Shown here: positions 1 to 64,000 of the stretch, in pieces | How positions within the stretch are numbered: the first letter of the stretch is position 1 | How the letters are laid out: each line of letters starts with the position of its first letter | Virus record (IMG/VR): IMGVR_UViG_3300025887_000010 | Span: 32,001-96,000 of that record | Strand: one strand, 5' to 3' | From: a virus | Length of the DNA: 64,000 nt | The notes under the pieces: generated by a model | Told to the model about the DNA's origin: nothing | What the model saw: only the letters and a program-made list of their open reading frames with translations | Database searches by the model: none | Made by a program: the position numbers and the translations under genes

Positions 1-1030
1 TTTCGACTTTCAAAGCATCTCTCTTGTCGCGAATAGTCGATCTTGCGGCTTCAACCTTGCCTTCAAGAGCATTCTTCTTTTCGAGAAGAACATCGTATTC
101 ACTCACACAGCTCTCGACCTCTTTCTGCGACTCGGTAATTGATGAACGTATCCGATTCAAATCTGATTCGTCAACAGTGTGATCAGCTCCACATGTGGGA
201 CAAACACCTTTCTCAGATGCTGACTCAAGTTGTTCAAGCTCTTGTGTAAGCAACGTCAGTTTCATTCGAGCACTGTTCATCTTCATTCCAGCATCTTTAA
301 CGGATGATGAAATCTGTTCAAGCTTCTCTTGACCTTTTTCGAGTCGAGGAGCATTGGCTTCGATGAACTCTTCGAGCTCCTTGATGAGGTCTTGATCGGG
401 AACACGACATGAATCGAGGAGACTCGAATGGGTTTCAAGCATTGTTCGAGCTCGATTCGTTTCGAACTCGTTGTCAGAAAGAGTCGAATTTAGACGCTTG
501 ATCTTGCCTTTCGCGATGTCGTTCATGCGACTGGAGATTTGTAGATCGAGAATGAACTCGACGAAACCTCTGCGACTTGCAGTCGTTCGCTGCATGAAAG
601 GAGTATTCTTCGTGCCGATGAAGATGATCTGCTCAACAACAGATTTCGAAACCGCGATCAGGTCATTGAGAGCTTTCTGTTTGTCAATGATCTTCATATC
701 GGTCCAAACTTCATCCCCGTTGACAGTAACCTGGAACTTGTCAGGACGTGTTCCACGGACAATAGTGACATCTGACGTGCCGACTCCAATCTCGAGCTCG
801 ACAACACAGTCCTTTCCATTGATGAAGTTCGCGATTCCACCTTTCTTGATGTCACGCAAAGGAGAGCCGTACAATGCAAAGAAGATCGAGTCGAAGATCA
901 ATGCGGTCTTTCCTCGACCATTGTCGGCCTGGATAATCGTCACTGGGTATTTCGAGAGATCAACGACTGTCGGTGTATTGCCATACGACAGGAAGTTCCT
1001 GATGTTGATTTGACGGAATTCGAGTCTCAT
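1..1030 (-). CDS. gp46: Recombination endonuclease ATPase subunit (Rad50/SbcC-like), 3' end outside the window
   Basis: Manual translation from ATG at 1030: MRLEFRQINIRNFLSYGN...ADNGRGKTA (Walker A). Zinc-hook CPTCG near 190. ATGA overlap with the gp47 stop. Absent from the ORF track because it runs off the edge. Confidence 0.92.
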   Translation of the reverse strand, partial: MRLEFRQINIRNFLSYGNTPTVVDLSKYPVTIIQADNGRGKTALIFDSIFFALYGSPLRDIKKGGIANFINGKDCVVELEIGVGTSDVTIVRGTRPDKFQVTVNGDEVWTDMKIIDKQKALNDLIAVSKSVVEQIIFIGTKNTPFMQRTTASRRGFVEFILDLQISSRMNDIAKGKIKRLNSTLSDNEFETNRARTMLETHSSLLDSCRVPDQDLIKELEEFIEANAPRLEKGQEKLEQISSSVKDAGMKMNSARMKLTLLTQELEQLESASEKGVCPTCGADHTVDESDLNRIRSSITESQKEVESCVSEYDVLLEKKNALEGKVEAARSTIRDKRDALKVE

Positions 1031-2016
1031 TGGGTAGCCTCCGTGTGGATTTCTTGAAGCTTCTCGTGAGTGTCGACGGAAAGGATTTCCTTCTGAACAA
1101 CAATGAAGTTTCGGGTTTCAGTTGATTCGTCGATGTCGATCACAAACTTGACCTCGTCGATGATTTCGAAGTTCGAGTTGATCGTCGAAAGCACACCCTT
1201 GAACTTCTCAAGATTGGCTTTCGACGTGTCATGGTCGACTTTTACGACGATCGAATGAGCTTTCTTCAATGCATCCCGATTTGCCGAAATCCATTTGACG
1301 GCATGTTCATTGTCGATGCGGTTGTTGTTGATGGCAACTCGAATGAACATCGGTGATTGAGGATAGTGAATGTGCTCCAACCTTCCGTCTTCCCACGCAA
1401 TGTGAAAACCAAGATGTTCGACACTCTGTTCAGAACCAAGCTGATAGCCAACACCAAGGTTGTAGACGTTTCCGAGTTTTCCTCGCTGGTGGACGTGACC
1501 ATTCAGAATAGTGATGCCATCAGCTTGCAGCTTCGAGCTATTGTCCTGGTGTGTGAATGCGTACACTGGTTCCAGCATCGATACATCAAGCGTTTTTTGT
1601 GTGAAGGTGTTGTAGGGATAGACGATGAACTCGAACGGCTTGATGAACTCAGTTACCGTCGTGGTAATCGAAATCTTTGTGTCATTGCCGAGAATTCGAG
1701 TTTCACCGAATGAGGTAAGCGAATCGATCGAGCTTTCAGTAGTGACTGATCGGCCCTTGATGTCATGGTTGCCGACATTGAAGATCACATGGTCGAAACG
1801 GTCACGAATGAGACCTGCGAATTTACGAAATGTTGCTGACGTTCGCGGAGTCACAGCGTAATTTTGTGTGGTGTCTCCATTGATGACGAGAGTTCGAACA
1901 TCTTTAGGAACGTTTTTGACGAAGAATGTGACGAATTCGAGAAAGGCATCTGCGAAAAGTGCAGAATCGTTGTCTTTCCCGATATGAAGATCGGTCAGGA
2001 CTGCAATTCCATTCAT
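1027..2016 (-). CDS. gp47: Recombination endonuclease nuclease subunit (Mre11/SbcD-like)
   Basis: Metallophosphoesterase motifs DLH, GD, GNHD, GHVH; directly upstream of gp46. Confidence 0.9.
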   Translation of the reverse strand: MNGIAVLTDLHIGKDNDSALFADAFLEFVTFFVKNVPKDVRTLVINGDTTQNYAVTPRTSATFRKFAGLIRDRFDHVIFNVGNHDIKGRSVTTESSIDSLTSFGETRILGNDTKISITTTVTEFIKPFEFIVYPYNTFTQKTLDVSMLEPVYAFTHQDNSSKLQADGITILNGHVHQRGKLGNVYNLGVGYQLGSEQSVEHLGFHIAWEDGRLEHIHYPQSPMFIRVAINNNRIDNEHAVKWISANRDALKKAHSIVVKVDHDTSKANLEKFKGVLSTINSNFEIIDEVKFVIDIDESTETRNFIVVQKEILSVDTHEKLQEIHTEATQ

Positions 2017-2648
2017 GATGGATTTCCTTCATCCTTGATGGCTTCTGCTGCACGCTTCTCTTCAGCTTCACGTTTTTTCATGATTTCACTCTCCTTTTTC
2101 TCTTTCCTGAGGCGATCGCTGTATTGCTTCGCGTAATTGAGGTCTTTGTCCGATTCCTCGTCCGATTTGTAGTTGTCAGCGAGCTTGCGAATGTCCACAA
2201 GCGAAGCATTGTAGAATTGTTGATGCGACGGATCGACTCCAATGTCTGTTTGACCATCCATGAAGGCTCCAGTGTAGCGAGTCTGCAAGTTCATCTGTTT
2301 CTGTGCTTTGTTCACAACTCCGAGAAACCCGTAGTAGACCGTCGTTGTGAGGAATGAGAAAGCTGATCCTGAAGCCATCTTCGAAGGATCGTACTTGTTC
2401 TGAATCGCATTGATGGCAACCAGACAGGCACTCGAAATCAGGTCATCACGTTCGCGAAGTGGAATTCGTTGCCACTTGTACGACCGAGCATAGTTACGTG
2501 CAATCCTGATAATGCAATCCCCGACATACTCGGGAATTTTCGGTTCCTCTGTCCCATTTTCTCTTGCTGCATCACGTCTTTCAACGTAATCGTTCAGCAC
2601 GGATGTGAGCTTTTTTCCGTCAACGTAATGGGCTGATCGTTTTCTCAT
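2013..2648 (-). CDS. gp55: Late-transcription sigma factor
   Basis: HYVDGKKL...IPEYVGDCIIRIA...YDP...AFSFLT pattern of T4 gp55; T4 order 55-47-46. Start placed at ATG 2648, which overlaps the upstream stop (ATGA). Confidence 0.88.
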   Translation of the reverse strand: MRKRSAHYVDGKKLTSVLNDYVERRDAARENGTEEPKIPEYVGDCIIRIARNYARSYKWQRIPLRERDDLISSACLVAINAIQNKYDPSKMASGSAFSFLTTTVYYGFLGVVNKAQKQMNLQTRYTGAFMDGQTDIGVDPSHQQFYNASLVDIRKLADNYKSDEESDKDLNYAKQYSDRLRKEKKESEIMKKREAEEKRAAEAIKDEGNPS

Positions 2649-3082
2649 AGAATCCCCTCTTGAATTTCGAATCTCACTCTCATGAGTATGTTTCCGAGAT
2701 GATTCTGTCCATCTCCGATTGGGCATTGGCCCCAAAACTTGTCATTCCAAACGTTACCTTCAACCAACTCTTCCTCTCCCGTTTCCGTCAGCATTTTTGC
2801 GAGGTCTGGGTTCTGACTGAACTTCTTTTCTATGATGGAAGTCATGATAGCGATCTTGATTTGGCACCAGTCACTCCGAATCAAATTTTGAGTCTTGCGG
2901 TAGAAACGCTTTGCCTTTCCAGCAGTGGGAAGAAGTGAGATCGCGATCTGCACCTCTCTGTCATGGGTCTTTGACGCAGCGTAAGCATGTTCAGAAGACA
3001 CAAAATCCAGCGATAAGTGCCGGACTTTGCAAGGGTGAAAGTTTGAGAGGAACTGGAATTCCCCTCGAAAGCTTGAAATCAT
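2645..3082 (-). CDS. NADAR (YbiA-like) hydrolase
   Basis: FLSNFHPC, SSEHAYAASK, KFSQNPDL...LTETG..ELVE, D.FWG, GQNHLGNILMRVR match NADAR motifs. Confidence 0.88.
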   Translation of the reverse strand: MISSFRGEFQFLSNFHPCKVRHLSLDFVSSEHAYAASKTHDREVQIAISLLPTAGKAKRFYRKTQNLIRSDWCQIKIAIMTSIIEKKFSQNPDLAKMLTETGEEELVEGNVWNDKFWGQCPIGDGQNHLGNILMRVRFEIQEGIL

Positions 3083-3450
3083 GTTGTGACTTCCTCGAGT
3101 GCGATGTTTTGGTTAGGTGCTTGAACGATCTTGAAGGTCTTTCCGTCGAGAACGATCTCATCATTGAGTTCGAAACCAAATGCGACAGTCCGTTCTTGAT
3201 GAGAGTCACTGATCATTGATGCATTGGAGTAGGTCCAATATCCACTTTCGACATCGTGGCCGATGGTGAACTGACGAATCCATTCGTGATTGTCACGAGG
3301 GAACGACTTGATGCAAATTGAAGTTGCGGTCGTACGAAGCTTAATATCTTCATATCCAGCTTTCGGACGAAGTTCAAGCAATTCATTTCCTTTGAAGTTG
3401 CTCATAACGAGCAATCCAGGAAAATCTGCGAGGACACGAGTTTGTTGCAT
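3079..3450 (-). CDS. Hypothetical protein
   Basis: AAAGGAG RBS, own promoter at 3478-3506, ATGA coupling to the NADAR gene. Confidence 0.75.
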   Translation of the reverse strand: MQQTRVLADFPGLLVMSNFKGNELLELRPKAGYEDIKLRTTATSICIKSFPRDNHEWIRQFTIGHDVESGYWTYSNASMISDSHQERTVAFGFELNDEIVLDGKTFKIVQAPNQNIALEEVTT

Positions 3451-3477
3451 TTGATATTCTCCTTTGTTTATAGTTTA

Positions 3478-3506
3478 AGAATATCATATGGGGCACACTT
3501 TGTACA
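3478..3506 (-). promoter_or_regulatory. Early sigma70-type promoter (TGTACA-N17-TATTCT, extended TG)
   Basis: One of 16 copies of the same motif with exact 17-bp spacing found in the window. Confidence 0.75.
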
Positions 3507-3518
3507 CTAGAAAGTGCA

Positions 3519-3545
3519 AAGGGTTGCAAACAAATTGCAACCCTT
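3519..3545 (-). terminator. Intrinsic terminator downstream of gp32
   Basis: 11-bp stem AAGGGTTGCAA/TTGCAACCCTT with a 5-nt loop, followed by T-rich sequence on the minus strand. Confidence 0.7.
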
Positions 3546-3568
3546 CGTTTCGTCAACAGATGGTGTGA

Positions 3569-4591
3569 TTAGTCGAAATCGAACCCGTCGAAATCGTCGT
3601 CATCGTCATCATCTCCACTGTCATCATCAGTTGGAGGAGTTGGGCTCTTCTCTTCCTTCTTCGATTCAGCTTCATCATTAAATGATTTCGGAGAAGACTT
3701 CTTCCCCTCTTTCGGATTTTCAGCTTCATCTTCCTTGGGCTGTGGTTTCGGCTTTTCGTCCCTCTTGATGTCTTCCTTCGGCTTCGCGCGGGATTTCGAA
3801 GTGATATTGAACTCTTCGATCTTGTCGGCGAATGTGTCCTGGATGACAGGATCGTCGATACCAACGACTTCGATCAATTCGGCAATCAAGTCTTCGTACT
3901 TCTTGAAGCGATCTTCCTTCAGAAGGTCACCAAGTGGCTTGACGTTGTCGGCGTACATCTTCTCGAATTTTGCTTCGTCGGCTTCGTCAAACCAGGGAGA
4001 GGATTCCTTCGCGAAGTAGGACTGTTCGTAGTTCGGATACCCTTCTTTGTCGACCATACGGATGATCAGATCGCGGCCGGTCGTTCCGAAGATGTCGAAT
4101 GGGTTGAAAGGCTTCGGTTGTTCTTCTGCGAATTTGTCCTCGGGAGGGTTGATCGCATTTTCGACCATCTTGCGAATGGCTTGTGGAGAGTAGAAAGGCA
4201 GGATTTTGCCGTTGTTCTTCGGGTCGATCTTGTCTTCGTAGACGTAGACGAACATTTTGGTGATGTTCTTCTTGCCAATTGCGCGAGAACCTTTGACATC
4301 GCCAGCTCCCCAGAGCGCAGACTTGTATTGCTGACATGGATCAGAAAGACCGATCGAACGCCGAGAAAGGTTGTTGTAGGCCTTTGAACCTTTTTTGAAC
4401 GCGAACTTGATGTACGTGATCATGTGGTTGACGCCGTCTTCAGCAGGAAGCAAACGGACTCGTGAGTAACCCTGATTCGATGGATCGCGACCCATCACAA
4501 AGTTCTCTTCTTGCTCGCGATTCGCGGACTGAAGTTTCGCCTTCATTGCGTCGAGGTCGCCTGAGGTCTTACGTAGGTTGGAAAATGACAT
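3569..4591 (-). CDS. gp32: Single-stranded DNA-binding protein
   Basis: MSFSNLRK start, RVRLLP, DPC, FDIF...G.DLIIR, YPNYEQSYF and a very acidic C-terminal tail. Confidence 0.88.
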   Translation of the reverse strand: MSFSNLRKTSGDLDAMKAKLQSANREQEENFVMGRDPSNQGYSRVRLLPAEDGVNHMITYIKFAFKKGSKAYNNLSRRSIGLSDPCQQYKSALWGAGDVKGSRAIGKKNITKMFVYVYEDKIDPKNNGKILPFYSPQAIRKMVENAINPPEDKFAEEQPKPFNPFDIFGTTGRDLIIRMVDKEGYPNYEQSYFAKESSPWFDEADEAKFEKMYADNVKPLGDLLKEDRFKKYEDLIAELIEVVGIDDPVIQDTFADKIEEFNITSKSRAKPKEDIKRDEKPKPQPKEDEAENPKEGKKSSPKSFNDEAESKKEEKSPTPPTDDDSGDDDDDDDFDGFDFD

Positions 4592-4655
4592 GGTAGTCTC
4601 CGGTAAATGAAAGGACTGATTTTGCCACGGTAGGCTATGCCTTTTTGATTGTGTC

Positions 4656-4662
4656 TATTTTA
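4656..4662 (-). promoter_or_regulatory. Candidate late promoter TAAAATA upstream of gp32
   Basis: The same heptamer lies upstream of gp23, gp21, gp20 and other late genes; T4 gp32 also has early and late promoters. Confidence 0.45.
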
Positions 4663-4671
4663 GACTAATTG

Positions 4672-4700
4672 ATCTTATCACAATCTGGAATGATTGTAAA
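4672..4700 (-). promoter_or_regulatory. Early promoter for gp32 (TTTACA-N17-TAAGAT)
   Basis: GTTTACA -35, like T4 early promoters, plus TGTG extension. Confidence 0.65.
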
Positions 4701-4713
4701 CAGCTCATTTCGA

Positions 4714-4965
4714 CTAATTACCCGCTGTTGAGCGAATGAGATGAGGGAACTTCAGCTTTCCCATTCGCGCATGCGCCCGATCGACACATGTTCCGAATTC
4801 GTGGCCTGTGCAATCGAGCCATTTCTCTATCTCATTTATTTTGTACACATTGAAGATCACAAGATCACGATCTCCGATCGTGTAGAACGTCATTCGGTCA
4901 GTTGGACACTCGTCCAGGACCTTCTGCACCTTCTTGATCCATTCCTCTTCGGCTTTCGTCAACAT
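4714..4965 (-). CDS. Hypothetical protein
   Basis: AAGGAG RBS before ATG 4965 (MLTKAEEEW...). Confidence 0.7.
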   Translation of the reverse strand: MLTKAEEEWIKKVQKVLDECPTDRMTFYTIGDRDLVIFNVYKINEIEKWLDCTGHEFGTCVDRAHARMGKLKFPHLIRSTAGN

Positions 4966-4975
4966 GGAGTTCTCC

Positions 4976-5155
4976 TTATCCAAGCAGCCAGACGACGGTC
5001 GCGAACCAAATGGTTGCGCCACTGATTACACAAACAGTGAGAAGCCACCACGGAATCGTGATTCCTGGAGTGGTGTTTTTGAGATTATCGATGAGTTCGA
5101 TGCGTTCGATGTCATCAAGGTACATTTGGATCTTCCGGTAATCGTCTCTCGTCAT
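4976..5155 (-). CDS. Small membrane protein (59 aa, not in ORF track)
   Basis: Manual translation MTRDDYRKIQ...IPWWLLTVCVISGATIWFATVVWLLG; C-terminal hydrophobic helix; ATGA overlap with the upstream gene. Confidence 0.65.
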   Translation of the reverse strand: MTRDDYRKIQMYLDDIERIELIDNLKNTTPGITIPWWLLTVCVISGATIWFATVVWLLG

Positions 5156-5388
5156 AGTCCCGCTGCCTCCATATAGAGAGATGTCATGGTTTCGTCCTCA
5201 TCACGCTTTGCGCGTGCGATCCGTGAAAGGCGAATGACCTTCCGCAGATACTTCGGCTCGAGACCTTGTTCTTTGGCCTCTTTCATCAATTCGGACTTGT
5301 CCTTCTTGATGACTGATGTACGTTCATCGAGAACCTTGTGGCGGTCAATGAATGATTGGACGAGCTCTTCGCTTGGTACCTTACTCAT
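5152..5388 (-). CDS. GapR/DUF2312-like dsDNA-binding protein (T4 DsbA-like)
   Basis: SFIDR...KSELMKEAKEQGLEPKYLRKVIRL..RAKRDEDE....LYMEAAG follows the GapR pattern. Confidence 0.8.
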   Translation of the reverse strand: MSKVPSEELVQSFIDRHKVLDERTSVIKKDKSELMKEAKEQGLEPKYLRKVIRLSRIARAKRDEDETMTSLYMEAAGL

Positions 5389-5756
5389 GCGGTTTCCTTC
5401 CGTGTTTGAGTCTTGTGGATTTCGTTGAAGTTCCATGGTTCTTCGTTCAACAGATTCTCAACTGCGACTTCAATTTCTACGAGAGAAGGACTTATGAGAG
5501 GCTTGGAACCATCGGGATTGCGAAGCTTGAAGATCGGATTGTCAATCTCGACTCCAAAGAATTTTGCTGCATTCTCGACTGCTTCCTCAGGTGGAGTTGT
5601 TGATCCACAGAAGTTGTTGTCGAGGCGCCAAAAGTTGGAAGCCACACCGATGAAGTTCGGGAATGGTCCAGTGTGCTTGTTGATCATTGACGACATGCGA
5701 TTGCGAAGATCACGAATGACCTTCATATACATGTCGGTGCGAAGCTTGCGATTCAT
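5385..5756 (-). CDS. Hypothetical protein
   Basis: Coupled ORF in an ATGA-overlap chain. Confidence 0.65.
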   Translation of the reverse strand: MNRKLRTDMYMKVIRDLRNRMSSMINKHTGPFPNFIGVASNFWRLDNNFCGSTTPPEEAVENAAKFFGVEIDNPIFKLRNPDGSKPLISPSLVEIEVAVENLLNEEPWNFNEIHKTQTRKETA

Positions 5757-6088
5757 AGTCTGTGCCCTTCCATGAGCTTTCGGATTTTGCGAGAACCGAG
5801 ACGATCCTCAGAGTGAATGGCGAATGCTTTCGGAAAACCGAGATTTTCACGATCGCGCTGAATGAGATACTCTGCAAATTCAGCGCCATTCTTCGAATCG
5901 GGACCAAGGTTGTATGCGAACTGAACGAACTCAGGTGCACCAAACTCCTCGACGATATCAACACCTTCATCGTATGAGCGAACAACCACCCAATCTTCTT
6001 CGATCACCCCACTTGCGAAGGTTTCGAAGAAGGTCTGAAAGGCCCCGGTTGGGGACCTTTTATTGTCAATAAAAAGTCTGTAGTTCAT
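5753..6088 (-). CDS. Cyclic-phosphate-processing receiver-like domain protein, degenerate
   Basis: LFIDNKRSP, WVVVRSYDE, QFAYNLG, NGAEFAEYL, IHSEDRLG parallel the family pattern LFLDDxRxP / SFDHDLG / HSxNPxG. Confidence 0.65.
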   Translation of the reverse strand: MNYRLFIDNKRSPTGAFQTFFETFASGVIEEDWVVVRSYDEGVDIVEEFGAPEFVQFAYNLGPDSKNGAEFAEYLIQRDRENLGFPKAFAIHSEDRLGSRKIRKLMEGHRL

Positions 6089-6420
6089 GATCCGAAGAGC
6101 TCCTTGATGCGTTCTTGGGTTGCTTTGAAACGATTGCCGGTTGACTTTTCCATGTACAGCCAGCTAAACTTATTGCGACGAAGTGTTTTCCCGATGATCT
6201 TGAAGTCTTCGGTTTCCAACTTGATGCCGATTGTTGGTGCATAACTGCGGGCATTTTCCATTTCAGGAGAGTCTTTGCCAGCTTCGATAATGCTGAATTT
6301 CGCAATCAAAGAATTCGAATGAACTTTTCCACCTTTGAATTTGAACTCTAGTTCGGGAAATTCTTTCGAAAGAACTTTGATCATCCGAGCTGTGAGGTCA
6401 TTTGCAGTTTTGACATCCAT
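6085..6420 (-). CDS. Hypothetical protein
   Basis: AAGGAA RBS before ATG 6420; promoter at 6460-6488. Confidence 0.7.
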   Translation of the reverse strand: MDVKTANDLTARMIKVLSKEFPELEFKFKGGKVHSNSLIAKFSIIEAGKDSPEMENARSYAPTIGIKLETEDFKIIGKTLRRNKFSWLYMEKSTGNRFKATQERIKELFGS

Positions 6421-6459
6421 TGTTCGTTTTCCTTGTTTTATCAAATTGCTTGTATTTAT

Positions 6460-6488
6460 AGAATATCATACGGTAGTCCTGATGTACA
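6460..6488 (-). promoter_or_regulatory. Early promoter (TGTACA-N17-TATTCT)
   Basis: Motif match. A canonical T4 TATAAATA lies just downstream (6453-6460). Confidence 0.7.
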
Positions 6489-6517
6489 CAACTAAATACA
6501 AAAATTTTGACAAAAAT

Positions 6518-7675
6518 TCAGAAAAGATCGAGAGGGGCGGCAGGAACCTTTGATTTCGAGAGGACTTTCCAGAACTCATCGTACCATGAGTCTTCAGAGA
6601 AGTGCTTGCGTGCAGACTCAGCGATAGACTTTCTGTCATCAAACGATAGTGAGTTGACATATACGAGCTTGATCTTCAGGTCAAGTACCCACTCAGGATC
6701 ATCATATGCGACAGGTTTGACACCAAGGTCCGTCACCTGGTTGATGTAGTGATCGGCAGCATGAGTTTGACCTGCCTTGTCAACGAACGTGATCGGTATT
6801 CCACCAAATAGCAGTGTCTCGATTGCAATCAAACCAAGCGACTCATCGGGTCGAGCGACCAAACATGTCGAGCATTTCTGATACTCGAGCAGAAGCTGAT
6901 CTCTCGTTTCATTGTGATGAAGAACGGTGTTCTCAGATTTGTCGAGAGTCTTGATGATGTTCGGGAAGTCTGCACCGGAGACGTATGCGTCAAATTCGAT
7001 TCCAGCCTTTGCAATCTTTCCGAAATTCTTCTGTGGGTGGCATCGACCGACCATCAACGTTTTGCCTTCATTCGGCACGACATCCATTTCCCAAATCTTC
7101 GGATCCATTGTCGTGTAGACGTCAGCATCGTCAGAAATATAAGTGTGTGGCGGAGGATTGTCCATCGTATCAGAGAACTCGAAATGCTTTGCGCGAATCC
7201 ATGGTGAAGCATAGACTCGGCCACCATTCTCTGTGATGGTCATGCAATTCCTGACGATGCCCTGCAGGAACATCGGACTTGGTATCCAATCTGGGATCAT
7301 ATGGGTCGTTGGAATGAACTTCGAAATGGCAGCTGGAACTGTAGTCGTTGAAGCATTCGACCAACAGAAATCAGGATTGATGATCTTCGCCTGATCAATG
7401 TAGGCCTTTCCGACCCTTCGAGACATGGCGACTGCTTCCTTTGGTCCATGAAGTTCCAACACTTCGTCTCGACTCAACTCACTAACAGAGTGGAATGTCG
7501 CATATTCCAGGAAGACTGGATCAATCTTGCCAGTGCACAGAACGTGAACGTCAATTCCCTTCTTCTTAAGGATTTTGATCCACGAATGCTGACGAGCTTC
7601 GATGCCGTTGCGAGGCTTTCGGTGATCCTTGAACGCACCACCAGTGATGTGAGTCGAGACGATAAGGATTTTCAT
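6518..7675 (-). CDS. GT-B fold glycosyltransferase (GT4-like)
   Basis: MKILIV N-terminal strand, VGRCHPQKN, and ESLGLIAIETLLFGGIP (E-x7-E motif). Confidence 0.8.
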   Translation of the reverse strand: MKILIVSTHITGGAFKDHRKPRNGIEARQHSWIKILKKKGIDVHVLCTGKIDPVFLEYATFHSVSELSRDEVLELHGPKEAVAMSRRVGKAYIDQAKIINPDFCWSNASTTTVPAAISKFIPTTHMIPDWIPSPMFLQGIVRNCMTITENGGRVYASPWIRAKHFEFSDTMDNPPPHTYISDDADVYTTMDPKIWEMDVVPNEGKTLMVGRCHPQKNFGKIAKAGIEFDAYVSGADFPNIIKTLDKSENTVLHHNETRDQLLLEYQKCSTCLVARPDESLGLIAIETLLFGGIPITFVDKAGQTHAADHYINQVTDLGVKPVAYDDPEWVLDLKIKLVYVNSLSFDDRKSIAESARKHFSEDSWYDEFWKVLSKSKVPAAPLDLF

Positions 7676-8100
7676 GCACAAATGCCTTTCAGCATTTTGG
7701 AGTCAATAACGTACGACGAAAGATCGGGTGCTTTCCAACCTTCAGGCTTGATGGCATCAGGAAGGCCGAGAGGATTTGGACGACCAGGTTTGACACCAAT
7801 CTCCTTTTCCATATTGGCATCGTGAACCTCGATGAAAGCCCCAAGTGACATATCAGTGCCGATCAGAATGTTGAGAGTTCCGACGTTGAAATATAGACCA
7901 TCGATGAGTGCATCAACAATCTCGGCTGCATCTTTATCTGCGATTGCATTCTTCAGTTCAGTAAGCTCTTCTTCCATCATACGAACACGAAGTTCAATGA
8001 AAGCTTTAAGCTTCTCAGGGTCACTTGCGATCTCGTCGTAGCGGTTAACGTGACCCATCTTTTCATGGAATTCTTCCACTATGTCGAAAATGTTCATCAT
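7672..8100 (-). CDS. MazG-like (all-alpha) NTP pyrophosphohydrolase
   Basis: EEELTE...EIVDALID, EVHDANM.K, IKPEGWKAPDL. Confidence 0.85.
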   Translation of the reverse strand: MMNIFDIVEEFHEKMGHVNRYDEIASDPEKLKAFIELRVRMMEEELTELKNAIADKDAAEIVDALIDGLYFNVGTLNILIGTDMSLGAFIEVHDANMEKEIGVKPGRPNPLGLPDAIKPEGWKAPDLSSYVIDSKMLKGICA

Positions 8101-8357
8101 TCTTTGATCTCCTCTGGTTCATAGACCTTGTCGCCGATATTTGAAATTTGTGTTGTCAGCAAAAATGAATTCGCTGTGAGTTTGTTCTGAAACTGAACGA
8201 ACGATTTCACAAGCTCTGTGATGACAGGTGGCTCATTACCATCCAGAGCTTGAACTATCGTTCCGAGAGTGCTCGAAAGATTTTCGTTCAGTTCATCGAT
8301 TCCAAGGCTAGTATCGCGCAGCCTTGCGACGATCGTTTGCATTTCTTCAGGGCTCAT
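8097..8357 (-). CDS. Hypothetical helical protein
   Basis: RBS and ATGA coupling. Confidence 0.65.
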   Translation of the reverse strand: MSPEEMQTIVARLRDTSLGIDELNENLSSTLGTIVQALDGNEPPVITELVKSFVQFQNKLTANSFLLTTQISNIGDKVYEPEEIKE

Positions 8358-8368
8358 CCTATTTCCTT

Positions 8369-9253
8369 TCAGAGAAATTTGTCATAGGCTTTTTCGATCG
8401 AGAACGACTCGTTACCGAAGTGTTCATGGACCTTTGCGATCTCGTCGATTGTGGTCTTCTTATAGTCGCCGAGGAAGACTTCGAATGGCTTCGCTCCAGG
8501 CTGCTTCGTTTCGGTCATCGTATCAATTCCCATCAAGATCATTCCGAAATCGATGCGAATGTCTGTCATCTCCTCAAACGCCATCGCGTAAAGCGATATT
8601 TGACGTTTGTATCCACCAATGTCTTTCGCAGACTTCTCTTTGCGAGACGATTTGAAGTCGATCAGTGTGATGAGACCATTGAACTCGACATCGTATGCTC
8701 CTCCATCCTTGTTCAAAACGCCTTCGAGTGTGTAGTCCTCGTCGTATTCCCCAATACAGTCAACTCTACCAGCAATCTGAAGAACATCCGAATAGAGAGC
8801 ATGCTCCAAACAGTGAACGTTGTCGATTTTGTCGAGGTATGGACGAAGCTTCCTGAATAGACTCCATCCTCGCATGTGAGTGTCTTTGACGACCTCATTT
8901 CGAATGTAGAGTTCGGCCATATCGTGCATCGACGTACCACGAGTTCGGGCCTCATGACTGACGCGATCGGCTTCTTCTTCACCAACAGCATCTCTCCAAG
9001 CCTGAAGCCAACCATTCTCACCCTGAAGATCAGCAATCTGACCGAGTATCGTCGTTGCAGATGGATATGCGCGTTTCTCAGGATTGTCGTCAGTTGGTGG
9101 AATGATGTAGTAGCGCCCAGGGAATTTGCCTTCCTTGTACGCGTCGATGTTATGCACGTCTTTGCGAAATTTGAACTGATCCCAGTCGTGAGTGAATGGG
9201 ACCAGTCTTGGTTGTTGCTCAGCCGACTCTCTGAATTTCTTGAAAATACTCAT
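8369..9253 (-). CDS. PD-(D/E)XK (Cas4-like) exonuclease of T4-like phages
   Basis: YPSATTILG, RGTSMH, AGRVDC, IDFKSS, QISLYA. Confidence 0.85.
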   Translation of the reverse strand: MSIFKKFRESAEQQPRLVPFTHDWDQFKFRKDVHNIDAYKEGKFPGRYYIIPPTDDNPEKRAYPSATTILGQIADLQGENGWLQAWRDAVGEEEADRVSHEARTRGTSMHDMAELYIRNEVVKDTHMRGWSLFRKLRPYLDKIDNVHCLEHALYSDVLQIAGRVDCIGEYDEDYTLEGVLNKDGGAYDVEFNGLITLIDFKSSRKEKSAKDIGGYKRQISLYAMAFEEMTDIRIDFGMILMGIDTMTETKQPGAKPFEVFLGDYKKTTIDEIAKVHEHFGNESFSIEKAYDKFL

Positions 9254-9259
9254 GGTCTA

Positions 9260-9288
9260 GCTATATCACATCCTGCTCATCTTGTACA
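9260..9288 (-). promoter_or_regulatory. Early promoter (TGTACA-N17-TATAGC)
   Basis: Motif match inside the 3' end of the upstream gene. Confidence 0.65.
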
Positions 9289-9752
9289 ACAGTTTTTGGA
9301 TGAGGAATACGATGAGGATACGGTTTTGGTGGACACATGAAGTACGAGACATTCTCTTCGAAGTTCCGATTGTGTTGAATCATCCAATCTTCTTGACCTT
9401 TCTCCTTGAGGTGCTTGTTGATATCAGAGATCATCATACTGACGGTGCTCAGATCAGAACCGGACTCGAAAAGGGTGTCGTAGAACATGTTCGACCACAT
9501 CACATCTTTGCAACGACCATCAGGTGCGCACAACCAAAGATGTGAAAAGAGTCGGCGTTTGCGAATGACCTTCATTGAAATTCTACTATTTTTCGGAATG
9601 CCCATACCAAAGTTCGGATCGATTCCGATATTTATCAGCGCCATTTTGGTATGTTCGCTCATTTCGAGATGATACTCTAGAAGATTGAGAGCGTAATCCA
9701 CCTTCATCAGATCGTTTGGTAACTTGTTGATTTCGTCTTCGTACGGTCTCAT
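9261..9752 (-). CDS. Hypothetical protein
   Basis: ATGA-coupled to the glf stop; third gene of the GT-glf operon. Confidence 0.65.
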   Translation of the reverse strand: MRPYEDEINKLPNDLMKVDYALNLLEYHLEMSEHTKMALINIGIDPNFGMGIPKNSRISMKVIRKRRLFSHLWLCAPDGRCKDVMWSNMFYDTLFESGSDLSTVSMMISDINKHLKEKGQEDWMIQHNRNFEENVSYFMCPPKPYPHRIPHPKTVVQDEQDVI

Positions 9753-10786
9753 TTGAAGTCCTCTGCTGCTCGCATTGCTGAATTGACAGCTTGATCCATA
9801 TCTAAATAGGCATAAAGACCAAGGCGACCAATGAAGGTTATCGAGTATGGCCGCGCCATCTTCTTGTATTTTTCGTAGAGCTTACGATTCTCTCCGTCCA
9901 CATCTTTGACAGGATAGAATTTGCGATCACCATTTTCTTCAGCAGCACATGGCTCTTCCCACATTACGGCAGATGTTTCGGACGATCCATAGCTATTCGG
10001 AAGCTTCGACCACTCTGTGATCCGTGTGTATGGGCCAGTGTTAGTGAAGTTCACTGTTGCAGCCTGGAGAACATTCTCGAGTGGGAGTGTTGCATGATGG
10101 AACTTGAGAGAACGATACGGAAGGTGTCCATGGATGTAGTTGAAATACTCATCGATAGGCATCGAATTGAAAATCCAGTCCGCACTTGCGATGAAATCAC
10201 CACCGTATCCAGTTTTACCAAACTCCATAAAGTCGCAACCTGTCATAACATTGATGTTCTCATGATCGAGCATGTTTTCAACCATTTTGGTGTATCCATC
10301 CTTAGGAAGCACCTGAATGTCGTCGTTTGGGAAGTACAGCTCATTCATATCGTCACGAATGGGAACACGATTCATGATGCTCGGACTCACCCTTTCAAGT
10401 GACATTCCCCACATCTTCTCGGTGTAAGGACGGAAGAAGATGTCGATAACGTTTTCTTCGCCGACGATTTCTTTCGTTTCCTTGTTCACAGGAAGCGTGA
10501 CAAGACGTCCATCTTCAAGAAGAGCTTTGACCTTGTGCTCATATTTCACCCATTCCGTGAATCGGCTCAGAAACTCGAAGACTTTGACGTTGTTCGTGTG
10601 GAACAGGTGAGGACCATATTTGTGGATTCGATGTCCGTCATCGATCACATAATCAAAAGCGTTGCCGGCAACATGGTCACTCTTCTCCATGACGACGATT
10701 TTGTGTCCCTTTTCAGCGAGAAGACGAGCAACTGTTGATCCTGAAAGTCCTGCTCCGACGACAATGAATTTGCATTTTTTGCTCAT
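9749..10786 (-). CDS. glf: UDP-galactopyranose mutase (FAD-dependent)
   Basis: GAGLSG, AGNAFD, HKYGPHLFHT, FFRPYTEKMWG, RVPIR, PKDGYT, LPYRSL, YTRITE, FYPV, GRLGLYAYLDMDQAV. Confidence 0.95.
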   Translation of the reverse strand: MSKKCKFIVVGAGLSGSTVARLLAEKGHKIVVMEKSDHVAGNAFDYVIDDGHRIHKYGPHLFHTNNVKVFEFLSRFTEWVKYEHKVKALLEDGRLVTLPVNKETKEIVGEENVIDIFFRPYTEKMWGMSLERVSPSIMNRVPIRDDMNELYFPNDDIQVLPKDGYTKMVENMLDHENINVMTGCDFMEFGKTGYGGDFIASADWIFNSMPIDEYFNYIHGHLPYRSLKFHHATLPLENVLQAATVNFTNTGPYTRITEWSKLPNSYGSSETSAVMWEEPCAAEENGDRKFYPVKDVDGENRKLYEKYKKMARPYSITFIGRLGLYAYLDMDQAVNSAMRAAEDFK

Positions 10787-11898
10787 TTGCGTGCATCCAA
10801 AATTTTCTGGAGTTCTTCACGTTGAACTCGTTTCGTAAGTGGGTGTTTCTCATAGAGGCAGTCTTTCTGTGCTTTCGCAAGAGCAACTAGACCAGCTGTA
10901 TCGAGACCCTCGATTTTGTCGGCAGTGAGGTTTTCGTACGCTTCACCGTAGACTTCAGCTTCTTTCTGATCACAAAGCAGAATCGATCCTGCATCAGCAA
11001 CTTGAAGCGGACGGGCACGCCACCAACCAGAGCCAGCATGGCTGTACGCAGGCATCAGGCAACCCCATTGTTTGTTAAAGATGCGACACATTTCGGTCTC
11101 AGTGACTCGTTCGCATTTGTATTCGCCACGTGATGCACCGAAGAAGTTCACCTTCCATTCGACCTTCTTGCTCTTCATCCACTTACGTGTCTTGTTATGA
11201 ACGAGAGATGCGAAGTTCCATTCACGAAGCTTTTTCTCAGGACGAATGCCAATGGTGTCAGGCTCATCGAACATGTCAAGATCAGTGTCGTTTTCGAGAC
11301 CGAAATTGTTGTCAGGTCGACGATTTAGGTGGTACGGATTTGGGTTGTATGTGAAGACACGCTCACTTGGCCATTCGAGACTCAAGAGACTCAGATCGCC
11401 ACCAGCAAATGCGCTCATCAGAAGGCGATTCTTGCCATTGACAATGCTGTCGCAAGCATCCTTGTAGAACGATTCGTACTTCTGCACTTCCTCGAGTGAC
11501 TCCTTGCCACCCCAGTTCGACCACAGATAGTCGCGATAGCCATTTCCTTCTTCGAGCTGCTTCTTGTAGCCGATGATGTCTTTGAAGATACCAGGGAATT
11601 GCCAATCATCGAAAGCAACAATGCAATCTGGGCGAGCGCCGATAGCATACAGACCTGACCACAGATACTGTGTGAAGGCTGCTGTTGGGTGGACGATCGC
11701 AATCACGTCCTCATACTCGGAAAGGTCTTCGCCCAGTTTGACGACTCGTTGTTCGACTTCGTATCCCATTGCTTCGAGACCATTCACGAGTGAGTAGTGC
11801 GAAGGAACGATCTGCAAGCGAAGAAAAGCCGAGTGTGCATTTCGGTTGCATTGAGCTTTGTTCATTCCGGTGACGAGGATTTTCGGTTTTGCAGTCAT
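10783..11898 (-). CDS. T4 beta-glucosyltransferase-like DNA glycosyltransferase
   Basis: Colinear similarity to T4 BGT recalled from memory: IVPS...LEAMGYEV (TVPS...ISEMGLNV), AFDDWQFP (LFTDIRLP), VNFFGASR (IEFFGNAR), RARPLQVADAGSILLCD (TLRVWETMASDAVMLID). GGAG RBS before ATG 11898. Confidence 0.7.
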   Translation of the reverse strand: MTAKPKILVTGMNKAQCNRNAHSAFLRLQIVPSHYSLVNGLEAMGYEVEQRVVKLGEDLSEYEDVIAIVHPTAAFTQYLWSGLYAIGARPDCIVAFDDWQFPGIFKDIIGYKKQLEEGNGYRDYLWSNWGGKESLEEVQKYESFYKDACDSIVNGKNRLLMSAFAGGDLSLLSLEWPSERVFTYNPNPYHLNRRPDNNFGLENDTDLDMFDEPDTIGIRPEKKLREWNFASLVHNKTRKWMKSKKVEWKVNFFGASRGEYKCERVTETEMCRIFNKQWGCLMPAYSHAGSGWWRARPLQVADAGSILLCDQKEAEVYGEAYENLTADKIEGLDTAGLVALAKAQKDCLYEKHPLTKRVQREELQKILDARK

Positions 11899-11931
11899 AG
11901 GTATCTCCATAGAGGTTTTGTTCTTAAGTTC

Positions 11932-11960
11932 AGTGTATCACAATTTAGCCAGCTTGTACA
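11932..11960 (-). promoter_or_regulatory. Early promoter driving the BGT-like/glf operon (TGTACA-N17-TACACT)
   Basis: Motif match immediately upstream of the GT start. Confidence 0.7.
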
Positions 11961-12184
11961 CAGTCAATGCCATGTTTTTGCCATCTAATTGTCTCGATGG
12001 CATTCGCAAACACTTCGTGTTCGTTCATCTCGAAAAGGAGTTTCTCACGAAGTGGATGCTCGAAGTCTTCGACATCGGTACAGTGATTGCGGAAAATGTA
12101 TTGTCCGAATCTCACATTATTGTCGGCAGATTTCCACGCACGGAAAACTTCAACGAGTTCGGAATAGGTCTCAATCTTTAGCAT
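11945..12184 (-). CDS. Hypothetical protein
   Basis: MLKIETYSELVEVF...VRFGQYIF; overlaps the end of the upstream gene. Confidence 0.6.
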   Translation of the reverse strand: MLKIETYSELVEVFRAWKSADNNVRFGQYIFRNHCTDVEDFEHPLREKLLFEMNEHEVFANAIETIRWQKHGIDCVQAG

Positions 12185-12797
12185 CAGGTAGATCCAGGTC
12201 AAAGTATTCAAGTTCTTTCAGGGTGATGAACTGTGTATTTTGCCTCTTCTCACGGCGAGAAATATGATGATGACCACCAATCCAATAGTCGGGTTGATGA
12301 ATTTCGAAAAGCTCCTGAAGTATCTCGCGAGTGTTTGTGATTTCATGACCGAATTGATCTTCGACATACGATTGTGGAAAGTCGTGTGAGATGACCACTC
12401 GAGGCTTCGCAATTTCGTAACGGGTAAGTATGCTGAGAAACTTGTCTTCAGTGACTTCCTCATCAGGCCACCAATTTATGCCTGGTATAAGAACCTTTCC
12501 AGGATTGTCAGGCGTTTTCGCACCGCCGAAGTAGAAGATTGAGCGTTTCCTGTCGTAGTAGCCGTCTGAGATGTAGTTTCCCATTCCTTCAGCAATTTGT
12601 GGGTGGTCATGATTGCCTCTAATAAACAAATGACTGGGATTCTTGTTTACCCATTGAACGATTTCCACCATTTCATGCGGTCTGAAAAAACCGAATCCAA
12701 AGTCGCCAACCTGAATAGAGTTCTCAACGACTTCTGCAATTTCAAAGTATTCCTGAAACTTAGCGTGGACATCGCCAATAATTCGGACTTTGGTCAT
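12171..12797 (-). CDS. Calcineurin-like metallophosphoesterase
   Basis: GDVH, GDFG, RGNHD, SHD, GHHH. Confidence 0.88.
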   Translation of the reverse strand: MTKVRIIGDVHAKFQEYFEIAEVVENSIQVGDFGFGFFRPHEMVEIVQWVNKNPSHLFIRGNHDHPQIAEGMGNYISDGYYDRKRSIFYFGGAKTPDNPGKVLIPGINWWPDEEVTEDKFLSILTRYEIAKPRVVISHDFPQSYVEDQFGHEITNTREILQELFEIHQPDYWIGGHHHISRREKRQNTQFITLKELEYFDLDLPDAKD

Positions 12798-12820
12798 ATT
12801 GATCTCCTATTTCTTAATTC

Positions 12821-12849
12821 ATGATATCACATTTCGTGCATGATGTACA
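12821..12849 (-). promoter_or_regulatory. Early promoter (TGTACA-N17-TATCAT)
   Basis: Motif match upstream of an AGGAG RBS. Confidence 0.7.
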
Positions 12850-12935
12850 TAGTAAAGTGACTGTTGCCTCGTTAAACCTGGAGCTCGCTGAGTCTTACGA
12901 TCGTATTGACAATATAATATACATCAAACGACAAA

Positions 12936-12964
12936 GAGGAACTCAGCGATTCACTGAGTTCCCC
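12936..12964 (-). terminator. Intrinsic terminator in non-coding region
   Basis: GGAACTCAG/CTGAGTTCC stem followed by TCTTTGTCGTTT on the minus strand. Confidence 0.6.
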
Positions 12965-13021
12965 TGGTTAGATCAAGGTTGTCAATCTTGTCTTACATAT
13001 TTCAGAACAAACTTTCGAAGA

Positions 13022-13050
13022 ATTATATCATAGTGGAGGCTATAAGTACA
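13022..13050 (-). promoter_or_regulatory. Early promoter (TGTACT-N17-TATAAT) with no downstream ORF
   Basis: Motif match with perfect TG-A-TATAAT. Confidence 0.65.
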
Positions 13051-13116
13051 TAACCTTTATCAAACTTTTTGACATTTCAAAGAAAGATTTGGTCTTCTTC
13101 ATTCCACGTTTTCCAA

Positions 13117-13491
13117 CTACTTCTTTGTGCCTGGAGCAGAGGAGGTCAAGTGTTCCTCCGTCTCTTCGAGATACTCAAAGCTTCCATCAGTTGCTTCAAA
13201 GTTTCCCTTCAAAATCATCGACTTGATCCATTCTTCGTTAAGAAAACGATCGAAACAATCGATGATTTGACCATGAAGATGTGCAAAGGGTGAACAGAAG
13301 ATGATTCGATTCTGGTGGTATCTCGCAAAGAACCGAACATCTGCAATCTCGAATGAGACAAAGTCGACATTGCGGTTCAAATAGCCTTCAAGCTGAGAAT
13401 TCGTGCGATAATAGGAATGGAGAGGTACTCCAGAGATGTCGAGTGCAGTTCCGTCATCAGCAATGGTGACGTTTTTGTTGTAATGTCTCAT
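13117..13491 (-). CDS. Hypothetical protein
   Basis: ATGA-coupled ORF. Confidence 0.65.
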   Translation of the reverse strand: MRHYNKNVTIADDGTALDISGVPLHSYYRTNSQLEGYLNRNVDFVSFEIADVRFFARYHQNRIIFCSPFAHLHGQIIDCFDRFLNEEWIKSMILKGNFEATDGSFEYLEETEEHLTSSAPGTKK

Positions 13492-14093
13492 TTTTGGACC
13501 TTTTTAATTACGTTGAGCACCTTCTTAGAGAATGCGTATTGATCTTCGAGTCGTAGGGATTGGCGAAGAATTCGGTAAGCTCTCTTCGAAAGCAGCCCTT
13601 TCTCCTTCCGCAGTTCGCTGAGATCGACTTCTTCGACCTCACTGTGATACTTCATGGCAGACAGAATCGAAAGTTCACCAGAGATAACGCCATTCACAAT
13701 TCCGGTTTTGCCGTTCTTTTCGACGAGATTTGGCATCGCTCGAAAAGAATCACGAAGGAACATAAAGTTTTCCTCATGATCTGATTGTACGAACGATTGG
13801 TAGATGTCATGCAATTTGTCGACGACACTCGTTGAAACCTCGCTGTCGTAAATGTGAGGCATGTTCGAAGTCTTCGCGATGTTGTTGATGAAGAAGAACG
13901 CAAAGTAATACTCGTCGTTCATCTTCCTTACGATCTGCTTCAGGTTACGCTGTGCAAATCCTCTCTGTGCAGTCGACATCTTCGGATACTTGAACCTAGG
14001 AACGAGTTCCTGGTCGAGAGGAAGATCATGGTCTGCCACGAAGATCATTCGATATCCGTGAGCAGACCGAAAGAGATCATTCTTATCAGCCAT
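13488..14093 (-). CDS. Probable helicase loader (gp59-like)
   Basis: 201 aa, near gp33; FAFFFINNIAK and IVNGVISGELSILS weakly resemble T4 gp59. Confidence 0.45.
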   Translation of the reverse strand: MADKNDLFRSAHGYRMIFVADHDLPLDQELVPRFKYPKMSTAQRGFAQRNLKQIVRKMNDEYYFAFFFINNIAKTSNMPHIYDSEVSTSVVDKLHDIYQSFVQSDHEENFMFLRDSFRAMPNLVEKNGKTGIVNGVISGELSILSAMKYHSEVEEVDLSELRKEKGLLSKRAYRILRQSLRLEDQYAFSKKVLNVIKKVQK

Positions 14094-14799
14094 CGTCGTT
14101 CACGCGGATCGCCAAACCATTGTTGGTGGTCCATAGTGTGTGATAGCCGTATTTCGCGAGATGCTCCTTGACAGCACGTGCACTCTTCGTCACTCGATTG
14201 CCTTCGAAGTAGATGATAGAAGGACGAATCTTGTTCCAGTCGGTTGCAATGATTGCGTCGGCGTCTTCACCTTCGATATCAATCTGGATGATATCGGGTT
14301 GAGTCCCAGACGCGTTCACGAGAGACTCAATGGTCTGAGTCTTGAAGTTGAACTTCTCGATTGCGTCTTCGGCCTGGTCTTCTGGGTTCTGACGTGCTTG
14401 ATGGAACCAGTTTCGCAACTTCCCATAATGGATTGTTGAGACGCCGAGTGGTGCACGATATTCAGGCCAATCAGGTTTCGAGTATGTCCGTGCAACCTTC
14501 GACCAATATTCCTCCTTGATGCAAAAGATTTCGACATCTTCACCATCTGTCGACGAAACGATTGAAGGGATGATCTCGAAATCTTCATAGTCGATTTCAG
14601 CCATGTGATTGCGGATGATAGGATGAAGTGACGAGATTGGCTCGACGAGAATCAAGCTTGAGCGGTCTCGAAGTTGAGGAAGAATGCCGTAAAGCGGATC
14701 GTTGTATTTCGCATCATTTGCGCCGATGACCATCAAATCCAAATACGATTTCGAAGTCAAAAGAGTCATTATGGCTGCGTAGTATGGTGTCGTTCTCAT
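14086..14799 (-). CDS. FkbM-family SAM-dependent methyltransferase
   Basis: MVIGANDA, LILVEP, PDIIQIDIEGED, RPSIIYFE. Confidence 0.82.
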   Translation of the reverse strand: MRTTPYYAAIMTLLTSKSYLDLMVIGANDAKYNDPLYGILPQLRDRSSLILVEPISSLHPIIRNHMAEIDYEDFEIIPSIVSSTDGEDVEIFCIKEEYWSKVARTYSKPDWPEYRAPLGVSTIHYGKLRNWFHQARQNPEDQAEDAIEKFNFKTQTIESLVNASGTQPDIIQIDIEGEDADAIIATDWNKIRPSIIYFEGNRVTKSARAVKEHLAKYGYHTLWTTNNGLAIRVNDDG

Positions 14800-15044
14800 G
14801 ATATGTCCAGTTCTATGTGAGTGGATTTCGATTGCTTGAGCAAGTTGTTCTTTCTGGCTTCAGCAGAAACCCGTTCGATGAATGTTTGGGAGAACTTCAC
14901 CGTTTTGTGAATTTCCTCGTAATCTACATCGTGTTGCTCGCAGTAGTCCACAGCAGCATCAAAGAGTGAGTCGAACTCATTATCCGAGAAGTGCTGTAAG
15001 ATTTTCTGCTCGAAGTCAGATACGGTTTTTGGTGATGCACCCAT
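14796..15044 (-). CDS. gp33: Late transcription co-activator
   Basis: LFDAAVDYCEQHDVDYEE...ERVSAEARKNNLLK matches the gp33 pattern. Confidence 0.8.
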   Translation of the reverse strand: MGASPKTVSDFEQKILQHFSDNEFDSLFDAAVDYCEQHDVDYEEIHKTVKFSQTFIERVSAEARKNNLLKQSKSTHIELDIS

Positions 15045-15727
15045 TACGAGGGATCAGGAATGAGATTGAAGTTGCGCTCATAGAAGTGCATGTTCTGCAC
15101 TTGCCAGTGAAGTGTACCGATCTCTAGATCGAAGTCAAAAAGTGTGTGTGCATTCAAATCACAGACAAGCATGCTCATGACATGTATCTGCCATGCACGA
15201 TCATTTCGATATCCAGCCCAGGCATCGTTCGAACGCATTTGAACTACAGCATGAAGCTTACCATCACGAATCTGGTAGGAAACAGCATTGGTGCAGATAA
15301 AGTCAGACATACCGTTGTGAGCATACTCGACCCAAATAGATGGACGGTTGTAGATCATGACGGCTCGACGTGAACTCGGATTTTTCGCAAGTTCCTCTAA
15401 AACTTTGGCGTATTGATGATGGTATAACGGCGAAAAGATCAGCAATCCGTAATTGGAGTTGATGAGACCGTCACTGGATGAGATGTCTTGCCAGATTTTT
15501 GGAACGATGTCGTAATATCTACCGATATCGTTAACAGAACGACTCATCGATTCGTACCAATCGATTTCGGCATCGATGTATTTCGTGTTAAGATCACCGA
15601 ATATGGTTGCTTCATCAGCTTCAAACGATGCTCCGAGGATTTCGATTACGTTCGTTCCACCGAGATTGACGATGTCACCAGCAGCTTTCTTCTCGATGAA
15701 TAGGTTACGGATATCTTGTACGTTCAT
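15044..15727 (-). CDS. gp42: dCMP hydroxymethylase (thymidylate synthase fold)
   Basis: Colinear with T4 gp42: IEILGASFEADE..IFG, EIDWY, INSNYG, NPSSRRAVMIYNRPS, GMSDFICTN (catalytic Cys), MRSND, GYRND (Asp of cytosine-specific enzymes), MHFY. Confidence 0.93.
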   Translation of the reverse strand: MNVQDIRNLFIEKKAAGDIVNLGGTNVIEILGASFEADEATIFGDLNTKYIDAEIDWYESMSRSVNDIGRYYDIVPKIWQDISSSDGLINSNYGLLIFSPLYHHQYAKVLEELAKNPSSRRAVMIYNRPSIWVEYAHNGMSDFICTNAVSYQIRDGKLHAVVQMRSNDAWAGYRNDRAWQIHVMSMLVCDLNAHTLFDFDLEIGTLHWQVQNMHFYERNFNLIPDPS

Positions 15728-16116
15728 TGGACGCTCTCCTCTTCTTCTGACAATTTGCGATTGAAGACATCAGCCTGTAGGTCTTGGCCGTCGATCTCTC
15801 TGTTGATGAACGCAGCCATGAAGCTTGCGTAGTTGACCATATCCATCAGGGTGTCTTCGACGGATTCGAAAACTGGAGCGTTATTGTTCGATTCCCATGT
15901 TTCGATCAGTGACTGAAGCCGAAGCTTCTTCGCATGGATGATCTCTTCGATCGTCTTGATGCCTGACGGATAATAGTCAGCTTGCTTGACGCGAGAGTTT
16001 GGATTTTGGTAATCCTGACCCTTGAGTCGTTGAAGTTCGATGCATTTCTGCAGGAACATAACCGAGTAGCGCTCTTTCGATACGCCGATGGCTTCGAGTC
16101 GGTTGGTTGTAGACAT
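15724..16116 (-). CDS. Nucleotide-modification-associated domain 1 (DUF1599-like all-alpha pyrophosphatase fold)
   Basis: K..DY, K..RL, ESVEDTLMDMVNYA; coupled directly upstream of gp42. Confidence 0.72.
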   Translation of the reverse strand: MSTTNRLEAIGVSKERYSVMFLQKCIELQRLKGQDYQNPNSRVKQADYYPSGIKTIEEIIHAKKLRLQSLIETWESNNNAPVFESVEDTLMDMVNYASFMAAFINREIDGQDLQADVFNRKLSEEEESVQ

Positions 16117-17313
16117 TCACATTTCTCCTTTGTCAAACCGCATTTTCAAGAATTCTGGGTGGCGAAGACGACCGGCTGGAGTGTACTCCATGAATTCCGC
16201 TTCGCATTCTTCACCGATCAACTGATCACGAATTTCCCAGAGATATTCGCGTTGCCTATCGGAAAAGCCTCCGCCAATTTTCGTTGTGGTGCCTTTCTGG
16301 GTCTTAACTATCAACGCACCAAGCTTGCCTTTGAGGCGACCTCGTCCTTCATGAAATCCGGTGACTTCGAAAGAGTCTTCAACAAGAGGCTTGACCTTCA
16401 TCCAGTCGAGTGTGCGCTTGAATGAGTACTTGCCCTTCTTCTTCTTGAGGATTGCACCTTCATGACCGGCTTTGCGATACCGATTGTAGGCAGCTTCAGC
16501 TTCTTCGAGAGAGTTCACAATCTCATGTTCGGCGAGTGGAGTCACTAAGATCATTGATTTCAGAGCTGCATATCGTTCTTCGTATTCGCGAGTGCTTTTG
16601 CGAGACTTGAATTCTTCCATTGTGATTGCATCGAAGAGTTTCAGGCTAGAAAGGACTGCGTCTGAAGTGCTGCGATGGATAACACCAACTGAAAGGTTGA
16701 AGTCACCACCATCAGTGATTGCTTCACCATCGAAGACCATGTTGGGATACGCAGAAAGTTCATTGAGAATTTCCGGATCGATATTGTAGAGAGGCTTGCC
16801 GTTTCTCGAAAGAGTTTCAGTGGCTCCATGTGCATCTACAAGAACGACACAGCGAACTCCATCGAATTTCGGCTGAGCGTAACAAGGGAATTCAGTTTTG
16901 GATTTCGTGTAGGACCCAGCCAATTGAAGGCTAAAGGTCTTGTACGCGTCTTTGTAGACGGTACGGAACGATTTACCACCAATTCCGAGTTGGTATGACT
17001 GAAATCGCCCAAGAATCGAGTTGGTCACATTCAGCTGCAAGTCGGAGAAATCTTCGCAGTTATTGCGAAGCCATTTGAAGTCGGACTCTCCCAAGGCCGT
17101 GAGGATTTGTTCATCGGTGATGGCAGATTCGACATTTGGAAGGGTTGGGCGAAGTTTTGAGACTCCGAAGTTGTGGAATGGATCAAATGACCAGGTGATG
17201 ACTTGCACGGTGTGTGCATCAATCTCACGAAGAGCTTCAATTTTTGCATTGGTTCCTTTTGTGGAACCAAGCATTGATAGATCGCGATGGATAAGTTCGA
17301 ATGGATTCATCAT
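16117..17313 (-). CDS. gp30: ATP-dependent DNA ligase
   Basis: QPKFDGVR, FDGE, EGAILK, WMKVKP, IGGGFSD, LRHPEF. Confidence 0.93.
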   Translation of the reverse strand: MMNPFELIHRDLSMLGSTKGTNAKIEALREIDAHTVQVITWSFDPFHNFGVSKLRPTLPNVESAITDEQILTALGESDFKWLRNNCEDFSDLQLNVTNSILGRFQSYQLGIGGKSFRTVYKDAYKTFSLQLAGSYTKSKTEFPCYAQPKFDGVRCVVLVDAHGATETLSRNGKPLYNIDPEILNELSAYPNMVFDGEAITDGGDFNLSVGVIHRSTSDAVLSSLKLFDAITMEEFKSRKSTREYEERYAALKSMILVTPLAEHEIVNSLEEAEAAYNRYRKAGHEGAILKKKKGKYSFKRTLDWMKVKPLVEDSFEVTGFHEGRGRLKGKLGALIVKTQKGTTTKIGGGFSDRQREYLWEIRDQLIGEECEAEFMEYTPAGRLRHPEFLKMRFDKGEM

Positions 17314-17325
17314 ATTGTCCTTTGT

Positions 17326-17607
17326 TTATAGTTCCACTATATCATACATAGCACGCATTGTAAACAAGAAAATTGTCAACGCTATTCGTGAAGGATGACA
17401 CCTGACTTGAGTGTGACGCGAATTCGATACTTGACGTACGGACCAACTGGTGGATTTTTTGGAAATCACAGGACCAGTGTAGCGCATAATACGACCTTGA
17501 ATTCGAATTCCGTCATTTCTCGAATATGCTGAAACTGTGGTTGTTCCTAACATATTCAGTCTCTTTCTAGTTCTCGCTTTACCGAGAAGGTAATCAGCTT
17601 TGGCCAT
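17326..17607 (-). CDS. Possible basic hypothetical protein
   Basis: AGGAAC upstream of ATG (MAKADYLLGK...), but the 3' end runs through the ligase promoter. Confidence 0.3.
   Translation of the reverse strand: MAKADYLLGKARTRKRLNMLGTTTVSAYSRNDGIRIQGRIMRYTGPVISKKSTSWSVRQVSNSRHTQVRCHPSRIALTIFLFTMRAMYDIVEL
17336..17364 (-). promoter_or_regulatory. Early promoter for ligase-Nmad1-gp42-gp33-FkbM operon (TTTACA-N17-TATAGT)
   Basis: Motif match. Confidence 0.7.
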
Positions 17608-17636
17608 AATTTCTGTTCCTAAAGTGTAGTCCAAGT

Positions 17637-18341
17637 CTACTCAGAAGATTGCTTCTTGAGGATAAGTTTCAAAATTTGATCGACAGTCTGGACACTTTCG
17701 ACCTCGTGATCGTCGATTTCAAGTTCGAAATCTTCCTCGATGAGTATATGGATTTCGACACAATCCAAACTGTCAGCTCCCAAATCAGTGTGGATGTCTG
17801 AATTGGGGTGAACGAGATCGATATCAACCATGAGATGGCTTGCGAGAATACTTTTGATACGGGTAAGAAGACTGTCGTTTTCGACTTCCTTCACTGGTTT
17901 ATCATCAGTGATTGTCATCGGGATGATCGACGATTCACGATCTCCGAAAATATATAGGTTTGGGTTCTTCCAGCGAGCTTCGAATTCCTCGTTCGGAATG
18001 TAGAAGATGCGATCAATCCCAGCTTTGAATAGCTTGGAGATGCATCCTCCACATGGGAAACCAGTTACGTAGGCATCACATCCTTCGACACGAGTACCGA
18101 ATTGAGCAGCATTCAGGAGTGCATTCTCTTCAGCGTGGATTGAAAAGACAAGACGATCGTCGCGTTGTAGATTTTCAACTGCGTCATCATCGATACCTGG
18201 ACAATTTCCATTCCATCCAGTAGAGATGATGTGGTGTGACTTGGAGGCAATAACACATCCAACATGAGCACCGTTATGTTTCGAATTTTGCGATGCAAGA
18301 GATGCAACACACATTGGGTAGGTTGTGATGCTCTTCATCAA
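17637..18341 (-). CDS. cd: dCMP deaminase fused to a C-terminal acyl carrier protein domain
   Basis: HAEENA and PCGGC zinc motifs, then in frame RIKSILASHL...DLGADSLDCVEI...EEDFELEIDD...TV (ACP; Ser codon at 17769-17771). Confidence 0.88.
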   Translation of the reverse strand: MMKSITTYPMCVASLASQNSKHNGAHVGCVIASKSHHIISTGWNGNCPGIDDDAVENLQRDDRLVFSIHAEENALLNAAQFGTRVEGCDAYVTGFPCGGCISKLFKAGIDRIFYIPNEEFEARWKNPNLYIFGDRESSIIPMTITDDKPVKEVENDSLLTRIKSILASHLMVDIDLVHPNSDIHTDLGADSLDCVEIHILIEEDFELEIDDHEVESVQTVDQILKLILKKQSSE

Positions 18342-18538
18342 ACTTCCTCCATCCTTTCGGCCGCATTGATCGAATTCGTCACATCCTCGATGTGTTTATT
18401 CGCATCGTTGATCGCATTCTGAGCTTCCAAACCTGCAATTCCACAGCGAACGTCAGAGTGAATGAACGCCTGTGTGAGTGCATTGCGCAATTTCACAATG
18501 AGATCAAACTGTTCTTTCGATTGGACTTTTTTATTCAT
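18338..18538 (-). CDS. Hypothetical protein
   Basis: AAGGAA RBS before ATG 18538; promoter at 18574-18602. Confidence 0.65.
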   Translation of the reverse strand: MNKKVQSKEQFDLIVKLRNALTQAFIHSDVRCGIAGLEAQNAINDANKHIEDVTNSINAAERMEEV

Positions 18539-18596
18539 GTCTACGTTTCCTTTGTTTAAGGTTTCATAATTCAATCATAACACAAAGCAAATGCGA

Positions 18597-18787
18597 TGTA
18601 CACACAAAAATGGCGAGCACGAGGCTCGCCATTTCTTTTATAAATGTTGCTTTAGACGATTACAGCATGACAATCTCCCCTTATTCTAAAAGCGTTTGAA
18701 AGACGATTTCAAAAGTTTCGATAGTTAAGATATATCACACTCTGTACGTCTTGTACACACAAAAATGGCGAGCACGAGGCTCGCCAT
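18597..18787 (-). repeat. 36-bp direct repeat (18597-18632 and 18752-18787): terminator hairpin fused to the -35 box of an early promoter
   Basis: Identical TGTACACACAAAAATGGCGAGCACGAGGCTCGCCAT in both copies; GGCGAGC/GCTCGCC stem followed by TTTTTG on the minus strand; -10 boxes at 18574-18579 and 18729-18734. Confidence 0.9.
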
Positions 18788-18813
18788 CATTTTGATCAGT
18801 GTTTCTGTTCGAC

Positions 18814-20133
18814 TTAGAACAGGATACCAGTCACGCGGAACAAGCGGTAGAACTTGTTGGTCCGTGCTACGACTGCGCCGTTCGTGTCTGCCAGAGGGTT
18901 GACAACGAAACCGGCCCGTGTCTTGAAGAACATGACTGGCTGACCCGATGTTGGGGACACAGTTTCAACGCTCCAGACTGGGACGTATGGGCAGTAGAAT
19001 GCACCAGCTGCATATTCGGCATCGCCTTTCCAACCAACCATGCAGAAACCTGCGTTGGGGGAAGAGACTTGCGCACGGTCGTCACGGTAGATGCGCACTT
19101 TGCCCATCAGCATGCCGACTGCAGTCGTGGTGTCAGTGATGACCTCAGATGCGCCGGAGAACTGGTTGTTCGCAGGGCTGAGTTCACTGATGAAGCCGGA
19201 GTTGGCGAGCAGGTTGTAGGTCTTCGTGTCAACCACGGCAAAGTTACCATGACCGGTACGAGTGTCAAACATGATCTGCGAACATTCATGCAGAATGCGC
19301 ATTGCCAAGATACGACCTTTCTCACCAATCCACTGACCGTCGGTGTCAGCGTTCAAATCGTATACGCCAGGAGTGGTTGTGTCGGAGCAACCCAGAACTG
19401 CCGAGATGTACAACTTGCGAAGCGTTTCGTAGTTGATTTCGGAAGTCAGCTGTTCGGACATCATCGAGCCGAACATGGATTTGCCGTCGACACCGTGTTG
19501 TGCTGCAAGGTCCTGAATCATTTCCATCGAGAAGTTCGACATCAATGCGCGGGTCTTGGCTTGCACAGGGACGGAGTCCACAGTCATGGCGACCTGAGCG
19601 GTCACGTCGTCTTCGCCTTCGCCACTGGACATGAACCCACCAGTCGTAAAGCCGGAACCGATACCAGTACCAGCGTCGGCAGTTGGATCAGAGGCGCGGT
19701 CAGTGGCAACAACAGCAGCTTCGCGAGCGCCGGCAGAATCGAGACCAGTGAAGTCAGCTTGTGTGTTGTTGAGCGCAATTTCAGCGCCAGATTGGTTATT
19801 GAACCGTGGACGCCATGCGAAAGCAAGACCGGTTGGACCAGTAAGTGGTTGAGTACCAACAAGCTGGTTACCCAGAATCTGTGGACCCATCCGGCGAACC
19901 AGAGAGATTACCACCTGGTCATAGCCAGAAACGCCGCCAGCAGTGTTTGTCGGTGCAGCTTCTTGGAAGACGCTCTTCTGAGAGGCCAGGAAGTTGCGTG
20001 TGTTTTCCAGCATACGGGCGATGCCCATCTGCTTGGTTTTGTCCTTGACAGGCTCCATCGTGTCGTCCTGTGCTTCAAGCACTTTCTTCCACTTTTGGGC
20101 AAGGAAATGGTCGTTTTCACCATAAAATTCCAT
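18814..20133 (-). CDS. gp23: Major capsid protein
   Basis: ISLVRR, VGTQPLTGPTGLAFA, KTRAL, FYCPYVP, QPVMFFKTR; AGGAG RBS before ATG 20133. Confidence 0.96.
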   Translation of the reverse strand: MEFYGENDHFLAQKWKKVLEAQDDTMEPVKDKTKQMGIARMLENTRNFLASQKSVFQEAAPTNTAGGVSGYDQVVISLVRRMGPQILGNQLVGTQPLTGPTGLAFAWRPRFNNQSGAEIALNNTQADFTGLDSAGAREAAVVATDRASDPTADAGTGIGSGFTTGGFMSSGEGEDDVTAQVAMTVDSVPVQAKTRALMSNFSMEMIQDLAAQHGVDGKSMFGSMMSEQLTSEINYETLRKLYISAVLGCSDTTTPGVYDLNADTDGQWIGEKGRILAMRILHECSQIMFDTRTGHGNFAVVDTKTYNLLANSGFISELSPANNQFSGASEVITDTTTAVGMLMGKVRIYRDDRAQVSSPNAGFCMVGWKGDAEYAAGAFYCPYVPVWSVETVSPTSGQPVMFFKTRAGFVVNPLADTNGAVVARTNKFYRLFRVTGILF

Positions 20134-20182
20134 CGTGTTTTCTCCTAAGGGTGTTGGATCATTTGTTGCATGATCATTCGTA

Positions 20183-20189
20183 TATTTTA
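20183..20189 (-). promoter_or_regulatory. Candidate late promoter TAAAATA upstream of gp23
   Basis: 50 nt upstream of the gp23 start; the motif recurs before late genes. Confidence 0.55.
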
Positions 20190-20213
20190 CTCGTGCTGGC
20201 ATTCGATTTTAGA

Positions 20214-20597
20214 TCAGGACTTCAACATCCTTGTGACGATCTTGTTGCCCTTTTCACGAAAGGCTTTCACGAACTCGGGTGACGAAATCCCAGAGCAGGA
20301 CTCTGCAATATGTACTTCAGTTCGATATCCTTGCGTGATCGTGTGACGGACAGAACCCATTGCGATTCCATTTTTGGTCGTAAGAATGTTCTCGATCACT
20401 ATGGATTCGCCATCATTATCCACCGAGGTGCTCACTGCAAACCCGGAAGACTCGAGGAAGGTCTTCGAAAATGATTCGATGACCTTCGAAATTGATTCGA
20501 CTTCAGAGTCAGTGAGCGTCAAGGATGTGACAGACTCCGTGAAGAGATTGTCACACCCTCTTTCGCTCAAATCCTCGAGGATTTGGCTGATCCGCAT
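20214..20597 (-). CDS. Hypothetical protein between gp22 and gp23 (possible internal head protein)
   Basis: ATG 20597 directly after the gp22 stop; N-terminus MRISQILE. Confidence 0.6.
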   Translation of the reverse strand: MRISQILEDLSERGCDNLFTESVTSLTLTDSEVESISKVIESFSKTFLESSGFAVSTSVDNDGESIVIENILTTKNGIAMGSVRHTITQGYRTEVHIAESCSGISSPEFVKAFREKGNKIVTRMLKS

Positions 20598-20598
20598 A

Positions 20599-21786
20599 TC
20601 AGCTTTCCATTGCTTCATCGATTGCACTGAAGAGGTCACCCTTGACTTCGCTCTTGAGACTGAAATTAGTGTCAGCGTTCTCGACAATGCGCTTCATGTA
20701 GTTGTCGTTTTCGGAGTCTTTCTCGGTGAAGAACTTGGTCTTCAACATGGTGGCCTTGCCTTTGAAGTCTTCAAACGAGCTGAAGTCGACCTCGTTGACA
20801 GATTCGACGAAGCGTTCCTTTACAGAGTCCGTCATGTCGTCAGAAGCATTCTCAACGAAGCGTTCAATCTTCAGCAGAAGAGCTTCTTTGCGAACGGTAT
20901 CCAACTTGGTAGAAAGCTCTTCGACGAAATCGGTCTTGTCCTTCAGATCAGACTGCAGTTCCTGAATTTTGGAGCTGTTTTCGGCCTTCATCTCGAAGTC
21001 GGTGTCTGAGAACAGAGTCTGAGTTTCCTCAAAGAGAGTCTCCAGTTTGGCAAGACGTGCCTTATCGACGATGACATCACCATGAGATTCGAAGAAGTCG
21101 TTTGTTGCACGTTCGACGTATGCAGAAACACGACGGTCAATTTCTTTCTCCTGGGCTTTCGCATTGGCTTCGTACTTTCGCTCCATTTTCGATAGAGCCT
21201 TTTCAGAAACGGCAACAGCGACTCGTGCGATCTCGGTCTTCAGAACAGCGACAAAGGCGGCAGAGCGTTCTTCATCAAGGTCGAGAGATTCGATGACCTT
21301 CTTGACGACAGCGTTGTCGACCACGGAGATTGGAGCAGACTCACCAAGAATTGGAGCTTCATCGTCTTCATCGCCTAACTCGTCATCTTCATCGCCCATT
21401 TCGTCGTCCTCATCACCCATTTCATCGATGAGTGGATCATCAAGACCGTCGATGGACTCTTTCTTCTTCTTCTCTTCGTAGTCCTTGTCGTCCTTGTCGT
21501 CCTTGTCGTCGTCCTTGTCGTCGTCCTTGTCGTCGTCCTTGTCGTCGTCCTTGTCGTCGTCCTTGTCGTCGTCCTTGTCGGACTCTTTCTTCTTCGCTTC
21601 CATCTTGGCGAAGATCGAACGAATCTTGTACGATTCGCCTTTTGTCAGCGTGGGAGCGTCATCAACGGATTCGTTAAGCAGTGCGAATCCCTTGTCGGCG
21701 TTCTCAGCAAAAGCGGTCGTGATCTCATTCAGTTTGCTTGGGTTTTTGCTTGCAAGGTCCTGCAAAGCTTTCAGAATTCTATCCAT
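20599..21786 (-). CDS. gp22: Prohead core scaffold protein
   Basis: Acidic coiled coil between gp21 and gp23; VSAYVE, VDFSSFEDFKGKATMLKTKFF, MKRI C-terminal pattern. Confidence 0.85.
   Translation of the reverse strand: MDRILKALQDLASKNPSKLNEITTAFAENADKGFALLNESVDDAPTLTKGESYKIRSIFAKMEAKKKESDKDDDKDDDKDDDKDDDKDDDKDDDKDDKDDKDYEEKKKKESIDGLDDPLIDEMGDEDDEMGDEDDELGDEDDEAPILGESAPISVVDNAVVKKVIESLDLDEERSAAFVAVLKTEIARVAVAVSEKALSKMERKYEANAKAQEKEIDRRVSAYVERATNDFFESHGDVIVDKARLAKLETLFEETQTLFSDTDFEMKAENSSKIQELQSDLKDKTDFVEELSTKLDTVRKEALLLKIERFVENASDDMTDSVKERFVESVNEVDFSSFEDFKGKATMLKTKFFTEKDSENDNYMKRIVENADTNFSLKSEVKGDLFSAIDEAMES
21481..21580. repeat. In-frame tandem repeat (12-bp GTCGTCCTTGTC about 6 times plus 9-bp units) encoding (DDDK)n
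   Basis: Visible directly in the sequence. Confidence 0.95.
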
Positions 21787-21802
21787 GGAATGGCCTCTCT
21801 TT

Positions 21803-22450
21803 CTAGAATTTTGTGATGTTGCGGATCAGTTTCCTGAACTCGCTTGTTGAAAGTTGGTCCACTTTGCGCAGTTTGCTTGCAGTAGACTTTGTGATGATTC
21901 CTTCCTCAACGAAGAACTCAGTGTTCTCAGCGAATGCACGAACCATCGCATCAGGAGCAGATGGATTCGAGACGATGTCCACGGCGGTCATGATGTACAT
22001 TTCCATATACTCGATTCCGTCTTTATGGACTTTCGACTTTCCTCCGCCTCTTGTTGAGACTCCCAAATTCACACCGGATGTGGCAAGACCTTTTGCAGTA
22101 TTGCCCATAGGGGTATCAGTAATCTTCGCTTTACCGTAGATGTTCTTTCCGTCGAACCGCATCTCGGTGATAAGGTGCGACACGTTTTGAAGAGCGACGG
22201 TCAATCCTTCTGGGTGGTCCAGTTCGCCGAGGGCAATGCCTCGTTTGATGCGTGTTTCGATATAAGCTTCGGCGGCAGGGAACAGAACATCCTCAGGATA
22301 GTTCCGTCCGTTTCCATTCACCAGATCGGCTTGGGCGAAGATACCTTCGATGTAGAAGGCGCTCACACCTGAATCATTCTTATTCTCAAAGAACTCCAGG
22401 TTCGAGTGTCCCACGTCTTCTGAGAAGAGATTCAGAGCGACTTTAGTCAT
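21803..22450 (-). CDS. gp21: Prohead protease
   Basis: IEGIFAQAD..NGNGRNYP, GELDHP, GVSTRG, D.VSNPSAPDA. Confidence 0.96.
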   Translation of the reverse strand: MTKVALNLFSEDVGHSNLEFFENKNDSGVSAFYIEGIFAQADLVNGNGRNYPEDVLFPAAEAYIETRIKRGIALGELDHPEGLTVALQNVSHLITEMRFDGKNIYGKAKITDTPMGNTAKGLATSGVNLGVSTRGGGKSKVHKDGIEYMEMYIMTAVDIVSNPSAPDAMVRAFAENTEFFVEEGIITKSTASKLRKVDQLSTSEFRKLIRNITKF

Positions 22451-22454
22451 GTGA

Positions 22455-22604
22455 TTATCCTTTTGGGTTTTTCTTTGTTATTTTACCCATTTCGTGCATT
22501 TGGTTGTCCCGCTTCGTTTCGATACCTTTGCTCAACTTTTCGTCGAACATCTGCTTGAATTTCTGGTAGTCACCAGCCTTGATGGTCTTGAAGGTTTCGG
22601 TCAT
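22455..22604 (-). CDS. gp67-like prohead core protein (49 aa, not in ORF track)
   Basis: MTETFKTIKAGDYQKFKQMFDEKLSKGIETKRDNQMHEMGK resembles the T4 gp67 N-terminus (AIKSNDLVAARKLF); located between gp20 and gp21. Confidence 0.55.
   Translation of the reverse strand: MTETFKTIKAGDYQKFKQMFDEKLSKGIETKRDNQMHEMGKITKKNPKG
22479..22485 (-). promoter_or_regulatory. Candidate late promoter TAAAATA upstream of gp21
   Basis: 29 nt upstream of the gp21 ATG. Confidence 0.5.
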
Positions 22605-23056
22605 TCGTCAAATCTCCTTGAGATGTAAAATGATACAGGGGGGTACGGAATAGGATTCGGAAACATCCTTTGCAACCATGTACATCGAGGAATTTCATAG
22701 ACCTGGTAGGTCGTATTACCCGAATCGATTGATCGACCGATGTCGACCGAAACTTCATAACTGTGAGCTCCAAGGTCTTCTGACGGCAGCTTTGCAAGAA
22801 TAGGAGTCGACACCAGTTGGTGGACAATGTCTGCAGAATCGATGATCTCTCGCTTAAAGCTGACGCTACAAGATTTGACAACATCCCCAGACCATCGGTA
22901 GACGAGCTTGTCCGCCTCGATATATGGTGTGTAAAGCACGTCGTTCCGGACGTTTTCTGCGGTACCTTCATTGTAGGTCATGAACGGATAAATGACGAAA
23001 ACACTAACCCAGATGGCAGCGGCCAACGCTGTAATATATGATGTGATCTTCATCAA
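22601..23056 (-). CDS. N-terminally anchored periplasmic protein (possible lysis accessory)
   Basis: One N-terminal TM helix and two Cys in the soluble domain. Confidence 0.55.
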   Translation of the reverse strand: MMKITSYITALAAAIWVSVFVIYPFMTYNEGTAENVRNDVLYTPYIEADKLVYRWSGDVVKSCSVSFKREIIDSADIVHQLVSTPILAKLPSEDLGAHSYEVSVDIGRSIDSGNTTYQVYEIPRCTWLQRMFPNPIPYPPVSFYISRRFDE

Positions 23057-23295
23057 ACTTTTCCTGATCCGGCTGCGTTGAATATACCCTGTATGAGATT
23101 CGCGGCAGCATCTTTGAAAACGGCATAGAGTGCGATGATGGCGAGGAGAACTTGAGCAACCTTACCGAATGTCCCCACCTTCTTCGCAGCTCTTTTCCAA
23201 AAGATGTTACCTTCTGCCATCTCGAGAAGCGCTTTGCGTTTCTCTGCAGGGATATCACCCCAAGATTCTGGCAGTCCTGAATTGTTTTCTGCCAT
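23053..23295 (-). CDS. Small single-TM membrane protein (holin-like candidate)
   Basis: VAQVLLAIIALYAVF helix preceded by basic residues. Confidence 0.5.
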   Translation of the reverse strand: MAENNSGLPESWGDIPAEKRKALLEMAEGNIFWKRAAKKVGTFGKVAQVLLAIIALYAVFKDAAANLIQGIFNAAGSGKV

Positions 23296-23604
23296 TTAGA
23301 AGCTCCAATCGCCTTGTGTGTTTTCGAGTGTTTCCACTGCTTTTGCAAGCTTGTCGATTCGGGTTTTGACTTCCCGGAATGATAATGAGAATGATTTTGG
23401 ACCACTCTGTCCGTACGTCATGTCGAGCTTGTTGAACATTTCGTTCATGTCCGGATTCGAGAAGACCTTACGGCCCAATTCTTCGAGACTCTTCACCGCA
23501 GCTTTCGGCGTCTTGAAATTCAGAGAAAGGCTCACACCGGTCTCAACTTTGAATTCGTTGAAGACTTTTGGTGCTTCGGTTGGTTTAAGATCGGCAATCT
23601 TCAT
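23296..23604 (-). CDS. Hypothetical protein
   Basis: Coupled to the gp20 stop. Confidence 0.65.
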   Translation of the reverse strand: MKIADLKPTEAPKVFNEFKVETGVSLSLNFKTPKAAVKSLEELGRKVFSNPDMNEMFNKLDMTYGQSGPKSFSLSFREVKTRIDKLAKAVETLENTQGDWSF

Positions 23605-25145
23605 CAGTAGTTTTCCTCTTCCAGGTTTTTATAGCGCGGATCTTTTTTCTCTTCCGCGATCTGTTTGTCGATGCGCTCAATATCTTCTTCCGATTGGTAG
23701 AGGACCTCTTTGCGCACCGTGTTATGGCTGATATATTTGCCGACATATGGTTCAGCCTCACTTGCTGCGTTCAGACGCATACTCATCAACTCAAGGTCCT
23801 TCAGTTCGGTATAGAAGTTGTCTCGATTATAGGTGTAGCGAATCTTGCGGCGAATTTCTCGAAACTCAGAAATCGTCATCACCTTCTTGGCGACAACGTG
23901 TGTTTCGAGAAGATCGACAAAGAGCTTTGAGAATTTCGAACGTACTCTTGAGATAAAGCGATGGAACTTCAATTCGTCCCGTGTGATCTGAGACTCTTGC
24001 GAGAAAAGGCTGGTCGAATCAGTGAATCTGCTCACTGGTACGTCGAGCGCCATATAGAGCTTATTGCGGAACATTTCGACATCATCGAGATTTCCAAGAT
24101 CAGGTCCTTGGCTGAGGTTCTCTACTTCAGTCGACTTCTGATCACCTGTTCTGCCGAAGAAAAGGTCTTCGCCCATCGCCATCACTCGGTTTCGTGAAGT
24201 GAGCTGACCACGAACGGTGTCGAATCCGACTTCACGCTTCATTTTGCGAGCTACCTGGTCGATTTTCTGTTGAGATTTGGCAGGCGAAAGGTTGCCCGTC
24301 GAAACGTAGATGGCTCGGACGTCGTGTGAACGAGAAAGCCTGTGCACAATGAGTGAGCTCTCAACCAGATCGAGCTGGTTGGCTACGCGAATGGATTTGT
24401 GGAGAAAGCCGTATGTGATATTGCTGTTCTTGTCGATCAATCCTGAGGTGATCGAACTGACCTTTTCCAAAGGCATCTTGAATGCCACATTTGAACTGAT
24501 CGTTCCATCGTAGACGGATTTGGTGACGTTCAGCATGTTCGAAGAAGAACGAACTTCGCTCGATCTTAGATAGACCCAAAACTCTTCAACAACATTATAC
24601 TCCGAGTCCTGCTCTTCAACGATCCGAACTTTGCGCAATTTGCGAGGATCAAGCTGAGTGAGAGACGAGATACCGTTTTTCGGGTTTTTCGAGAAGTTCT
24701 TCACGTAGCATATGCGAGAATCGACATACCAATCGCGGAATATGTCGTATCCTTTAGACTCAAAGTCCAGCAGATCGATGATCTCTTCGTGGCATTCAAC
24801 TAACTTATCCGCGATACCCTTCGTGATGAGTTTGTCCTCAACAAGGTGGTCCGTCAGAAGATCAACCGTATTCTTGTCCTCTTCAAAAACAAGGACTGCG
24901 TTGATGATGTCTGCGATTGCCCAGTCCACTTCAGGGAAGAGGGAAATTCGACGGTAGCTGTCGATGAGCTCTGCTTCGGTCGTGTCGACAAAGTTTGTTG
25001 GATCAACGTAGTATTGCCCAGCACCTCTGGAAACAGAATCATAAGAGCCATCCTTTTCGAGCTCGATCGTGCCGGGCTGACGTTCTTTTTCGTCAGCTTT
25101 CGCAAAGACCTTCGTGAAAGGCATGTCGTAGCCCATAATTTTCAT
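23604..25145 (-). CDS. gp20: Portal vertex protein
   Basis: WYVDSRI, LDPRK, FLHKSIRVANQL...HRLSRS, YVSTGNL, EDLFF.R, FRNKLYMALDVPVSR. Confidence 0.95.
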   Translation of the reverse strand: MKIMGYDMPFTKVFAKADEKERQPGTIELEKDGSYDSVSRGAGQYYVDPTNFVDTTEAELIDSYRRISLFPEVDWAIADIINAVLVFEEDKNTVDLLTDHLVEDKLITKGIADKLVECHEEIIDLLDFESKGYDIFRDWYVDSRICYVKNFSKNPKNGISSLTQLDPRKLRKVRIVEEQDSEYNVVEEFWVYLRSSEVRSSSNMLNVTKSVYDGTISSNVAFKMPLEKVSSITSGLIDKNSNITYGFLHKSIRVANQLDLVESSLIVHRLSRSHDVRAIYVSTGNLSPAKSQQKIDQVARKMKREVGFDTVRGQLTSRNRVMAMGEDLFFGRTGDQKSTEVENLSQGPDLGNLDDVEMFRNKLYMALDVPVSRFTDSTSLFSQESQITRDELKFHRFISRVRSKFSKLFVDLLETHVVAKKVMTISEFREIRRKIRYTYNRDNFYTELKDLELMSMRLNAASEAEPYVGKYISHNTVRKEVLYQSEEDIERIDKQIAEEKKDPRYKNLEEENY

Positions 25146-25174
25146 GTGTGTTCACCAATTCGTTTGTTTCTATC

Positions 25175-25181
25175 TATTTTA
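25175..25181 (-). promoter_or_regulatory. Candidate late promoter TAAAATA upstream of gp20
   Basis: 30 nt upstream of the ATG. Confidence 0.5.
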
Positions 25182-25200
25182 GACGGATTCGGTATTCTTT

Positions 25201-25833
25201 TTAGACGTATGGATTTTCCTTCCACACTCTCCGAGGAGAGGAGCCAACAAACTTGGCAACTGGAAGAAAAATCGAGTGATGCCACTCTTCCGGTTGCACT
25301 CTCACGACCTTACCCATTGCTCGGTTGGGGATGTAGGACTTGATGGCAAATCGCAGTGGCTTGAGCTTTGAGATTGCCTGCACCTTCTGGTAGTTGATGG
25401 GCAGGCGATTGTCGTGCCTTACCACTTTCGATCTGACATTTCCGATGAGGAACGACATCACTTTCGCTCTCACAACAGGTGGCAAATAGTGAACGTTCAG
25501 TCCAAGAAGGTTCTCATGACTGTCGATGTCAAGAAAAATGATCAGTGGTGCAGCGTCGAAATATGGCAGACTACCTTCATCGAAAAGCTTCGACTGATAC
25601 CGAAACGTCATCATCGATCCTGGAATCATCTTCGAAACTGCCTGACGACCTTTGAACATGACAGCATGCTGAGCGATTGTCGGAGCGGTCGCCTTCACCT
25701 TGTTGTAGTACCACTCTGTTGCCTCTCGAGTCTTCTTCTTGACGTTACCAGCATTCCGAACTTTCGCAAGCTCCTTCGAAACTTTCTCGAAGAACTGTTT
25801 GTCATCAGTACTGAACTGTTCTGTTTCGGTCAT
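25201..25833 (-). CDS. gp2: DNA end protector protein
   Basis: PG.MMTF.Y, LPYFDAAPLI, GLNVHYLPP..R, EW...IFLP..KF. Confidence 0.9.
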   Translation of the reverse strand: MTETEQFSTDDKQFFEKVSKELAKVRNAGNVKKKTREATEWYYNKVKATAPTIAQHAVMFKGRQAVSKMIPGSMMTFRYQSKLFDEGSLPYFDAAPLIIFLDIDSHENLLGLNVHYLPPVVRAKVMSFLIGNVRSKVVRHDNRLPINYQKVQAISKLKPLRFAIKSYIPNRAMGKVVRVQPEEWHHSIFLPVAKFVGSSPRRVWKENPYV

Positions 25834-27596
25834 CGGCTGACTCCGTCAAGGTAGAGGAACAATTCGTCTCTGTCTCGAGAGACAGGCTCCATAGGTCGTG
25901 TGACAACGTTCGTACTATTGTTGGTGATCGTTGCAGAGTTGATATTAGGCGTCGAAGAAGGAATTGCAGACAGACGTTTGATCGACTCGTTTTTCAAAGT
26001 CGTCTCCATCAGATTCATCGTTGGGACCAAACCTGCGCTTCCGCCAGTTGCTTGGTCCAAGAATGCTTGTGTCGGATCCGTTTCCGTTCCAAACATAGCA
26101 GCTGCCAATCGAGGAGATTTCGACGCAACCGCATCTTGGAAGTCCTGAACGATGTTTTCTACCATTCCGACGAGTGCGTCATAGATGAGATCGGGAATCG
26201 CCTTGATCTTGTCCATGATAACCGAGAAGTCAATTTCTGGAAATTCGATATCCTTCACCCAATCAACAAATCGATCAATGTATCCGATGAATTTGTCCTT
26301 CAAACTGGAGACGAATTCAAAGGCCCTAGTGTTGTAATCTTCTACGGTCAGACCAAGAACAGGGTCACCAGAACCAGTGATCAATTGCCAAGCACGATCG
26401 ATGAGGCGAACTGGAAGTTGAACAATGTACAATGAGACGTCGTCAATTGCCTCCATGATGGTTCGCTGTTCTTGGTCGTATTCAGCCTGAAGAAGGCGAT
26501 TCTGTCTCAGCAACTCTTCACGATTTTCGTTCGTCCGTTCGATTTGACGTGTGACATCTTCAAGGCGACTGCGAATTAGATCGATTTCACGCTGATCACC
26601 ATTCACCTGTGCAGTCTCTAGCTCCACAAGAAGCTCGATTCGCTTTGCGTTCAGTTCATCAAGTCTTTCAACCATGTTGTCAGCACCACGCTGGGTTTCT
26701 TCAATTCGACCAAGGATTCGCGCTTCGTCTTTGTCGAAAAAGAGTTCGATCGTGCTATTGAAGTGATCGATGATTCTGTCGAAACCCATACTGAGTCGAT
26801 CGAAACCTACAAGGTTCGTGATGACGGTCATAATACCACCTACCACAGCACCGACGATGAGACCAGCGAACGTACCGAAGACTGGAACGACCGAACCAAT
26901 AACAGCACCAGCTGCAGCGTATGTGCCGACCGTGCCTGCAGATGAAAGGATGGATCCGTCGACACCTGTGAAAACTGCGAGGATTGCAGACGAAAGACCG
27001 TCTTCGCTACCGAGCAATTTGCCGATTTCAGCACCAATGTCAAAGTTAATCTTGCCACCAAGAATGCCTGCACCAACTGCTGCTATTGTGCCAGTTGAGA
27101 CAAGAGCTGCAAGAGCCACAGGAATGTAGCTTGCAACCGAACTTGCGATCGCAGCTCCAAGACCAAGAGGAAGCAGATCGTGAAAACCCAGACGTGGAAT
27201 TTCTTCTTCAAGTGGATTCGGAAGATCAGGTCCTTCACTCTCAGTGCGATTCACGTCTTGATCGTGGAATCGGCGACGCTTGACTTCACCGCCTAAAAGT
27301 TCGACAAGGTTTCCGATGTTTTCATCGATTGATTCGAGAAAGCCATCCCTGTCACGATAGAATCTGTCGAGAACATCCTTTGCCTCACCTGCTTGATCAG
27401 GGTTACGATTCCTTTCGGATTCGATTCGTGATTCCTTTTCAGACTCTGTAATCCTGCGAGTGATTCGATCAGTTGTAGATTCGAGAGTTCGAGTGATTCC
27501 ACGAGTGACCTCACCAAATGTAGAGTCGACCTTTCTTGAAGCGATCGAGGATAATGCTCTAATCATTGCTTCTGGGTCCATGATTGGAAGTGCCAT
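25830..27596 (-). CDS. Baseplate hub/tape measure protein (gp29-like)
   Basis: 588 aa helical protein with Gly/Ala-rich hydrophobic segments and a coiled coil, next to gp6. Confidence 0.55.
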   Translation of the reverse strand: MALPIMDPEAMIRALSSIASRKVDSTFGEVTRGITRTLESTTDRITRRITESEKESRIESERNRNPDQAGEAKDVLDRFYRDRDGFLESIDENIGNLVELLGGEVKRRRFHDQDVNRTESEGPDLPNPLEEEIPRLGFHDLLPLGLGAAIASSVASYIPVALAALVSTGTIAAVGAGILGGKINFDIGAEIGKLLGSEDGLSSAILAVFTGVDGSILSSAGTVGTYAAAGAVIGSVVPVFGTFAGLIVGAVVGGIMTVITNLVGFDRLSMGFDRIIDHFNSTIELFFDKDEARILGRIEETQRGADNMVERLDELNAKRIELLVELETAQVNGDQREIDLIRSRLEDVTRQIERTNENREELLRQNRLLQAEYDQEQRTIMEAIDDVSLYIVQLPVRLIDRAWQLITGSGDPVLGLTVEDYNTRAFEFVSSLKDKFIGYIDRFVDWVKDIEFPEIDFSVIMDKIKAIPDLIYDALVGMVENIVQDFQDAVASKSPRLAAAMFGTETDPTQAFLDQATGGSAGLVPTMNLMETTLKNESIKRLSAIPSSTPNINSATITNNSTNVVTRPMEPVSRDRDELFLYLDGVSR

Positions 27597-27598
27597 GT

Positions 27599-29362
27599 TC
27601 AGCTCCTACCGATTCGGATTTTTGAATTGCCTATTTGAAGTATATTGTTCCGACGAGGCTTGATATTTTTGGACTTCGGACGAGCGAAGAATCGGATCGT
27701 CTTTGTGACGTCATTGAATCGCTGGACTCGAAGATTGCTGATAGAAACCAGACCGGTGTCTAAATCGATTGTGCCAACCTTCTCGTCGATCTTCGCAACA
27801 TTCCCATCGTCATCAACAGTTGTCAGAATAATGTCCGAACCATCTACCTGAACTTTCACTCTCCTGAGTGATGGGAAGATCGTGAACTCGTTCGACTCGA
27901 AGGTTTCGATCGAATTGTGAAAGTCGATTTCAAAGTTGTTGTTCTGCTGAAGAGTAGGCGAGAAGTCCTTGCTCAACATCACACTCACGAGGTTGCTCGA
28001 AACGGTTTCCGAAATACTGTCGACTCCCGCGCTGAACTGACTCAGGCGAAACTCATTGTTGAAGTCAGACAGGTTAGTCATGCCGAAGGTTTGGATATAC
28101 CGACGAATCTCATCAACGAGTGTTGAGTTGCGGAAGTCATTCTGGTTGGTGACGAACACTTCAACATCAACGTCAACACGAGTCACCTCTGCATCAACGA
28201 GTACGGGAGTGATCGCGAAGATGCCGAAATCATTCCGGACCGAATCTGAAATCTCTTCCTTCTGAGACTCTGTCAAGATCGAGGACTCTGTCGAGTTCAG
28301 AGAGATGTAGATGCGACCGGGTTGTTCAAAGCGATCAGAACCAGATTCAGAACCAGACCAAACCGACGTCGATCGAATGTACGGGAATCGATTGCGGATC
28401 ATCACGTCATAGTCGCGAAGTGTCACTGCTCTGTTCTGCACAGTCAAGAAACGAGATATGTTGCGCCGCAGAGAATCGTCAGATTCGTTGTCTGTTCCAC
28501 CTGCAGCCTTGCTTTTAGTGAGCACACTCACATCAGCTGCGTTTGAACGAAGCAGTGAGCTGTTGTCAGGCGTCAGAACGAACTCGAACGAGGTAAAGCC
28601 ATTGCCTGTACTTCCTTTTGTGAGGAACACAACGACCTTAATGATCGCTCCATTCTTGGGTTTGCGACCGATGACGCCATCGCCGAATTCGATCTGGTAT
28701 TTGCCATCGCCGAACTCACTCAAGAAGAAGACAGGGTCATCAGCACCAGTGCGAATTCGGTCGAATGACCCACTCCATTGTGAATACGTGTTGGTGTCAA
28801 GCTCTTCCTGTACATACACTTCGAGAAGAGATACGTCAACACCATCAAAATCAATCTTGATTGTCTCTTTCGAGTAGATTTGTTCGAACGACGTGTATAT
28901 ACCTTGACGAAGATCGACGTCTTCGAAACGGAAATCGTTGGTGACGGAACGATCAGCTGAAACTGTCTCGACAATCGAGAATGGATGGTCAATGTCACCT
29001 GCGTCGAATACAGCACCTTTCGAAATGGTGAACTGATTGAGGTCTTCGAAATCGGTGAGAGTCAACACCAAGTCGACGTTTGCTCTCGACGCATACGAGG
29101 AAAACGGAACATAGCCATAATTTCGAGCATGATTCGAAAGGTTGCGACGCAGTGTTGCAGTATTCGGTTGAGACTCTGCGAAAAGTGTGTTTGCAGAAAT
29201 CGAGTTCTTCTCGGTAACATCTGCAAGAACGGAGATGATCGTGTCAAAGACTGAACCTTCGACATCAAAATCCGAAAGGCTCTCTTGCTCCTTAAGGAGC
29301 TGACGCAATCTTTGACGGTTCGATTCAAAGTCGTGTCCTCTAAATCTCTGTGTGCTGCTCAT
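27599..29362 (-). CDS. gp6: Baseplate wedge subunit
   Basis: DFDVEGS, ATLRRN...ARNYGY, FGDGVIG, GG.D.ES, QNRAVTLRDY. Confidence 0.93.
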   Translation of the reverse strand: MSSTQRFRGHDFESNRQRLRQLLKEQESLSDFDVEGSVFDTIISVLADVTEKNSISANTLFAESQPNTATLRRNLSNHARNYGYVPFSSYASRANVDLVLTLTDFEDLNQFTISKGAVFDAGDIDHPFSIVETVSADRSVTNDFRFEDVDLRQGIYTSFEQIYSKETIKIDFDGVDVSLLEVYVQEELDTNTYSQWSGSFDRIRTGADDPVFFLSEFGDGKYQIEFGDGVIGRKPKNGAIIKVVVFLTKGSTGNGFTSFEFVLTPDNSSLLRSNAADVSVLTKSKAAGGTDNESDDSLRRNISRFLTVQNRAVTLRDYDVMIRNRFPYIRSTSVWSGSESGSDRFEQPGRIYISLNSTESSILTESQKEEISDSVRNDFGIFAITPVLVDAEVTRVDVDVEVFVTNQNDFRNSTLVDEIRRYIQTFGMTNLSDFNNEFRLSQFSAGVDSISETVSSNLVSVMLSKDFSPTLQQNNNFEIDFHNSIETFESNEFTIFPSLRRVKVQVDGSDIILTTVDDDGNVAKIDEKVGTIDLDTGLVSISNLRVQRFNDVTKTIRFFARPKSKNIKPRRNNILQIGNSKIRIGRS

Positions 29363-29745
29363 AGGACTCTCCTCAAAGTGCTTTCGTACGTGTAAATCTT
29401 TCGAGTTTCGATGAACTCGAACTCAACTCTGATGCTCAGATCAGCACTGGATTGCGTAACCACAATATCCTGAACTCGGATTCGTGGTTCAAATCGTAGC
29501 GTATTGCGAATTTTTGATCGAACGACATTCCGCTCGTGGGTGCCAAAGTTTTCGAACAGAAGTGACCGTAGACCAGCACAAACTCCAGGTCTTCCAATAA
29601 GAGCATCTTCGTCCTGCATCAACAGCAGATCGATATGTTGGAAAATCGATTCGCGATTCTTCTTCGTTTTCAAATCTCCACTGATGGGATTCGATTCGAA
29701 ATTGCCGTCTATGTCGATGACAGACTCTTTGAACTTATTCGACAT
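29359..29745 (-). CDS. gp25: Baseplate wedge subunit (sheath initiator)
   Basis: NPISGDL, L..LLFE, FEPRI. Confidence 0.88.
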   Translation of the reverse strand: MSNKFKESVIDIDGNFESNPISGDLKTKKNRESIFQHIDLLLMQDEDALIGRPGVCAGLRSLLFENFGTHERNVVRSKIRNTLRFEPRIRVQDIVVTQSSADLSIRVEFEFIETRKIYTYESTLRRVL

Positions 29746-30208
29746 TGTCGATCACCTCTGCATCTTCTCGATCTTCTCGCTCTTTCATCGTTGATCGATC
29801 TTTCAGTGCTTCACGACCACTCATGATGAGAACGTTGGTAGTCGAACCTTTCGTACCTGATCCATTAGGTTCGGTAGTGCCTTGTGGCTTCTTCTGAGCT
29901 TTCGCTTCATTGATTCGCAGAAGTTGACCATTTGCACCTGACAGTGTGTTCAAAAGAGTCGCAATCGTTTCGAAATACCGAGGACTGCCAGTCTGTTCAC
30001 CAAGCAGTTGAAGAGATTGGATTGCGTCACGCACGGTGTTAGTCGTGAACTCGAGGTTCTTCTTGACGATTTTCGTTTCTTCGTCATCGTCCTGAGAAAT
30101 CACAATCGTCACTGCTGGCAGCTTCTCGACATCAACAGTCGCGGATGGAGTACCACTCTTCAGTAGTTCCATCAACTCGTTCCTTTGATCTGATTTCTCG
30201 TTCGACAT
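29735..30208 (-). CDS. gp16: Terminase small subunit
   Basis: A...L..LGEQTGSPRYFETIATLL.....N..L followed by TNVLIM, as in T4-like gp16. Confidence 0.72.
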   Translation of the reverse strand: MSNEKSDQRNELMELLKSGTPSATVDVEKLPAVTIVISQDDDEETKIVKKNLEFTTNTVRDAIQSLQLLGEQTGSPRYFETIATLLNTLSGANGQLLRINEAKAQKKPQGTTEPNGSGTKGSTTNVLIMSGREALKDRSTMKEREDREDAEVIDNVE

Positions 30209-30209
30209 T

Positions 30210-30464
30210 CTACACGGCCTTGTGTTTCATTAGGACAGTCATAAAGTCCTCTCCAAAAAGGTGGCCCATGATCTCTTCGATCAACATCTCACGATCACGT
30301 TTTTGCGAATCGACGGCTTCGTTGTCGACGCCGATTTTGCGAGCATACCCAGCGAGAGCCTTAGTGTCCCAATCTTTGATCCTGTTGTACTCTGTGACCT
30401 CTTTAGACTCATAAGCTTCCATTACTTCGGCAATGGCTTCGTTCAAAAGTTTCAGTGTGTTCAT
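30210..30464 (-). CDS. Hypothetical protein, candidate internal head protein
   Basis: MNTLKLLNEAI N-terminus; similar to 34341-34484. Confidence 0.6.
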   Translation of the reverse strand: MNTLKLLNEAIAEVMEAYESKEVTEYNRIKDWDTKALAGYARKIGVDNEAVDSQKRDREMLIEEIMGHLFGEDFMTVLMKHKAV

Positions 30465-30474
30465 GTTCTATTTC

Positions 30475-30780
30475 CTAATTTGGCTTTCCATTATATGTTA
30501 CTAAGTTCGTGGATGCCTTGTCCATCCAGTTCGAGAGTTCGACTTCAGTTGGGAAGTTGAAGCAGCCAGCACCTTCATTCATGATTGCGAATATGGCCTG
30601 TTTGTGCTTCTGTCCTGTCTGGATGTGGACAACATTCGAGAACTTGACGCTATTGTAGAGCTTCGCTTCAAATCGACCAAGGAACTCCTCAGGACTGTCA
30701 GGATCACCCATAACGATCTTAATGATCTCACCGAATTTGAAGTCGCCAATCGACAGGAATTTGTGTTCTTGTTCAGACAT
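30475..30780 (-). CDS. Hypothetical protein downstream of uvsW
   Basis: AGGAG RBS before ATG 30780. Confidence 0.65.
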   Translation of the reverse strand: MSEQEHKFLSIGDFKFGEIIKIVMGDPDSPEEFLGRFEAKLYNSVKFSNVVHIQTGQKHKQAIFAIMNEGAGCFNFPTEVELSNWMDKASTNLVTYNGKPN

Positions 30781-32275
30781 CGTAATACTCCTCCTCAATG
30801 TCGAACTCCTGCTCGATGTAGCGGAGCATTCGTTCTTCTGCATGGTTAGCACAATATGACTGGTTATTCGGTCCAAGTTCAAGATCATCGAAAATGTCGT
30901 AGATGTCTACAGAGTCCTTATCTTCAGAGACTCTCAGATATCGACCGACTGTTTGGATGACAGTAATCTTCGATTTGACAGGTGATGCCAGAACTCCAAC
31001 GTTGAGATTGTCGATGCTCACACCTGTTGAGAGTGTCGCATATGTCGCAAAGAGCTTGACACCTTTGCCTTCGTTTGCTCGTTTCTTTGCAAACTCGCGA
31101 TCTGCACCCTTGATCCCGCCATGAATGACGTAGACCTCTTCGTCAGGGTACAGCTTACGATAGAGATCGACAAGTCGTTTACCATGCTTCTTGAAGCGGA
31201 AGAGAATGAGAACGTTCTCATCCTTGTCGCGATTCTGAATGATGTCAAAAATTGCTCTATCTCGTGCCTTGATGGCAAGAAGAAACTTGATCTCATCCAT
31301 ATACTCAAGACGATTCTCGAAAAGATCAGGACGATCAGCGCGAATACGATCATAACCAAATCGAGAAGAGATGACCTTAAGCTTCGCACTTCTTCCTCGA
31401 TCGATCAGCTCCTTTGTAGTAGTCGTCTTGATGATTGGACCGAAGAGTCCACGAAGAACGAGTTCAGCTGTCTTTGAATCACGGAGTGATCCTGAAAGAC
31501 CATTTCGATGATGAGCATTCTGACACTTCTCCATGATTCCACGAATGGACGCAGATTCGGCAAGGTGGACTTCGTCAACGACGACAGAATCGAAGCACTG
31601 AAACCATTCAGGCTCCAGCTTGAAGATCGATTGCCATGTCGTGATGGTAATCTTCGCAGAGTTGTCCTTAGAACCGCGCAGTTTGTGAATGTCTTCTTCA
31701 TCAATGCCGAATTCAATCAGGTCTTCGTACGTCTGATTGAGAAGCATAATTGAAGGAACGACCACAAGGATGTTGTTGTCGAATATGCGAGCATGAAGAC
31801 AATATGCGACGTAGAGATAGATGATGAACGTCTTGCCAGAATTGGTAGGCGATTCGATCAAGCGTCTCTTTCCGCAGATCATCTGGATGGCAGCTTCTAT
31901 CTGATATTCGTCAGGTTCGAAGGGGAAAGTTTGTTTCTCGAACCATTCCATGAAGTCAGAGCGAAGGTTTTCTGGTCCATTGAAATTGTGGATGTATACT
32001 TCTCCAAAATCCTCCGATTTGAGTTTGTCGTAGATGTCCTTAACGAGACCAGTGTAGATTTTCTTCGAACGACGATCGAACATTCGAATTTTTCCATCCC
32101 ACTTGCCTTTCTTGTATCTCGGCTGGAATTGTGCTCCAGGCACATTGAATGTGAACTCATCGGAGAGAGCCATCTCAACCGCATGGTTGTTCGTGACCAC
32201 TTCTATGTGGACGGGATTCGAACAGTCGAGGATTGTCTGGAATTCGGAGCTTTTCATATATATTTTACCACTCAC
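30773..32275 (-). CDS. uvsW: SF2 DNA/RNA helicase
   Basis: FTFNVPGAQF, WDGKIRMF, PTNSGKT, DEVH, GLSGS, STGVSI.NL, QTVGR.LR. Confidence 0.95.
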   Translation of the reverse strand: MSGKIYMKSSEFQTILDCSNPVHIEVVTNNHAVEMALSDEFTFNVPGAQFQPRYKKGKWDGKIRMFDRRSKKIYTGLVKDIYDKLKSEDFGEVYIHNFNGPENLRSDFMEWFEKQTFPFEPDEYQIEAAIQMICGKRRLIESPTNSGKTFIIYLYVAYCLHARIFDNNILVVVPSIMLLNQTYEDLIEFGIDEEDIHKLRGSKDNSAKITITTWQSIFKLEPEWFQCFDSVVVDEVHLAESASIRGIMEKCQNAHHRNGLSGSLRDSKTAELVLRGLFGPIIKTTTTKELIDRGRSAKLKVISSRFGYDRIRADRPDLFENRLEYMDEIKFLLAIKARDRAIFDIIQNRDKDENVLILFRFKKHGKRLVDLYRKLYPDEEVYVIHGGIKGADREFAKKRANEGKGVKLFATYATLSTGVSIDNLNVGVLASPVKSKITVIQTVGRYLRVSEDKDSVDIYDIFDDLELGPNNQSYCANHAEERMLRYIEQEFDIEEEYYDV

Positions 32276-32293
32276 GCCGAGTTAAAATCTACG

Positions 32294-32566
32294 ATGAAGA
32301 TTGCACTCAAAAATGCTCTACCATACTTGATATGTCCGCCATTTATAGTGAACGACGAATTCGCAGAGTATTGCAAAATTCTCGAGAGTGATGGAGAGAT
32401 CGAGCATCAGATCATTCCGAGATGGTGCTTTCACGAGAGATTCGACGACGTGTCATTCGAACAGTGGAACATTGTTCTTATCTCAGCAGAAAAGGAGCAA
32501 ATAGCGAGATTGCTCCTTTCCAGATGTCTGATAGCCACTCATGCGTGGCGATTCAAGATCACATGA
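32294..32566 (+). CDS. Possible small opposite-strand hypothetical protein
   Basis: 90-aa ORF with phage-like codons but no clear RBS; overlaps a minus-strand terminator. Confidence 0.3.
   Translation: MKIALKNALPYLICPPFIVNDEFAEYCKILESDGEIEHQIIPRWCFHERFDDVSFEQWNIVLISAEKEQIARLLLSRCLIATHAWRFKIT
32491..32519 (-). terminator. Intrinsic terminator
   Basis: AAAGGAGCAA/TTGCTCCTTT 10-bp stem. Confidence 0.55.
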
Positions 32567-32574
32567 CGATTAAT

Positions 32575-33045
32575 TCACTGATCAATTGAGACGGTATTCG
32601 TCGTATCCCAGTAGACGCGGAACACATATTGATCGATGTCGAACCAGAATTGGCGTCGGTCGCCCAATCCTCGATCAGCAAATCATCTGATGCGCCAAGA
32701 CTTCGTCGAAGGTATTGTTTAGAATCTTCACGAAGTCTTGATCTTATTCGTGTATTTCTGAAGAACGGCCGTGACCTTCTTCAGGTCGGCTTTCGAAATC
32801 GTCGACTATGAGAACGTAGACATAACGGACACGATTGCCTCGAAAACGCTCTCCTTCTTTGACTCGTCAAACTTGAGGTGGGAGTACGCAGCAAATGAAG
32901 ATGCTGGTGCTGATCCCCACTGAATACTGACACCAAAGGGATTCACTTTCAGGACCTTTCCTTTGGCTCCATCTTTCTGGAATTCCCCTCCGTCCGAGAC
33001 CAGAATGTCCCCGACCTTTACGCTGTCTTTGCTAGGTTTCTTCAT
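32575..33045 (-). pseudogene. 79-aa ORF (32806-33045) followed by interrupted coding-like sequence
   Basis: The in-frame TAG is followed by phage-like codons, with further stops or compensating frameshifts down to 32575. Confidence 0.4.
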
Positions 33046-33048
33046 TTC

Positions 33049-33444
33049 TCATCTTCCTATAATTTCCTCGACAGCGATTTTCGCCTTTCGTGCTCTTCTT
33101 ATCATATCTGCAGTTCCCGGACCACCCGGAAACGCAATCACCAAATCTGGCTTTTCTTCATCCAACATTTGTTGGTTTCGTATAGAACCAGCACGATTTC
33201 CGTACTTGCCCCAATCAGCAGGGTAAGGACGAACGGTTACCCAATTGGTTACTGCCCATTCATCCGCAGCTCTATCAACACATTTAGCATCGCCATGGAT
33301 GATGACGAGATCAGGTCGTGGAAGCCATGAAGGGTTCGAAATATCTCCAAACGACTTTCCACCTAACTGATCGAGTGTGGAATAGACCAAATCGTGATCT
33401 ACGTGAGTGTGCGAACCAGTAATGAGAACTCGAAATTCCTTCAT
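33049..33444 (-). CDS. SLOG-family DUF2493 (YspA-like) protein
   Basis: RVLITGS, IIHGDA..VD..A..WA, YPADW..YG..AG.IRNQQML, AFPGGPGT.DM. Confidence 0.85.
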   Translation of the reverse strand: MKEFRVLITGSHTHVDHDLVYSTLDQLGGKSFGDISNPSWLPRPDLVIIHGDAKCVDRAADEWAVTNWVTVRPYPADWGKYGNRAGSIRNQQMLDEEKPDLVIAFPGGPGTADMIRRARKAKIAVEEIIGR

Positions 33445-33668
33445 GATGTTTCAACAACCTCGAAGTCACCAAACTCACCACCGAGTAGTGAGCCAGGAAG
33501 GTGGACAACTACTTTAATCTCTTCACCATTCATGTCGACATTTACCAACCAAATAAATCGGATTGACGGATCTGGGTTGGCACTGAGGAACTCATGGCTA
33601 ATCATGTTGTCCTTAAGGAACGATGCTGCTCCTTGGGATGTGTCAGGATATGTTGCTGCAGTTATCAT
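33441..33668 (-). CDS. Hypothetical protein
   Basis: AAGGAA RBS; promoter at 33693-33721. Confidence 0.65.
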   Translation of the reverse strand: MITAATYPDTSQGAASFLKDNMISHEFLSANPDPSIRFIWLVNVDMNGEEIKVVVHLPGSLLGGEFGDFEVVETS

Positions 33669-33692
33669 GATGATTTCCTTTGTTATAGATCA

Positions 33693-33721
33693 AATATAAC
33701 AAATTCTATGCTAAATGTACA
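33693..33721 (-). promoter_or_regulatory. Early promoter (TGTACA-N17-TATATT)
   Basis: Motif match. Confidence 0.65.
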
Positions 33722-33724
33722 ATA

Positions 33725-34099
33725 CTATTTTGGGTCCCAAAGACGTGTGTCGATTACACGAGTCAGCACGCCGAATGAGTTGTAGTTCTGCTCGTATCCA
33801 AATGCGAGTTCTTCATCGTTTCGTGCGAGCAACACACAAACGGGAATCTTCCCAGTCTCTTGCGCGTAGATCAGCGCCTGTCCGATGCACTCGTAGTGTT
33901 TGGGTCGATACGCCCAGTCGAACTCCATGACGACGAATTCTGTTGCACAGTCGGGAAACAGTCGGGGTCCTGACAGATACGGTTCAGTCCCATGGTAGAG
34001 TTCGGCACAAATCAGGGTCGAATAGTAGGTCTCGCGTTCAGCGGCGTAGACTGGGTGACACGTCGACAGGAAGGTCAACATGACGAGTAGCTTCTTCAT
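33725..34099 (-). CDS. Signal-peptide-bearing protein with PD-(D/E)XK-like domain
   Basis: MKKLLVMLTFLSTCHPVYA signal; RLFPDC..EFDWA..K..E.IGQAL.YA..TGK.P..VLL. Confidence 0.6.
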   Translation of the reverse strand: MKKLLVMLTFLSTCHPVYAAERETYYSTLICAELYHGTEPYLSGPRLFPDCATEFVVMEFDWAYRPKHYECIGQALIYAQETGKIPVCVLLARNDEELAFGYEQNYNSFGVLTRVIDTRLWDPK

Positions 34100-34344
34100 T
34101 TCACAGCTCCAACTGCTTGCGCAACTACGTTTAACACCTGTGTGTTGTTTATCAACTTTCGATACTGAGAAGGCAAACGTCCCAATTGGTCGTTAAGCTC
34201 GTCAGCAACTATGTCAACCAAAGTTTCTATCTCATTACGTGTCAGACCACCACCATCAGAAAGTCTGGTCTTCATAGAACGATTGACGTCCATCATGTGG
34301 TCGACAGCATCGACAAAGGCTCGAAAAAGTTCACGATTATTCAT
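34096..34344 (-). CDS. Hypothetical protein
   Basis: ATGA-coupled ORF. Confidence 0.6.
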   Translation of the reverse strand: MNNRELFRAFVDAVDHMMDVNRSMKTRLSDGGGLTRNEIETLVDIVADELNDQLGRLPSQYRKLINNTQVLNVVAQAVGAVK

Positions 34345-34484
34345 GAAGGAAAGAGCTGACTCTGATTCACTCCGGCAGATTTTCCATTCATGTCAGCAAG
34401 GTCCTTTATGTCCTTGTAGTTCTCCATCTTCGGGTTCAGGACCGCTTGGATGGCTTCGTTCAGTATCTTTGCGTAATTTGTCAT
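34341..34484 (-). CDS. 47-aa hypothetical protein, paralog of 30210-30464
   Basis: AGGAG RBS; MTNYAKILNEAIQAV...ENYKDIKD. Confidence 0.55.
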   Translation of the reverse strand: MTNYAKILNEAIQAVLNPKMENYKDIKDLADMNGKSAGVNQSQLFPS

Positions 34485-35053
34485 TTCATATCTCCTGGGT
34501 TGATGACATCGAAAACATAGCACTTCTTTCGAAAGAAGCCCCTTTCGAGCGCTTTATTCATTCTGTGATGTCCGTCGAGTATGATGAGTTCTCCATTCCA
34601 GCGAACGAGAACAGGTCGTTTTTCGAGCTCGACCATGAAGCGGGAGCTCTTGAGCAGTGTGTCACCACCACCCATCTTAGAGAGCCAAGTTTGGCTCCCT
34701 TTCACATTTTTGAGATTGACGTATCTGACGTAGTCCCTTTCGAGTGTTTGAACAAATGACTCTCGATCTGCAGCAGCTTCTTCGATTTCGCTCATGCACT
34801 TTGAGACACAAGCGAATCCGTAAGAAATCAGGCCGTTGTCCTGATTGATGTGAGAGACAGGGAACTTCTGCTCCATATCTTCGAGCTTCTCTTCGATTTC
34901 ATCGTCATCATCGTCTTTCGAACGTTTCTTCTTCCTAAACAGAGGCTTGGTTTTGCCTGCTACTCCATCAGCTGAGTTCGTTGGTGCGGAAGCTCCTTCG
35001 CCCCCTTCCAAAACCATCTTGATGAGGTGGCTGAGAAGGCTTTCTTGTGTCAT
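34481..35053 (-). CDS. Protein with acidic N-terminal arm and C-terminal ParB/Srx-like domain
   Basis: SQTWL...PVLV..NGELIILDGHHRM. Confidence 0.65.
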   Translation of the reverse strand: MTQESLLSHLIKMVLEGGEGASAPTNSADGVAGKTKPLFRKKKRSKDDDDDEIEEKLEDMEQKFPVSHINQDNGLISYGFACVSKCMSEIEEAAADRESFVQTLERDYVRYVNLKNVKGSQTWLSKMGGGDTLLKSSRFMVELEKRPVLVRWNGELIILDGHHRMNKALERGFFRKKCYVFDVINPGDMK

Positions 35054-35082
35054 TCAGTTCGTCCAATCCGTTATTCGAAGAG

Positions 35083-35577
35083 TCAGACGACGGTCAAATT
35101 CCGATAGCGGATGTTGAGGTCGATCAGATTATCTTCGGTGCATACAAGTCTACTGCCTACAGGCAATTGCAAATCTTCATGATATTTTACCACTTCGAGA
35201 CTTTGCCCAATTTTGATGATCGGGCATTTCGCAGTCTGATTGATCACACCATAGAGAAGAATGCTTCGAACTTCGATGCATGACGCAAAATCGAAAAGAT
35301 TCGGTGAATCCAAGGAAGCGTCATCCGCATTGACATACTGGTCAATGATACACGCGGTCTTCATCAGCTCGAGACGTTCGAGATCAGCTTTCTCCTTTTC
35401 GTCATCTTCCATCCAACTTGATCGCTTCTGGATGCAGACGAAGCCTGTCGAATCAAGGTCCATTGTTTCCACGAGAGCTTCAATGGCATCATGAAGATTG
35501 GTGAAACCACCTTCGTGAATGCCGTCGACTGAGACGCAGAAAATGTTTCCGTCCATGTCAGATGTTTCCAATTTCAT
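35083..35577 (-). CDS. Hypothetical protein
   Basis: Coupled to the upstream stop; a competing plus-strand ORF (35047-35283) overlaps its 3' half. Confidence 0.5.
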   Translation of the reverse strand: MKLETSDMDGNIFCVSVDGIHEGGFTNLHDAIEALVETMDLDSTGFVCIQKRSSWMEDDEKEKADLERLELMKTACIIDQYVNADDASLDSPNLFDFASCIEVRSILLYGVINQTAKCPIIKIGQSLEVVKYHEDLQLPVGSRLVCTEDNLIDLNIRYRNLTVV

Positions 35578-35885
35578 CAGAACAACCTCGGCTGATCTTC
35601 GAGAGCGTTGATGTGTTGTGTGGACGGCGTCGACTTGGTTGGTTTGAAGAGTCTGAGATTGAGACTCTTCATGCTGTTGCGCATTTTGCGATCATTGCGA
35701 AGATAGAGAAACTCAGCAAGTTTGTCTGGAGTCGTACGAATAATGAGATCGAACGACGAGTCGTACATTGGCGATCGTATGCTCCAAACATCACTGAGAA
35801 GCTTTGACATTCCCCCAGATTGGAGATCGTAACGAGTGATAGTGATCTCCACTTCCATTCCTTCGTCATTCGTTTTCGTACCCAT
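35577..35885 (-). CDS. Hypothetical protein
   Basis: AGGA RBS before ATG 35885, after the promoter at 35920-35948. Confidence 0.65.
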   Translation of the reverse strand: MGTKTNDEGMEVEITITRYDLQSGGMSKLLSDVWSIRSPMYDSSFDLIIRTTPDKLAEFLYLRNDRKMRNSMKSLNLRLFKPTKSTPSTQHINALEDQPRLF

Positions 35886-35919
35886 GATCGTGATCCTTTT
35901 GTGTTTAGCTTGTAGGTTC

Positions 35920-35948
35920 AGAATATCACAATCACAACTCAATGTACA
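35920..35948 (-). promoter_or_regulatory. Early promoter (TGTACA-N17-TATTCT)
   Basis: Motif match. Confidence 0.7.
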
Positions 35949-36127
35949 CAACTGATTGTGTTGGCTTTCGCGTGCGAAAGCATCGCGATGCGCAAGCGCC
36001 TCACGAAGTCTTCAAGATTTTGGGTTTGATGCTGCTCTAGTGCGAATCGATTCAACACTCCCGCCCGCAGCTGCGCTGCTCCCACCTTCTCAATACAAAT
36101 CAAGTCAGACCTAGACTATACTTGAAC

Positions 36128-36157
36128 TTGATTGATTGATTGATTGATTGGATTGGA
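36128..36157. repeat. (TTGA)5(TTGGA)2 microsatellite in the divergent intergenic region
   Basis: Visible directly in the sequence. Confidence 0.9.
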
Positions 36158-36334
36158 TAAAGAAGATATAAAACACTCCAAAACTAATGTACATATACAA
36201 AATGCATTCTTACAAAAGAATTTATCGTGTGTGATCCACTTGTCCTGATCATCAGCATTTCAACCAAGCTCGCTGGGTCTCATCATCGTGTTTGATTATG
36301 ATACATATATTAGGATTGCACGTGTGTACCTGTG

Positions 36335-36446
36335 TGTACGGGTGTATACGGGTGTGATATTCTATAGTCATTTTATAGTCGTAACATACATGACAAGAAA
36401 AGTACACAAATGAGTTGTGTACATGTAACAAAGAATTTGATATAAA
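36335..36446 (+). promoter_or_regulatory. Tandem early promoters for topoisomerase (TGTACG-N17-TATTCT at 36335-36363; TGTACA-N17-TATAAA at 36418-36446)
   Basis: Motif matches. Confidence 0.65.
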
Positions 36447-36470
36447 AAACCATAAGCAAAGGATAACTAA

Positions 36471-38420
36471 ATGGCACGAAGAAAAAAGACACCGATCAAA
36501 GACGACGAGATCATCGCTCTCACTCAATTCCAACATGCTCGGATGAGAACGACCATGTATCTCGGTTCAACAGTTTCCGAGAAGCTTCGCTTTCCAATCA
36601 TCAACGATTCGAAAGTCATCGAGTTTCGCGAATTCGAATATGTCCCAGCGATTCTCGTTTCGTTTCGTGAAGCAATCGACAATGCTCTCGACGAACTGAC
36701 AAAATGCGGCGGAGGCGATCTGAAGGTTGACTACGACCACAAGTCTCTTATCTTCAAAATCTCCGACAACGGTCGCGGTATTCCAATCGAATTCTCTAAA
36801 GAGCTCGGCACCTATAAAGCGACAGCAGCACTCAGCGAAACACGCACAGGTCGAAACTTCATGGAGCGTGAAGGAACGGCCGGCATGAATGGTCTCGGCA
36901 TCTCAATTGTCAACATGTGTTCGAACTGGTTCCAAACCTACATCGAACGCGACGGAAAGTCGTTCTTCCAACGATTCGATCCTGGTGAAATTGATCTCAT
37001 CATCTCCGAGCCAGTCATCGGTGAAAGCAAGAGCCGCAAAACCGGCACTACAATCGAATTCCAACTCTCGAAGAACATCTTCAAAGGCACACTCCCTGAA
37101 GAAATCGTCGAATCGTTGCTCTACCAAATCTCGGTGAGCCAACCTGACATCAACGTCTACTTCAACGGTTCGAAGATTGCTCATAAGGTTGATCCCAAGA
37201 TGGCTCTCTTCGGAAAGTCGGAAGATGTTCACCATCTCAAACTTGGTGACAGCGGAAAGATCAACCTCTTCATTGCTCCATCAGATACATTCGAGCACTT
37301 CTCATTGGTCAACAACATTCCGACCATCAATGGTGGATCACATATTGACGCTCTGAAGTTCAAGTTCGGCAAGTACGTTCTCGAGTATCTGAAGAAAGAG
37401 AGCCGCAAGCGCAAGCTCAATCCAAACAGTCAAGACGTTTTGAACTGCTGCTTCTTCTATATGACGATCTTCATGAACTCACCCGAATTCGATGGTCAAA
37501 CAAAGTCGCGACTCCTCAATCCTGAGCTCGCAAAGCAAATCCACGACTATCTCGACCCATCCGACATGTCTCGCTACAATCTTCCGTCAAAGATCGTCGA
37601 AATGATCTACGATCGTTGCTCTGCTCGTACAGGTCGTAAGGATAAAGCTGAAATTGACAAGAAGGAAAAGGAGCTGAAGAAGAAGAAAGTTCCATCACTT
37701 TCAGATGCGACTGCGAAGGATCGCACAAAATGCACTCTCGCACTCTTCGAAGGTTTCTCAGCTTCATCATCATATCTCTCGGTTCGCAATGTCGAAACTC
37801 AAGCTTCCATGCCTCTTCGCGGTAAGATTCGCAACACGTGGGGTCTTCGTCCTAAGTCTGCTCTGAAGTCGGAAACGATCGATCAAATCTGTGCAGCCAT
37901 CGGAATCGTTCCTGGCAAATCTGCCGATCCTGCGAATCTTCGCTATTCGCAAATCCAAATCTACACCGACGCAGATCATGATGGTTCGAACATCACAGGA
38001 CTGATCATCGCGCTCTTCTACAACTTCTGGCCGGAGCTCTTTGATCGCGAATGGTTGGAAGAGAACAACAAGGGCAAGCCTTTCATCGTCATGTCCCTGA
38101 CACCGCTCTTCGCTGTTCAGAAAGGCAAAGAACGTCGCTACTTCTACGTTGGCGAACATTTCGACATGGATGAATTGAAGAAGCAAGGATGGAAGTTCGT
38201 ATCTCGTTTCAAAGGTCTTGGTGCTCTCGACAACGAAGAATGGGTCGCTCACGTCAATGACAAGAAGTCGAAAATACCTGTCTTAGACGATGGTCGCCTC
38301 GAAGCTGTCCTGAACACAAACTTTGGTGATCGATCTTCTCTTCGCAAGAAAATGCTCCAAGGAGAACTCACCGTTGAGAACGCAAATGATCACAATGACT
38401 TTTCAAATGAGGGCGACTAA
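36471..38420 (+). CDS. gp39: DNA topoisomerase II large subunit (gp39+gp60 fused, GyrB-like)
   Basis: EAIDNALDE, DNGRGIP, GMNGLG, EGFSA, PLRGK, DADHDG, RFKGLG. Confidence 0.95.
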   Translation: MARRKKTPIKDDEIIALTQFQHARMRTTMYLGSTVSEKLRFPIINDSKVIEFREFEYVPAILVSFREAIDNALDELTKCGGGDLKVDYDHKSLIFKISDNGRGIPIEFSKELGTYKATAALSETRTGRNFMEREGTAGMNGLGISIVNMCSNWFQTYIERDGKSFFQRFDPGEIDLIISEPVIGESKSRKTGTTIEFQLSKNIFKGTLPEEIVESLLYQISVSQPDINVYFNGSKIAHKVDPKMALFGKSEDVHHLKLGDSGKINLFIAPSDTFEHFSLVNNIPTINGGSHIDALKFKFGKYVLEYLKKESRKRKLNPNSQDVLNCCFFYMTIFMNSPEFDGQTKSRLLNPELAKQIHDYLDPSDMSRYNLPSKIVEMIYDRCSARTGRKDKAEIDKKEKELKKKKVPSLSDATAKDRTKCTLALFEGFSASSSYLSVRNVETQASMPLRGKIRNTWGLRPKSALKSETIDQICAAIGIVPGKSADPANLRYSQIQIYTDADHDGSNITGLIIALFYNFWPELFDREWLEENNKGKPFIVMSLTPLFAVQKGKERRYFYVGEHFDMDELKKQGWKFVSRFKGLGALDNEEWVAHVNDKKSKIPVLDDGRLEAVLNTNFGDRSSLRKKMLQGELTVENANDHNDFSNEGD

Positions 38421-38638
38421 TGACTACTAAGACAATCACTAAGACAATCCCCAAATCGGAGACAAAAATCGATAAGCCGATCAAGCGTTGCGTCGACTGC
38501 GACTCCGATTGTTGGGATGTCGCTCCTCACTACTTATCATGTTGGCTTGGAGTGTGCAGTACAGGAAACAACATTGGCATCGCTGATGGTCTATGCCCTT
38601 TCTTGACGGATGAAGTTCCACTTCCTCCAAAAGAGTAG
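38420..38638 (+). CDS. Small Cys-rich hypothetical protein
   Basis: CVDC...C...C...C pattern; TAATG coupling. Confidence 0.55.
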   Translation: MTTKTITKTIPKSETKIDKPIKRCVDCDSDCWDVAPHYLSCWLGVCSTGNNIGIADGLCPFLTDEVPLPPKE

Positions 38639-38667
38639 TTTACTTCTAGCACATATTGTGTTATGAT
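38639..38667 (+). promoter_or_regulatory. Early promoter (TTTACT-N17-TATGAT)
   Basis: Motif match. Confidence 0.65.
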
Positions 38668-38697
38668 GAATTATAAACCAAAACAAAGGAAGCATAA

Positions 38698-38937
38698 ATG
38701 AAACTTTTTACTAAGATTGACAGTGAAGTTGAAATCTCAAAAATTCGGGATGCTGTCAAAATAACTGATGTCGCAAATGTTATTTCGACATTTTCAAAAA
38801 TCACAAAGAGTTTCAGTGATGAAAGCCAAATCAAAGCTCTTCACTATGCAATGGTCATCGAAGTTGGAAAGTCAAATGAATTACTCGGAGGTCATCCAAT
38901 CATCTCCGTCAACGATCTCAACGAGGCCTTGAAGTAA
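38698..38937 (+). CDS. Hypothetical protein
   Basis: AAGGAAG RBS. Confidence 0.65.
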   Translation: MKLFTKIDSEVEISKIRDAVKITDVANVISTFSKITKSFSDESQIKALHYAMVIEVGKSNELLGGHPIISVNDLNEALK

Positions 38938-39113
38938 TGGAAGAAAAAACGTTACCTCATTATGTGAATGCTATCGATCCTTCTGACGAAGAAATCGCTG
39001 TAGCATTGTATTATCCTGATCATTTTGGCAAAGGTCATGGAGCCATTCGTTTTGACGGCTTCAATATGCCCTTTCACAGTGAACACACGATTGAATTTGA
39101 GGAATACTCATGA
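38937..39113 (+). CDS. 58-aa hypothetical protein (not in ORF track)
   Basis: TAATG and ATGA overlaps on both sides; MEEKTLPHYV...EFEEYS. Confidence 0.55.
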   Translation: MEEKTLPHYVNAIDPSDEEIAVALYYPDHFGKGHGAIRFDGFNMPFHSEHTIEFEEYS

Positions 39114-40468
39114 ACGACATACTCGAAAAAGTTCTCGCAGATTATGCTGCAGTCAACTCTTCTGAACACCTTTTCGAAATCTCGAAGGAATACGCTCACT
39201 ACGTCGTTGAAGAACGTGCGATCCCATCGATAAAGGACGGTCTCAAATCTTCTCAGCGCATCGCATTGTGGACGATGAAGCGCTATGTTTCTGGCAACAA
39301 GATCAAAACGATTGGTCTTTCAGGCACAGCAACCGCCGTCAACCTCTACAACCACTCCGATCTCTCGGGAACGATCTCAATGATGACCGGTCCATACGTC
39401 AACAATGAGCCATTCTTCAAAGGATATGGTGCGTTCGGTACGATCGTTCGTCCTCGCTCATTCGGTGCACCACGTTACACATCCGTTGGTATGTCCGACT
39501 TCGCTAACAAGGTGATGTTCAAGGACAGCGACATCTACACCATCGTTCCATCCGAGGACGGCGACTCCGAAATCTGCGAATCGTTTCTGCCATTGCTTCC
39601 GACTGTTCTCCTGAACGGCAGCTCCGGTATGGCAATCGGTTATTCGACCGACATTCTTCCACACTCCGCAGAGGATTTGCAACGAGGTGTACTCGACATC
39701 CTGAAAGGGAAGAAGATCGCAGACATCGATCCTAAGTTCAAGAAGTATGATGTCAACATCAAGCGCATCGGCGAATCGTTGAGCTACCTATTCTCGGGCA
39801 AGGTCAAAATCCACAACACCACGACCGTCGAAATCCTTTCGATCCCACCTGGTATGACGCTTACATCACTCAAAGAACGCCTCGATGATCTAGAAGTACG
39901 TGGTCTCATCACACGATACGAAGACCAAGTGTCCGAGCGATTCAGTGTCATCGTCAAGATGCCTCGCAAAGAACTTGATAGCCGCCAAACTGAAGAAGCA
40001 TTGAACATGCTCTTCAAAACTCGCTCGAAAATGACCGAACGTCTCATCGTAGTAGGTTTTGACGGGCATGTCAAAATATACAAGAACCATCACGATTTGA
40101 TCTCTGAATGGTGCGATTGGAGATTTTCATTCTATGTGAAGCGCTACGAACGTCTACTTCGCCTGAACAATGATCGACTCGATTTCCTTCGTGATGTCAT
40201 GAAATGCTTCGATGCAAATCTACCGAAGGAAATCACACAACACAAAACACGTCAGTCACTCACTGATCGGGTTGAAGAAATCTGTGGTCGGCAACGTCCA
40301 CAGATTGTTGAGTTCGCTACGTACAAGTGGACAGAAGAGTATCGCGACAAAGTGATCGAGGAGATCGAAGAGCTTGTCACGAAAGGTGAAGAGTTTACTC
40401 ATCTCGTCAATGATGAGAATGCTCGTCGCAAAGTATTTGCCGAGGAGGTGAAGCAATGTCTAAAATAG
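39110..40468 (+). CDS. gp52: DNA topoisomerase II medium subunit (GyrA-like)
   Basis: RAIPSIKDGLKSSQR, APRYT (catalytic Tyr), LLNGSSGMAIGYST. Confidence 0.95.
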   Translation: MNDILEKVLADYAAVNSSEHLFEISKEYAHYVVEERAIPSIKDGLKSSQRIALWTMKRYVSGNKIKTIGLSGTATAVNLYNHSDLSGTISMMTGPYVNNEPFFKGYGAFGTIVRPRSFGAPRYTSVGMSDFANKVMFKDSDIYTIVPSEDGDSEICESFLPLLPTVLLNGSSGMAIGYSTDILPHSAEDLQRGVLDILKGKKIADIDPKFKKYDVNIKRIGESLSYLFSGKVKIHNTTTVEILSIPPGMTLTSLKERLDDLEVRGLITRYEDQVSERFSVIVKMPRKELDSRQTEEALNMLFKTRSKMTERLIVVGFDGHVKIYKNHHDLISEWCDWRFSFYVKRYERLLRLNNDRLDFLRDVMKCFDANLPKEITQHKTRQSLTDRVEEICGRQRPQIVEFATYKWTEEYRDKVIEEIEELVTKGEEFTHLVNDENARRKVFAEEVKQCLK

Positions 40469-40692
40469 AAAAGAGTGCAATCGATGAATTTCATACATTA
40501 TCTGTCAACGCTCAAAGTGAGCTCGTTAAATATCGCAGAGAAATTGCTGAGTTTCGGAAAAAACCAAACCGAGCTGACTGGTACCACCAAGAAACCAAAC
40601 TCCAATCCCTCGTCCTCTCTGCAAAAAACCTTGCCGATGAATGCCGCAAACGGTTCGTCATTCACAATTCTGAAGGAGCGCAAAATGGGTGA
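40456..40692 (+). CDS. Hypothetical protein
   Basis: GGAGG RBS. Confidence 0.6.
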   Translation: MSKIEKSAIDEFHTLSVNAQSELVKYRREIAEFRKKPNRADWYHQETKLQSLVLSAKNLADECRKRFVIHNSEGAQNG

Positions 40693-41479
40693 ATTCAAAC
40701 ATCCCATCATTTCTGAATACCACAAGACGACGAAGAAGTCACGTGGTGTCAACACTAAACGATTTGGTGTAATCCACTACACAGCAGGTTCGAGATTCAG
40801 GCGTGATGTTGAGCTCCTCAGTGTCGATGCCGCACAGGTTTCTTGCCATTACGTGATTTCACCAGCTGGCGATGTCGCGAAGATTGGTTCGGACGATGAC
40901 ATCTTGTGGCATGCCGGCAAATCCACATGGAAAGGTTTCAACGGCCTGAACGCTCACTCAATTGGTTTTGAGTTGACGAACCCCGGTGAAATGGCCATCT
41001 CTGGTAACGAAGCAATTGCATGGTTCGGTGATCGCTATCCGCTGTCTGAGTGTGTCATCAATGGCAATAAGGCATATCTTCCGTATGGCTTTCGTCAGAT
41101 TGATGCTCTTCGCACTTTGAGTGAGGCACTCATTGACTACCACGGTACATTCATTGAGTTTGTCGGTCATCAGGATATCTCTCCAGATCGAAAGATCGAT
41201 CCCGGCAATGGCATCATCTTTCCTTACGGCTTCTACGACAAAATGAACGAGTTCATCAACACACGGAAACCAAATACGAAAGTTGACTCTGAGTATATGG
41301 ACCCAATCAAAATGCGTGTTGATGTGAGTTCAGTTCTAAATGTTCGTTCAGGTCCAGGCACGACTTACGAACGAATCGATGCCAAGACGAATGGGGAGAA
41401 GATCACAATCGCTCGGAAGAGCGGTGATTGGCTCAAGATCGAGGGCGGTGGTTGGGTCCACCGGGCGTATGTGAAATGA
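40685..41479 (+). CDS. Endolysin: N-acetylmuramoyl-L-alanine amidase plus C-terminal SH3b
   Basis: VIHYTAG, SCHYVI, WHAG.S.W....LN..SIG.E, GHQDISPDRKIDPG; LNVRSGPG...W.KI..GGWV. Confidence 0.9.
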   Translation: MGEFKHPIISEYHKTTKKSRGVNTKRFGVIHYTAGSRFRRDVELLSVDAAQVSCHYVISPAGDVAKIGSDDDILWHAGKSTWKGFNGLNAHSIGFELTNPGEMAISGNEAIAWFGDRYPLSECVINGNKAYLPYGFRQIDALRTLSEALIDYHGTFIEFVGHQDISPDRKIDPGNGIIFPYGFYDKMNEFINTRKPNTKVDSEYMDPIKMRVDVSSVLNVRSGPGTTYERIDAKTNGEKITIARKSGDWLKIEGGGWVHRAYVK

Positions 41480-41685
41480 AGAACATGAAAATGCACGATC
41501 ACATGTCTTCATTCCAGATTCACAAAACACGAAATCTCCCTAACGGGGGTTTCGTTGATCTCTTCTCACTCGAAGGCGAACTCAAAACTCAGCATATGGA
41601 GTTCTCTCACAGGGATGCAGATGGCGTCAACGTGTTCAATCAGACGAAGGTTGTCGCCGGGGATTCATTCGACTCGATCGTGTAA
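41476..41685 (+). CDS. Hypothetical protein
   Basis: ATGA-coupled to the amidase. Confidence 0.5.
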   Translation: MKNMKMHDHMSSFQIHKTRNLPNGGFVDLFSLEGELKTQHMEFSHRDADGVNVFNQTKVVAGDSFDSIV

Positions 41686-41689
41686 AATA
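41683..41689 (+). promoter_or_regulatory. Candidate late promoter TAAAATA heading the baseplate operon
   Basis: 30 nt upstream of ATG 41720. Confidence 0.5.
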
Positions 41690-41719
41690 ACCAACAGAGC
41701 TTGAAAAGGACACACTCTG

Positions 41720-41875
41720 ATGAAGCAGTGGATCATCAAACTTAGGATGTCCGATCAGTCGGTCGTCCGAACTGTCGTTTTCGCTGAAAATACGACAAAC
41801 GCCGTACGTGTAGCGACTGCTCAGTTTTCCGGAGCAGAGATCACGTCACAACCTGAGGAAATGAGAACAGAGTGA
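41720..41875 (+). CDS. 51-aa hypothetical protein (not in ORF track)
   Basis: AAAGGA RBS; MKQWIIKLRM...; GTGA overlap with gp48. Confidence 0.6.
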   Translation: MKQWIIKLRMSDQSVVRTVVFAENTTNAVRVATAQFSGAEITSQPEEMRTE

Positions 41876-42603
41876 AGTCTTTCGACCTATCCCAATCCGA
41901 AAACCTACCATCGGTGACAATCGAGAGTTTGGCGTTTCAGTCATTCGCCACAACTGGTGAGCGTCAATCACAGGTTCAGTTGACACTCGGTGAACGTCAA
42001 TCTCTTGGTACCAACCTTATCGCGACTCTTCCCATTCCAGATCAGATGCAGTTTTCATCAGACTGGAATTGGTCAGTTGAAGACCGATCGATCGTGCAGA
42101 ACCTCGTCTCTAATGTCGGTGACCTTCGTGGTTCCTCGTTCGAAGACTTTCAGAAGGCAATCACGAACATTGCTGGACGAACCGCGATTCGAGCTGGTGA
42201 TCTGTTTGGTACAAGATCAGCTGGTCAAAATCTTGGGGTCGCACAAAACACACTGAAAGAAATCTTCTTCGATGGTGTGCAGAATCGGACGTTCACCTGG
42301 GAATGGAAGTTTGCTCCTCGGTCACCACAGGAATACGTTCGAACGAAAGAGTTTATCGCACTGACAAAGCGTGCAGCCTCACCTGAAAAGACAGCAGGCG
42401 CACTTTTCCGAATTCCTGACTCGTTTCGCATTTCGTTCAATGACATTGACCTTCCTGTGATCAAGGAATGTGCATGCACCAATATTTCCGACAACTACAG
42501 CGACTCAGGCAAGATTCGCATTCACAGTGATGGTAATCCAGCGTTCATCAATCTCGCGATGACCTTCACTGAAATCGACATCAATGACAGGAACGACTTC
42601 TGA
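41872..42603 (+). CDS. gp48: Baseplate tail tube cap
   Basis: RTFTWEWKFAPRSPQE, F.IP..F.I, C.CTNI..NY, DG.P....L..TF.E. Confidence 0.85.
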   Translation: MKSFDLSQSENLPSVTIESLAFQSFATTGERQSQVQLTLGERQSLGTNLIATLPIPDQMQFSSDWNWSVEDRSIVQNLVSNVGDLRGSSFEDFQKAITNIAGRTAIRAGDLFGTRSAGQNLGVAQNTLKEIFFDGVQNRTFTWEWKFAPRSPQEYVRTKEFIALTKRAASPEKTAGALFRIPDSFRISFNDIDLPVIKECACTNISDNYSDSGKIRIHSDGNPAFINLAMTFTEIDINDRNDF

Positions 42604-43175
42604 TGGCATTCTTCAGCGACTTTGGAACGAAGCAATTTTCGATCAACGGGGTCGAGTACGAAGTTGAGGACATCACTAAACGAGTCAGCAACTTCCCGAA
42701 CAACTGGTACAATCTCACCTACATCGAGGACTTCTATATCCAATCTGGTGTGCGTCCTGACCAGCTTGCGAACCAGCTCTATGGTGACGTCAATCTGTGG
42801 TGGACATTCTACATTCTGAATGGTCTCACTGATGCTGATTGGCCACTTGACGATTCCGTCATAAACGACGAAATCCTCTCGATGTACAACAACTACCAGA
42901 TCAATTCACCAGTGAAGTCCACTCGTTTCGAATCAAGCTTCGCAGCGGATGGCAAAGCCATATCTCACCAATCAGCTCTCGCGATGTATGCATCTCCTAC
43001 CCGAATGGCAGTGATGAGATCAAAGCAGGTTGGCAAATTCTACGAATGGGAACAGAAGAACTCTCTCCGCGACAAGATGCTCGCAGACAACGAGTCGAAG
43101 CGAAGCATCAAGATCGTATCGACCGATTTTATCTACGATTTTGCGAGAGATTTCAAATTCAAGATCAAAAGTTGA
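42603..43175 (+). CDS. gp53: Baseplate wedge subunit
   Basis: RPDQLANQLYGDVNLWWTFYILN, DWPL, E...N...R.IK. Confidence 0.88.
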   Translation: MAFFSDFGTKQFSINGVEYEVEDITKRVSNFPNNWYNLTYIEDFYIQSGVRPDQLANQLYGDVNLWWTFYILNGLTDADWPLDDSVINDEILSMYNNYQINSPVKSTRFESSFAADGKAISHQSALAMYASPTRMAVMRSKQVGKFYEWEQKNSLRDKMLADNESKRSIKIVSTDFIYDFARDFKFKIKS

Positions 43176-43176
43176 A

Positions 43177-43629
43177 ATGACCCGACCTCGCAAAACACAA
43201 TTCTTTCCGAAGAATCCAGACAAGTATGTTGGTGATCCGACGAACATCATCTGTCGCTCGTCCTGGGAGAGGTTTTTCTGCCACTATGTTGATGTCAACA
43301 AAAATGTGAGGAAGTGGCACTCAGAAGAGACCATCATCAAATACATTTCACCACTAGATGAGGATTGGCATCGCTACTATGTGGACTTCACTCTCGAAAT
43401 GACAGACGGTCGTCATGTGTTGGTTGAAGTCAAACCCTATAAGGAGACTGTCCCACCACCTCTACCGAAGAAGAAAACTCGAAAGGCCATTGACCGTCAT
43501 CAACATGAGCTAAAAACCTATGCCGTCAATCAGGCAAAGTGGATGTATGCTCGTGCTGCAGCAAAGAAAGGTGGAGCAGAATTCGTTGTCTTTACTGAGA
43601 ACGAGCTTCGCAAATTTGGTATGCCCTGA
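43177..43629 (+). CDS. gp4: Head completion nuclease (TnsA-like)
   Basis: F.PKNPDKYVGD, RSSWE, W.SEE..I.Y, HRYYVDF, EVKP, NQAKW. Confidence 0.93.
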   Translation: MTRPRKTQFFPKNPDKYVGDPTNIICRSSWERFFCHYVDVNKNVRKWHSEETIIKYISPLDEDWHRYYVDFTLEMTDGRHVLVEVKPYKETVPPPLPKKKTRKAIDRHQHELKTYAVNQAKWMYARAAAKKGGAEFVVFTENELRKFGMP

Positions 43630-43696
43630 AAACGAATATCAACTTTGAGCAAAATATACGAAATACACGAACACATATGGATGAAAGGAATTCAGG

Positions 43697-46171
43697 ATGA
43701 CGAGAGTAAATCGCGTCTCGCCGGGTATCACGACTCGGGAGATCAATCTCACTCAGACTGTCAGCGCCAATAGCGGACTGCAATCTGCCGTTTGCGGGCT
43801 TTATGGATGGGGACCTGTCGATGTTCCTACATTGCTTGACAGTGAAAACGAACAAGTGCAAATTTTCGGCGAACCAAATGACGCTAACTTCGCCACATGG
43901 TTTCTGTCCGCAGAGTTTCTCGCAGAGAATGCCGGTTGTTTCGTCACTCGAATCGTACCAGCTGATGCATACAACGCATCTCTCGGTGGAGTCGGCATCG
44001 CCGGCACAGTCGATTCGAATGTAGTAAATGGCGAAGTCGCTTCTGTTGCAATCAACACTGCAGGCTCTGGCTACACAGTCGGCGATATTGTGACAATCAC
44101 TGGTGGATCAGTCAGTCTTGCTGAAGCTCAGATCACAGCGATCGACGGTGCTGGTGGGATCACTGGAATCGATCTGAAATCGAACGGCTCCGGTTATGCA
44201 GCTGCAGGAACTGGTGTTGCACTCATCTCGAAGAACGACTTTGTCGTGAAGAACTTCGACGAATACAACGACGGCAACCTCACATTGCCTGAAGTCATCG
44301 CTTCCTATCCCGGTGAACTCGGCAACAACATCGGTGTGACAGTCGTTCGTGCTTCCGAATTCTACGGAAACCAATTCGAAACTTCGTTCAGCAAAGCTCC
44401 CACGGCTGTTGAGCAATTCTTCGATGGCGACGGCATCACCGAAACATTCACACTCGGCGCATCCTTCTTGACTGCAACAGATGTTGAAGTCACCGTCAAT
44501 GGTGTCACAATTGCTGAAGGTGTCAATCCTGGCGAATGGCAGAAAACTGCATCGGTTCTTTCGATCACTCCTGACATCGAGAACTTCAATGGCGACGGAA
44601 TCACTAGCGAATTCGTCATCCTGAACGTGAATGAACTCGACCTCTTCACATCTCACGTGGTTGTCGACGGCGTCACATTGATCGCTGACTTCAACAAGAC
44701 TGGTCACATTCCAATCGGATACTTTGACATCGATCCTTCAACCGGACTGTTGACTGTCGGTACGAATCTTGAAACATTGTCTGGCGACGGCACGACAACT
44801 GTTCGCTCGATCACCACGACAGATTCGATCACTGCAGCGAACGTTCGCGTATATGTTGACGGCGTCGAGCTTTCACCTGTCGCGATCGCACCTGCTGCTG
44901 GTGAAGTTCAAGTTGAATCTGCTGTTGGCGGATATGACTTCACCTTCTTCACAGCTCCTGGAAGCGGTATTGGCAACATCGAGATCGAATGGGGTTTCCC
45001 AATCATCGGTGTCGACAACGTTGCAGTCACCTACGGTCTACCACTTGGTGACGAATCGCTGAAAGTGTTCCACACTCAAACTGGTGTTCACGTTGTCGTA
45101 TACGATCGCGAAACAAACAAAGTCCTTGAGCGCTACACGAATCTCTCGACTGAATCCACTTCGAAGTTCGCCAACGGCATCAGCAACTACTACCCTGAGT
45201 ATGTCTCACGTGTTTCGAGCTACATCCGCATCACTGGCGATATGACGAACTTCGGCGACAGCATCCTCACAGGTGGTGCCAACGGTTCTGCATTGACAGA
45301 TGCTGACTATCAGAATGCTTTCGCTCGCATGTCCAACAAAGAGGACTTCGACATACAGTATCTGATCGATCCATGTGTGAGTGCGAACGTTTCGCAATAT
45401 CTGATCAACATCGCGGAAACCCGTGAAGATGCAGTTGCATTCGTCGGATCAACTCAAGATGTCACAGTCGCAAATCCTGGCCGAGAACTGAACAGCATTC
45501 TCGATTTTGCTGCACTTCTGCCGACTTCTTCGTATGGTATCTTCAACCCAACGTGGATTCGCATCTATGATCGCTACAATGCGAAGGAACGCTGGATTCC
45601 GTCAACCGGTACTGACGCTGGTCTTTACGCTCGAACACATCGGGACAACAATTTGTGGACGGCTACTGCTGGTTACACACGCGGCAGCTATCGTCGGGCG
45701 CGTCAAGTTTCATTCTTGCCATCAGAAGCTCAACAGAACACTCTCTACGCGAATGACATCAACTACGTCAAACGCAACAAGGGTGTTGGCTTCTTCCTGT
45801 TTGGTCAGAAGACTCTCGCTCGCACAGAGGATGCATTCAACCGCGCGAATGTTCGATTCTTGTCGATTCACATCAAGCGCGGAGTGTCTGATGCTCTGAA
45901 GTTTGCTATCGGTGAAATCAATGACGAGATCACTCGTGCATCTGTTCGCAATCTACTGAATCCGTTCATGCGCGACATCTTCGCACAACGAGGCGTTTAC
46001 GAATACGACGTCCGTTGTGATGGCGACAACAACCCAGCCGAAGTGATCGATGCGAACGAACTGATCGTTCAAATCTATCTGCAGCCTACACGAACCGTCG
46101 AGTTCATCGGTCTCGAACTGATCTACACGCAAACCGGAATTTCATTCCAAGAGGTTCGTCTTACGAACTAA
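43697..46171 (+). CDS. gp18: Tail sheath protein with large insertions
   Basis: VSPGI..REI.L, WGPVD, W.A.AG.TRG, FNR.NVRFL, IF..RGVY...V.CD..NN. Confidence 0.95.
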   Translation: MTRVNRVSPGITTREINLTQTVSANSGLQSAVCGLYGWGPVDVPTLLDSENEQVQIFGEPNDANFATWFLSAEFLAENAGCFVTRIVPADAYNASLGGVGIAGTVDSNVVNGEVASVAINTAGSGYTVGDIVTITGGSVSLAEAQITAIDGAGGITGIDLKSNGSGYAAAGTGVALISKNDFVVKNFDEYNDGNLTLPEVIASYPGELGNNIGVTVVRASEFYGNQFETSFSKAPTAVEQFFDGDGITETFTLGASFLTATDVEVTVNGVTIAEGVNPGEWQKTASVLSITPDIENFNGDGITSEFVILNVNELDLFTSHVVVDGVTLIADFNKTGHIPIGYFDIDPSTGLLTVGTNLETLSGDGTTTVRSITTTDSITAANVRVYVDGVELSPVAIAPAAGEVQVESAVGGYDFTFFTAPGSGIGNIEIEWGFPIIGVDNVAVTYGLPLGDESLKVFHTQTGVHVVVYDRETNKVLERYTNLSTESTSKFANGISNYYPEYVSRVSSYIRITGDMTNFGDSILTGGANGSALTDADYQNAFARMSNKEDFDIQYLIDPCVSANVSQYLINIAETREDAVAFVGSTQDVTVANPGRELNSILDFAALLPTSSYGIFNPTWIRIYDRYNAKERWIPSTGTDAGLYARTHRDNNLWTATAGYTRGSYRRARQVSFLPSEAQQNTLYANDINYVKRNKGVGFFLFGQKTLARTEDAFNRANVRFLSIHIKRGVSDALKFAIGEINDEITRASVRNLLNPFMRDIFAQRGVYEYDVRCDGDNNPAEVIDANELIVQIYLQPTRTVEFIGLELIYTQTGISFQEVRLTN

Positions 46172-46175
46172 GTGA

Positions 46176-46192
46176 GGAGCCTTCGGGCTCTT
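46176..46192 (+). terminator. C(UUCG)G hairpin between gp18 and gp19
   Basis: GAGCC-TTCG-GGCTC, a T4-type tetraloop; weak U-tract. Confidence 0.5.
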
Positions 46193-46224
46193 CATCACAC
46201 GTTTGACAATTGGAGAACAAGAGA

Positions 46225-46848
46225 ATGTCAGAATCACGAATCACGAACTTTAACCGGTTGAACTTTGCCGCTGGTGTCGGTAACGTTGCAAACCAAAACG
46301 AATTCTACGCGAACGTCACACTTCCGATCGACCTTGAAGGGCTTTTTCCAGAAGCTGAAGCGTTCAAGCAGAAGATAGGCTTTGCCTGTCAGTCTTCCGG
46401 TGTTCCCGACATGACTGTTGGCGAAATCGCCATTCCGTTCCGATCTCAAATGGTCCGCCTTCCTGGCGACCGTGACCGATCAGGTGTATTGACGATGACG
46501 GTTCGAACAGACGTCGACTACAAACTTCGCGACGTTTTTGAACGTTGGTCGGATGCATTGGGTGGCACCGTCAATGGTGACGTCATCAATGATCTCGATC
46601 TCGATGTCATGAAGCTCTTGGGTCAAGGCGAATTGCATCAGCTTTCCCGCAATGGCAAGATTTTGAAGAGCTGGTCATTCGACGGAATCTGGCCTCAGAC
46701 CGTAAGTGGTATCACCTTTGATTGGGGATCAGCCAACTCGGTCGTGACACATGACGTCACATTCGCATTCCAACATATGGAGTCTCGCACGACTCGCAAC
46801 AACGTCATCTCGGCAGCTGATGGGCTTTCGGGTAGCATCATCTTTTAA
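46225..46848 (+). CDS. gp19: Tail tube protein
   Basis: F.CQS..VP....G.I.IPF....V.LPGDR, WP..V..I..DW.S, VTFAF. Confidence 0.9.
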   Translation: MSESRITNFNRLNFAAGVGNVANQNEFYANVTLPIDLEGLFPEAEAFKQKIGFACQSSGVPDMTVGEIAIPFRSQMVRLPGDRDRSGVLTMTVRTDVDYKLRDVFERWSDALGGTVNGDVINDLDLDVMKLLGQGELHQLSRNGKILKSWSFDGIWPQTVSGITFDWGSANSVVTHDVTFAFQHMESRTTRNNVISAADGLSGSIIF

Positions 46849-46857
46849 GGAAGCATC

Positions 46858-47346
46858 ATGAAGAATATTTTTGAAGCCATCACGGCCACACTTTCACAAA
46901 AAAACGAAGACGAAACTCTTCACCAGGTCAATGAAGACGATCTGGTGAAGGTCAGCGACTACGATCTCGCAAACGCTTTTACAACCATGATGGTCAATCT
47001 CTATGGTGGAGAAAGGGTCAAACCAGCGTCTATCAAGCGAATCTCACCCAAACAGATTGAGTTCTTTCTCGAAATCCCAGGCGGCCTTCTTGGAGCACTA
47101 TACGAAAAGATGTCAGTTCGGGTGAATCTTGAAGAAGCATATGCCACCGACGGAAGTGGTGTTGCTACTCTTGCGATGTTTAACTTCGACTACAAGTGGA
47201 CTCACACGACCGGCGGTCGCAATGGATTGCTTGTTCGAAACATGGGTTTCTTCAGTATCGACAGTCGTGGAATGCTCAATCATCTGAAGTCTTATCGAAC
47301 AGACAGTGAAGCATCTCGCGATCTGCGAAAGTACGGATTCGCATAG
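46858..47346 (+). CDS. Hypothetical protein, candidate internal head protein
   Basis: AAGGAAG RBS; MKNIFEAI...VNE N-terminus. Confidence 0.65.
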   Translation: MKNIFEAITATLSQKNEDETLHQVNEDDLVKVSDYDLANAFTTMMVNLYGGERVKPASIKRISPKQIEFFLEIPGGLLGALYEKMSVRVNLEEAYATDGSGVATLAMFNFDYKWTHTTGGRNGLLVRNMGFFSIDSRGMLNHLKSYRTDSEASRDLRKYGFA

Positions 47347-47395
47347 AGTTTATTTTGAACTCTTCATCGCTAAATCGATCTCCAATTGACATCAG

Positions 47396-47430
47396 AGGTT
47401 CCCAGTGTTTCGCTGGGAACCTTTGTTGTT
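47396..47430 (+). terminator. Intrinsic terminator
   Basis: AGGTTCCCAG/CTGGGAACCT stem followed by TTGTTGTT. Confidence 0.7.
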
Positions 47431-47501
47431 CGTGACTGTGTAATATATTTGAGGTTATTCATTGAACTCAGTGAACTCCTGGTTAACCCGAAGGAAATTC
47501 C

Positions 47502-48023
47502 ATGTCTCATGCCGAAATCAGAGAGCTCGTAAAGCAATCTCAGTCATTCGTCCGCACTAACCAGTTTCGAGTAGAGTTTACGCTGCCATCAGGTCTCAAG
47601 GAATTTGACATTCGGCGATTGTCTCTGAACTGTCACACGGCCAAGATTCCTGGTTACTCGATCGAGAACTACACCCATGCGATTTCGGGTGCTCCTGAGA
47701 CTCAGCATGCTGCAACGACAAAATATGTAGAAGCGAGTTTCGGTTTCTACCAATCGAAAGACTTCCATGAATTCGACGTTTTCGATGAATGGAGAAAGAT
47801 CATTGTCGACACTGAGACTGGAAAGCTTGGCTACTTCAATGACTACACGACCTCAATTTATGTCATCCCCCTTCTTTCGAACGATCGAAGGCTACGAACG
47901 ATCGAGCTTCTCGATTGCAAACCAACGACGATGGGTGAAACTGATCTGAGCTTCAAATCTCAAAACGAGATTGCCGAGCTCACTGTCTCGATGAGCTACA
48001 CTCGTTATAGAACTGTCACTTAA
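47502..48023 (+). CDS. gp54: Baseplate tail tube initiator
   Basis: R.NQFRV.F, C....IPG, F..W...I, YFNDY...I.V (gp19-like fold). Confidence 0.8.
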   Translation: MSHAEIRELVKQSQSFVRTNQFRVEFTLPSGLKEFDIRRLSLNCHTAKIPGYSIENYTHAISGAPETQHAATTKYVEASFGFYQSKDFHEFDVFDEWRKIIVDTETGKLGYFNDYTTSIYVIPLLSNDRRLRTIELLDCKPTTMGETDLSFKSQNEIAELTVSMSYTRYRTVT

Positions 48024-48037
48024 CTGGAGAGAACACA

Positions 48038-48736
48038 ATGGGTCTTCCTAAGATTACACAAACCAAAACGTCTGTCACACTTCCTTCTGGGAAGAAGATT
48101 CGAATTCGACCATTTGTCGGATCCGAAGAAAAGGCACTGCTCATGTCAAAGCAATCGACTCAGAAGGGTGATCGAATCAATGCAGCGATGGATGTGCTTT
48201 CGAGCTGTTCCGACTATGATGTCTCGAAGTTTCCAATGACAGATTTCGAATTCCTCTTCATGAAGGCCTACGAAATCTCTGTCAGTCAGACGATAGACAT
48301 CGGTCTTCGTTGTCGAGCCAAGGATTGCGAAGAAGTCCTTTCCGCTTCCATCCCACTTGATCAGATCGAAGTTCCGAAGCTCGAGAAGAAACGCTGTAAG
48401 ATCGACGTCGGCCTTGATGAAAATGGCGATCCTGTCAAGCTCTTCATTCGAATTCCTACCGTTGGTGAAGCTCTTAAAGTTCAGGATGATGAAAATGCAG
48501 ACGTTCGACTCATCTTCGAGTGCCTTGAGGGTGTGTATGTCAAGGATGAAAAGGCTGAAATCGACGACTTCGCAGAGTTCGAAGATTGGTTCATGAGTCA
48601 ACAGGACCTGTATCGAAAATGCACAGTCTTTCTCAACTCCATTCCTCGGATCGAGTTCGTTCGTGATTGGGAATGTCCTTCATGCAAGCACCAAAATCAC
48701 ACCGTCATGAGGGGATTCGACTCTTTTTTCTCCTAA
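48038..48736 (+). CDS. gp26: Baseplate hub subunit
   Basis: LPKI, LPSGK...RPF...EEKALL, DFEFLF, C..C.H.N...G...FF. Confidence 0.92.
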   Translation: MGLPKITQTKTSVTLPSGKKIRIRPFVGSEEKALLMSKQSTQKGDRINAAMDVLSSCSDYDVSKFPMTDFEFLFMKAYEISVSQTIDIGLRCRAKDCEEVLSASIPLDQIEVPKLEKKRCKIDVGLDENGDPVKLFIRIPTVGEALKVQDDENADVRLIFECLEGVYVKDEKAEIDDFAEFEDWFMSQQDLYRKCTVFLNSIPRIEFVRDWECPSCKHQNHTVMRGFDSFFS

Positions 48737-48738
48737 TC

Positions 48739-48918
48739 ATGGCGTATTCTAACATAGGTGTGTTCTACAACACGGTCTCGACCATGAAGATGGCGCAGGC
48801 TGGAACCTGGACGATTGGAGAGATTGAAGCTCTCACACCAATGGAACGATCAATGCACATCGAACTCATGACGACCTATCTAAAAGAGCTTGCTCGACGG
48901 GATAAAATAGTCAAATAG
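48739..48918 (+). CDS. gp51: Baseplate hub assembly chaperone
   Basis: WTIGEIEALTPMERSMHIELM, directly after gp26. Confidence 0.8.
   Translation: MAYSNIGVFYNTVSTMKMAQAGTWTIGEIEALTPMERSMHIELMTTYLKELARRDKIVK
48903..48909 (+). promoter_or_regulatory. Candidate late promoter TAAAATA
   Basis: 42 nt upstream of ATG 48952. Confidence 0.45.
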
Positions 48919-48951
48919 TCATCAAATAGATGAAAATGAGTTGGATACCCC

Positions 48952-49239
48952 ATGACTGACAAAACCTTTGAAGAATTTCTAAAGGCCCGATGGACGTACC
49001 GCCGTCGGGTCATGTTCACGACACTCTGCTTCTACTTCTCTTCGATCGCCTTCATTCTCTACAAGGCCGATCCTGCAGATATCGGACACTACAACGGGAT
49101 GCTGGTTCAGCTGACGATCTCGTTCTCCACAGTTTCAGTTGCCTACTTCGGCGCATCCTCTTACGAGAGAGTGAACCAAGATGTTCAGAAGGACTTGGCG
49201 AATTTCAACGAGACGATGCGAGACAAGCTCGACAAGTAA
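48952..49239 (+). CDS. Two-TM membrane protein (holin candidate)
   Basis: RRRV followed by two hydrophobic helices and a charged C-terminus. Confidence 0.55.
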   Translation: MTDKTFEEFLKARWTYRRRVMFTTLCFYFSSIAFILYKADPADIGHYNGMLVQLTISFSTVSVAYFGASSYERVNQDVQKDLANFNETMRDKLDK

Positions 49240-49248
49240 GGAAAAACG

Positions 49249-51897
49249 ATGATCACAGTCAAACTCAACGCAAGCAAGGACGGTTCACGGATCGTCCTTG
49301 ACAAACCTGTTCGCTTTGAGCCTGGAGTTCGATACGTCATCAATTCAGATTTCGACATCTTCCTGACATGGAAAAATCGCGAAACTCATCTCGATGAGAC
49401 CTTCGAAAGTGGATTGAACTTTCCCGTTCCAAACTTCACCACTCAGGAACACTATGGTCGGTTCAACGACAATCTTCTCTACTGGATTTACAACGATCCA
49501 ATGGCGAATCTGACAGGAATTCCTCTCGGACTGGCAAACAGCATCATACAAGAGACCACACTGGACGAATATTGGGACAGCCCCCTGAGCGAGCTGTACA
49601 ATTCACTGGTCGGAAACCAAGTGATCGCGAATCGCACAATCGCAGAGGTGTTTCAGAACCTCACAGATGACAACAATATCCGAAGCTTCGAACCTGTTCA
49701 ATCTGGTGACAATTCGGGTCGAATCTTCGAAAACAGCATTCCATACTTCGCAGTTGCGACTGCATCAGGTCGTGTCGATCCATCGTCATATCGTCTGTCT
49801 TTCGAAGATGGTGAATTCATGGTCTACCTGGAAACGGCAGTTGCAGACGCTGTCGTCAAGACTGATCTCTACCATTACGCCTCGTCAAACGGTTCTACGT
49901 CTGTTGAGTTTGTAATTCAGCCTGGAGAAACTAGATCGTTCTTTATCAACGATCTGAATCGATCTCTCGATGACTTCGAAATTGAGCCGAAAGAGTCGAG
50001 AGATAATCTCGTCAATGTGAACGGTCGGTTCAGTGAGTACATCCTTGCGACATATCCTCGACTATATGATTTCGTCAACACCTACATCCAATCTCAGAAC
50101 CTTTACGAGACTCCTCAGTCGTACCTCACCAACCTCATCGACGACACGATTCCCGAAAGGATGGGGGATGACCTGAGGCGATCGAAGAACCAGCAGTCTT
50201 TCAGCTTCAAATCCCACATGATCGATGACAACGACCTTCTGTTGAGCACCGCAGATTTCGCGAAGAATAAAGGCACCAAGAAATCGATCGAGTGGCTGGC
50301 GGAAGCTGTGTATGGTAATTCAGTCGAGACCACAAACTACCAGGAACAAATCATGCGACTGAGCGGATCGAAATGGTTTGAGCGCTATTCGATTTACTTT
50401 ACGAGAGACTCACTTCCTTTTGCTATCGACGATCTTCAAGGTCGAAAGATCAGGGGTTCAAACTCGAAATGTGAAGGCATCATCGAGAGTGCGAAAGTCT
50501 CATTCATCTCGAGCTTGAAGGAGATTGTCGAACTCGTAGTTCGAATGGACTTCGGCGAGTTCAATGAAGACGACATCTTTTCGATCTCTTCAAAAGAGGT
50601 CAGTGATGACTCTATGAATCTCGGCATTGTGGACATCGAAGTAGTCAATGGAGGATTTGGCAACAAGGTTGGCGACAAAATCAATCTGAAGTCCTCAACT
50701 GGTTCGAAATTCGAAGGTGTCATCTCAGAAGTCGGAAGCCTAGGACAAGTTGAGTCCGTTCAGATCAACCAGATCGGTTGGAACTTCAGGAGTTTCCAAA
50801 CCCCGTCTGTAGTGCGCAAAGGACTGAATGACTTTGTCCCTGAAGCGAGGTTCATTCAGGTCAGTGAGAAGTCGAACGACTTCTCGTTCAAGATGGAATT
50901 TCGTAATGTCATCTATGAAGCATCGATCGACTTTTTGAGCCAGACACTTTCCGTTCTGGATCGGACATTTTCCCACCCGTCACTCCGATTCCCGTCACAG
51001 GTAATGGGTCTTGCCCTTCTTGATGGCGTTATCTCAGTTGTGTCCTTCGATGAAACCTCAATCTGGATCATTGATGAGATCGGAGGAATCTATAGTACTG
51101 AGGTTCCCTACAACTTCTTGGCAACTTCGAACGGTTTGAATGGTGTCATACTCGACACAGACACAAACACCGTAAGAACATTCGACATCCAGAGACTTAA
51201 GGAATCTGGAGAGCTTTCGATCTTGACAGAATTTGGTGTCGGTGCGAATTCGTACTTCTCGATCTCTGCTTCCGCCCGATCAATCTTCATCACATCCGAC
51301 ATCGTGGACATGTACGAATATGAAGGAAATTCTCAAGATGGTGATTTGAACCCTTTCCGAATTCTCGAAGTTCTGGTTGACGCTGATGATGAAGTCATTA
51401 TCGACGATCTCACTGAAGAAGCTCTCATCATCTTCAGGAACTTTCGATCGAACACCTACATCCCGTTCGTTTTCGAAGATGGAGTTTTCGAAGATGATGT
51501 GTTTGAAGGTGACGAATTCAAGCTCTTTAACATCTCTGTCGTTTCGAAAAACGGAATCGAATTCATCACTGCGGAAAGCTCATTCAACCTTTACTCACTC
51601 CAGATCACCCTGTCGAACGAAGTCGTTCCAAAAATCAAAGTGAAGACTGGTCGTATTATCAAGAAACAAGGTTCATACATCAACAGTGATGGACATCTCA
51701 GCTCGAATCAGAAGATGATCGGAACAACGTATCAGCCGTTCTCAGTTGGGTTCGAAACGGAAACTCTCTCTCGGAACATGAAGGAATTGCTTGAAGGTGA
51801 TGCTCTCATGCCAGGAATGATATATAAAGGTCTTGTCCCTGTTGTCGCTGAGAGTGAATCTGTTCTCCTCATTGGCACTGCGGAAGTCCTGGAATAA
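49249..51897 (+). CDS. Baseplate wedge initiator (gp7-like)
   Basis: KGTKKSIEWL...YG motif, YQPFS near the C-terminus; 882 aa; upstream of gp8. Confidence 0.6.
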   Translation: MITVKLNASKDGSRIVLDKPVRFEPGVRYVINSDFDIFLTWKNRETHLDETFESGLNFPVPNFTTQEHYGRFNDNLLYWIYNDPMANLTGIPLGLANSIIQETTLDEYWDSPLSELYNSLVGNQVIANRTIAEVFQNLTDDNNIRSFEPVQSGDNSGRIFENSIPYFAVATASGRVDPSSYRLSFEDGEFMVYLETAVADAVVKTDLYHYASSNGSTSVEFVIQPGETRSFFINDLNRSLDDFEIEPKESRDNLVNVNGRFSEYILATYPRLYDFVNTYIQSQNLYETPQSYLTNLIDDTIPERMGDDLRRSKNQQSFSFKSHMIDDNDLLLSTADFAKNKGTKKSIEWLAEAVYGNSVETTNYQEQIMRLSGSKWFERYSIYFTRDSLPFAIDDLQGRKIRGSNSKCEGIIESAKVSFISSLKEIVELVVRMDFGEFNEDDIFSISSKEVSDDSMNLGIVDIEVVNGGFGNKVGDKINLKSSTGSKFEGVISEVGSLGQVESVQINQIGWNFRSFQTPSVVRKGLNDFVPEARFIQVSEKSNDFSFKMEFRNVIYEASIDFLSQTLSVLDRTFSHPSLRFPSQVMGLALLDGVISVVSFDETSIWIIDEIGGIYSTEVPYNFLATSNGLNGVILDTDTNTVRTFDIQRLKESGELSILTEFGVGANSYFSISASARSIFITSDIVDMYEYEGNSQDGDLNPFRILEVLVDADDEVIIDDLTEEALIIFRNFRSNTYIPFVFEDGVFEDDVFEGDEFKLFNISVVSKNGIEFITAESSFNLYSLQITLSNEVVPKIKVKTGRIIKKQGSYINSDGHLSSNQKMIGTTYQPFSVGFETETLSRNMKELLEGDALMPGMIYKGLVPVVAESESVLLIGTAEVLE

Positions 51898-51901
51898 AAT
51901 A
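51895..51901 (+). promoter_or_regulatory. Candidate late promoter TAAAATA
   Basis: 44 nt upstream of ATG 51946. Confidence 0.45.
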
Positions 51902-51945
51902 AACCACTGCTCGATGATAAAATAATATGAAATGGAGACTTAAGA

Positions 51946-52920
51946 ATGGCTGATAGAGTCCTAAACAGCTTTCCGATTAATGCGAAGTTCGGAAACCAAT
52001 ATCTTGCTGATGGTGAAGCACTCACTATTCGCTCAGAAGTGGCACGAGATGCATCTCTGTTGTCTGAAAATAACTCAGCATCGAGTGAGGCTGCTGCGAA
52101 CACTTCTGCAATTACTGCTTCAGATTCTGCTTTAAGTGCATCCGCATCCGCCACAATCGCTACGGCTGCAGCAACTGATTTAGAAACTACTCTTGGACTT
52201 GCTATAGTCTATAAAAATGATGCACAAACATCGTCTGTCTCAGCTTCTGCTGCTAGCGCTTCGGCTTCTGCTTCTTCTTCTTCCTCGTCAGCATCAGCTT
52301 CAGCAGCTCTCGCGAGTGAGAATTCTGCGGAGAAATGGGCTGTAGAGGCAGAGGATGTTGAAGTTTCCACAGGCGAATTTTCCGCAAAGCATTGGGCCGC
52401 AAAGGCTTCAACTTTCAACCCTGAATTGATTATAGCCTCCTCAAATAACTACCGCACAGGGCTTATACGTCAGTCAGGGTTCTACGCCAGCCAATCACAA
52501 AACAGTGGTACTGCGACGTCAACACTCCCGCCCGCAGTGACGCTCCCCGCAGGGGACTATCTGCTCGATTACAGCTTCGAGGCCAAGCCTTACGACGCGG
52601 GAACAAGTGGTGCTGTTATCGTAGTGCAAGTGGAGATGTACGCGTACATACCGGGTCCTGGCGTCGGGACAGTGCACCCTCTTGCGGACGTCGACTTCTA
52701 TGGCAACCACTCGATACGGCCGTACCTGGTTATACGTGACGCAAGTGATCTGGACTACGTTGTACGCGACAGTGGGCAGCGAACATTCACCTTAGCAGCA
52801 GAGACACTTGTTAGCTTCAAGATACAAACGCAAGTATTTAACTCAACCGACCAGGCGCAGTCTGTGGCCATCACGATGATACGAGCAGCTCGCATAACTC
52901 GGATACAAGAACTGACATAG
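51946..52920 (+). CDS. Tail fibre/spike-like protein
   Basis: Ser/Ala-rich stalk, KWA...S+KHWA motif of fibre stalks, beta-rich C-terminal domain. Confidence 0.6.
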   Translation: MADRVLNSFPINAKFGNQYLADGEALTIRSEVARDASLLSENNSASSEAAANTSAITASDSALSASASATIATAAATDLETTLGLAIVYKNDAQTSSVSASAASASASASSSSSSASASAALASENSAEKWAVEAEDVEVSTGEFSAKHWAAKASTFNPELIIASSNNYRTGLIRQSGFYASQSQNSGTATSTLPPAVTLPAGDYLLDYSFEAKPYDAGTSGAVIVVQVEMYAYIPGPGVGTVHPLADVDFYGNHSIRPYLVIRDASDLDYVVRDSGQRTFTLAAETLVSFKIQTQVFNSTDQAQSVAITMIRAARITRIQELT

Positions 52921-52990
52921 TAAGAATAACGTGACAGTTTACATGAGAGACATGCAATATTCCATAATGACAAAAAGGTAAGCGAATCAA

Positions 52991-54400
52991 ATGATACAGG
53001 CTTTACAACTCAATATCCCGATCCTTCAGGCGCTGAAGTCATCTGCTCAGTTGAGTCTTGGAGTAACATCTTCTGATGAATGGGACTTAACTTTCGAAAT
53101 ATCATCTTCCACGGCTGGAAACCCTACAATTTTGACACTTCCCGTTTCGACAAGTTTCATCACCGCTTATGGCATCACAAAGGCCATTATTCGCGACGCG
53201 TCTAATGTCATTGAATTCCAAAACCTTGAAGTCGACATCTTGAGCGTTTCAGGAAATGATGTGACACTCGATTTCGATTCGACACTTCTGGCCGATGCTA
53301 CAAATGGTGTGATCTCTTTTGTTTCTTCTTATTGGGAGTTTGGTATTAGCGAAATCGAGATTCAAAACCGTTTGACCTTCTTACAACGGATCAAATCCGA
53401 TGAGATGCAGTTGCTAGCAAGACGTAAACTGTGGGTGGCAGGCACAACCTATCGTTCACTGTTCGAAACGTCCCTCAGGAATGACTTCTATGCTGTGTCG
53501 AATGGTTACGTATACATCAACATCACGAACAAGTTCAACCCTTCACTCATTGCTCCATCCCAGACCGTTTTGAACGAAGTTGAAGTCAATGCCGTGGACG
53601 GATACTCATGGATGAACGTCGGAAAAATCGACGAATTCCTTGACTCTCGCTTCGGCGATACTGCAAAATTCCCTGTCACAAGCTTCGAAGAACCGAATTC
53701 GTTCGGTCGTGTTCTTGGCTGTCAGGTCTACAACACCGGCAGCAATTTCAAATTCACCGATCAACCAGTGATTGTCGGGGATGGTGTTGGTGCAACTGCT
53801 CGAATCAGTCGGTTCAACACACAAAAGGGAGCCTGGGTGATCGAGATCACAAACCCAGGCCGAGACTACACATGGGCTAACATCAAAATACCGTCGACTT
53901 CAGGCACTGGATTTATATCCACGGTGTTCCTCGACCCTGGTAACATTGGCACAAATTTGCAAACGATCATCGAAGGAACAACTCTCGGATTTCGAGTCGA
54001 AACTGATCCCCAGCGAAGCCAATTTGGTGACATTAACTCGTTCGTTCTTTACCACTCGCTGTTCACTGAGGACCAAGAAGACCTTCGCGGGACATTGAGA
54101 TTCGTCGAGAACCACGAATTCCAACAAGATGACTGGATCATCGGTCAGATTTCCGGAACGATCACGAAGGTACTTGATTCAACTTCGACCAGAGAAGTAA
54201 AATATCAGAGAATGATTGGTCCCGGTTTTATCGTCGGCGAATCGATCTCAACGAATGCGTTCACAACGTCCATCGAGTCAGTTGTGAACCCTTCAAAACC
54301 ACCTATTGGAGAAATCGTTCTCCACGAAAACCGCGCAACACCGATCGTCCACGCCCTCGATCAGGTTAACGTATACAAGTTTAGATTGGAACTGACATGA
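52991..54400 (+). CDS. gp8: Baseplate wedge subunit (gp8-like)
   Basis: RRKLW..GTTY, FY....YVY, P.......DGY.W. Confidence 0.7.
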   Translation: MIQALQLNIPILQALKSSAQLSLGVTSSDEWDLTFEISSSTAGNPTILTLPVSTSFITAYGITKAIIRDASNVIEFQNLEVDILSVSGNDVTLDFDSTLLADATNGVISFVSSYWEFGISEIEIQNRLTFLQRIKSDEMQLLARRKLWVAGTTYRSLFETSLRNDFYAVSNGYVYINITNKFNPSLIAPSQTVLNEVEVNAVDGYSWMNVGKIDEFLDSRFGDTAKFPVTSFEEPNSFGRVLGCQVYNTGSNFKFTDQPVIVGDGVGATARISRFNTQKGAWVIEITNPGRDYTWANIKIPSTSGTGFISTVFLDPGNIGTNLQTIIEGTTLGFRVETDPQRSQFGDINSFVLYHSLFTEDQEDLRGTLRFVENHEFQQDDWIIGQISGTITKVLDSTSTREVKYQRMIGPGFIVGESISTNAFTTSIESVVNPSKPPIGEIVLHENRATPIVHALDQVNVYKFRLELT

Positions 54401-57400
54401 GCATTTACCATAATGACACAAAGAAGTTTCTGAAGGTCCTGTTCCGCTCAGATTTCGGAATTCAGTCGAGAGAGCTGAATGCCGCCCAGCAGCACCTTCA
54501 GAGCCAGATTGCGTCTATTGGAAAACACCTTTTCAAAAATGGCTCCTCTGTCATTGGTGGTAAGCCATCGATCATTCAGAGTCGAGTCATTCGAATCGAA
54601 AAGGACTTTAGCGGCGTACCTGTCCAGATCAGTGAGATCATCGAAAAGGACCTTGTCGAATCTGTTGACGGAAACCCTATCTCTCGCTTCACTGTGACCA
54701 ACTACTCAGAAACCGAAACACATTTCAACCTCCACGGCAACTTCGTCCTGGGTGAAAATGTGCAGATCAACTCGATTCTACAGACTGATGGTACTTCCTA
54801 TCGTGTTCGAGTTTCCCAGTTGAACATCGACGATCGCTTCGGTCTGATTGCTCGAATCGAGAATGGCGTCTACTTCTACAATGATTACTTCTTCGAAATC
54901 GAAGACACATCGATTGTTGTAAGTGACAACTCTTCGGACTTCACAGGTACGATCGGTCTTCAAGTTGAAGAATCATTCATCACGCCTTTACAGGACAAAG
55001 AGCTTCTCGATCCTTCGAATGGTTCGCCAAACTCGAATGCTCCAGGCGCACATCGCTTCACATATGAGTATGAGCTGAAAGCATATCAGTTCTTCGAAGA
55101 GACTCCGGTGAACTTCATCACAGTTGCTGACATCTCTGCTGGCGCACTTCGCAATATCGTCGAAGACCCAAGGCTCAATGAGATTGGTCGAATCCTTGCA
55201 TCTCGAACATATGACCAATCTGGAAATTTCGTTGTTGACGAATTCGAGATCGAAACGACGAATTCAGTTCAGCGATCAGTTCGCTCTGTGACTCCAACGA
55301 ATATCCCATTCCGAGTAAGGGTCTCGCTCAATGGCGAACACACTTATCTCCCTGACGAAACTGTGTCTCTCTTCACCCCAAACATCGAGGGTGACTTTGT
55401 GATCGAAAGTGTTGGAGCATCTGACTTCGTTATCATCACGAACAGTGCAAGCATCGAAACTGAAAATTCCGGCACAGTCATCAACCTCGATCGCTTCGGT
55501 GTCACTCTTTCGAAAGGCCTCGCATACGTCAATGGCTTCAAAGTGGAGAACATCGGTTCGACCCTTCTTGAGGTCAAACGGACAATCGACTCATCCGAGC
55601 TAAATCCAGGTATCTTCTCTACCTCTTACGGAAACTACATCGAGATCGAAAATATGGCTGGCGCTGATGCGTTCATCGGTCAACGGCAAACGATTGAGAT
55701 TTTGGATGTCGGCCTTGATGTAATAGGAGAATGCGTCGTCGATTCATTCCAACGAGTTAGCGCGACGGTTTTCCGTGCCTACATCTCGAATGTGATCGCA
55801 ACTGGTGACTTGACGACAGCAACCTCCATCCAAGGAGCTTCACCAACCTTTACAGCCGATCTGGTTGGTGCAGGCTTCACCATTCAATCGACCGAAAATG
55901 CACCACTCGTTTTCCAACTCTCGTCTGAGAACATCTCGTCTGTTTCCGAAACAGCTATAGTGCAGAAAACGTCGTATCTTGCTGGTTCGGTTGCTGGCGG
56001 AACGGTTGCATTCAGCCTTCCTGGTGCAGAGCTCTTCGTCGGAACGCGAAATGTCAACTTGGTTGAAACGAACGAAGAATTCAACTTCATATCTGTCCAA
56101 GGTGGAGTCTACACCAACCCTACGAGCATTCTCATTTCGAATGATGGCAAAACGTTGACTGTCGCAAGTGCTACTGCTGGTGCAATTGACCTTATCACCA
56201 AGACGACCAACGTCATCACTCCAGCTTCCAAGACTCTTGTCGCAGAACAAGTCATTGTCACTTCTGACACCGTCAACGCAGGTGCTCGAAAGTACGCGCT
56301 GCCTCATGTTGATATTGTGAACGTTCGTGTATACGACAATACGACAGACGTTGAGATCAGCTCGAAGTTCACATTCGATAATGGTCAGCGTGATCGCTTC
56401 TACGACTTAGGATCTATTGAGTTGAACCCAGGTCAGAATGTGATCGGTGTCACACTTCGTGTGGAGTACACTCGTTACAGTCGTTCAGGTAACTTCTTCT
56501 ATGTCGCGAATTCTTACGAAAGCACGAAGGACAGTCCAACATACGACACTGACTCTGGAGTGAAGCTCAATCTGTTGAACTGCATCGACTTTCGACCAGA
56601 CGTCATAACTGCTGGTTTGACTGCTTTGACTTCGAACACCGTTCCTGCTCCACTCAGCAATGTACAAGTCTCGACTTCATCATATCTGCCTCGCAAAGAC
56701 CTTGTCACCGTTGACATCAACGGTGCGATTCAATATGTGCTCGGAAAGCCAGATGCCAACTCTGTCTATCCGAAAACTCCTGAGAACTCGATGGGTCTTT
56801 ATCGACTGGACATTCGTTCGAACATGCAGAATCTGGATGACATCGACTTCACCAGTGACCAGATTCGTCGTTACACGATGGAAGATATTGGTCGCCTCGA
56901 CAAGCGACTCGATCGTGTCGAAGAAGAAGTTCTGTTGACTCTTCTCGAATCCGAAGCGAAGAACTCGAGGATTTACGACACTGACGGAACGATCCGTTTC
57001 AACACTGGCTTCATTGTCGACAACTTCTCTGATCACGGGATCGGTGAAGTCGAAGATAACGACTATTCAGTTTCTGTCGATCCTGAATTGAAGCTCATTC
57101 GTCCAGAGTTTGCTGTCGACACGGTGAAGATGGCTGTCTCTACTGATCGTGCAAATGTTCGCATTGGTGAGAACGAAGACTACGGCACGTTCTTTACTCG
57201 TAACTTCGATTCTGAGAACCTATTCCAAAACAACAATGCTACCAAATCGGTCAGGGTCACCCCTTACACTGTTCGAAGCTTCATTGGTCAATCACTTTAC
57301 AATCCTCCACTTGACTCTGATTCGGAATATCTGCACATCAGTCGCAGACGCACAGGCTTCATCTTCCGTCGAACTCGGTGGTCATCATGGGTTTCCGATA

Positions 57401-59379
57401 AGCCTCAGCAAGTGCTTTCGAAGAGCAGAGGGTTCTTCCTCTGGCGTCGCCGAACGAACACTCGCATCATTCCATTCATGAAGCCAAAGAGGGTTCGTTT
57501 CAGTGTCACTGGTCTGAAGCCTTTCGAGAAGTTCTACTTCTTCATCGACAAGAAGCGTTCTGACAGCATTGTCAACAAGGACGGAAACTGGTGGGGAGCA
57601 GCAGCTGCGAATTCCGAATCTCTGTGGAGGTACAACGAACCAGGCTCAACTGTTCGTTTCGATGAAGAAGTTCATGACATCTTGCTCGACAGGACACTTA
57701 ATCCAGTCGACGGTCTTACAGCTGACATCACCGGTACGATCACTGGGTTTGTTGACATTCCACGTCTCGCAATCCCTGCTGGCAAGCGAGAGTTCAGTTT
57801 CTCTGTCGATCCAAACAACCCAAAGAGTGCAGTGTCTCACTCGACATACGACTTCTACGGAACTGAGAACTACGACCTTCAACAACAGAACACTGTCGAT
57901 AATCGCTATGACGAAATCGCGGACTCGAAGCGTCCATTGATTGCTCAGACGTTCATTGTCACGAAGAATGCTTTCCCGAATGGTGTGTTCATCGAATCAC
58001 TCGATCTGTTCTTCTCGAAAATCCCTGTCGAGTCGAATGTACCCGTGACAATCGATATTCGCTATGTCGAGAATGGTTCGCCGAAATCGTCTGAGATCAT
58101 TCGCCGATCGAGTGTTCAGTTGAATCGTGATGACATCAATCTTCCGAGAGACCTGTCATCGATTTCTTCGATTCTTGCTGCTCCAACACGAGTGACATTC
58201 CCTATTCCGATATACCTTCAGCCTGATGAAGAGTATGCGATCACGCTTCGCACTTCTTCGATCGACTACGAAATCTACACGTCGGAAGTCGGATCGATCA
58301 ACACTGGATCAGGAAATGCGTCGACCAACTCTGTCATTCAGGGCGCGACATTCAGAACTGCAGATGGAGCCTCATGGAACCGTTACCAGAACGAAGACTT
58401 GACTATGGGTGTCAACATCTGTCGATTCAACACGATTGAAGACTCGTACTTCACCCTTGTGAATGAACCAACTGATGTTGATCAAGTGTTTGACGAGCTC
58501 AACTCACAGCTGATCTTCAACGATTTCAAAGACACTTCCACGACATTGGTCGCAACCGGTGTGACTGATCAATCACGATCTACCAAGTCGATAGATATTC
58601 GTGGGTCTCAGCTCGCCAACTTCGATGAGCGCATGATCATTCGCACCGGTCTTGAAGACCTAGTCATTCGAGTCGATCTCGAAACGGCCGATCCATACGT
58701 GTCTCCAATCTTCTTCAATCAGTACCATCAGTCGAAGGTTATCAAGAACCTGATTAACCTCTATGCATTGATTGAAGGCGGATTCGAAGTTACCAATCAA
58801 GGCAGTGTTCCTCTCGTCAACCCAGTCGTTACGATCGACAGTGATGAAGGTTCTGGCGCAATCGCTGAAGCTGTATTGGACGGATCAGGGTATCTCACTG
58901 GCATAAACTTGATCAATGGTGGTTCTGGCTACTTCAGTCTGAATCCATCTATCACTATCACTGATGACAATACATCAGGAGCTACTGTCGCATACGACAA
59001 TCTCGAGAACTCTGCATCAGGAGGCAATGCACTTTCTCGCTATGTCACCAAACCGATCGGACTCAAAGAAGGCTTCAGCACTGACAAAGTGTCTGTCTTC
59101 TTCGACGCTGCTCTTCCGAATGATGCTCAGATTGATGTGTATGTCAGAGCTCTTTCGAACGATGACAACGACGTGATCACCAACAAACCTTGGACATACA
59201 TCGGAAGATCAAACCCGTCGACGAACCCATCAATCTTCAGTCCTCAGCGGGTTGACGGACCTGTCATCTACGATACATTCGATCGAGTTCACTTCGTTCA
59301 GACGAAGCTGGTTCTTCTTTCGAATGACTCCGTCAATATCCCCAAGGTGAAGAACTTCAGAATGATCACGAGTATTTAA
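54397..59379 (+). CDS. Large virion structural protein (DUF4815/VrlC-like)
   Basis: F.KVLFR....IQ.RELN..Q..LQ.QI, RT.DQSG.F.V, DFRP, RRYTM.DI..L..R, GF.VD.F, AQTF; 1660 aa. Confidence 0.8.
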   Translation: MSIYHNDTKKFLKVLFRSDFGIQSRELNAAQQHLQSQIASIGKHLFKNGSSVIGGKPSIIQSRVIRIEKDFSGVPVQISEIIEKDLVESVDGNPISRFTVTNYSETETHFNLHGNFVLGENVQINSILQTDGTSYRVRVSQLNIDDRFGLIARIENGVYFYNDYFFEIEDTSIVVSDNSSDFTGTIGLQVEESFITPLQDKELLDPSNGSPNSNAPGAHRFTYEYELKAYQFFEETPVNFITVADISAGALRNIVEDPRLNEIGRILASRTYDQSGNFVVDEFEIETTNSVQRSVRSVTPTNIPFRVRVSLNGEHTYLPDETVSLFTPNIEGDFVIESVGASDFVIITNSASIETENSGTVINLDRFGVTLSKGLAYVNGFKVENIGSTLLEVKRTIDSSELNPGIFSTSYGNYIEIENMAGADAFIGQRQTIEILDVGLDVIGECVVDSFQRVSATVFRAYISNVIATGDLTTATSIQGASPTFTADLVGAGFTIQSTENAPLVFQLSSENISSVSETAIVQKTSYLAGSVAGGTVAFSLPGAELFVGTRNVNLVETNEEFNFISVQGGVYTNPTSILISNDGKTLTVASATAGAIDLITKTTNVITPASKTLVAEQVIVTSDTVNAGARKYALPHVDIVNVRVYDNTTDVEISSKFTFDNGQRDRFYDLGSIELNPGQNVIGVTLRVEYTRYSRSGNFFYVANSYESTKDSPTYDTDSGVKLNLLNCIDFRPDVITAGLTALTSNTVPAPLSNVQVSTSSYLPRKDLVTVDINGAIQYVLGKPDANSVYPKTPENSMGLYRLDIRSNMQNLDDIDFTSDQIRRYTMEDIGRLDKRLDRVEEEVLLTLLESEAKNSRIYDTDGTIRFNTGFIVDNFSDHGIGEVEDNDYSVSVDPELKLIRPEFAVDTVKMAVSTDRANVRIGENEDYGTFFTRNFDSENLFQNNNATKSVRVTPYTVRSFIGQSLYNPPLDSDSEYLHISRRRTGFIFRRTRWSSWVSDKPQQVLSKSRGFFLWRRRTNTRIIPFMKPKRVRFSVTGLKPFEKFYFFIDKKRSDSIVNKDGNWWGAAAANSESLWRYNEPGSTVRFDEEVHDILLDRTLNPVDGLTADITGTITGFVDIPRLAIPAGKREFSFSVDPNNPKSAVSHSTYDFYGTENYDLQQQNTVDNRYDEIADSKRPLIAQTFIVTKNAFPNGVFIESLDLFFSKIPVESNVPVTIDIRYVENGSPKSSEIIRRSSVQLNRDDINLPRDLSSISSILAAPTRVTFPIPIYLQPDEEYAITLRTSSIDYEIYTSEVGSINTGSGNASTNSVIQGATFRTADGASWNRYQNEDLTMGVNICRFNTIEDSYFTLVNEPTDVDQVFDELNSQLIFNDFKDTSTTLVATGVTDQSRSTKSIDIRGSQLANFDERMIIRTGLEDLVIRVDLETADPYVSPIFFNQYHQSKVIKNLINLYALIEGGFEVTNQGSVPLVNPVVTIDSDEGSGAIAEAVLDGSGYLTGINLINGGSGYFSLNPSITITDDNTSGATVAYDNLENSASGGNALSRYVTKPIGLKEGFSTDKVSVFFDAALPNDAQIDVYVRALSNDDNDVITNKPWTYIGRSNPSTNPSIFSPQRVDGPVIYDTFDRVHFVQTKLVLLSNDSVNIPKVKNFRMITSI

Positions 59380-59380
59380 C

Positions 59381-59566
59381 ATGACTCACTTGGTTAAAAT
59401 ATCTGGAGAACCAAATCTACTTCGCGACAAAACGACCAATGCGACTTTGAGCTCCGACCTAGAAGGATTTCAAAGTCGCATCAAGTTCCTTCAAAACAGA
59501 AGGTCTCTTGAGAGTCGCATCGAACGTCTTGAAGGCATTATCGAAAGGCTAGCGTTAGACACATGA
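59381..59566 (+). CDS. Small structural accessory protein
   Basis: VKISGEPNL.RD..T.A pattern typical after DUF4815 genes. Confidence 0.6.
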   Translation: MTHLVKISGEPNLLRDKTTNATLSSDLEGFQSRIKFLQNRRSLESRIERLEGIIERLALDT

Positions 59567-60663
59567 CAATTCAGCAGGAAAACTTCGCGCCCCTAAGCAG
59601 GGACTCACTTTATCGACAGCTTGTTGAAAGCATTAACGCTGGCAATCTGAAAACCATCGAGGTAGTTGATGTCGTAAACAGCATTCTGGTCGATGTCGGG
59701 GAGCTTTCTACTCTTCAGACCACTGTCAAGACCTCAATTGTTAACGCCATCAACGAACTCGTGCAGGACTATACGATACCATCCGAGTTTCAGACCAATC
59801 TGGGAGTCATTTCACTTCTTGACACCATCAACAAGGAGAGTCTCGTAAGTGCGGTCAACGAGGTCCATGCTGATCTTGGAGACATTTCGCAGCTACAGAC
59901 TAGTTCTCGAGATTCAGTTGTCGAATCACTTAATGAGGTTCTTTCGACATTCGCATCGATCGGCAATCTCGAATCTCTGCAGACAAACTCACGAGACAAC
60001 GTTGTAAGCGCTATCAACGAGCTTCAGACAAAGCAAGGTGGAACAGCTCTGTCAACGACTGCAAAGAATGTCAGTGGAGCCATCAACGAGCTGAAGGGAA
60101 GAGCAGACAGTACCTTCAATGGATCGTTCGCAAATCTCTCTGGTAAGCCAACAACAATTACAGGTTACGGAATCACTGACAGTTCTGTAGCACGAAGCCA
60201 ATTAGGTCTCGGAACGATTGCTACACAGAATGCAACAAATCTATCGGTTGAGAACCTTACCGTGAGTGTTGCAGCAACTTTGAATTCGTTGACCATCACA
60301 GGCACATTGAGCATCAACAACCTCACAGCACAAGGTCTTCTGTCTGGTGGCATCATCTCGACAACCTCTGCTGCACAAGAAGGAACTGTGAACAACAAGA
60401 TCATGACTCCGGTTAGAACGGCCGAGGCCATCGCTGCTCAAGTTCCATCAATTGTGACAACAGTAAGTTCACAATTGACGAATGGGTCTATTGGATCGAT
60501 TGTTGTACGAGTAGGAAGTATTGCTTGGATACCTAGTGATGTGAATGGACCAACTATTGAATCAAATCTCACAGGTATCTACCGAGCTCTTCAGACACCT
60601 TCTGAGGCTGTAATTGGTGGAAACTCTATCTTTGTAGGTACGTATGTCAAAATATCATCATAA
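59563..60663 (+). CDS. Fibre/whisker-like protein
   Basis: Five L.T..K..V.AINE repeats, then LGTIATQN and a beta-rich tip. Confidence 0.65.
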   Translation: MTIQQENFAPLSRDSLYRQLVESINAGNLKTIEVVDVVNSILVDVGELSTLQTTVKTSIVNAINELVQDYTIPSEFQTNLGVISLLDTINKESLVSAVNEVHADLGDISQLQTSSRDSVVESLNEVLSTFASIGNLESLQTNSRDNVVSAINELQTKQGGTALSTTAKNVSGAINELKGRADSTFNGSFANLSGKPTTITGYGITDSSVARSQLGLGTIATQNATNLSVENLTVSVAATLNSLTITGTLSINNLTAQGLLSGGIISTTSAAQEGTVNNKIMTPVRTAEAIAAQVPSIVTTVSSQLTNGSIGSIVVRVGSIAWIPSDVNGPTIESNLTGIYRALQTPSEAVIGGNSIFVGTYVKISS

Positions 60664-60672
60664 GGATAAAGC

Positions 60673-61245
60673 ATGACCATCCCAACCAACCAAATCCCAT
60701 CAGTCGCCATGTCGAACGACGTTGAGAGTCTCGTCGTGTCTCTAAACTCGATCATCGCGAGAACTCAACAGATCGCTGAAGAGTACAATGTGACGGCAAG
60801 TGCAGTCGCTGGCACAGGCGAACTAACTGATCTAGAAACTACCGCGAAGACCAACGTTGTTTCGGCAATCAATTCTCTTCGTACTGAGCTTCTGACCACC
60901 TATCAGCAAGGTCTTCTTCTCATTCCACCATCTGAAAAGACAGTCTCTGCGACTTCGTATACAGTTCTCGATGAAGACTTTAACGGTGATGTTCTTATCA
61001 CACTTGATTGCAGTGCCAATTCCATCGAGGTTATGTTCCCAGAAGGTCTTCTGAAGAATCGACCACTTAAGTTCACCAAAATTGGAGCATTTGGTGCCAC
61101 GTTGGTTATTGATCCACTCGGTACAGGCACACTGCGATCTCGTAGTGGTGCAAACACAATCAATGGAAATTACGGTGTGGTCACAGCAGTTCGCTACACC
61201 GAAGACTCCGTGGATTCGTTCCTGATCTATGGTGATCTCGTCTAA
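60673..61245 (+). CDS. Short fibre-like protein
   Basis: LTDLETTAKTNVVSAINSL repeat plus a beta-rich C-terminal domain. Confidence 0.6.
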   Translation: MTIPTNQIPSVAMSNDVESLVVSLNSIIARTQQIAEEYNVTASAVAGTGELTDLETTAKTNVVSAINSLRTELLTTYQQGLLLIPPSEKTVSATSYTVLDEDFNGDVLITLDCSANSIEVMFPEGLLKNRPLKFTKIGAFGATLVIDPLGTGTLRSRSGANTINGNYGVVTAVRYTEDSVDSFLIYGDLV

Positions 61246-61262
61246 CTTTCTGAAAAGAGTGT

Positions 61263-61291
61263 TGTACAATTGAAGTTTAGTGTGATATAAC
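61263..61291 (+). promoter_or_regulatory. Early promoter for rnh (TGTACA-N17-TATAAC)
   Basis: Motif match. Confidence 0.75.
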
Positions 61292-61316
61292 TGAACTATC
61301 AAATAAGGATTTCCTC

Positions 61317-62207
61317 ATGATTTTAGTCGATTATCTCAACGTGGCCACCGCGTCGATTTTCAAAGCGATGCATACCGGCCATATGGATGAACTTTCGACC
61401 ACATTCCTTCTCGGAAAGATTCGCACATATAACGCAGAGTTCCGAAGCGAATTTGGTGAATTGGTCATATGCTCGGATCATCGATCCTGGCGCAAAGACG
61501 AGTTCGAACACTACAAAGCACGTCGTGTTCATTCGGAAACTCCATCCCAGGAAACACAGGACCTCTTCCGCATTCGTGACGAAGTGTATGACGCCTTGGT
61601 GGCTCATTCGCCTTATCGATGTGTAAAAGTTCCAGGTGCTGAGGGTGACGATGTCATGTACCAGCTATCTCGACATCCTGGGAAGCACATGATCGTGTCG
61701 AAAGACAAGGATATGTCTCAGCTTGTTTCGAAGCGTGTTCGTCAATGGGACCCAATCAAGAAGCAGGAGATCGACAATGGTCCTGGCTTCCTGAAACGAC
61801 TTATCATGCATGGCGATGGTGGAGATGATATTCCGAACTTCATTTCTGATGATGACACATTCGTAAATCCAAGCAAGCGTCAACGTCCTATCACTGGTCG
61901 AATTCGAAAGTTCATTGCCGAGACAATCGATCCCATGGTGGAATTCGATTATCTCAAAGTCAAGGGTGTCACATCCGAACAGATGCGTGCCAACTGGAAA
62001 CGCAACGAAGTTCTGATCGATCTCAAGCGGACTCCGCGTTCAATCCTTGATTCCATCAGTGACGAATTCCACCGCCAACAAAATAAGAAAGGTGATCTCA
62101 TATCACTTTTCACCGAACTTCGTGCTGGCAACTTTCTGTCGAAGTCTAACGATTTCGTTCCGAACAAAACCGGCGTTGAAGCAACTCATACGCAACTAGA
62201 CCTGTAA
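61317..62207 (+). CDS. rnh: T4-type RNase H / 5'-3' exonuclease (FEN family)
   Basis: MILVDY, D..SWRK..F..YKA.R, EGDD, S.DKD..QL, GD..D.IPN, RN..LIDL..TP. Confidence 0.93.
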   Translation: MILVDYLNVATASIFKAMHTGHMDELSTTFLLGKIRTYNAEFRSEFGELVICSDHRSWRKDEFEHYKARRVHSETPSQETQDLFRIRDEVYDALVAHSPYRCVKVPGAEGDDVMYQLSRHPGKHMIVSKDKDMSQLVSKRVRQWDPIKKQEIDNGPGFLKRLIMHGDGGDDIPNFISDDDTFVNPSKRQRPITGRIRKFIAETIDPMVEFDYLKVKGVTSEQMRANWKRNEVLIDLKRTPRSILDSISDEFHRQQNKKGDLISLFTELRAGNFLSKSNDFVPNKTGVEATHTQLDL

Positions 62208-62218
62208 AGGAAAAACAC

Positions 62219-63010
62219 ATGTCACGAGACCCAAGTCCATATCACGAATTGATGACCGATTCGAAGAATCACGCAGAACTTGCAAAGACTGAACCAACAA
62301 AGACTCTCGACAAGCTTGTTTGGCTTGCAATGGGTGGATCAGAGACTGCGCTCTCTGGAGGCTTCGACTCGAAATACTTCCAACCATCTAACCGTCCGAA
62401 TTCGACTATCGAGCGATTTTGTGAAGACGTTCTCGATAAGTTTTTCGATGTGCGATTCCGTAAGGAAGAAGCACCTCGAGTGTTCATGCAGAACTTCAAT
62501 CGCATGCCTCAGCCTGATCGCGATCTGATGAATCGACTTTTCAAAGGAAAGGTCACTATTCCTGACGAGATTGCTGCTGAATATGCTGGAGATCGTACTG
62601 TCATCATCAATGGTGTCGAATTGCCGATTTTTGAATTCAAGGCACCTGAGAAGAAGCCTGAAAAGGTATCTCCAGAGAAGCCTACAAAGGCACCACCAAA
62701 GAATGCGAAGAACGCGAAGAATGCGAAGAACGCGAAGAACGAGGAAAAATCTGATGGAAATGTCCAAAAACCAGCAGACGAAAAATCAACCACCAAAGTT
62801 GATGACGAAAAACCTGTCGAAGAGGTAGTCGTGTCGACCGACGAAAAACCTGTCGAAGAGGCAGTCGTCAATGATGCTAAAGAAAATGATGGAAAGACAT
62901 CATCAGAAAACGATGAAAAGGCAATAGGCGAAGTTGATCAAATGGTAAGTGATGATCACGTCGAAGAAAATCATGACGATGAGAAACTCGAGGAACCCAA
63001 GGACTCCTAA
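62219..63010 (+). CDS. Hypothetical protein with helical N-terminal domain and Lys/Glu/Pro low-complexity tail
   Basis: AAGGAA RBS; repeats in the tail. Confidence 0.7.
   Translation: MSRDPSPYHELMTDSKNHAELAKTEPTKTLDKLVWLAMGGSETALSGGFDSKYFQPSNRPNSTIERFCEDVLDKFFDVRFRKEEAPRVFMQNFNRMPQPDRDLMNRLFKGKVTIPDEIAAEYAGDRTVIINGVELPIFEFKAPEKKPEKVSPEKPTKAPPKNAKNAKNAKNAKNEEKSDGNVQKPADEKSTTKVDDEKPVEEVVVSTDEKPVEEAVVNDAKENDGKTSSENDEKAIGEVDQMVSDDHVEENHDDEKLEEPKDS
62699..62742 (+). repeat. 9-bp tandem repeat AAGAAYGCG x4 (KNA)4
   Basis: Visible directly in the sequence. Confidence 0.9.
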
Positions 63011-63027
63011 TCGTCATCGATAATACA

Positions 63028-63056
63028 GAATGGCGGAACGTAAGTTTCGTCATTTG
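63028..63056 (+). terminator. Intrinsic terminator with GNRA loop
   Basis: ATGGCGGAAC-GTAA-GTTTCGTCAT followed by TTGTTGT. Confidence 0.6.
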
Positions 63057-63099
63057 TTGTCTCAGTATCAGAATACAAACCGAAGAAAGTGATGCATGA

Positions 63100-64000
63100 A
63101 TGCAGAATGAAAGCTACTTTACGATGCCCATTTCCAATCAAATCTGGGGAATGAAGTACCAACTCAAAAATTTCGATGAAACTCCTATTGATCTTGACGT
63201 AAGAGACACCTGGAATAGAATCGCAGATGCATTATCTCAAAACGAAGAAGATAGCGCAAAAAGGAAAATGGAATTCTACGATTCTCTCGAGAACTTCAAA
63301 TTCCTTCCTGCTGGTCGAATTACTGCAGGTGCAGGAACTGATCGAAATGTGACTCTCTTCAATTGTTTCGTCATGGGCACTATCCCCGATAGTATGAATG
63401 GGATTTTCGACATGTTGAAGGAAGCTGCTTTGACAATGCAACAAGGTGGCGGGATCGGCTATGACTTTAGCACAATACGACCAAAAGGCACAGAAGTCAA
63501 AGGTGTTGCCGCTGATGCATCTGGTCCATTGTCCTTCATGGATGTCTGGGACGCAATGTGTCGTACAGTCATGTCTGCTGGTTCACGTCGAGGAGCAATG
63601 ATGGCGACAATGCGTTGTGATCACCCTGACATCGAGGACTACATAGTTGCGAAACACGATGCCGCACGTCTTCGCATGTTCAATATGTCCGTCCTGATCA
63701 CTGACTCGTTTATGGATGCTGTAAAAAGTGACAGTATGTGGGACCTTGTCTGGCAAGGCAAAGTCCATAAGAGCATGAAAGCACGTGATCTGTGGAATGC
63801 AATCATGAAATCAACATATGATGCTGCCGAACCCGGCGTGATTTTTATCGACCGCATCAACCAGATGAACAATCTGAACTATTGCGAAACGATTGCCGCA
63901 ACGAACCCCTGCGGTGAACAGCCACTGCCGCCCTATGGCGCCTGTCTTCTTGGCTCTATCAATCTTGCGCAGTTGGTTGTCGATCCATTCACTGACGATG
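63100..64000 (+). CDS. nrdJ: Class II (B12-dependent) ribonucleotide reductase, 3' end outside the window
   Basis: Manual translation: PISNQIWGMKY, FLPAGRITAGAG, TLFNCFVMG, QQGGGIGYDFS, RRGAMM, TNPCGEQPLPPYGACLLGSINL. Confidence 0.95.
   Translation, partial: MQNESYFTMPISNQIWGMKYQLKNFDETPIDLDVRDTWNRIADALSQNEEDSAKRKMEFYDSLENFKFLPAGRITAGAGTDRNVTLFNCFVMGTIPDSMNGIFDMLKEAALTMQQGGGIGYDFSTIRPKGTEVKGVAADASGPLSFMDVWDAMCRTVMSAGSRRGAMMATMRCDHPDIEDYIVAKHDAARLRMFNMSVLITDSFMDAVKSDSMWDLVWQGKVHKSMKARDLWNAIMKSTYDAAEPGVIFIDRINQMNNLNYCETIAATNPCGEQPLPPYGACLLGSINLAQLVVDPFTDD

Follow-up and report, generated by a model that had tools for sequence, protein, structure and literature searches.

Modified and glycosylated cytosines have been described in more than one group of phages, and the enzymes that make them differ from system to system. 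In phage T4, a dCMP hydroxymethylase (gp42) and a dCTP-removing enzyme (gp56) act together with two DNA glucosyltransferases, AGT and BGT, and the gene for the latter (b-gt) lies near gene 42. A GT-B enzyme acting on 5hmC is found in TET/5mYOX clusters (PMC8256090; bioRxiv 10.1101/2023.12.21.572611). For RL38J1, a member of the Pootjesviridae, the published description reports DNA that carries up to three hexoses on 5-hydroxycytosine (5hoC), together with three glycosyltransferases (PMC13326640). Phage 25, one of the Aeromonas phages of the Straboviridae, has been listed with genes 42 and 56 but without glucosyltransferases (PMC2993671).

The locus described here belongs to a T4-like, freshwater phage whose capsid protein is up to 53% identical to Pootjesviridae capsids. 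The window, that is, the whole stretch of DNA that was analysed, comprises 64,000 nt (positions 32,001 to 96,000 of IMGVR_UViG_3300025887_000010), and the region under study spans window positions 6518-18341. We consider it rather likely that the genes found here form the core of a T4-like system of cytosine replacement and glycosylation, with a gp42-type enzyme making hmC, a MazG-type dCTPase, a BGT-like glycosyltransferase using UDP-Galf, and a GT4 enzyme adding an extra sugar. We judge the cytosine hypermodification system to be real; its product is probably hmC bearing galactofuranose, an unusual sugar, and possibly a further sugar as well.

Gene content of the region

A preliminary description of this DNA attributed nine genes to cytosine modification, and all nine proved to be intact minus-strand open reading frames at the positions given below. 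Genes unrelated to the pathway lie between them, namely a PD-(D/E)XK exonuclease (8369-9253), a gp33-type late coactivator (14796-15044), and a DNA ligase (16117-17313). To call the set complete, and to place it within 12 kb, was an overstatement, since further pathway genes are encoded beyond the region: GalE and the gp1-type dNMP kinase for hm-dCMP lie outside both region and window, and ThyA and DHFR, like the kinase confirmed in the contig, are also outside the region. The kinase, ThyA, and DHFR, along with the hydroxymethylase and dCMP deaminase, are shared with T4, and the kinase is an orthologue of RL38J1 gp219 (35% identity). A TviB-like NDP-sugar dehydrogenase is also encoded in the genome.

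The preliminary description placed the genes in one early region; promoter-like sites are no commoner there than in shuffled sequence. Three metatranscriptome studies contain the region, and the capsid-gene bin reaches a depth of 42-74 in metatranscriptomes versus 2.75 in the DNA run, a difference to be taken as a hint only. Gene linkage was surveyed in 80 related viral contigs (IMG/VR loci), within up to 10 kb on each side of the BGT-like glycosyltransferase gene.

Predicted synthesis of hydroxymethyl-dCMP and removal of dCTP

The thymidylate-synthase homologue at 15044..15727 (minus strand) matches PDB 1b49 at 6e-60 and aligns with T4 gp42 at 52% identity; its identity to the 5-hydroxy-dCMP synthases RB69 gp48 and RL38J1 gp216 is 20-21%. 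Signatures that tell hmC from 5hoC enzymes (criteria taken from PMC13326640) can be read directly in its active site. The motif DFICT includes the catalytic Cys and the change L143->D, and MRSND...RND keeps D169 and carries N177->D, the hmC signature. The 5-hydroxy-dCMP signature D169N, present in the 5hoC-making gp216, is absent from the window enzyme, whereas RB69 and RL38J1 read MRSQN. Among the 74 loci with a thymidylate-synthase gene near a member of the BGT-like family, all those with a readable motif have MRSND...ND and DFxCT. The signature test thus bears out the proposed conversion of dCMP to hm-dCMP, and the gene is, as judged from its sequence, a T4 gp42-type dCMP hydroxymethylase making 5-hm-dCMP. 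Neither a TET enzyme nor a C5 methyltransferase was found in the contig; in contrast to the TET/5mYOX systems, hmC would be made here before replication, at the nucleotide level.

Removal of dCTP appears to depart from the T4 scheme. The contig yielded no homologue of gp56, but it is about 83% complete, so that such a gene, or further glycosyltransferases, could lie in the missing part. In its place are a MazG-like enzyme and Nmad1, neither of which has sequence similarity to gp56. The former, a MazG/PRA-PH-like all-alpha NTP pyrophosphatase (7672..8100, minus strand; PF01503, 1.5e-9, above the Pfam cut-off), has as its nearest solved relative DR2231, a MazG-like NTP-PPase (2.7e-5), and its gene overlaps the start of the GT4 gene by 10 nt. 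Its orthologue in RL38J1 is gp218 (44% identity), encoded between the 5-hydroxy-dCMP synthase and the dNMP kinase at a distance of two genes from the former. In 41 of the 80 loci the MazG-like gene falls within the gp42 cluster. The earlier suggestion was that Nmad1 and/or MazG removes dCTP in place of gp56; for MazG this is plausible, given that gp56 was not found and that the gp218 orthologue belongs to a modification cluster; specificity for dCTP is the predicted part of it.

Nmad1/DUF1599, a helical protein (15724..16116, minus strand; PF07659 at 23.3 bits, just below the cut-off of 25), is closely tied to gp42. The end of its gene and the beginning of gp42 have 4 nt in common, the two genes share the same stretch in 59 of the 80 related loci, and in the 39 non-redundant loci measured Nmad1 is directly upstream of gp42, with a gap of mostly -16 to +13 nt. 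Both Nmad1 and the MazG-like protein match phrog_18404, at positions 161-252 and 49-139, respectively. A fold search with Nmad1 gave weak matches (Z <=6), several all-alpha NTP-PPases among them, and the protein is a candidate accessory or second NTP-pyrophosphatase domain. RL38J1, by contrast, has no Nmad1 match.

The dCMP deaminase (17637..18341, minus strand; PF00383, 1e-18, residues 10-114) is fused in frame to an acyl-carrier-protein domain (PF00550, 1.9e-8, residues 161-227), with no stop between the two and with NCBIfam ACP models also matching. It occurs within the gp42 cluster in 54 of 80 loci and would provide dUMP for dTMP supply and balance the dCMP pool.

Glycosyltransferases and the probable donor sugar

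The BGT-like enzyme (375 aa; 10783..11910, minus strand) is without a Pfam match. Its AF2 model (pLDDT 89) has a GT-B fold, and T4 BGT is the closest structure in the PDB (Foldseek 9e-7; VIA Z 18.6; rmsd 3.7 over 300 residues), with T4 AGT at Z 16.4. The N-terminal 61 columns are in register with BGT at 26% identity, but overall identity is only about 12%, by sequence the protein falls outside the BGT family, and generic GT-B enzymes reach Z 14-16.5, so that acceptor specificity rests on gene context.

That context is extensive. A gp42-type thymidylate synthase lies within these flanks (up to 10 kb on each side) in 74 of the 80 loci, an arrangement like that of T4 b-gt, and the same-strand order MazG-Nmad1-gp42-(deaminase)-(GalE)-GT-(Glf) is kept in the IMG/VR loci and in a 159-kb contig. 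Phage C48C1 has no gene of the thymidylate-synthase family, and there a TET/JBP dioxygenase stands directly upstream of a homologue of the glycosyltransferase (36% identical) paired with Glf. The same pair (29% and 37% identity) is carried by Aeromonas phages 25, Aes012, Aes508, and phiAS4, which are cultured phages; phage 25 is thus a relative with the pair although listed as lacking glucosyltransferases. Aes012 also has a gp42 homologue (51% identity), but homologues of MazG and Nmad1 were not found in it. Its structure, and a conserved linkage to two routes that make hmC independently of each other, therefore support the BGT-like enzyme and Glf as originally proposed, and the 375-aa protein is a predicted DNA glycosyltransferase acting on 5hmC.

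Glf, a UDP-galactopyranose mutase (9749..10786, minus strand; PF03275, 5e-55, plus NAD_binding_8), scores 290 bits against the TIGR00031 cut-off of 304 and is 34% identical to a Pootjesviridae Glf. The Glf start and the glycosyltransferase stop overlap by 4 nt. Glf is present in 44 of the 80 loci, and in 41 of these it directly adjoins the glycosyltransferase gene, the gap being -30 to +6 nt; the genes are also adjacent in Aes012, FBB1, and C48C1, in the closest relative (L007), and in L008. The breadth of the pair, which persists across 29-36% glycosyltransferase identity and both hmC routes, has to be read together with the tree. Of the 80 related glycosyltransferases, 34 have no Glf next to them, and Galf specificity is therefore not intrinsic to the family; these 34 form one clade (SH-aLRT 96), and Glf adjacency switches once, so co-inheritance counts as one evolutionary event rather than many. 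The separate Glf-less clade is consistent with a donor switch. Unlike T4, the phage brings its own donor-sugar enzymes, and the combination of Glf with its own GalE (an equivalog match, 310 bits, encoded outside the window) points to galactofuranose rather than glucose. We infer that UDP-galactofuranose, the proposed donor in RL38J1 as well, is most likely the donor here.

The second glycosyltransferase (387 aa; 6518..7681, minus strand) matches phrog_30124 glycosyltransferase at 2e-44. Its family profile matches the GT4 structures 8x3q/7fg9 at 8e-9, and it has an E-x7-E motif made up of the invariant residues E278 and E286, features of a putative GT4-type, retaining, GT-B enzyme. Its phage homologues are confined to Pootjesviridae, including RL38J1 gp151 (26% identity, full length, 2e-28), with no match in any Aeromonas phage record. 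In PMC13326640, gp151 is a predicted DNA glucosyltransferase, its role there being itself only predicted. Because of this orthology, transfer of a second or alternative sugar, as first suggested, is plausible and is probably the role of this candidate, the target being the conjectural part.

Alternative explanations

The preliminary description went further, from galactofuranose and a second sugar to O-methylation by an FkbM-family SAM methyltransferase, yielding methyl-hexosyl-hmC and several modified species. The gene in question (14086..14799, minus strand; PF05050 at 28.7 bits against a cut-off of 22.7; atlas score 0.97 to FkbM clusters) lies between gp33 and a 201-aa gene, overlapping both neighbours at start and stop codons; it belongs to the gene string that includes gp42 and is covered by RNA-library contigs. 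Phage proteins also repeatedly combine FkbM-family folds with HtrL_YibB and GT2 domains, which are sugar contexts. Yet L007, the closest relative, lacks the gene while otherwise keeping gene order, with gp33 abutting the 201-aa gene, and none of the 80 related loci has it; no homologue was found in 50,697 phage records, and population variants break within the gene at 14255. Methylation of DNA sugars is accordingly unsupported, we know of no methylated DNA-linked sugar, and the full pathway seems to us quite unlikely. The calcineurin-like metallophosphoesterase (12171..12797, minus strand; PF00149, 9e-10; phrog_1649) is kept upstream of the glycosyltransferase in L007 only, is absent from 80 of 80 related loci, and has no PDB relative. 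Both genes are left outside the proposed pathway.

If the sugar on hmC were instead glucose or galactopyranose, with Glf serving another purpose or a minor fraction, the Glf-less clade of 34 loci would be readily accommodated, and T4 BGT does use UDP-glucose. The base-proximal galactose reported for RL38J1 is of unproven ring form in the available portions of the source (PMC13326640). The overlapping and widely conserved GT/Glf pair, the confinement of Glf-less enzymes to one separate clade, and the phage's GalE make this unlikely. It is improbable, too, that only hmC synthesis concerns DNA while Glf, FkbM, and both glycosyltransferases act on host surface polysaccharide or virion proteins, in an auxiliary role or in superinfection exclusion. 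LPS/EPS pathways are where the Glf, GT4, and FkbM families typically belong, the TviB-like dehydrogenase would fit, and about 65% of phage glycosyltransferase contigs in one survey lie away from base-modification genes (bioRxiv 10.1101/2023.12.21.572611); but the BGT-like enzyme accompanies gp42 or TET/JBP, its best solved matches are both T4 DNA glucosyltransferases, and the GT4 homologues include that of RL38J1, whose DNA is hexosylated. Resemblance to Pootjesviridae in capsid, GT4, and MazG might suggest that the sugars sit on 5hoC, which RL38J1 uses along with Glf. The hmC motifs and far closer identity to gp42 than to gp216 speak against this, as does the lack of homologues of gp215 and gp237, leaving a 5-hydroxy-dCMP product highly improbable. 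The two phages differ further in that the first glycosyltransferase has no similarity to gp215 and that there is no gp214 homologue.

Proposed pathway

In the favored reading, galactofuranosylation of hmC, the gp42-type enzyme would turn dCMP into 5-hm-dCMP before replication and the gp1-type kinase would phosphorylate it, while the MazG-like pyrophosphatase, probably with the co-inherited Nmad1, would remove dCTP. The deaminase, ThyA, and DHFR would supply dTMP. Once the DNA has been replicated, the BGT-like GT-B enzyme would glycosylate hmC in it by attaching a hexose to the hydroxymethyl group. The donor, most likely UDP-galactofuranose, would be formed from UDP-glucose by GalE and the translationally coupled Glf, and GT4 would probably add a second or alternative sugar. 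Galactofuranosyl-hmC would then be a variation on the classic strategy by which T4 evades restriction.

The modification gene string and its surroundings

The phage is T4-like, and the window spans positions 32001-96000 of a single viral contig of 126,862 bp with a CheckV completeness of about 83%. Its Gp23-type major capsid protein (18814-20202, minus strand) is 53% identical to the capsids of Pootjesviridae phages that infect Rhizobium and Sinorhizobium, and the window also encodes a gp33-type late coactivator (14796-15044). A megablast search with the region gave no DNA-level matches among phage records, and the DNA of the phage was detected in freshwater metagenomes.

From 18574 down to 6518 runs an unbroken series of minus-strand genes, many of them joined by overlapping stop and start codons. 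All nine genes that the preliminary description had assigned to cytosine hypermodification are indeed found in this string. Other genes within it are unrelated to base modification, namely those for a PD-(D/E)XK exonuclease (8369-9253), the gp33 homologue and an ATP-dependent DNA ligase (16117-17313), and a 201-aa product of the string drew only scores below 0.8 in an Atlas search. Single-sequence searches of the PDB gave nothing useful for this protein, for either glycosyltransferase (GT), or for the Nmad1, FkbM and metallophosphoesterase proteins.

Promoter and terminator scans of the window found such elements no more often than in shuffled sequence, and the T4 late-promoter motif TATAAATA occurs in a single copy, which is the chance level. 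Two identical copies of a perfect hairpin, ATGGCGAGC-ACGAG-GCTCGCCAT, sit at 18608-18634 and 18765-18787, about 155 bp apart, in the gap separating the capsid gene from the modification gene string, and the pair looks like terminators for both strands. Another terminator-like hairpin, with a 14-bp stem, is found at 12935-12965 on the minus strand and likely divides the string into two units, 18574-13117 and 12797-6518.

Contigs at about 100% identity to the region are present in three metatranscriptome studies. The depth of the bin holding the capsid gene was 42 and 74 in two of these studies against 2.75 in one DNA run, and although contig depths are a weak measure, this suggests that the region is truly transcribed. 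Contigs from two RNA libraries (X4 and X6) part from the window sequence at 8985, inside the exonuclease gene, and at 14255, inside the FkbM gene; these breaks mark population variants and indicate mosaic strains within the lake population.

A gp42-type hydroxymethylase and its nucleotide supply

The TS homologues of phages RB69, DLP3 and RL38J1 produce 5-hydroxy-dCMP, and such synthases can be told by an Asn where E. coli ThyA has D169 (PMC13326640, published in 2026). RL38J1 belongs to the Pootjesviridae and is thus related to the present phage by its capsid. In the same work, a change of N177 to Asp marks the use of dCMP rather than dUMP, and a change of L143 to Asp or Glu marks water access and a hydroxymethyl product (PMC13326640). 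The protein encoded at 15044-15727 matches the T4 dCMP hydroxymethylase structures over residues 2-223 (PDB 1b49, E 6e-60), and in alignment its identity to T4 gp42 is 52%, against no more than 20-21% for RB69 gp48 and RL38J1 gp216. The catalytic Cys equivalent to ThyA C146 is present (DFICT opposite DFMCT in T4), the SDFIC motif places an Asp at the L143 position, Asp is retained at 169 (MRSND), and Asp at 177 (YRND or RND) points to dCMP specificity. Because of the match to 1b49, the identity and these four residues, the protein is a gp42-type dCMP hydroxymethylase, predicted to make 5-hydroxymethyl-dCMP. The enzyme named earlier for the step from dCMP to hmdCMP was thus correctly identified, both by its identity to T4 gp42 and by its hmC signature.

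The reading of this TS homologue as a 5-hydroxycytosine (5hoC) synthase is rejected, since the D169N signature seen as MRSQN in RB69 and RL38J1 is absent and identity to those enzymes is low.

The remainder of the T4 nucleotide scheme is encoded as well: dCMP deaminase (17637-18341, minus strand) lies in the string, and a gp1-type dNMP kinase (PF21448; positions 26913-27509 of the whole contig), ThyA (contig positions 24403-25188) and DHFR lie outside the window. The deaminase reading frame continues, stop-free, into a full acyl-carrier-protein domain (PF00550, 1.9e-8; also NCBIfam ACP models), with no obvious ribosome-binding site ahead of its internal Met; on a related 159-kb freshwater contig (L008) the deaminase has 155 aa and no such extension.

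Proposed removal of dCTP

No homologue of gp56 was detectable when RB69 gp56 was searched against the whole contig by tblastn. The string encodes two proteins that bear on this step. One of them, at 7672-8100, is a MazG-like protein (PF01503, 38.6 bits against a Pfam cut-off of 21.3) whose closest solved relative is the MazG-like NTP pyrophosphohydrolase DR2231 (2.7e-5). It is 44% identical to RL38J1 gp218, which is encoded between the modified-dCMP synthase gp216, followed by a homing-endonuclease insertion, and the dNMP kinase gp219. Among 80 IMG/VR loci that carry the first transferase discussed below, a MazG-like gene stands first in the gp42 cluster in 41.

The other is an Nmad1/DUF1599 protein (15724-16116, minus strand), which scores 23.3 bits against PF07659, whose cut-off is 25. 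Its homologue P0218 passes on re-scan with 28.1 bits, and both P0193 and P0218 carry PF07659 in precomputed annotation. Nmad1 was detected together with gp42 in 59 of the 80 loci and lies immediately upstream of gp42 in the 39 loci where the distance was measured, mostly overlapping it or within about 15 nt. The two proteins match different halves of phrog_18404, which hints at fused MazG-Nmad1 forms; no genuine fusion was found among the longer Nmad1 homologues.

Comparisons of Nmad1 with RB69 gp56 and with the MazG-like protein by hhalign, and of the MazG-like protein with gp56 by BLASTP, were all insignificant. Modelled, Nmad1 forms a helical bundle. Its family profile matched nothing in the PDB, and fold searches gave nothing significant (Foldseek E about 1 or worse; Z of at most 6 in the wide VIA search); helical hairpins dominate the rows returned, and the all-alpha NTP pyrophosphatases 2p06, 4qgp, 1yvw, 2oie and 3c90 fall within the noise. 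The MazG-like protein is probably the dCTPase, and Nmad1 might, more tentatively, serve as a partner or accessory in dCTP removal.

A transferase similar in fold to T4 beta-glucosyltransferase

The first transferase is a 375-aa protein (10783-11910) for which sequence searches of Pfam, NCBIfam and the PDB found no match. Its family numbers 667 proteins at E below 1e-5 and is represented at 261 confirmed IMG/VR loci. An AlphaFold model built from 34 homologues (pLDDT 89.4, pTM 0.87) has a GT-B fold, and its top solved match is T4 beta-glucosyltransferase (BGT, CAZy family GT63; Foldseek E 8.9e-7). BGT likewise ranked first among 999 chains in the VIA comparison, with Z 18.6 and rmsd 3.7 over 300 of 351 residues; T4 alpha-glucosyltransferase reached Z 16.4 and generic GT-B enzymes Z 14-16.5. 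The model thus has two Rossmann domains in a GT-B arrangement that superposes on full-length BGT.

At the level of sequence the protein falls outside the BGT family: hhalign gave a probability of 8.8% and aligned the N-terminal 61 columns alone. Those columns are in register with BGT at 26% identity in a profile comparison that is itself insignificant. The catalytic Asp of BGT is D100, which follows strand 4. The family of the 375-aa protein has an invariant D97-D98 directly after strand 93-96 (strand 4), and by position this pair may correspond to Asp100. The family shows no relation by hhalign to RL38J1 gp215.

The genomic context of the family is telling. A gp42-type TS lies in the same stretch as the GT in 74 of the 80 IMG/VR loci, and these TS hits carry the hmC signature wherever the motif is readable. 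On a single strand, the order of the cluster in these loci is MazG, Nmad1, gp42, (dCMP deaminase), (GalE-like epimerase), GT and (Glf). In this strong context the BGT-like GT is predicted to act on 5hmC in DNA. Searches of the contig by tblastn with TET/JBP and C5-methyltransferase queries found none.

A gene resembling C5 cytosine DNA methylases (PF00145, 4e-21) lies immediately after the GT or Glf gene on the 159-kb freshwater contig (L008:12102-13298) and in 77 of the 80 loci. Such a gene is surprising in phages whose DNA should contain no unmodified C, and it is missing from the contig studied here. In Aeromonas phages the GT is followed by the gene for a 348-aa protein (Aes012 gene 228, L002:9925-10971), which matches no Pfam family and lacks homologues in the present genome; it could be a second transferase.

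Glf, GalE and the probable donor sugar

The start of the next gene, glf (9749-10786, minus strand), overlaps the stop of the GT gene. Its product is a UDP-galactopyranose mutase (PF03275, 5e-55, 186.8 bits) with the FAD-binding N-terminal Rossmann motif (PF13450, 66 bits), and its score against TIGR00031 (290 bits) is slightly below the equivalog cut-off of 304. GT and Glf likewise stand side by side in the closest relative locus (L007, GT 66% identical), on the 159-kb freshwater contig, in T4-like phages of Aeromonas (25, Aes012 and phiAS4 among them), in Erwinia phage FBB1 and in phage C48C1. In C48C1, a member of the Kyanoviridae, the pair belongs to a three-gene cluster (L001:9561-13008) in which a TET/JBP dioxygenase (PF12851, 3e-17) lies directly upstream of GT and Glf, and a search of that phage found no TS-family genes; the cluster looks like a post-replicative form of the same sugar modification. 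Given the gp42-type TS in most IMG/VR loci and the dioxygenase in C48C1, the GT-Glf pair is therefore found with both known phage-DNA routes to a 5-hydroxymethyl pyrimidine.

In a phylogeny of 85 GTs a single change explains Glf adjacency: all 34 GTs that lack Glf group in one clade (SH-aLRT 96), and the two distant outgroups both have Glf beside them. This shows one event with stable co-inheritance, not repeated co-evolution, and a single donor switch would leave such a pattern.

The phage encodes a UDP-glucose 4-epimerase, GalE, besides Glf (contig positions 19645-20616, minus strand, outside the window; TIGR01179, 310 bits, above the cut-off), so the route from UDP-Glc to UDP-Galp to UDP-Galf is feasible with phage enzymes. 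GalE and Glf would carry out these two conversions, and the 375-aa GT would then attach galactofuranose to hmC, with acceptor and ring form both inferred. The earlier proposal that the BGT-like GT works with Glf to add the first sugar is supported, with the nature of the sugar and its point of attachment predicted. No demonstration of galactofuranosyl-hmC appeared in the literature searched, and UDP-Galf has so far merely been proposed as a donor, for the 5-hydroxycytosine phage RL38J1 (PMC13326640).

The closest relative locus has an extra 326-aa gene directly after Glf (L007:7285-8265), and at this place the window holds just a 163-aa ORF; the 326-aa gene is present in one of the 80 other loci. 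Elsewhere on the contig (G000:C1:114762-116117, plus strand, outside the window) lies a TviB/WbpO-like NDP-sugar (UDP-HexNAc) 6-dehydrogenase (TIGR03026, 305 bits), which could supply an acidic sugar donor and has no identified partner transferase.

Possible further decoration of the sugar

A 387-aa protein (6518-7681) is rare, with 9 representatives among 1.84 billion proteins, and its phage homologues come solely from the Pootjesviridae (23 records, including RL38J1 gp151). The single sequence matches the C-terminal Glycos_transf_1 domain of Pfam below the cut-off (E 0.0095). Its family profile matches the GT4 structures 8x3q, 7fg9 and 5d00 at 8e-9 to 4e-8 and keeps both glutamates of the E-x7-E motif (E278 and E286) invariant, and by this profile evidence the protein is a GT-B enzyme of GT4 type. 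RL38J1 gp151 is predicted to be 'glucosyltransferase 2', and RL38J1 DNA carries galactose with one or two glucoses (PMC13326640). By analogy with that prediction in another phage, it is plausible that the 387-aa protein adds a second or alternative sugar. A search of the contig for GT2 (PF00535) family members found none.

The FkbM methyltransferase is a genuine member of its family: it scores 28.7 bits against PF05050 (Methyltransf_21), above the cut-off of 22.7, with an Atlas score of 0.97 and a structural TM of 0.82, and 29.2 bits against TIGR01444, below 37.7. The suggestion that it O-methylates DNA-linked sugars is not supported. In the closest relative locus FkbM is absent and gp33 directly adjoins the 201-aa gene, none of the 80 GT-bearing loci has it, the phage collection contains no homologue, and the RNA contigs break within it at 14255. 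The gene looks like a recent insertion, and its context argues against a conserved role on a DNA-linked sugar. The metallophosphoesterase is common to this phage and the closest relative only.

The fullest product envisaged, an O-methylated galactofuranosyl-(hexosyl)-5-hydroxymethylcytosine in virion DNA, extended by the GT4 enzyme, methylated by FkbM and coexisting with several other cytosine species, is improbable; if true, a methylated sugar on DNA would be seen for the first time. To speak of a complete toolkit within 12 kb was likewise too strong, because membership is unsupported for FkbM and the metallophosphoesterase, and because the dNMP kinase and GalE that are needed lie elsewhere.

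Relation to known systems

The system works like hmC glucosylation in T4, with which it shares the base, and its transferase is only distantly BGT-like. It also works like that of RL38J1, whose Pootjesviridae type of MazG and GT4 it has; the base differs, since the present enzyme bears the hmC signature whereas RL38J1 gp216 makes 5-hydroxy-dCMP. The system is thus a mosaic: its base is of T4 type, its GT distantly BGT-like and its MazG and GT4 of Pootjesviridae type, and the phage encodes GalE and Glf itself. GT-B enzymes adjoining TS homologues, epimerases and secondary GTs have already been seen in viromes (bioRxiv 10.1101/2023.12.21.572611).

Genes 42 and 56, without a glucosyltransferase, were reported for Aeromonas phages 44RR, 31 and 25 (PMC2993671). 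Phage 25 and its kin carry the same GT-Glf pair as the phage studied here, and this pair, with its predicted GT role, would fill the Aeromonas glucosyltransferase gap. The GT family, tightly linked to hmC synthesis, is also found in cultured Aeromonas, Stenotrophomonas and Erwinia phages, so the prediction of galactofuranosyl-hmC is testable in existing phages. Glycosylation of hmC is the textbook means by which phages protect their DNA from restriction and CRISPR, and whether a given type IV nuclease or glycosylase still recognises the DNA depends on the sugar attached. If the prediction is true, the known DNA-modifying enzymes would gain one that uses a new donor sugar.

Follow-up and report, generated by a model that had tools for sequence, protein, structure and literature searches.

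Two bodies of work describe related systems. The DNA of Rhizobium phage RL38J1 carries galactosylated 5-hydroxycytosine with galactose as the base-proximal sugar, and phage synthesis of UDP-galactofuranose has been proposed for it (Lee et al., NAR 2026, PMC13326640). Phage GT-B enzymes resembling T4 beta-glucosyltransferase (BGT) transfer unusual sugars to 5-hydroxymethylcytosine (5hmC), as demonstrated by Pyle et al. (bioRxiv 10.1101/2023.12.21.572611; Cell Rep 2024). The first-pass annotation of the locus described here had regarded a furanosyl-5hmC base as undescribed; that view has to be withdrawn in part, since phage UDP-galactofuranose synthesis for DNA had already been put forward by Lee et al.

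The window analysed here is a stretch of 64,000 nucleotides (IMG/VR record IMGVR_UViG_3300025887_000010, positions 32,001 to 96,000), and the source of the module is an uncultured T4-like phage with a T4-like core. The DNA of this phage probably contains glycosylated 5hmC, with galactofuranose as the predicted base-proximal sugar. The module is most likely a variant of T4-type sugar camouflage against host nucleases, as predicted from its genes.

The gene pair and its transcription unit

The central elements are a glycosyltransferase gene (GT) and a UDP-galactopyranose mutase gene (Glf), which lie with the following features, given in order of transcription:

11932..11960, minus strand: promoter; TGTACA, 17 nt, TACACT, with TG preceding the -10 element; copy of a recurrent phage promoter class
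10783..11898, minus strand: GT-B glycosyltransferase (GT), 371 aa, phrog_14998; predicted DNA 5hmC galactofuranosyltransferase, from AF2 model, fold match and context
9749..10786, minus strand: UDP-galactopyranose mutase (Glf), 345 aa, short form; PF03275 5e-55, PF13450 2.9e-18, PDB 3hdq 8e-71
9261..9752, minus strand: protein of unknown function, 163 aa; second ATGA overlap, with the Glf gene
8369..9253, minus strand: PD-(D/E)XK exonuclease, putative role in the module; PF12705 1e-4, phrog_298 1.7e-54; same transcription unit as GT and Glf
7672..8100, minus strand: MazG/PRA-PH-type NTP pyrophosphohydrolase, 142 aa; PF01503 1.5e-9
6518..7675, minus strand: second glycosyltransferase (GT2), 385 aa; phrog_30124 2.3e-44; ATGA overlap with the MazG gene; end of the same transcription unit as GT

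The GT reading frame spans 10783..11910 on the minus strand. Its likely start is the ATG at 11898, with GGAG 6 nt upstream, and the resulting 371 aa is also the length used by gene callers. The earlier reading that the GT stop overlaps the ATG of an intact Glf gene holds (ATGA at 10783-10786, both frames on the minus strand), and an overlap of 4 nt or 1 nt is retained in the relatives L007, L098 and L009. The dedicated promoter proposed for GT at 11932-11960 is likewise borne out, being one of 24 copies of a phage motif. This motif (TGTACA-N13-15-TGnTAnnnT) occurs 24 times in the genome, where mononucleotide shuffles predict 0.26 copies and yield 2 at most; its strand is that of the local genes in 24/24 copies, and an ATG follows within tens of bases downstream of most. 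A generic sigma-70 scan does not list the GT promoter, which scores slightly under the threshold. An upstream TTGACT was rejected as the -35 element because its spacing to the -10 element is 24 nt. The next minus-strand copy of the motif lies at 6488-6460 and thereby bounds the transcription unit.

Other products of the unit also have counterparts in relatives. The 163-aa protein is 42% identical to a 150-aa product of L098, which lies in the same operon one gene farther from Glf; family searches with it gave no match. The MazG gene product shares 45% identity with the PRA-PH gene of L007, and is a candidate dCTPase in place of T4 gp56. Searches of the genome by tblastn and phmmer found no T4 gp56, gp1, BGT or Dam and no equivalent of the relatives' C5-methyltransferase-like gene, nor did the genome show a recognisable dNMP kinase. 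At the DNA level, positions 9000-13000 matched none of 50,697 phage records.

Fold of the glycosyltransferase and the predicted modified base

The AF2 model of GT (pLDDT 91) has a GT-B fold, and T4 BGT is its first-ranked match in both Foldseek (1qkj, E 3.8e-6, TM 0.53) and VIA-align (1c3j, Z 16.7, 287 residues, 3.7 A). Other GT-B enzymes follow closely in VIA-align: glycogen synthase (Z 16.4), T4 AGT (16.1) and PimA (15.9). The best viral structural match outside GT's own family is a protein of 351 aa, the length of T4 BGT. Pfam (E<=0.01, PF09198 included) and NCBIfam gave no match for GT; its family profile gave only chance matches to PDB sequences, with no BGT chain at E<=10. Between profiles, hhalign aligns the GT family with a 30-sequence BGT alignment at Prob 73.8% (E 2.9e-5, 308 columns, the central part poorly aligned), and with the single T4 BGT sequence at Prob 7%. 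The profile comparison pairs GT Arg296 with BGT Arg269, one of the phosphate-binding residues Arg191, Arg195 and Arg269, and Gln299 with Glu272, all four paired residues being invariant within their own families.

The first-pass annotation had called GT BGT-like, with the catalytic Asp and phosphate-binding Arg of BGT in its AFDDW and RARP strings. Only at the level of fold does this description stand, and membership of the T4 BGT family (GT63, PF09198) is a candidate assignment; because no Pfam family was matched, GT is termed BGT-like rather than a BGT member. Both strings are present, at positions that do not vary across the family alignment, and the Arg of RARP aligns with BGT Arg269; the Asps of AFDDW (Asp97/Asp98) are left unpaired with BGT Asp100 by hhalign. 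In the AF2 model these invariant Asps come after the fourth strand of the N-domain, a position which we take to be that of Asp100 in BGT as well. The structure search suggested at that stage places BGT first, with other GT-B enzymes practically level with it.

The base to be modified is indicated by a second group of genes upstream:

15044..15727, minus strand: gp42-type dCMP hydroxymethylase, 227 aa; 49-51% identity to T4-type gp42, PDB 1b49 5.8e-60
15724..16116, minus strand: Nmad1/DUF1599-like protein; PF07659 8.2e-5, 23.3 bits (cut-off 25); directly upstream of the hydroxymethylase
17637..18341, minus strand: dCMP deaminase with C-terminal ACP-like domain; PF00383 1e-18 and PF00550 1.9e-8; early nucleotide-metabolism unit

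The hydroxymethylase lies about 3.1 kb from GT, in line with the distance of some 3 kb given earlier. It contains DFICTN with the catalytic Cys, plus MRSNDAWAGYRND, and reads MRSND...D, so that Asp occupies both the ThyA-169 position and the ThyA-177 position (Asn177 in ThyA; cytosine specificity), as in T4 gp42. The order of a DUF1599 gene followed by a thymidylate-synthase-type gene recurs in L007. In 76/84 related contigs GT has a gp42-like gene no more than about 3 kb away, and all 79 of the 79 thymidylate-synthase homologs neighbouring the GT family have the 5hmC-type Asp/Asp at ThyA-169/177. The Asn at ThyA-169 that marks 5-hydroxycytosine synthesis (D169N) is absent from the window enzyme and from these 79 homologs; RL38J1_216 reads MRSQN. 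In genomic context, the tie between the GT family and a hydroxymethylated base is strong.

These neighbours bear on whether DNA is the acceptor at all. Glf classically belongs to a cell-envelope pathway, and glycosyltransferases for LPS, glycolipids and proteins are also GT-B enzymes that score almost equal to BGT; the GT-Glf pair could then act on a component of the host envelope or on a protein of the virion (serotype conversion, capsid glycosylation). Distant members of the GT family occur in Gordonia phages, and virion glycosylation is known in actinophages. Such a role is nevertheless very unlikely. The pair is surrounded by nucleotide-metabolism and replication genes, with the GT promoter inside the early nucleotide-metabolism region; relatives keep a 5hmC-type synthase near (the 76/84 contigs) or, as in C48C1, have their expression fused to that of a TET/JBP dioxygenase. 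The 351-aa viral match also has the length of T4 BGT, and RL38J1, the sole chemically studied Pootjesviridae phage, has its galactosylated cytosine in DNA.

Sugar donor, relatives and proposed pathway

Glf is a short form that lacks ~39 aa of the helical domain, and this deletion explains its score of 289.8 bits against TIGR00031, slightly below that model's equivalog threshold (303.75). The FAD-binding Rossmann motif is present (PF13450). Aligned by HMMER to 1wam/2bi7, with residues counted by hand, Glf keeps K. pneumoniae UGM Tyr155, Trp160, Arg174, Tyr185, Arg250, Asn270, Arg280, Tyr314, Arg343 and Tyr349. Across seven phage Glfs the substrate- and flavin-site columns show no variation.

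A promiscuous mutase might instead supply another furanose donor (UDP-L-arabinofuranose or a UDP-N-acetylgalactofuranose type), giving a non-galactose furanosyl-5hmC. Bacterial UGMs interconvert UDP-L-arabinopyranose and UDP-L-arabinofuranose in vitro, and a Campylobacter UGM homolog handles UDP-GalNAc. The deleted short form of the phage Glf, the D-arabinofuranosyl cytosine derivatives known in RB69 and DLP3, and a TviB-like NDP-sugar 6-dehydrogenase encoded in the genome could be taken in the same sense. Against this, all UDP-galactose-binding residues of the K. pneumoniae enzyme are kept in Glf, and the genome encodes its own GalE outside the window (TIGR01179, 310 bits against a cut-off of 262), with GalE-type genes adjoining GT in relatives. 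The RB69-type arabinose-5-phosphate isomerase, kinase and uridylyltransferase were not among the scanned module proteins or the annotated relatives. Another furanose is accordingly quite unlikely, and the UDP-arabinofuranose alternative offered in the first-pass annotation loses ground to UDP-galactofuranose.

The relatives tie GT to Glf more broadly. Glf follows GT immediately in 46/84 related contigs; cultured carriers of the trio of GT, Glf and gp42 include Aeromonas phages 25, Aes012 and phiAS4 and Stenotrophomonas phage IME13. Adjacency of GT and Glf is also found in Aeromonas phage Aes012, phage C48C1 and actinophage DSL-LC01, and the GTs adjacent to Glf are 25% to 65% identical to the window GT. 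A GalE-type epimerase lies directly upstream of GT in 18 contigs, 18/18 of them Glf-positive. In C48C1 the GT-Glf pair overlaps an upstream Tet_JBP dioxygenase (PF12851, 3e-17), with no thymidylate-synthase homolog and no PF00145 methyltransferase in that phage. Action of the dioxygenase on 5mC was dropped for want of this methyltransferase; it may act on thymine.

Alternatively, GT could transfer a hexose in pyranose form (glucose or galactopyranose) to 5hmC, with the product of Glf consumed by GT2 or elsewhere and galactofuranose distal or absent from DNA. One clade of close GT relatives (48-51% identical) has no neighbouring Glf, and GT2, which shares the transcription unit of GT and Glf, has relatives in the phage collection only in Pootjesviridae, a Glf-carrying family. 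In a quick IQ-TREE tree, the GTs lacking Glf group together in one clade (SH-aLRT 100) that lies inside the Glf-linked GTs, so a single loss of Glf suffices; either the GT family is not restricted to furanoses or host Glf is used. The adjacency of GT and Glf, often with overlapping codons, holds at 25%-65% GT identity in lineages whose surrounding 10 kb yielded no GT2 homolog, and the 18 GalE-GT-Glf triplets point the same way. In RL38J1, moreover, the base-proximal sugar is galactose, with a later glucose attributed to gp151. A pyranose directly on the base is on balance unlikely.

GT2 itself belongs to a rare family, with 9 representative clusters in 1.84 billion proteins. Its tblastn matches in the phage collection were confined to Pootjesviridae, all members of a Glf-carrying family, and the match in RL38J1 is to RL38J1_151 (26% identity, E 2e-28), which Lee et al. 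call "Glucosyltransferase 2". A scan of viral contigs for close relatives returned nothing, and a word-based protein search found one homolog. No similarity was detected between GT and GT2 or between GT2 and Aes012_228, so neither pair is paralogous. GT2 probably adds a second sugar; as its only cultured-phage relatives sit in Glf-carrying phages, it could be the transferase for which the furanose donor is made.

With galactofuranose as the preferred first sugar, the parts seen in sequence (gp42-type hydroxymethylase, MazG-type NTP pyrophosphatase, GalE, intact Glf and two cytoplasmic glycosyltransferases) suggest the following pathway. dCMP would be converted to 5hm-dCMP, and 5hmC would replace C at replication. 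GalE would convert UDP-glucose to UDP-galactopyranose, which Glf would turn into UDP-galactofuranose by ring contraction; consumption of this donor by GT would draw the unfavourable mutase equilibrium forward. The coupled GT-B enzyme would flip out 5hmC as T4 BGT does and put galactofuranose on the hydroxymethyl group, in beta linkage if GT inverts like BGT, and GT2 would probably append the second sugar. The glycan would likely serve as a shield against restriction enzymes, CRISPR effectors and glucosyl-hmC-recognising nucleases of the host.

A Glf-made furanose donor acting on 5hmC is well supported, since GT-Glf coupling is conserved, GalE is linked to the pair, the neighbouring synthases are 5hmC-type in 79/79 cases and the C48C1 pair is coupled to a TET/JBP enzyme. 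The earlier proposal that GT transfers such a furanose to hmC thus finds partial support, from comparative genomics; membership of the BGT family stays a candidate assignment (no PF09198 match, hhalign Prob 74%). A wider reading appears evenly balanced between right and wrong. The GT family would be a DNA-specific GT-B galactofuranosyltransferase writing beta-galactofuranosyl-5hmC, a base not yet reported chemically, and with TET/JBP partners maybe galactofuranosyl-5hmU. In this phage GT2 would extend it, possibly with a uronic-acid sugar from the phage NDP-sugar dehydrogenase, to a heteroglycan on every cytosine, and the same base would have gone unrecognised in long-cultured Aeromonas T4-like phages. 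Against galactofuranose transfer by GT stands the fact that most bacterial galactofuranosyltransferases so far characterised have the GT-A rather than the GT-B fold.

If true, galactofuranosyl-5hmC would extend the range of phage DNA sugars by a ring-contracted hexose and would reveal a widespread DNA transferase family, with >650 metagenomic relatives, that brings its own donor pathway. DNA modified in this way should withstand not only ordinary restriction but also type IV enzymes and further glucosyl-hmC-tuned defences, with relevance for phage-host arms races, phage engineering and enzymatic 5hmC labelling tools. Testing the prediction would cost little, as the trio of genes is also present in cultured Aeromonas phages.

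Comparison with known systems

The T-even glucosyl-5hmC pathway (T4 gp42, gp56, gp1 and the alpha- and beta-glucosyltransferases) has several features in common with the window module. The hydroxymethylase is 49-51% identical to gp42 with the same catalytic signature, and the transferase is a compact GT-B enzyme, similar in size to BGT and with BGT as its top structural match; Arg296/Gln299 align with Arg269/Glu272. The window GT differs in having no PF09198 match and marginal profile homology. Whereas T4 uses host UDP-glucose, the window phage encodes a donor route (GalE and Glf); it has no gp56, gp1 or alpha-GT homologs, the MazG/PRA-PH enzyme being the candidate dCTPase, and it carries a second, unrelated transferase (GT2).

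RL38J1 and the Pootjesviridae resemble the window phage in their phage-encoded Glf (30% identity to the window Glf), in the GT2 homolog RL38J1_151 and in a modified dCMP made by a thymidylate-synthase-family enzyme. The base is different, 5-hydroxycytosine (synthase Asn at ThyA-169, MRSQN) as against the 5hmC type of the window (MRSND). The proposed first transferase of RL38J1, gp215, has no detectable similarity to the window GT (hhalign Prob 0.4%), and Glf lies beside no glycosyltransferase in RL38J1 but beside GT in the window.

The enzymes of Pyle et al. (5mYOX/TET- and ThyS-associated) are likewise GT-B phage proteins with T4 BGT Foldseek matches at E 1e-5 to 1e-7, and their genes adjoin 5hmC-forming enzymes and sugar-nucleotide genes. 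The sugars reported for them include heptose and Kdo, and neither a mutase nor a furanose is mentioned; their likeness to the window GT is one of fold and context. The arabinofuranosyl-5-hydroxycytosine of RB69 and DLP3 is comparable in that a T4-like phage with its own sugar-nucleotide pathway puts a furanose on a cytosine oxygenated at C5. There, however, D-arabinofuranose is made by an arabinose-5-phosphate isomerase, a kinase and a uridylyltransferase without a mutase, the base is 5-hydroxycytosine, and the glycosyltransferases come from other families.

The GT–Glf pair and its transcription unit

The genes of the predicted 5hmC glycosyltransferase (GT) and the UDP-galactopyranose mutase (Glf) overlap.

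10783..11910, minus strand: GT ORF, 375 codons
9749..10786, minus strand: Glf ORF, 345 codons, overlapping GT by ATGA
after Glf, minus strand: 163-aa ORF, function unassigned, in a second ATGA overlap, with Glf
6518..7675, minus strand: second glycosyltransferase (GT2), overlapping the MazG gene by ATGA
3506-3478, 6488-6460, 11960-11932, 12849-12821, 18602-18574, 33721-33693 and 35948-35920: copies of the promoter motif TGTACA-N13-15-TGnTAnnnT in the window

The likely GT start is the ATG at 11898, with GGAG 6 nt upstream; the resulting 371-aa product agrees with the gene callers. Glf matches PF03275 (5e-55), TIGR00031 (289.8 bits) and PDB 3hdq (8e-71). It keeps all UDP-galactose-binding residues of the Klebsiella enzyme, which are invariant in seven phage Glfs, and the helical domain is about 39 residues shorter in its clade. 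Reading frames, family matches and substrate residues thus bear out the stop–start overlap and intact mutase of the first-pass annotation.

The promoter proposed ahead of GT (11960-11932, minus strand; TGTACA, 17 nt, TACACT, with TG preceding the -10 element) is absent from the output of a generic sigma-70 scan. Genome-wide, its motif has 24 copies, where mononucleotide shuffles give 0.26 (maximum 2). Every copy sits on the gene-carrying strand of its genome part, an ATG follows most within tens of bases, and GTTG or GTAG often stands immediately 5'. This phage probably uses the motif as its early promoter consensus. With these strand-consistent copies, the GT promoter counts as genuine, one of a phage promoter class, although the scan missed it. 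The next minus-strand copy lies at 6488-6460, so the unit most likely spans GT through GT2, in the order GT, Glf, 163-aa ORF, PD-(D/E)XK exonuclease, 86-aa ORF, MazG/PRA-PH pyrophosphatase, GT2. Just downstream is a 111-aa protein (5753-6088, minus strand) with a cREC_REC "cyclic-phosphate processing receiver" domain (PF20274, 2.1e-13).

The source record, G000 (126,862 bp, 46% G+C), encodes T4-type core proteins: gp23-like capsid, gp20-like portal, gp6 baseplate wedge, gp18 sheath and topoisomerase II. Its bases 1-100 recur at 123402-123501, and a promoter copy at 2019 reappears at 125421 with identical flanks, which points to a direct repeat of some 2 kb or more near both ends, e.g. terminal redundancy or assembly overlap.

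Fold of the GT

GT has no match in Pfam or NCBIfam. AlphaFold2, run with 45 of its 667 metagenomic relatives, gives a model with a GT-B fold (pLDDT 91). The top Foldseek hit is T4 beta-glucosyltransferase (BGT; E 3.8e-6), which also leads an independent all-against-representatives structural alignment (Z 16.7, 287 residues, 3.7 A), with glycogen synthase, T4 alpha-glucosyltransferase and PimA at most one Z unit away. Profile-profile comparison of the GT family with a 30-member BGT alignment (74% probability, E 2.9e-5, 308 columns) pairs invariant GT Arg296 and Gln299 with BGT Arg269 and Glu272. In the model, invariant Asp97/Asp98 come after the fourth N-domain strand, where BGT Asp100 is presumably also placed. 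The earlier label "BGT-like" therefore holds for the modelled fold, and probably for the mechanism; given the near-ties, the 74% profile probability and the lack of a Pfam match, GT is a candidate rather than a demonstrated GT63 member.

Predicted base, sugar donor and their linkage across phages

The thymidylate-synthase homolog at 15044-15727 is the gp42-type dCMP hydroxymethylase that had been placed near GT: it shares 49-51% identity with T4-type gp42 (PDB 1b49, 5.8e-60), keeps the catalytic Cys, and has Asp at the ThyA Asn177 position and at ThyA-169. Cytosine specificity is set by the Asp at the Asn177 position. The ThyA-169 region reads MRSND here versus MRSQN in RL38J1, a Rhizobium phage with glycosylated 5-hydroxycytosine (5hoC) DNA; Asn at this site marks enzymes making 5-hydroxycytosine (Lee et al., NAR 2026, PMC13326640). 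With Asp instead, the predicted product is 5hm-dCMP.

A true ThyA is encoded outside the window, as is GalE, a bona fide UDP-glucose 4-epimerase (G000 19645-20616, minus strand, = L097:7645-8616; TIGR01179 310.5 bits, cut-off 262.3), about 22 kb from Glf. Sequence search of the genome found no homologs of T4 gp56, gp1 or BGT; the MazG-type enzyme is a candidate dCTPase. The dCMP deaminase (17637-18341, minus strand) is followed in the same frame by an acyl-carrier-protein-like domain (PF00550, 1.9e-8), an unusual fusion; the deaminase of the related contig L098, at 224 aa, is of similar length. An FkbM-family methyltransferase-like gene (14086-14799, minus strand; PF05050, 1.7e-6), between a gp33-like coactivator and a 201-aa ORF, is missing at the corresponding position in syntenic L098.

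The co-occurrence of glf, BGT-like and gp42 genes was surveyed in 84 related loci. Glf directly follows GT in 46, and a GalE-type epimerase precedes GT in 18, all Glf-positive. The 22 GTs that lack Glf group together (one clade, support 100, quick maximum-likelihood tree), nested among Glf-linked GTs, so the linkage appears ancestral and lost once. GT also adjoins Glf in cultured Aeromonas T4-like phages (29% identity; gp42 also present), an actinophage (25%) and phage C48C1 (36%). Against this adjacency, use of the furanose by a transferase other than GT is unlikely, though GT2 shares the unit. In 76 of the 84 loci, GT has a gp42-like gene no more than about 3 kb away, and all 79 neighbouring gp42-like enzymes carry the Asp/Asp (5hmC) signature; a target other than DNA is very improbable. 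A C5-methyltransferase-like gene directly follows GT or Glf in 78/84 related contigs despite the gp42-type hydroxymethylase there (e.g. 399 aa, L007:10087-11286; PF00145, TIGR00675 only 40.6 bits); none occurs in the window's genome.

GalE would convert UDP-glucose to UDP-galactopyranose, Glf would convert this to UDP-galactofuranose, and GT would transfer galactofuranose to DNA; the comparative GT–Glf–DNA links and the genome's own GalE make this inferred route complete. The first-pass proposal that GT writes a furanosyl-hmC thus gains good comparative support while its chemistry stays a prediction: we consider it reasonably likely that GT writes furanosyl, most likely galactofuranosyl, 5hmC. 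A different furanose is rather improbable; arabinofuranosyl-5hoC does occur in RB69 and DLP3 (Lee et al., PMC13326640), and Glf keeps its UDP-galactose-binding residues.

Probable second sugar and relation to known systems

GT2 belongs to a rare family (9 representative clusters in 1.84 billion proteins) whose relatives in the phage collection are confined to Pootjesviridae. One is RL38J1 gp151, a putative second (glucosyl) transferase (Lee et al., PMC13326640). L098, the contig most closely related, has the same layout throughout, GT2 included; together these make a disaccharide likely. An NDP-sugar 6-dehydrogenase outside the window (G000 114762-116120, plus strand, = L100:1262-2617; TIGR03026 305 bits, above cut-off) is closest to the TviB UDP-GlcNAc 6-dehydrogenase, yet under that equivalog's cut-off, and possibly provides one of the transferases with a uronic-acid donor.

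C48C1 (OQ984149.1, Kyanoviridae) is predicted to reach a hydroxymethylpyrimidine in DNA by another route: a 472-aa Tet_JBP dioxygenase (L001:6580-7998) lies upstream of its GT–Glf pair, overlapping its start, and the phage has no thymidylate-synthase homolog. No C5-methyltransferase (PF00145) was found in it either, so the dioxygenase may act on thymine (compare PMC13229309), and C48C1 may be a base-J-like galactofuranosyl-hmU system.

BGT-like GT-B phage enzymes put heptose and other sugars on 5hmC (Pyle et al., 10.1101/2023.12.21.572611), a study that names neither mutase nor furanose. The literature search found no paper describing galactofuranosyl-5hmC or linking Glf to Aeromonas phages, in keeping with the earlier view of the modification as undescribed; the phage UDP-galactofuranose step, however, had already been proposed for RL38J1, with its galactose-proximal hexosyl-5hoC (Lee et al., PMC13326640). 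The base is 5hoC there, whereas the synthase here is of 5hmC type, and UDP-galactofuranose is proposed in both.

Follow-up and report, generated by a model that had tools for sequence, protein, structure and literature searches.

An in-frame fusion of a dCMP deaminase with an acyl carrier protein domain in an uncultured freshwater T4-like phage

The window, that is, the whole 64,000-nucleotide stretch of DNA analysed here, is part of an IMG/VR virus record of 126,862 bp with an estimated completeness of 83%. Genes for a T4-type capsid protein, a scaffold protein and a prohead protease are found in this record, which comes from an uncultured freshwater T4-like phage. On its minus strand, the window contains a gene in which a dCMP deaminase runs without interruption into an acyl carrier protein (ACP) domain. 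The gene, its parts and the features with which it is discussed here are the following.

17637-18338, minus strand: dCMP deaminase-ACP fusion gene, 233 aa from ATG 18338, with the stop codon TAG at 17639-17637.
17922-18338, minus strand: dCMP deaminase domain, residues ~1-140, with HAE at 18137-18129 and the zinc-binding PCGGC at 18056-18042.
17877-17921, minus strand: flexible linker with the internal Met141, residues ~141-155.
17640-17876, minus strand: AcpP-type acyl carrier domain, residues ~156-234, with DLGADSLD at residues 186-193 and the codon of Ser191, the predicted phosphopantetheine acceptor, at 17771-17769.
18346-18350, minus strand: Shine-Dalgarno sequence GGAGG, 7 nt before ATG 18338, found by sequence inspection.
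18338-18574, minus strand: upstream 78-aa ORF, the TGA of which overlaps the ATG of the fusion gene.
18574-18602, minus strand: TGTACA-17-TATGAT, a sigma-70-like promoter match located before the 78-aa ORF and the fusion gene; it comes only from a scan with the consensus, in which matches of this kind are no more frequent than in shuffled sequence.
15044-15727, minus strand: T4 gp42-type dCMP hydroxymethylase (PDB 1b49/1b5e, E 5.8e-60, residues 2-223).
G000:24406-25176, outside the window: canonical ThyA (391 bits).

The minus-strand open reading frame of the fusion spans 17637-18341 and comprises 234 open codons, the first of which is listed as a TTG at 18341; residues are numbered throughout according to this 234-aa form. 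Translation probably starts at the ATG directly after the TTG (18338-18336) rather than at the TTG itself, because the ATG is preceded at a distance of 7 nt by GGAGG and overlaps the stop codon of the 78-aa ORF. The database protein P0002 has 233 aa, exactly the length predicted from this ATG. The 78-aa ORF, for which neither a Pfam nor a PHROG match was found, and the fusion gene are probably translationally coupled, since the TGA of one overlaps the ATG of the other.

Family matches, motifs and the predicted fold all identify the N-terminal domain as a complete dCMP deaminase of the phage/ComEB type. The Pfam family dCMP_cyt_deam_1 (PF00383) matches residues 10-114 with 67.5 bits (cut-off 25, E 1e-18), and the PHROGs match for this half of the protein is also a dCMP deaminase (E 1.8e-28). 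The motifs HAE (residues 69-71) and PCGGC (residues 96-100) are both nearly invariant in an alignment of 56 sequences. The top five sequence matches in the PDB are all dCMP deaminases, namely those of Streptococcus mutans (2hvv, E 1.9e-16), human (2w4l), cyanophage S-TIM5 (4p9c), T4 (1vq2) and PBCV-1 (7fh4), and the sixth is human CDADC1, a related protein. An AlphaFold2 model, calculated from a 56-row alignment, has a pLDDT of ~95 over the deaminase domain, and a Foldseek search with this model returned dCMP deaminases in all of its top 14 places, ahead of TadA and RibD. Identity with ComEB in the strict sense is ruled out, as the NCBIfam ComEB equivalog model reaches 64.7 bits, far under its cut-off of 219. 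With PADLOC, the sole match was to the deaminase fold common to a dCTP-deaminase defence protein, and no link to a defence system was found.

The solved dCMP deaminases of T4 (Cd, PDB 1VQ2), cyanophage S-TIM5 (4P9C), S. mutans (2HVW) and PBCV-1 (bi-DCD, 7FH4) share with the fusion protein a common fold, the zinc site formed by HAE and PCxxC and a GWNG/GYNG motif, all over ~140 residues. None of these four enzymes ends in a carrier domain, whereas the fusion protein is extended by ~15 aa of tether and ~80 aa of ACP. The GWNG stretch of the fusion protein aligns with GYNG/GWNG of the solved enzymes, a motif associated with the nucleotide-effector site in the S-TIM5 and S. mutans structures. Solved dCMP deaminases are allosteric hexamers, and by analogy the deaminase of the fusion protein is probably hexameric as well.

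The C-terminal half is identified by the same kinds of comparison as a PP-binding domain of the AcpP type (type II FAS), in which both the Asp-Ser pair of the acceptor site and an acidic helix II have been preserved. Pfam PP-binding (PF00550) matches residues 161-227 with 34.8 bits (cut-off 20.8, E 1.9e-8), and in PHROGs this half matches the acyl carrier protein family phrog_5934 (E 1.1e-14). A phmmer search of the PDB with the carrier half returned 104 acyl carrier proteins, the best being that of Aquifex (2ehs, E 1.8e-12), with Escherichia coli AcpP (1l0h/1acp) at E ~4e-10, and the alignment spans both DLGADSLD and the acidic helix II. With the NCBIfam AcpP models, the domain reaches 54-67 bits and narrowly misses the equivalog and subfamily cut-offs (TIGR00517, 59.8 versus 70.45; NF002148, 66.5 versus 71). 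The domain is of the AcpP type, and neither a carrier of the NRPS/PKS type nor a strict AcpP equivalog.

In the AlphaFold2 model, the carrier forms a four-helix bundle with helices at residues 155-170, 191-205, 211-215 and 220-233 and a pLDDT of 83-92. Foldseek superimposes this model on solved ACPs with an rmsd of 0.8-1.1 Å at 35-40% identity, including structures of E. coli AcpP in complex with FabZ, LpxD and BioH/BioI. The Asp-Ser-Leu acceptor motif lies at the start of helix II, and its Asp190 and Ser191, together with Asp193, are shared without exception by the three fused proteins known to us and seven aligned ACPs. The domain thus has the same four-helix fold (rmsd ~0.9 Å, 35-40% identity), the same DLGADSLD and the same acidic helix II as E. 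coli AcpP (1L0H/1ACP), the Aquifex aeolicus ACP (2EHS) and the family TIGR00517; it differs in that AcpP is a free protein of 8-9 kDa, whereas the carrier described here is the C-terminal domain of an enzyme. The linker between the two domains has a pLDDT of 65-67, which falls below 50 for residues 148-153, and the model of the fused relative P0003 also contains a low-confidence linker, at its residues 143-151. A complex prediction for residues 1-140 against residues 152-234 gave a score of 0.00, which has no bearing on docking either way.

An assembly or sequencing error that removed a stop codon or a frameshift between two genes would produce the same open reading frame. Several runs of freshwater metagenomes, which differ in sample and study, contain the fusion stretch, and the contigs match the window base for base across the junction. 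Two contigs from DNA libraries cross the junction without indels (X3, covering 17300-18626, and X4, covering 17300-18207), as does a contig from an RNA library (X5, 17300-18328), although such contigs cannot prove transcription. The sole difference between the independent contigs and the window is a T>A change at 17749, which leads to His198Leu. P0002, which is encoded on a separate contig of 1678 bp, is identical to the protein of the window except for the same H198L variant, and two further proteins, P0003 and P0035, show the same fusion. An artefact is therefore exceedingly improbable, and it is virtually certain that the fusion is real and that both of its domains are intact. This bears out the reading of the earlier note, made from the sequence alone, of an in-frame fusion of two intact domains: both Pfam cut-offs are passed, HAE, PCxxC and DLGADSLD are present and both folds are predicted with confidence. 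No stop codon lies between the two domains in the window sequence. The note had also seen no convincing ribosome-binding site before the internal methionine, and we agree, since nothing purine-rich stands at Shine-Dalgarno distance before Met141 (ATG 17918-17916), with a GGAGA located 22 nt upstream. The scenario that it had named as a refutation, a stop codon lost here while relatives keep two separate genes, does not apply: the closest relative, P0003, is fused too, and the independent assemblies contain no hidden stop.

The combination of the two domains was sought with phmmer among 1.84 billion cluster representatives, which gave 14,348 matches, nearly all of them deaminase-only, and with a word-indexed search of 5.8 billion clusters, performed once with the single protein and once with a profile of the three fused proteins. 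When 228 retrieved proteins were re-scanned for each domain, both domains were found in only three clusters, P0002 (the cluster of the window's own protein), P0003 and P0035. A deaminase match is present in 948 GenBank phage records, but coverage of the fusion query reaches 80% in none of them, and the ESM Atlas gave no usable match. A literature search found no paper describing a dCMP deaminase-ACP fusion. The architecture is hence very rare and so far confined to uncultured phages, and it seems to be undescribed, in line with the statement of the earlier note that no such fusion was known to it; the GenBank phages contain none, and the three metagenomic clusters are unnamed.

P0003 is a protein of 224 aa that is 57% identical to the protein of the window and is encoded on the 22.9 kb ENA contig L001. 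The gene order on this contig is as in the window, with the capsid gene gp23 followed by the fusion gene, a DNA ligase gene and a gp42-like gene, and then by genes for a Metallophos protein and a UDP-galactopyranose mutase; the capsid proteins of the two phages are 82% and the ligases 66% identical. In P0003, the four residues DLGA just before the Asp-Ser pair are lost and the Pfam match is only partial (24 bits), yet a four-helix fold is confidently predicted for its carrier. P0035 has 246 aa and a canonical DLGCDSLD, and the same assembly was obtained from three ENA samples. Its gene context is phage-like, unlike that of the window, and consists mostly of small genes of unknown function. When IMG/VR was searched with the fusion protein, the ligase and the capsid protein, no close relative was found beyond the window's own record, and the sole syntenic relative is contig L001. 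A tblastn search of GenBank phages with the ACP part gave no match at E <= 1e-3 and only weak matches to stand-alone ACPs at E <= 5. A word-indexed search for shorter proteins resembling this part gave no candidate for the donor of the carrier domain.

The genomic surroundings of the fusion gene point to the role of its deaminase. A sugar/hmC pathway that includes a gp42 homologue is encoded next to it, and genes nearby code for a DUF1599/Nmad1-like protein, an FkbM-type methyltransferase, a MazG-like protein, a UDP-galactopyranose mutase and glycosyltransferases. Since the phage encodes both a gp42 homologue and ThyA, the deaminase takes the position of T4 Cd; in T4, too, a gp42 hydroxymethylase and ThyA are present. 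From this context, we infer that the deaminase acts at the branch point between hmC and T, at which dCMP is turned into hm-dCMP on one side and, by way of dUMP, into dTMP on the other.

The record offers much less for the carrier domain. The PP-binding domain of the fusion protein is the only one in the whole phage record, and no ACPS/PPTase (PF01648), AMP-binding, LpxL-type, PlsC-type, hexapeptide, SDR, ketosynthase or FabA/Z family was found in its 126.9 kb, which are estimated to be 83% complete. The downstream 102-aa ORF (17326-17634) was considered as a small PPTase and rejected, since neither Pfam nor PHROGs gave a match for it and contig L001 lacks a homologue. Because the record holds no such enzymes, modification and use of the carrier must rely on host proteins, unless the enzymes are encoded in the missing 17%. 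This bears directly on the suggestion, made in the earlier note, that the ACP might serve the adjacent DNA-modification pathway as carrier of an acyl group. The fusion gene does adjoin a cluster with the gp42 hydroxymethylase, the DUF1599/Nmad1-like protein, the FkbM-type methyltransferase, the UDP-galactopyranose mutase and the glycosyltransferases, and the domain could accordingly be pictured as a carrier in the hypermodification of DNA bases or sugars. However, families of PPTases, adenylating enzymes, ketosynthases, SDRs, dehydratases and acyl-ACP acyltransferases are all absent from the phage record, which hence contains no enzyme to load, extend or transfer an ACP-bound group, and P0035 carries the fusion in quite a different gene context. 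The suggestion thus finds no footing in the record, and we consider it very unlikely. The three other roles raised in the earlier note are likewise speculative: docking of the deaminase to ACP-binding proteins of the host, control of dNTP supply by the acylation state, and a decoy for a host defence or toxin that depends on ACP.

The two halves of the protein have diverged at different rates. Between the window and contig L001, the deaminase domains are 76% identical (pN 0.17, dN 0.19), whereas the ACP domains are 34% identical (pN 0.43, dN 0.64) and the linkers 33%; the ACP domain has thus evolved about three times faster than the deaminase domain. Synonymous sites are saturated in this comparison (pS 0.77-0.91), and for this reason only pN and pS are given and not dN/dS. 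Such a fast divergence of the ACP would fit adaptation to specific hosts and would equally fit relaxed constraint. In the latter case, the domain might be a decaying or purely structural appendage, for instance a solubility or stability tag, with no role in carrying or binding. The low identity of the ACP domains in two phages with 82% identical capsid proteins speaks for such a decay, as do the four-residue deletion beside the acceptor serine of P0003 and its partial 24-bit Pfam match. Against it, the ~80-codon ACP part is still open in P0003 after synonymous saturation, and its pN of 0.43 is well below pS. In all three fused proteins, Asp190-Ser191, Asp193, Glu202-Glu203, Phe205, Asp211 and Thr219-Val220 are invariant, among them the acceptor Asp-Ser and residues of the acidic helix II. 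Furthermore, the fold is predicted with confidence in both relatives, and the domain of the window is 35-40% identical to bona fide ACPs. Decay is thus unlikely, and it joins the artefact and DNA-hypermodification readings, both of which we regard as unlikely to a still greater degree.

To see whether the fusion arose once or twice, 161 deaminase domains were placed in a tree. There, the window and P0003 fall into a clade of 13 that also contains deaminase-only proteins (SH-aLRT 96). The nearest deaminase-only relative of the window's protein is P0004, which is 56% identical and is encoded 56 nt from the end of its contig. The deaminase of P0035 is placed far from this clade, beside deaminase-only proteins that are 54% identical to it. 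A tree constrained to group the three fusions is worse by 57 log-likelihood units, but with an AU p value of 0.055 this arrangement is not rejected at 0.05, and the group was defined after the tree had been seen. The carrier domains give a similar picture: that of the window is 52% identical to the stand-alone viral ACP L015, while that of P0035 is 45-49% identical to stand-alone viral ACPs and 29% identical to the domain of the window. Taken together, two independent fusion events are likely but not proven.

Stand-alone phage ACPs form a PHROG (5934), and such proteins are annotated in Brevundimonas phage Bajun and Ralstonia phage phiRSL1, for example. They are AcpP-like, as is the domain of the window, which is up to 52% identical to those found in IMG/VR; they differ from it in being separate genes of ~75-110 aa with no deaminase nearby, whereas the ACP of the window is a fused domain. 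As a control set, we used the best 80 of 134 confirmed IMG/VR matches to AcpP-like loci. About 73 of these 80 loci are stand-alone ORFs of 73-126 aa, and 5-7 of the 80 (about 5-9% of the viral ACP ORFs sampled) carry extensions that contain no Pfam family. A deaminase ORF within 2.5 kb of the ACP was found at none of the 80 loci, and hence the fusion cannot be put down to two genes that are commonly neighbours. As some other ACP fusions exist, the recurrence of one partner is weak evidence of selection only, and ACP fusions may occur so often that the same partner turns up again by chance.

It is conceivable that two independent functions were joined on one chain by the loss of a stop codon or by an insertion. 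The ACP would then do what stand-alone phage ACPs do, as an auxiliary protein of host fatty-acid, lipid A or other acyl-ACP pathways, and it would not be functionally coupled to the deaminase. AcpP-like genes that stand alone are common in viral contigs and form a PHROG, the domain of the fusion protein keeps every canonical AcpP feature, and the linker, disordered in the models, would let both parts work. The unrelated extensions of other viral ACP ORFs indicate in addition that fusion as such is not rare. On the other hand, the same pair occurs in the same N-to-C order in two lineages that are seemingly unrelated in both domains, an adjacent split pair of a deaminase and an ACP is absent from the vicinity of the 80 viral ACP loci, and the fused state has outlasted divergence past synonymous saturation. 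Considered by itself, an incidental fusion of this kind appears somewhat unlikely, and it is nearly as likely as the adaptor function that we prefer.

A functional link between the domains could also take the form of regulation within the molecule. The state of the carrier (apo, holo-thiol or acylated) would in this case gate the deaminase, for example if a phosphopantetheine thiol extended to the catalytic zinc or the nucleotide effector site, either of its own subunit or of another one in the oligomer, and the split of dCMP between hmC and T would thereby be coupled to the CoA or fatty-acid status of the host. The deaminase stands at a regulated branch point beside gp42 and ThyA, and the GWNG motif, which is associated with the effector site, is present in the fusion protein. 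Judged from the model, a tether of ~15 residues and a prosthetic arm of ~20 Å could together reach a neighbouring site. However, there is no sign of docking and no co-varying surface, neither the length nor the sequence of the linker is conserved among the fused proteins, and the surface of the ACP diverges fast while the deaminase is conserved. Regulation by the state of the carrier is thus attractive but unsupported, and we regard it as improbable.

We tentatively favour a function of the ACP domain as an adaptor, because the fusion has been retained, is probably recurrent and occurs in a phage without a carrier-using pathway of its own. The deaminase would convert dCMP to dUMP for the phage ThyA, which is the role of T4 Cd, and in doing so would compete for dCMP with the gp42-type hydroxymethylase that feeds hmC-DNA. 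The carrier domain would probably be converted to the holo form by the host AcpS, and its acidic helix II would let it bind the partners of the host AcpP. In this manner, the ACP might tether the deaminase to one or several host ACP partners or, alternatively, occupy these partners during takeover of the cell, rather than serve a pathway of the phage as carrier. As a whole, this proposal falls somewhat short of an even chance. That the domain works through host ACP partners appears reasonably probable, whereas it is rather doubtful, if possible, that the tether itself is the selected function. The only functional statement on phage ACPs that was found is a contact between a phage ACP and the host FabZ, which has been predicted in a preprint (10.64898/2026.03.01.708874).

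In a more general form of the idea, an AcpP-like domain would be a portable module that is put onto early or nucleotide-pool enzymes of phages. The enzyme would then be controlled through its carrier, either by whether this is in the holo or acyl form or by its binding to a hub of host ACP partners, and in the case described here the split of dCMP between hmC and T would follow the CoA or fatty-acid status of the host. Such a module is an unlikely prospect, about on a par with gating of the deaminase by its own carrier.

Both halves of the fusion protein are textbook proteins, and what is new is the architecture in which they are joined. ACP is a hub protein of bacterial metabolism and, to our knowledge, its role in phages is essentially unstudied. 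If the fusion is neutral, it would be a curious instance of domain shuffling, found in uncultured T4-like phages of freshwater. The covalent link of an ACP to an enzyme at the hmC/T branch point provides a concrete handle on what phage ACPs bind, and also on whether the supply of DNA precursors is wired to the lipid or CoA status of the host.

Among cultured phages, the deaminase domain has its closest relatives in T4-like phages of Rhizobium and Agrobacterium, including:
L005 5956-6555: P0005, dCMP deaminase of Agrobacterium phage Atu_ph04, 199 aa
The deaminases of these phages possess a C-terminal extension that differs from that of the window protein: it is ~70 aa long and shows no similarity to ACP. 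Deaminases of this clade seem to tolerate add-on segments at the C-terminus. Several ACP-containing IMG/VR ORFs are extended by 90-330 aa, and these extensions match no Pfam family. The ORFs concerned are:
L067 9-1247: extended ACP ORF
L027 1976-2737: extended ACP ORF
L025 2093-2722: extended ACP ORF
L083 2195-2728: extended ACP ORF
It is possible that these ORFs are additional undescribed ACP fusions of viruses.

In the syntenic contig L001, an extra 492-aa gene (5312-6790) without a Pfam match separates the capsid gene from the fusion operon, and the small ORF 5' of the fusion encodes 104 aa and is unrelated to the 78-aa ORF of the window. Directly downstream of the capsid gene in the window (18597-18790, minus strand), a terminator-like hairpin is present twice, with a repeat unit composed of the core ATGGCGAGCACGAGGCTCGCCAT, a T-run and GTGTGTACA (2 exact copies observed versus 0 expected by chance). 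The two copies are spaced 155 nt apart, and between them lie a promoter-like site, the Shine-Dalgarno-like sequence AAGGGGAG and a mini-ORF of two codons (ATG CTG TAA).

A further small ORF separates the fusion gene from the ligase gene:
17326-17634, minus strand: 102-aa ORF
Neither Pfam nor PHROG gives a match to it, and it lacks a counterpart in L001, where the ligase directly follows the fusion. A site resembling a promoter for the ligase (17364-17336) lies within the ORF, which may be non-coding. Around the ligase start, a 33-nt piece (17312-17344) is also matched by a second contig in each of the four aligned runs. The match has 3 differences and loose ends on both sides, and the contig is otherwise unlike the window, suggesting that the piece is a short conserved motif common to other DNA of these samples.

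The window also encodes a gene cluster that includes gp42:
6518-16116, minus strand: cluster with gp42, a phosphoesterase, a MazG-like protein and others
15044-15727, minus strand: T4 gp42-type dCMP hydroxymethylase
9749-10786, minus strand: UDP-galactopyranose mutase (Glf), coupled to a 375-aa PHROG 14998 protein
Further members are a DUF1599/Nmad1-like protein, an FkbM-type methyltransferase and a glycosyltransferase; the identities checked individually in this pathway are those of gp42, Glf and ThyA. The gene content of the cluster suggests that the phage has sugar-modified hmC DNA.
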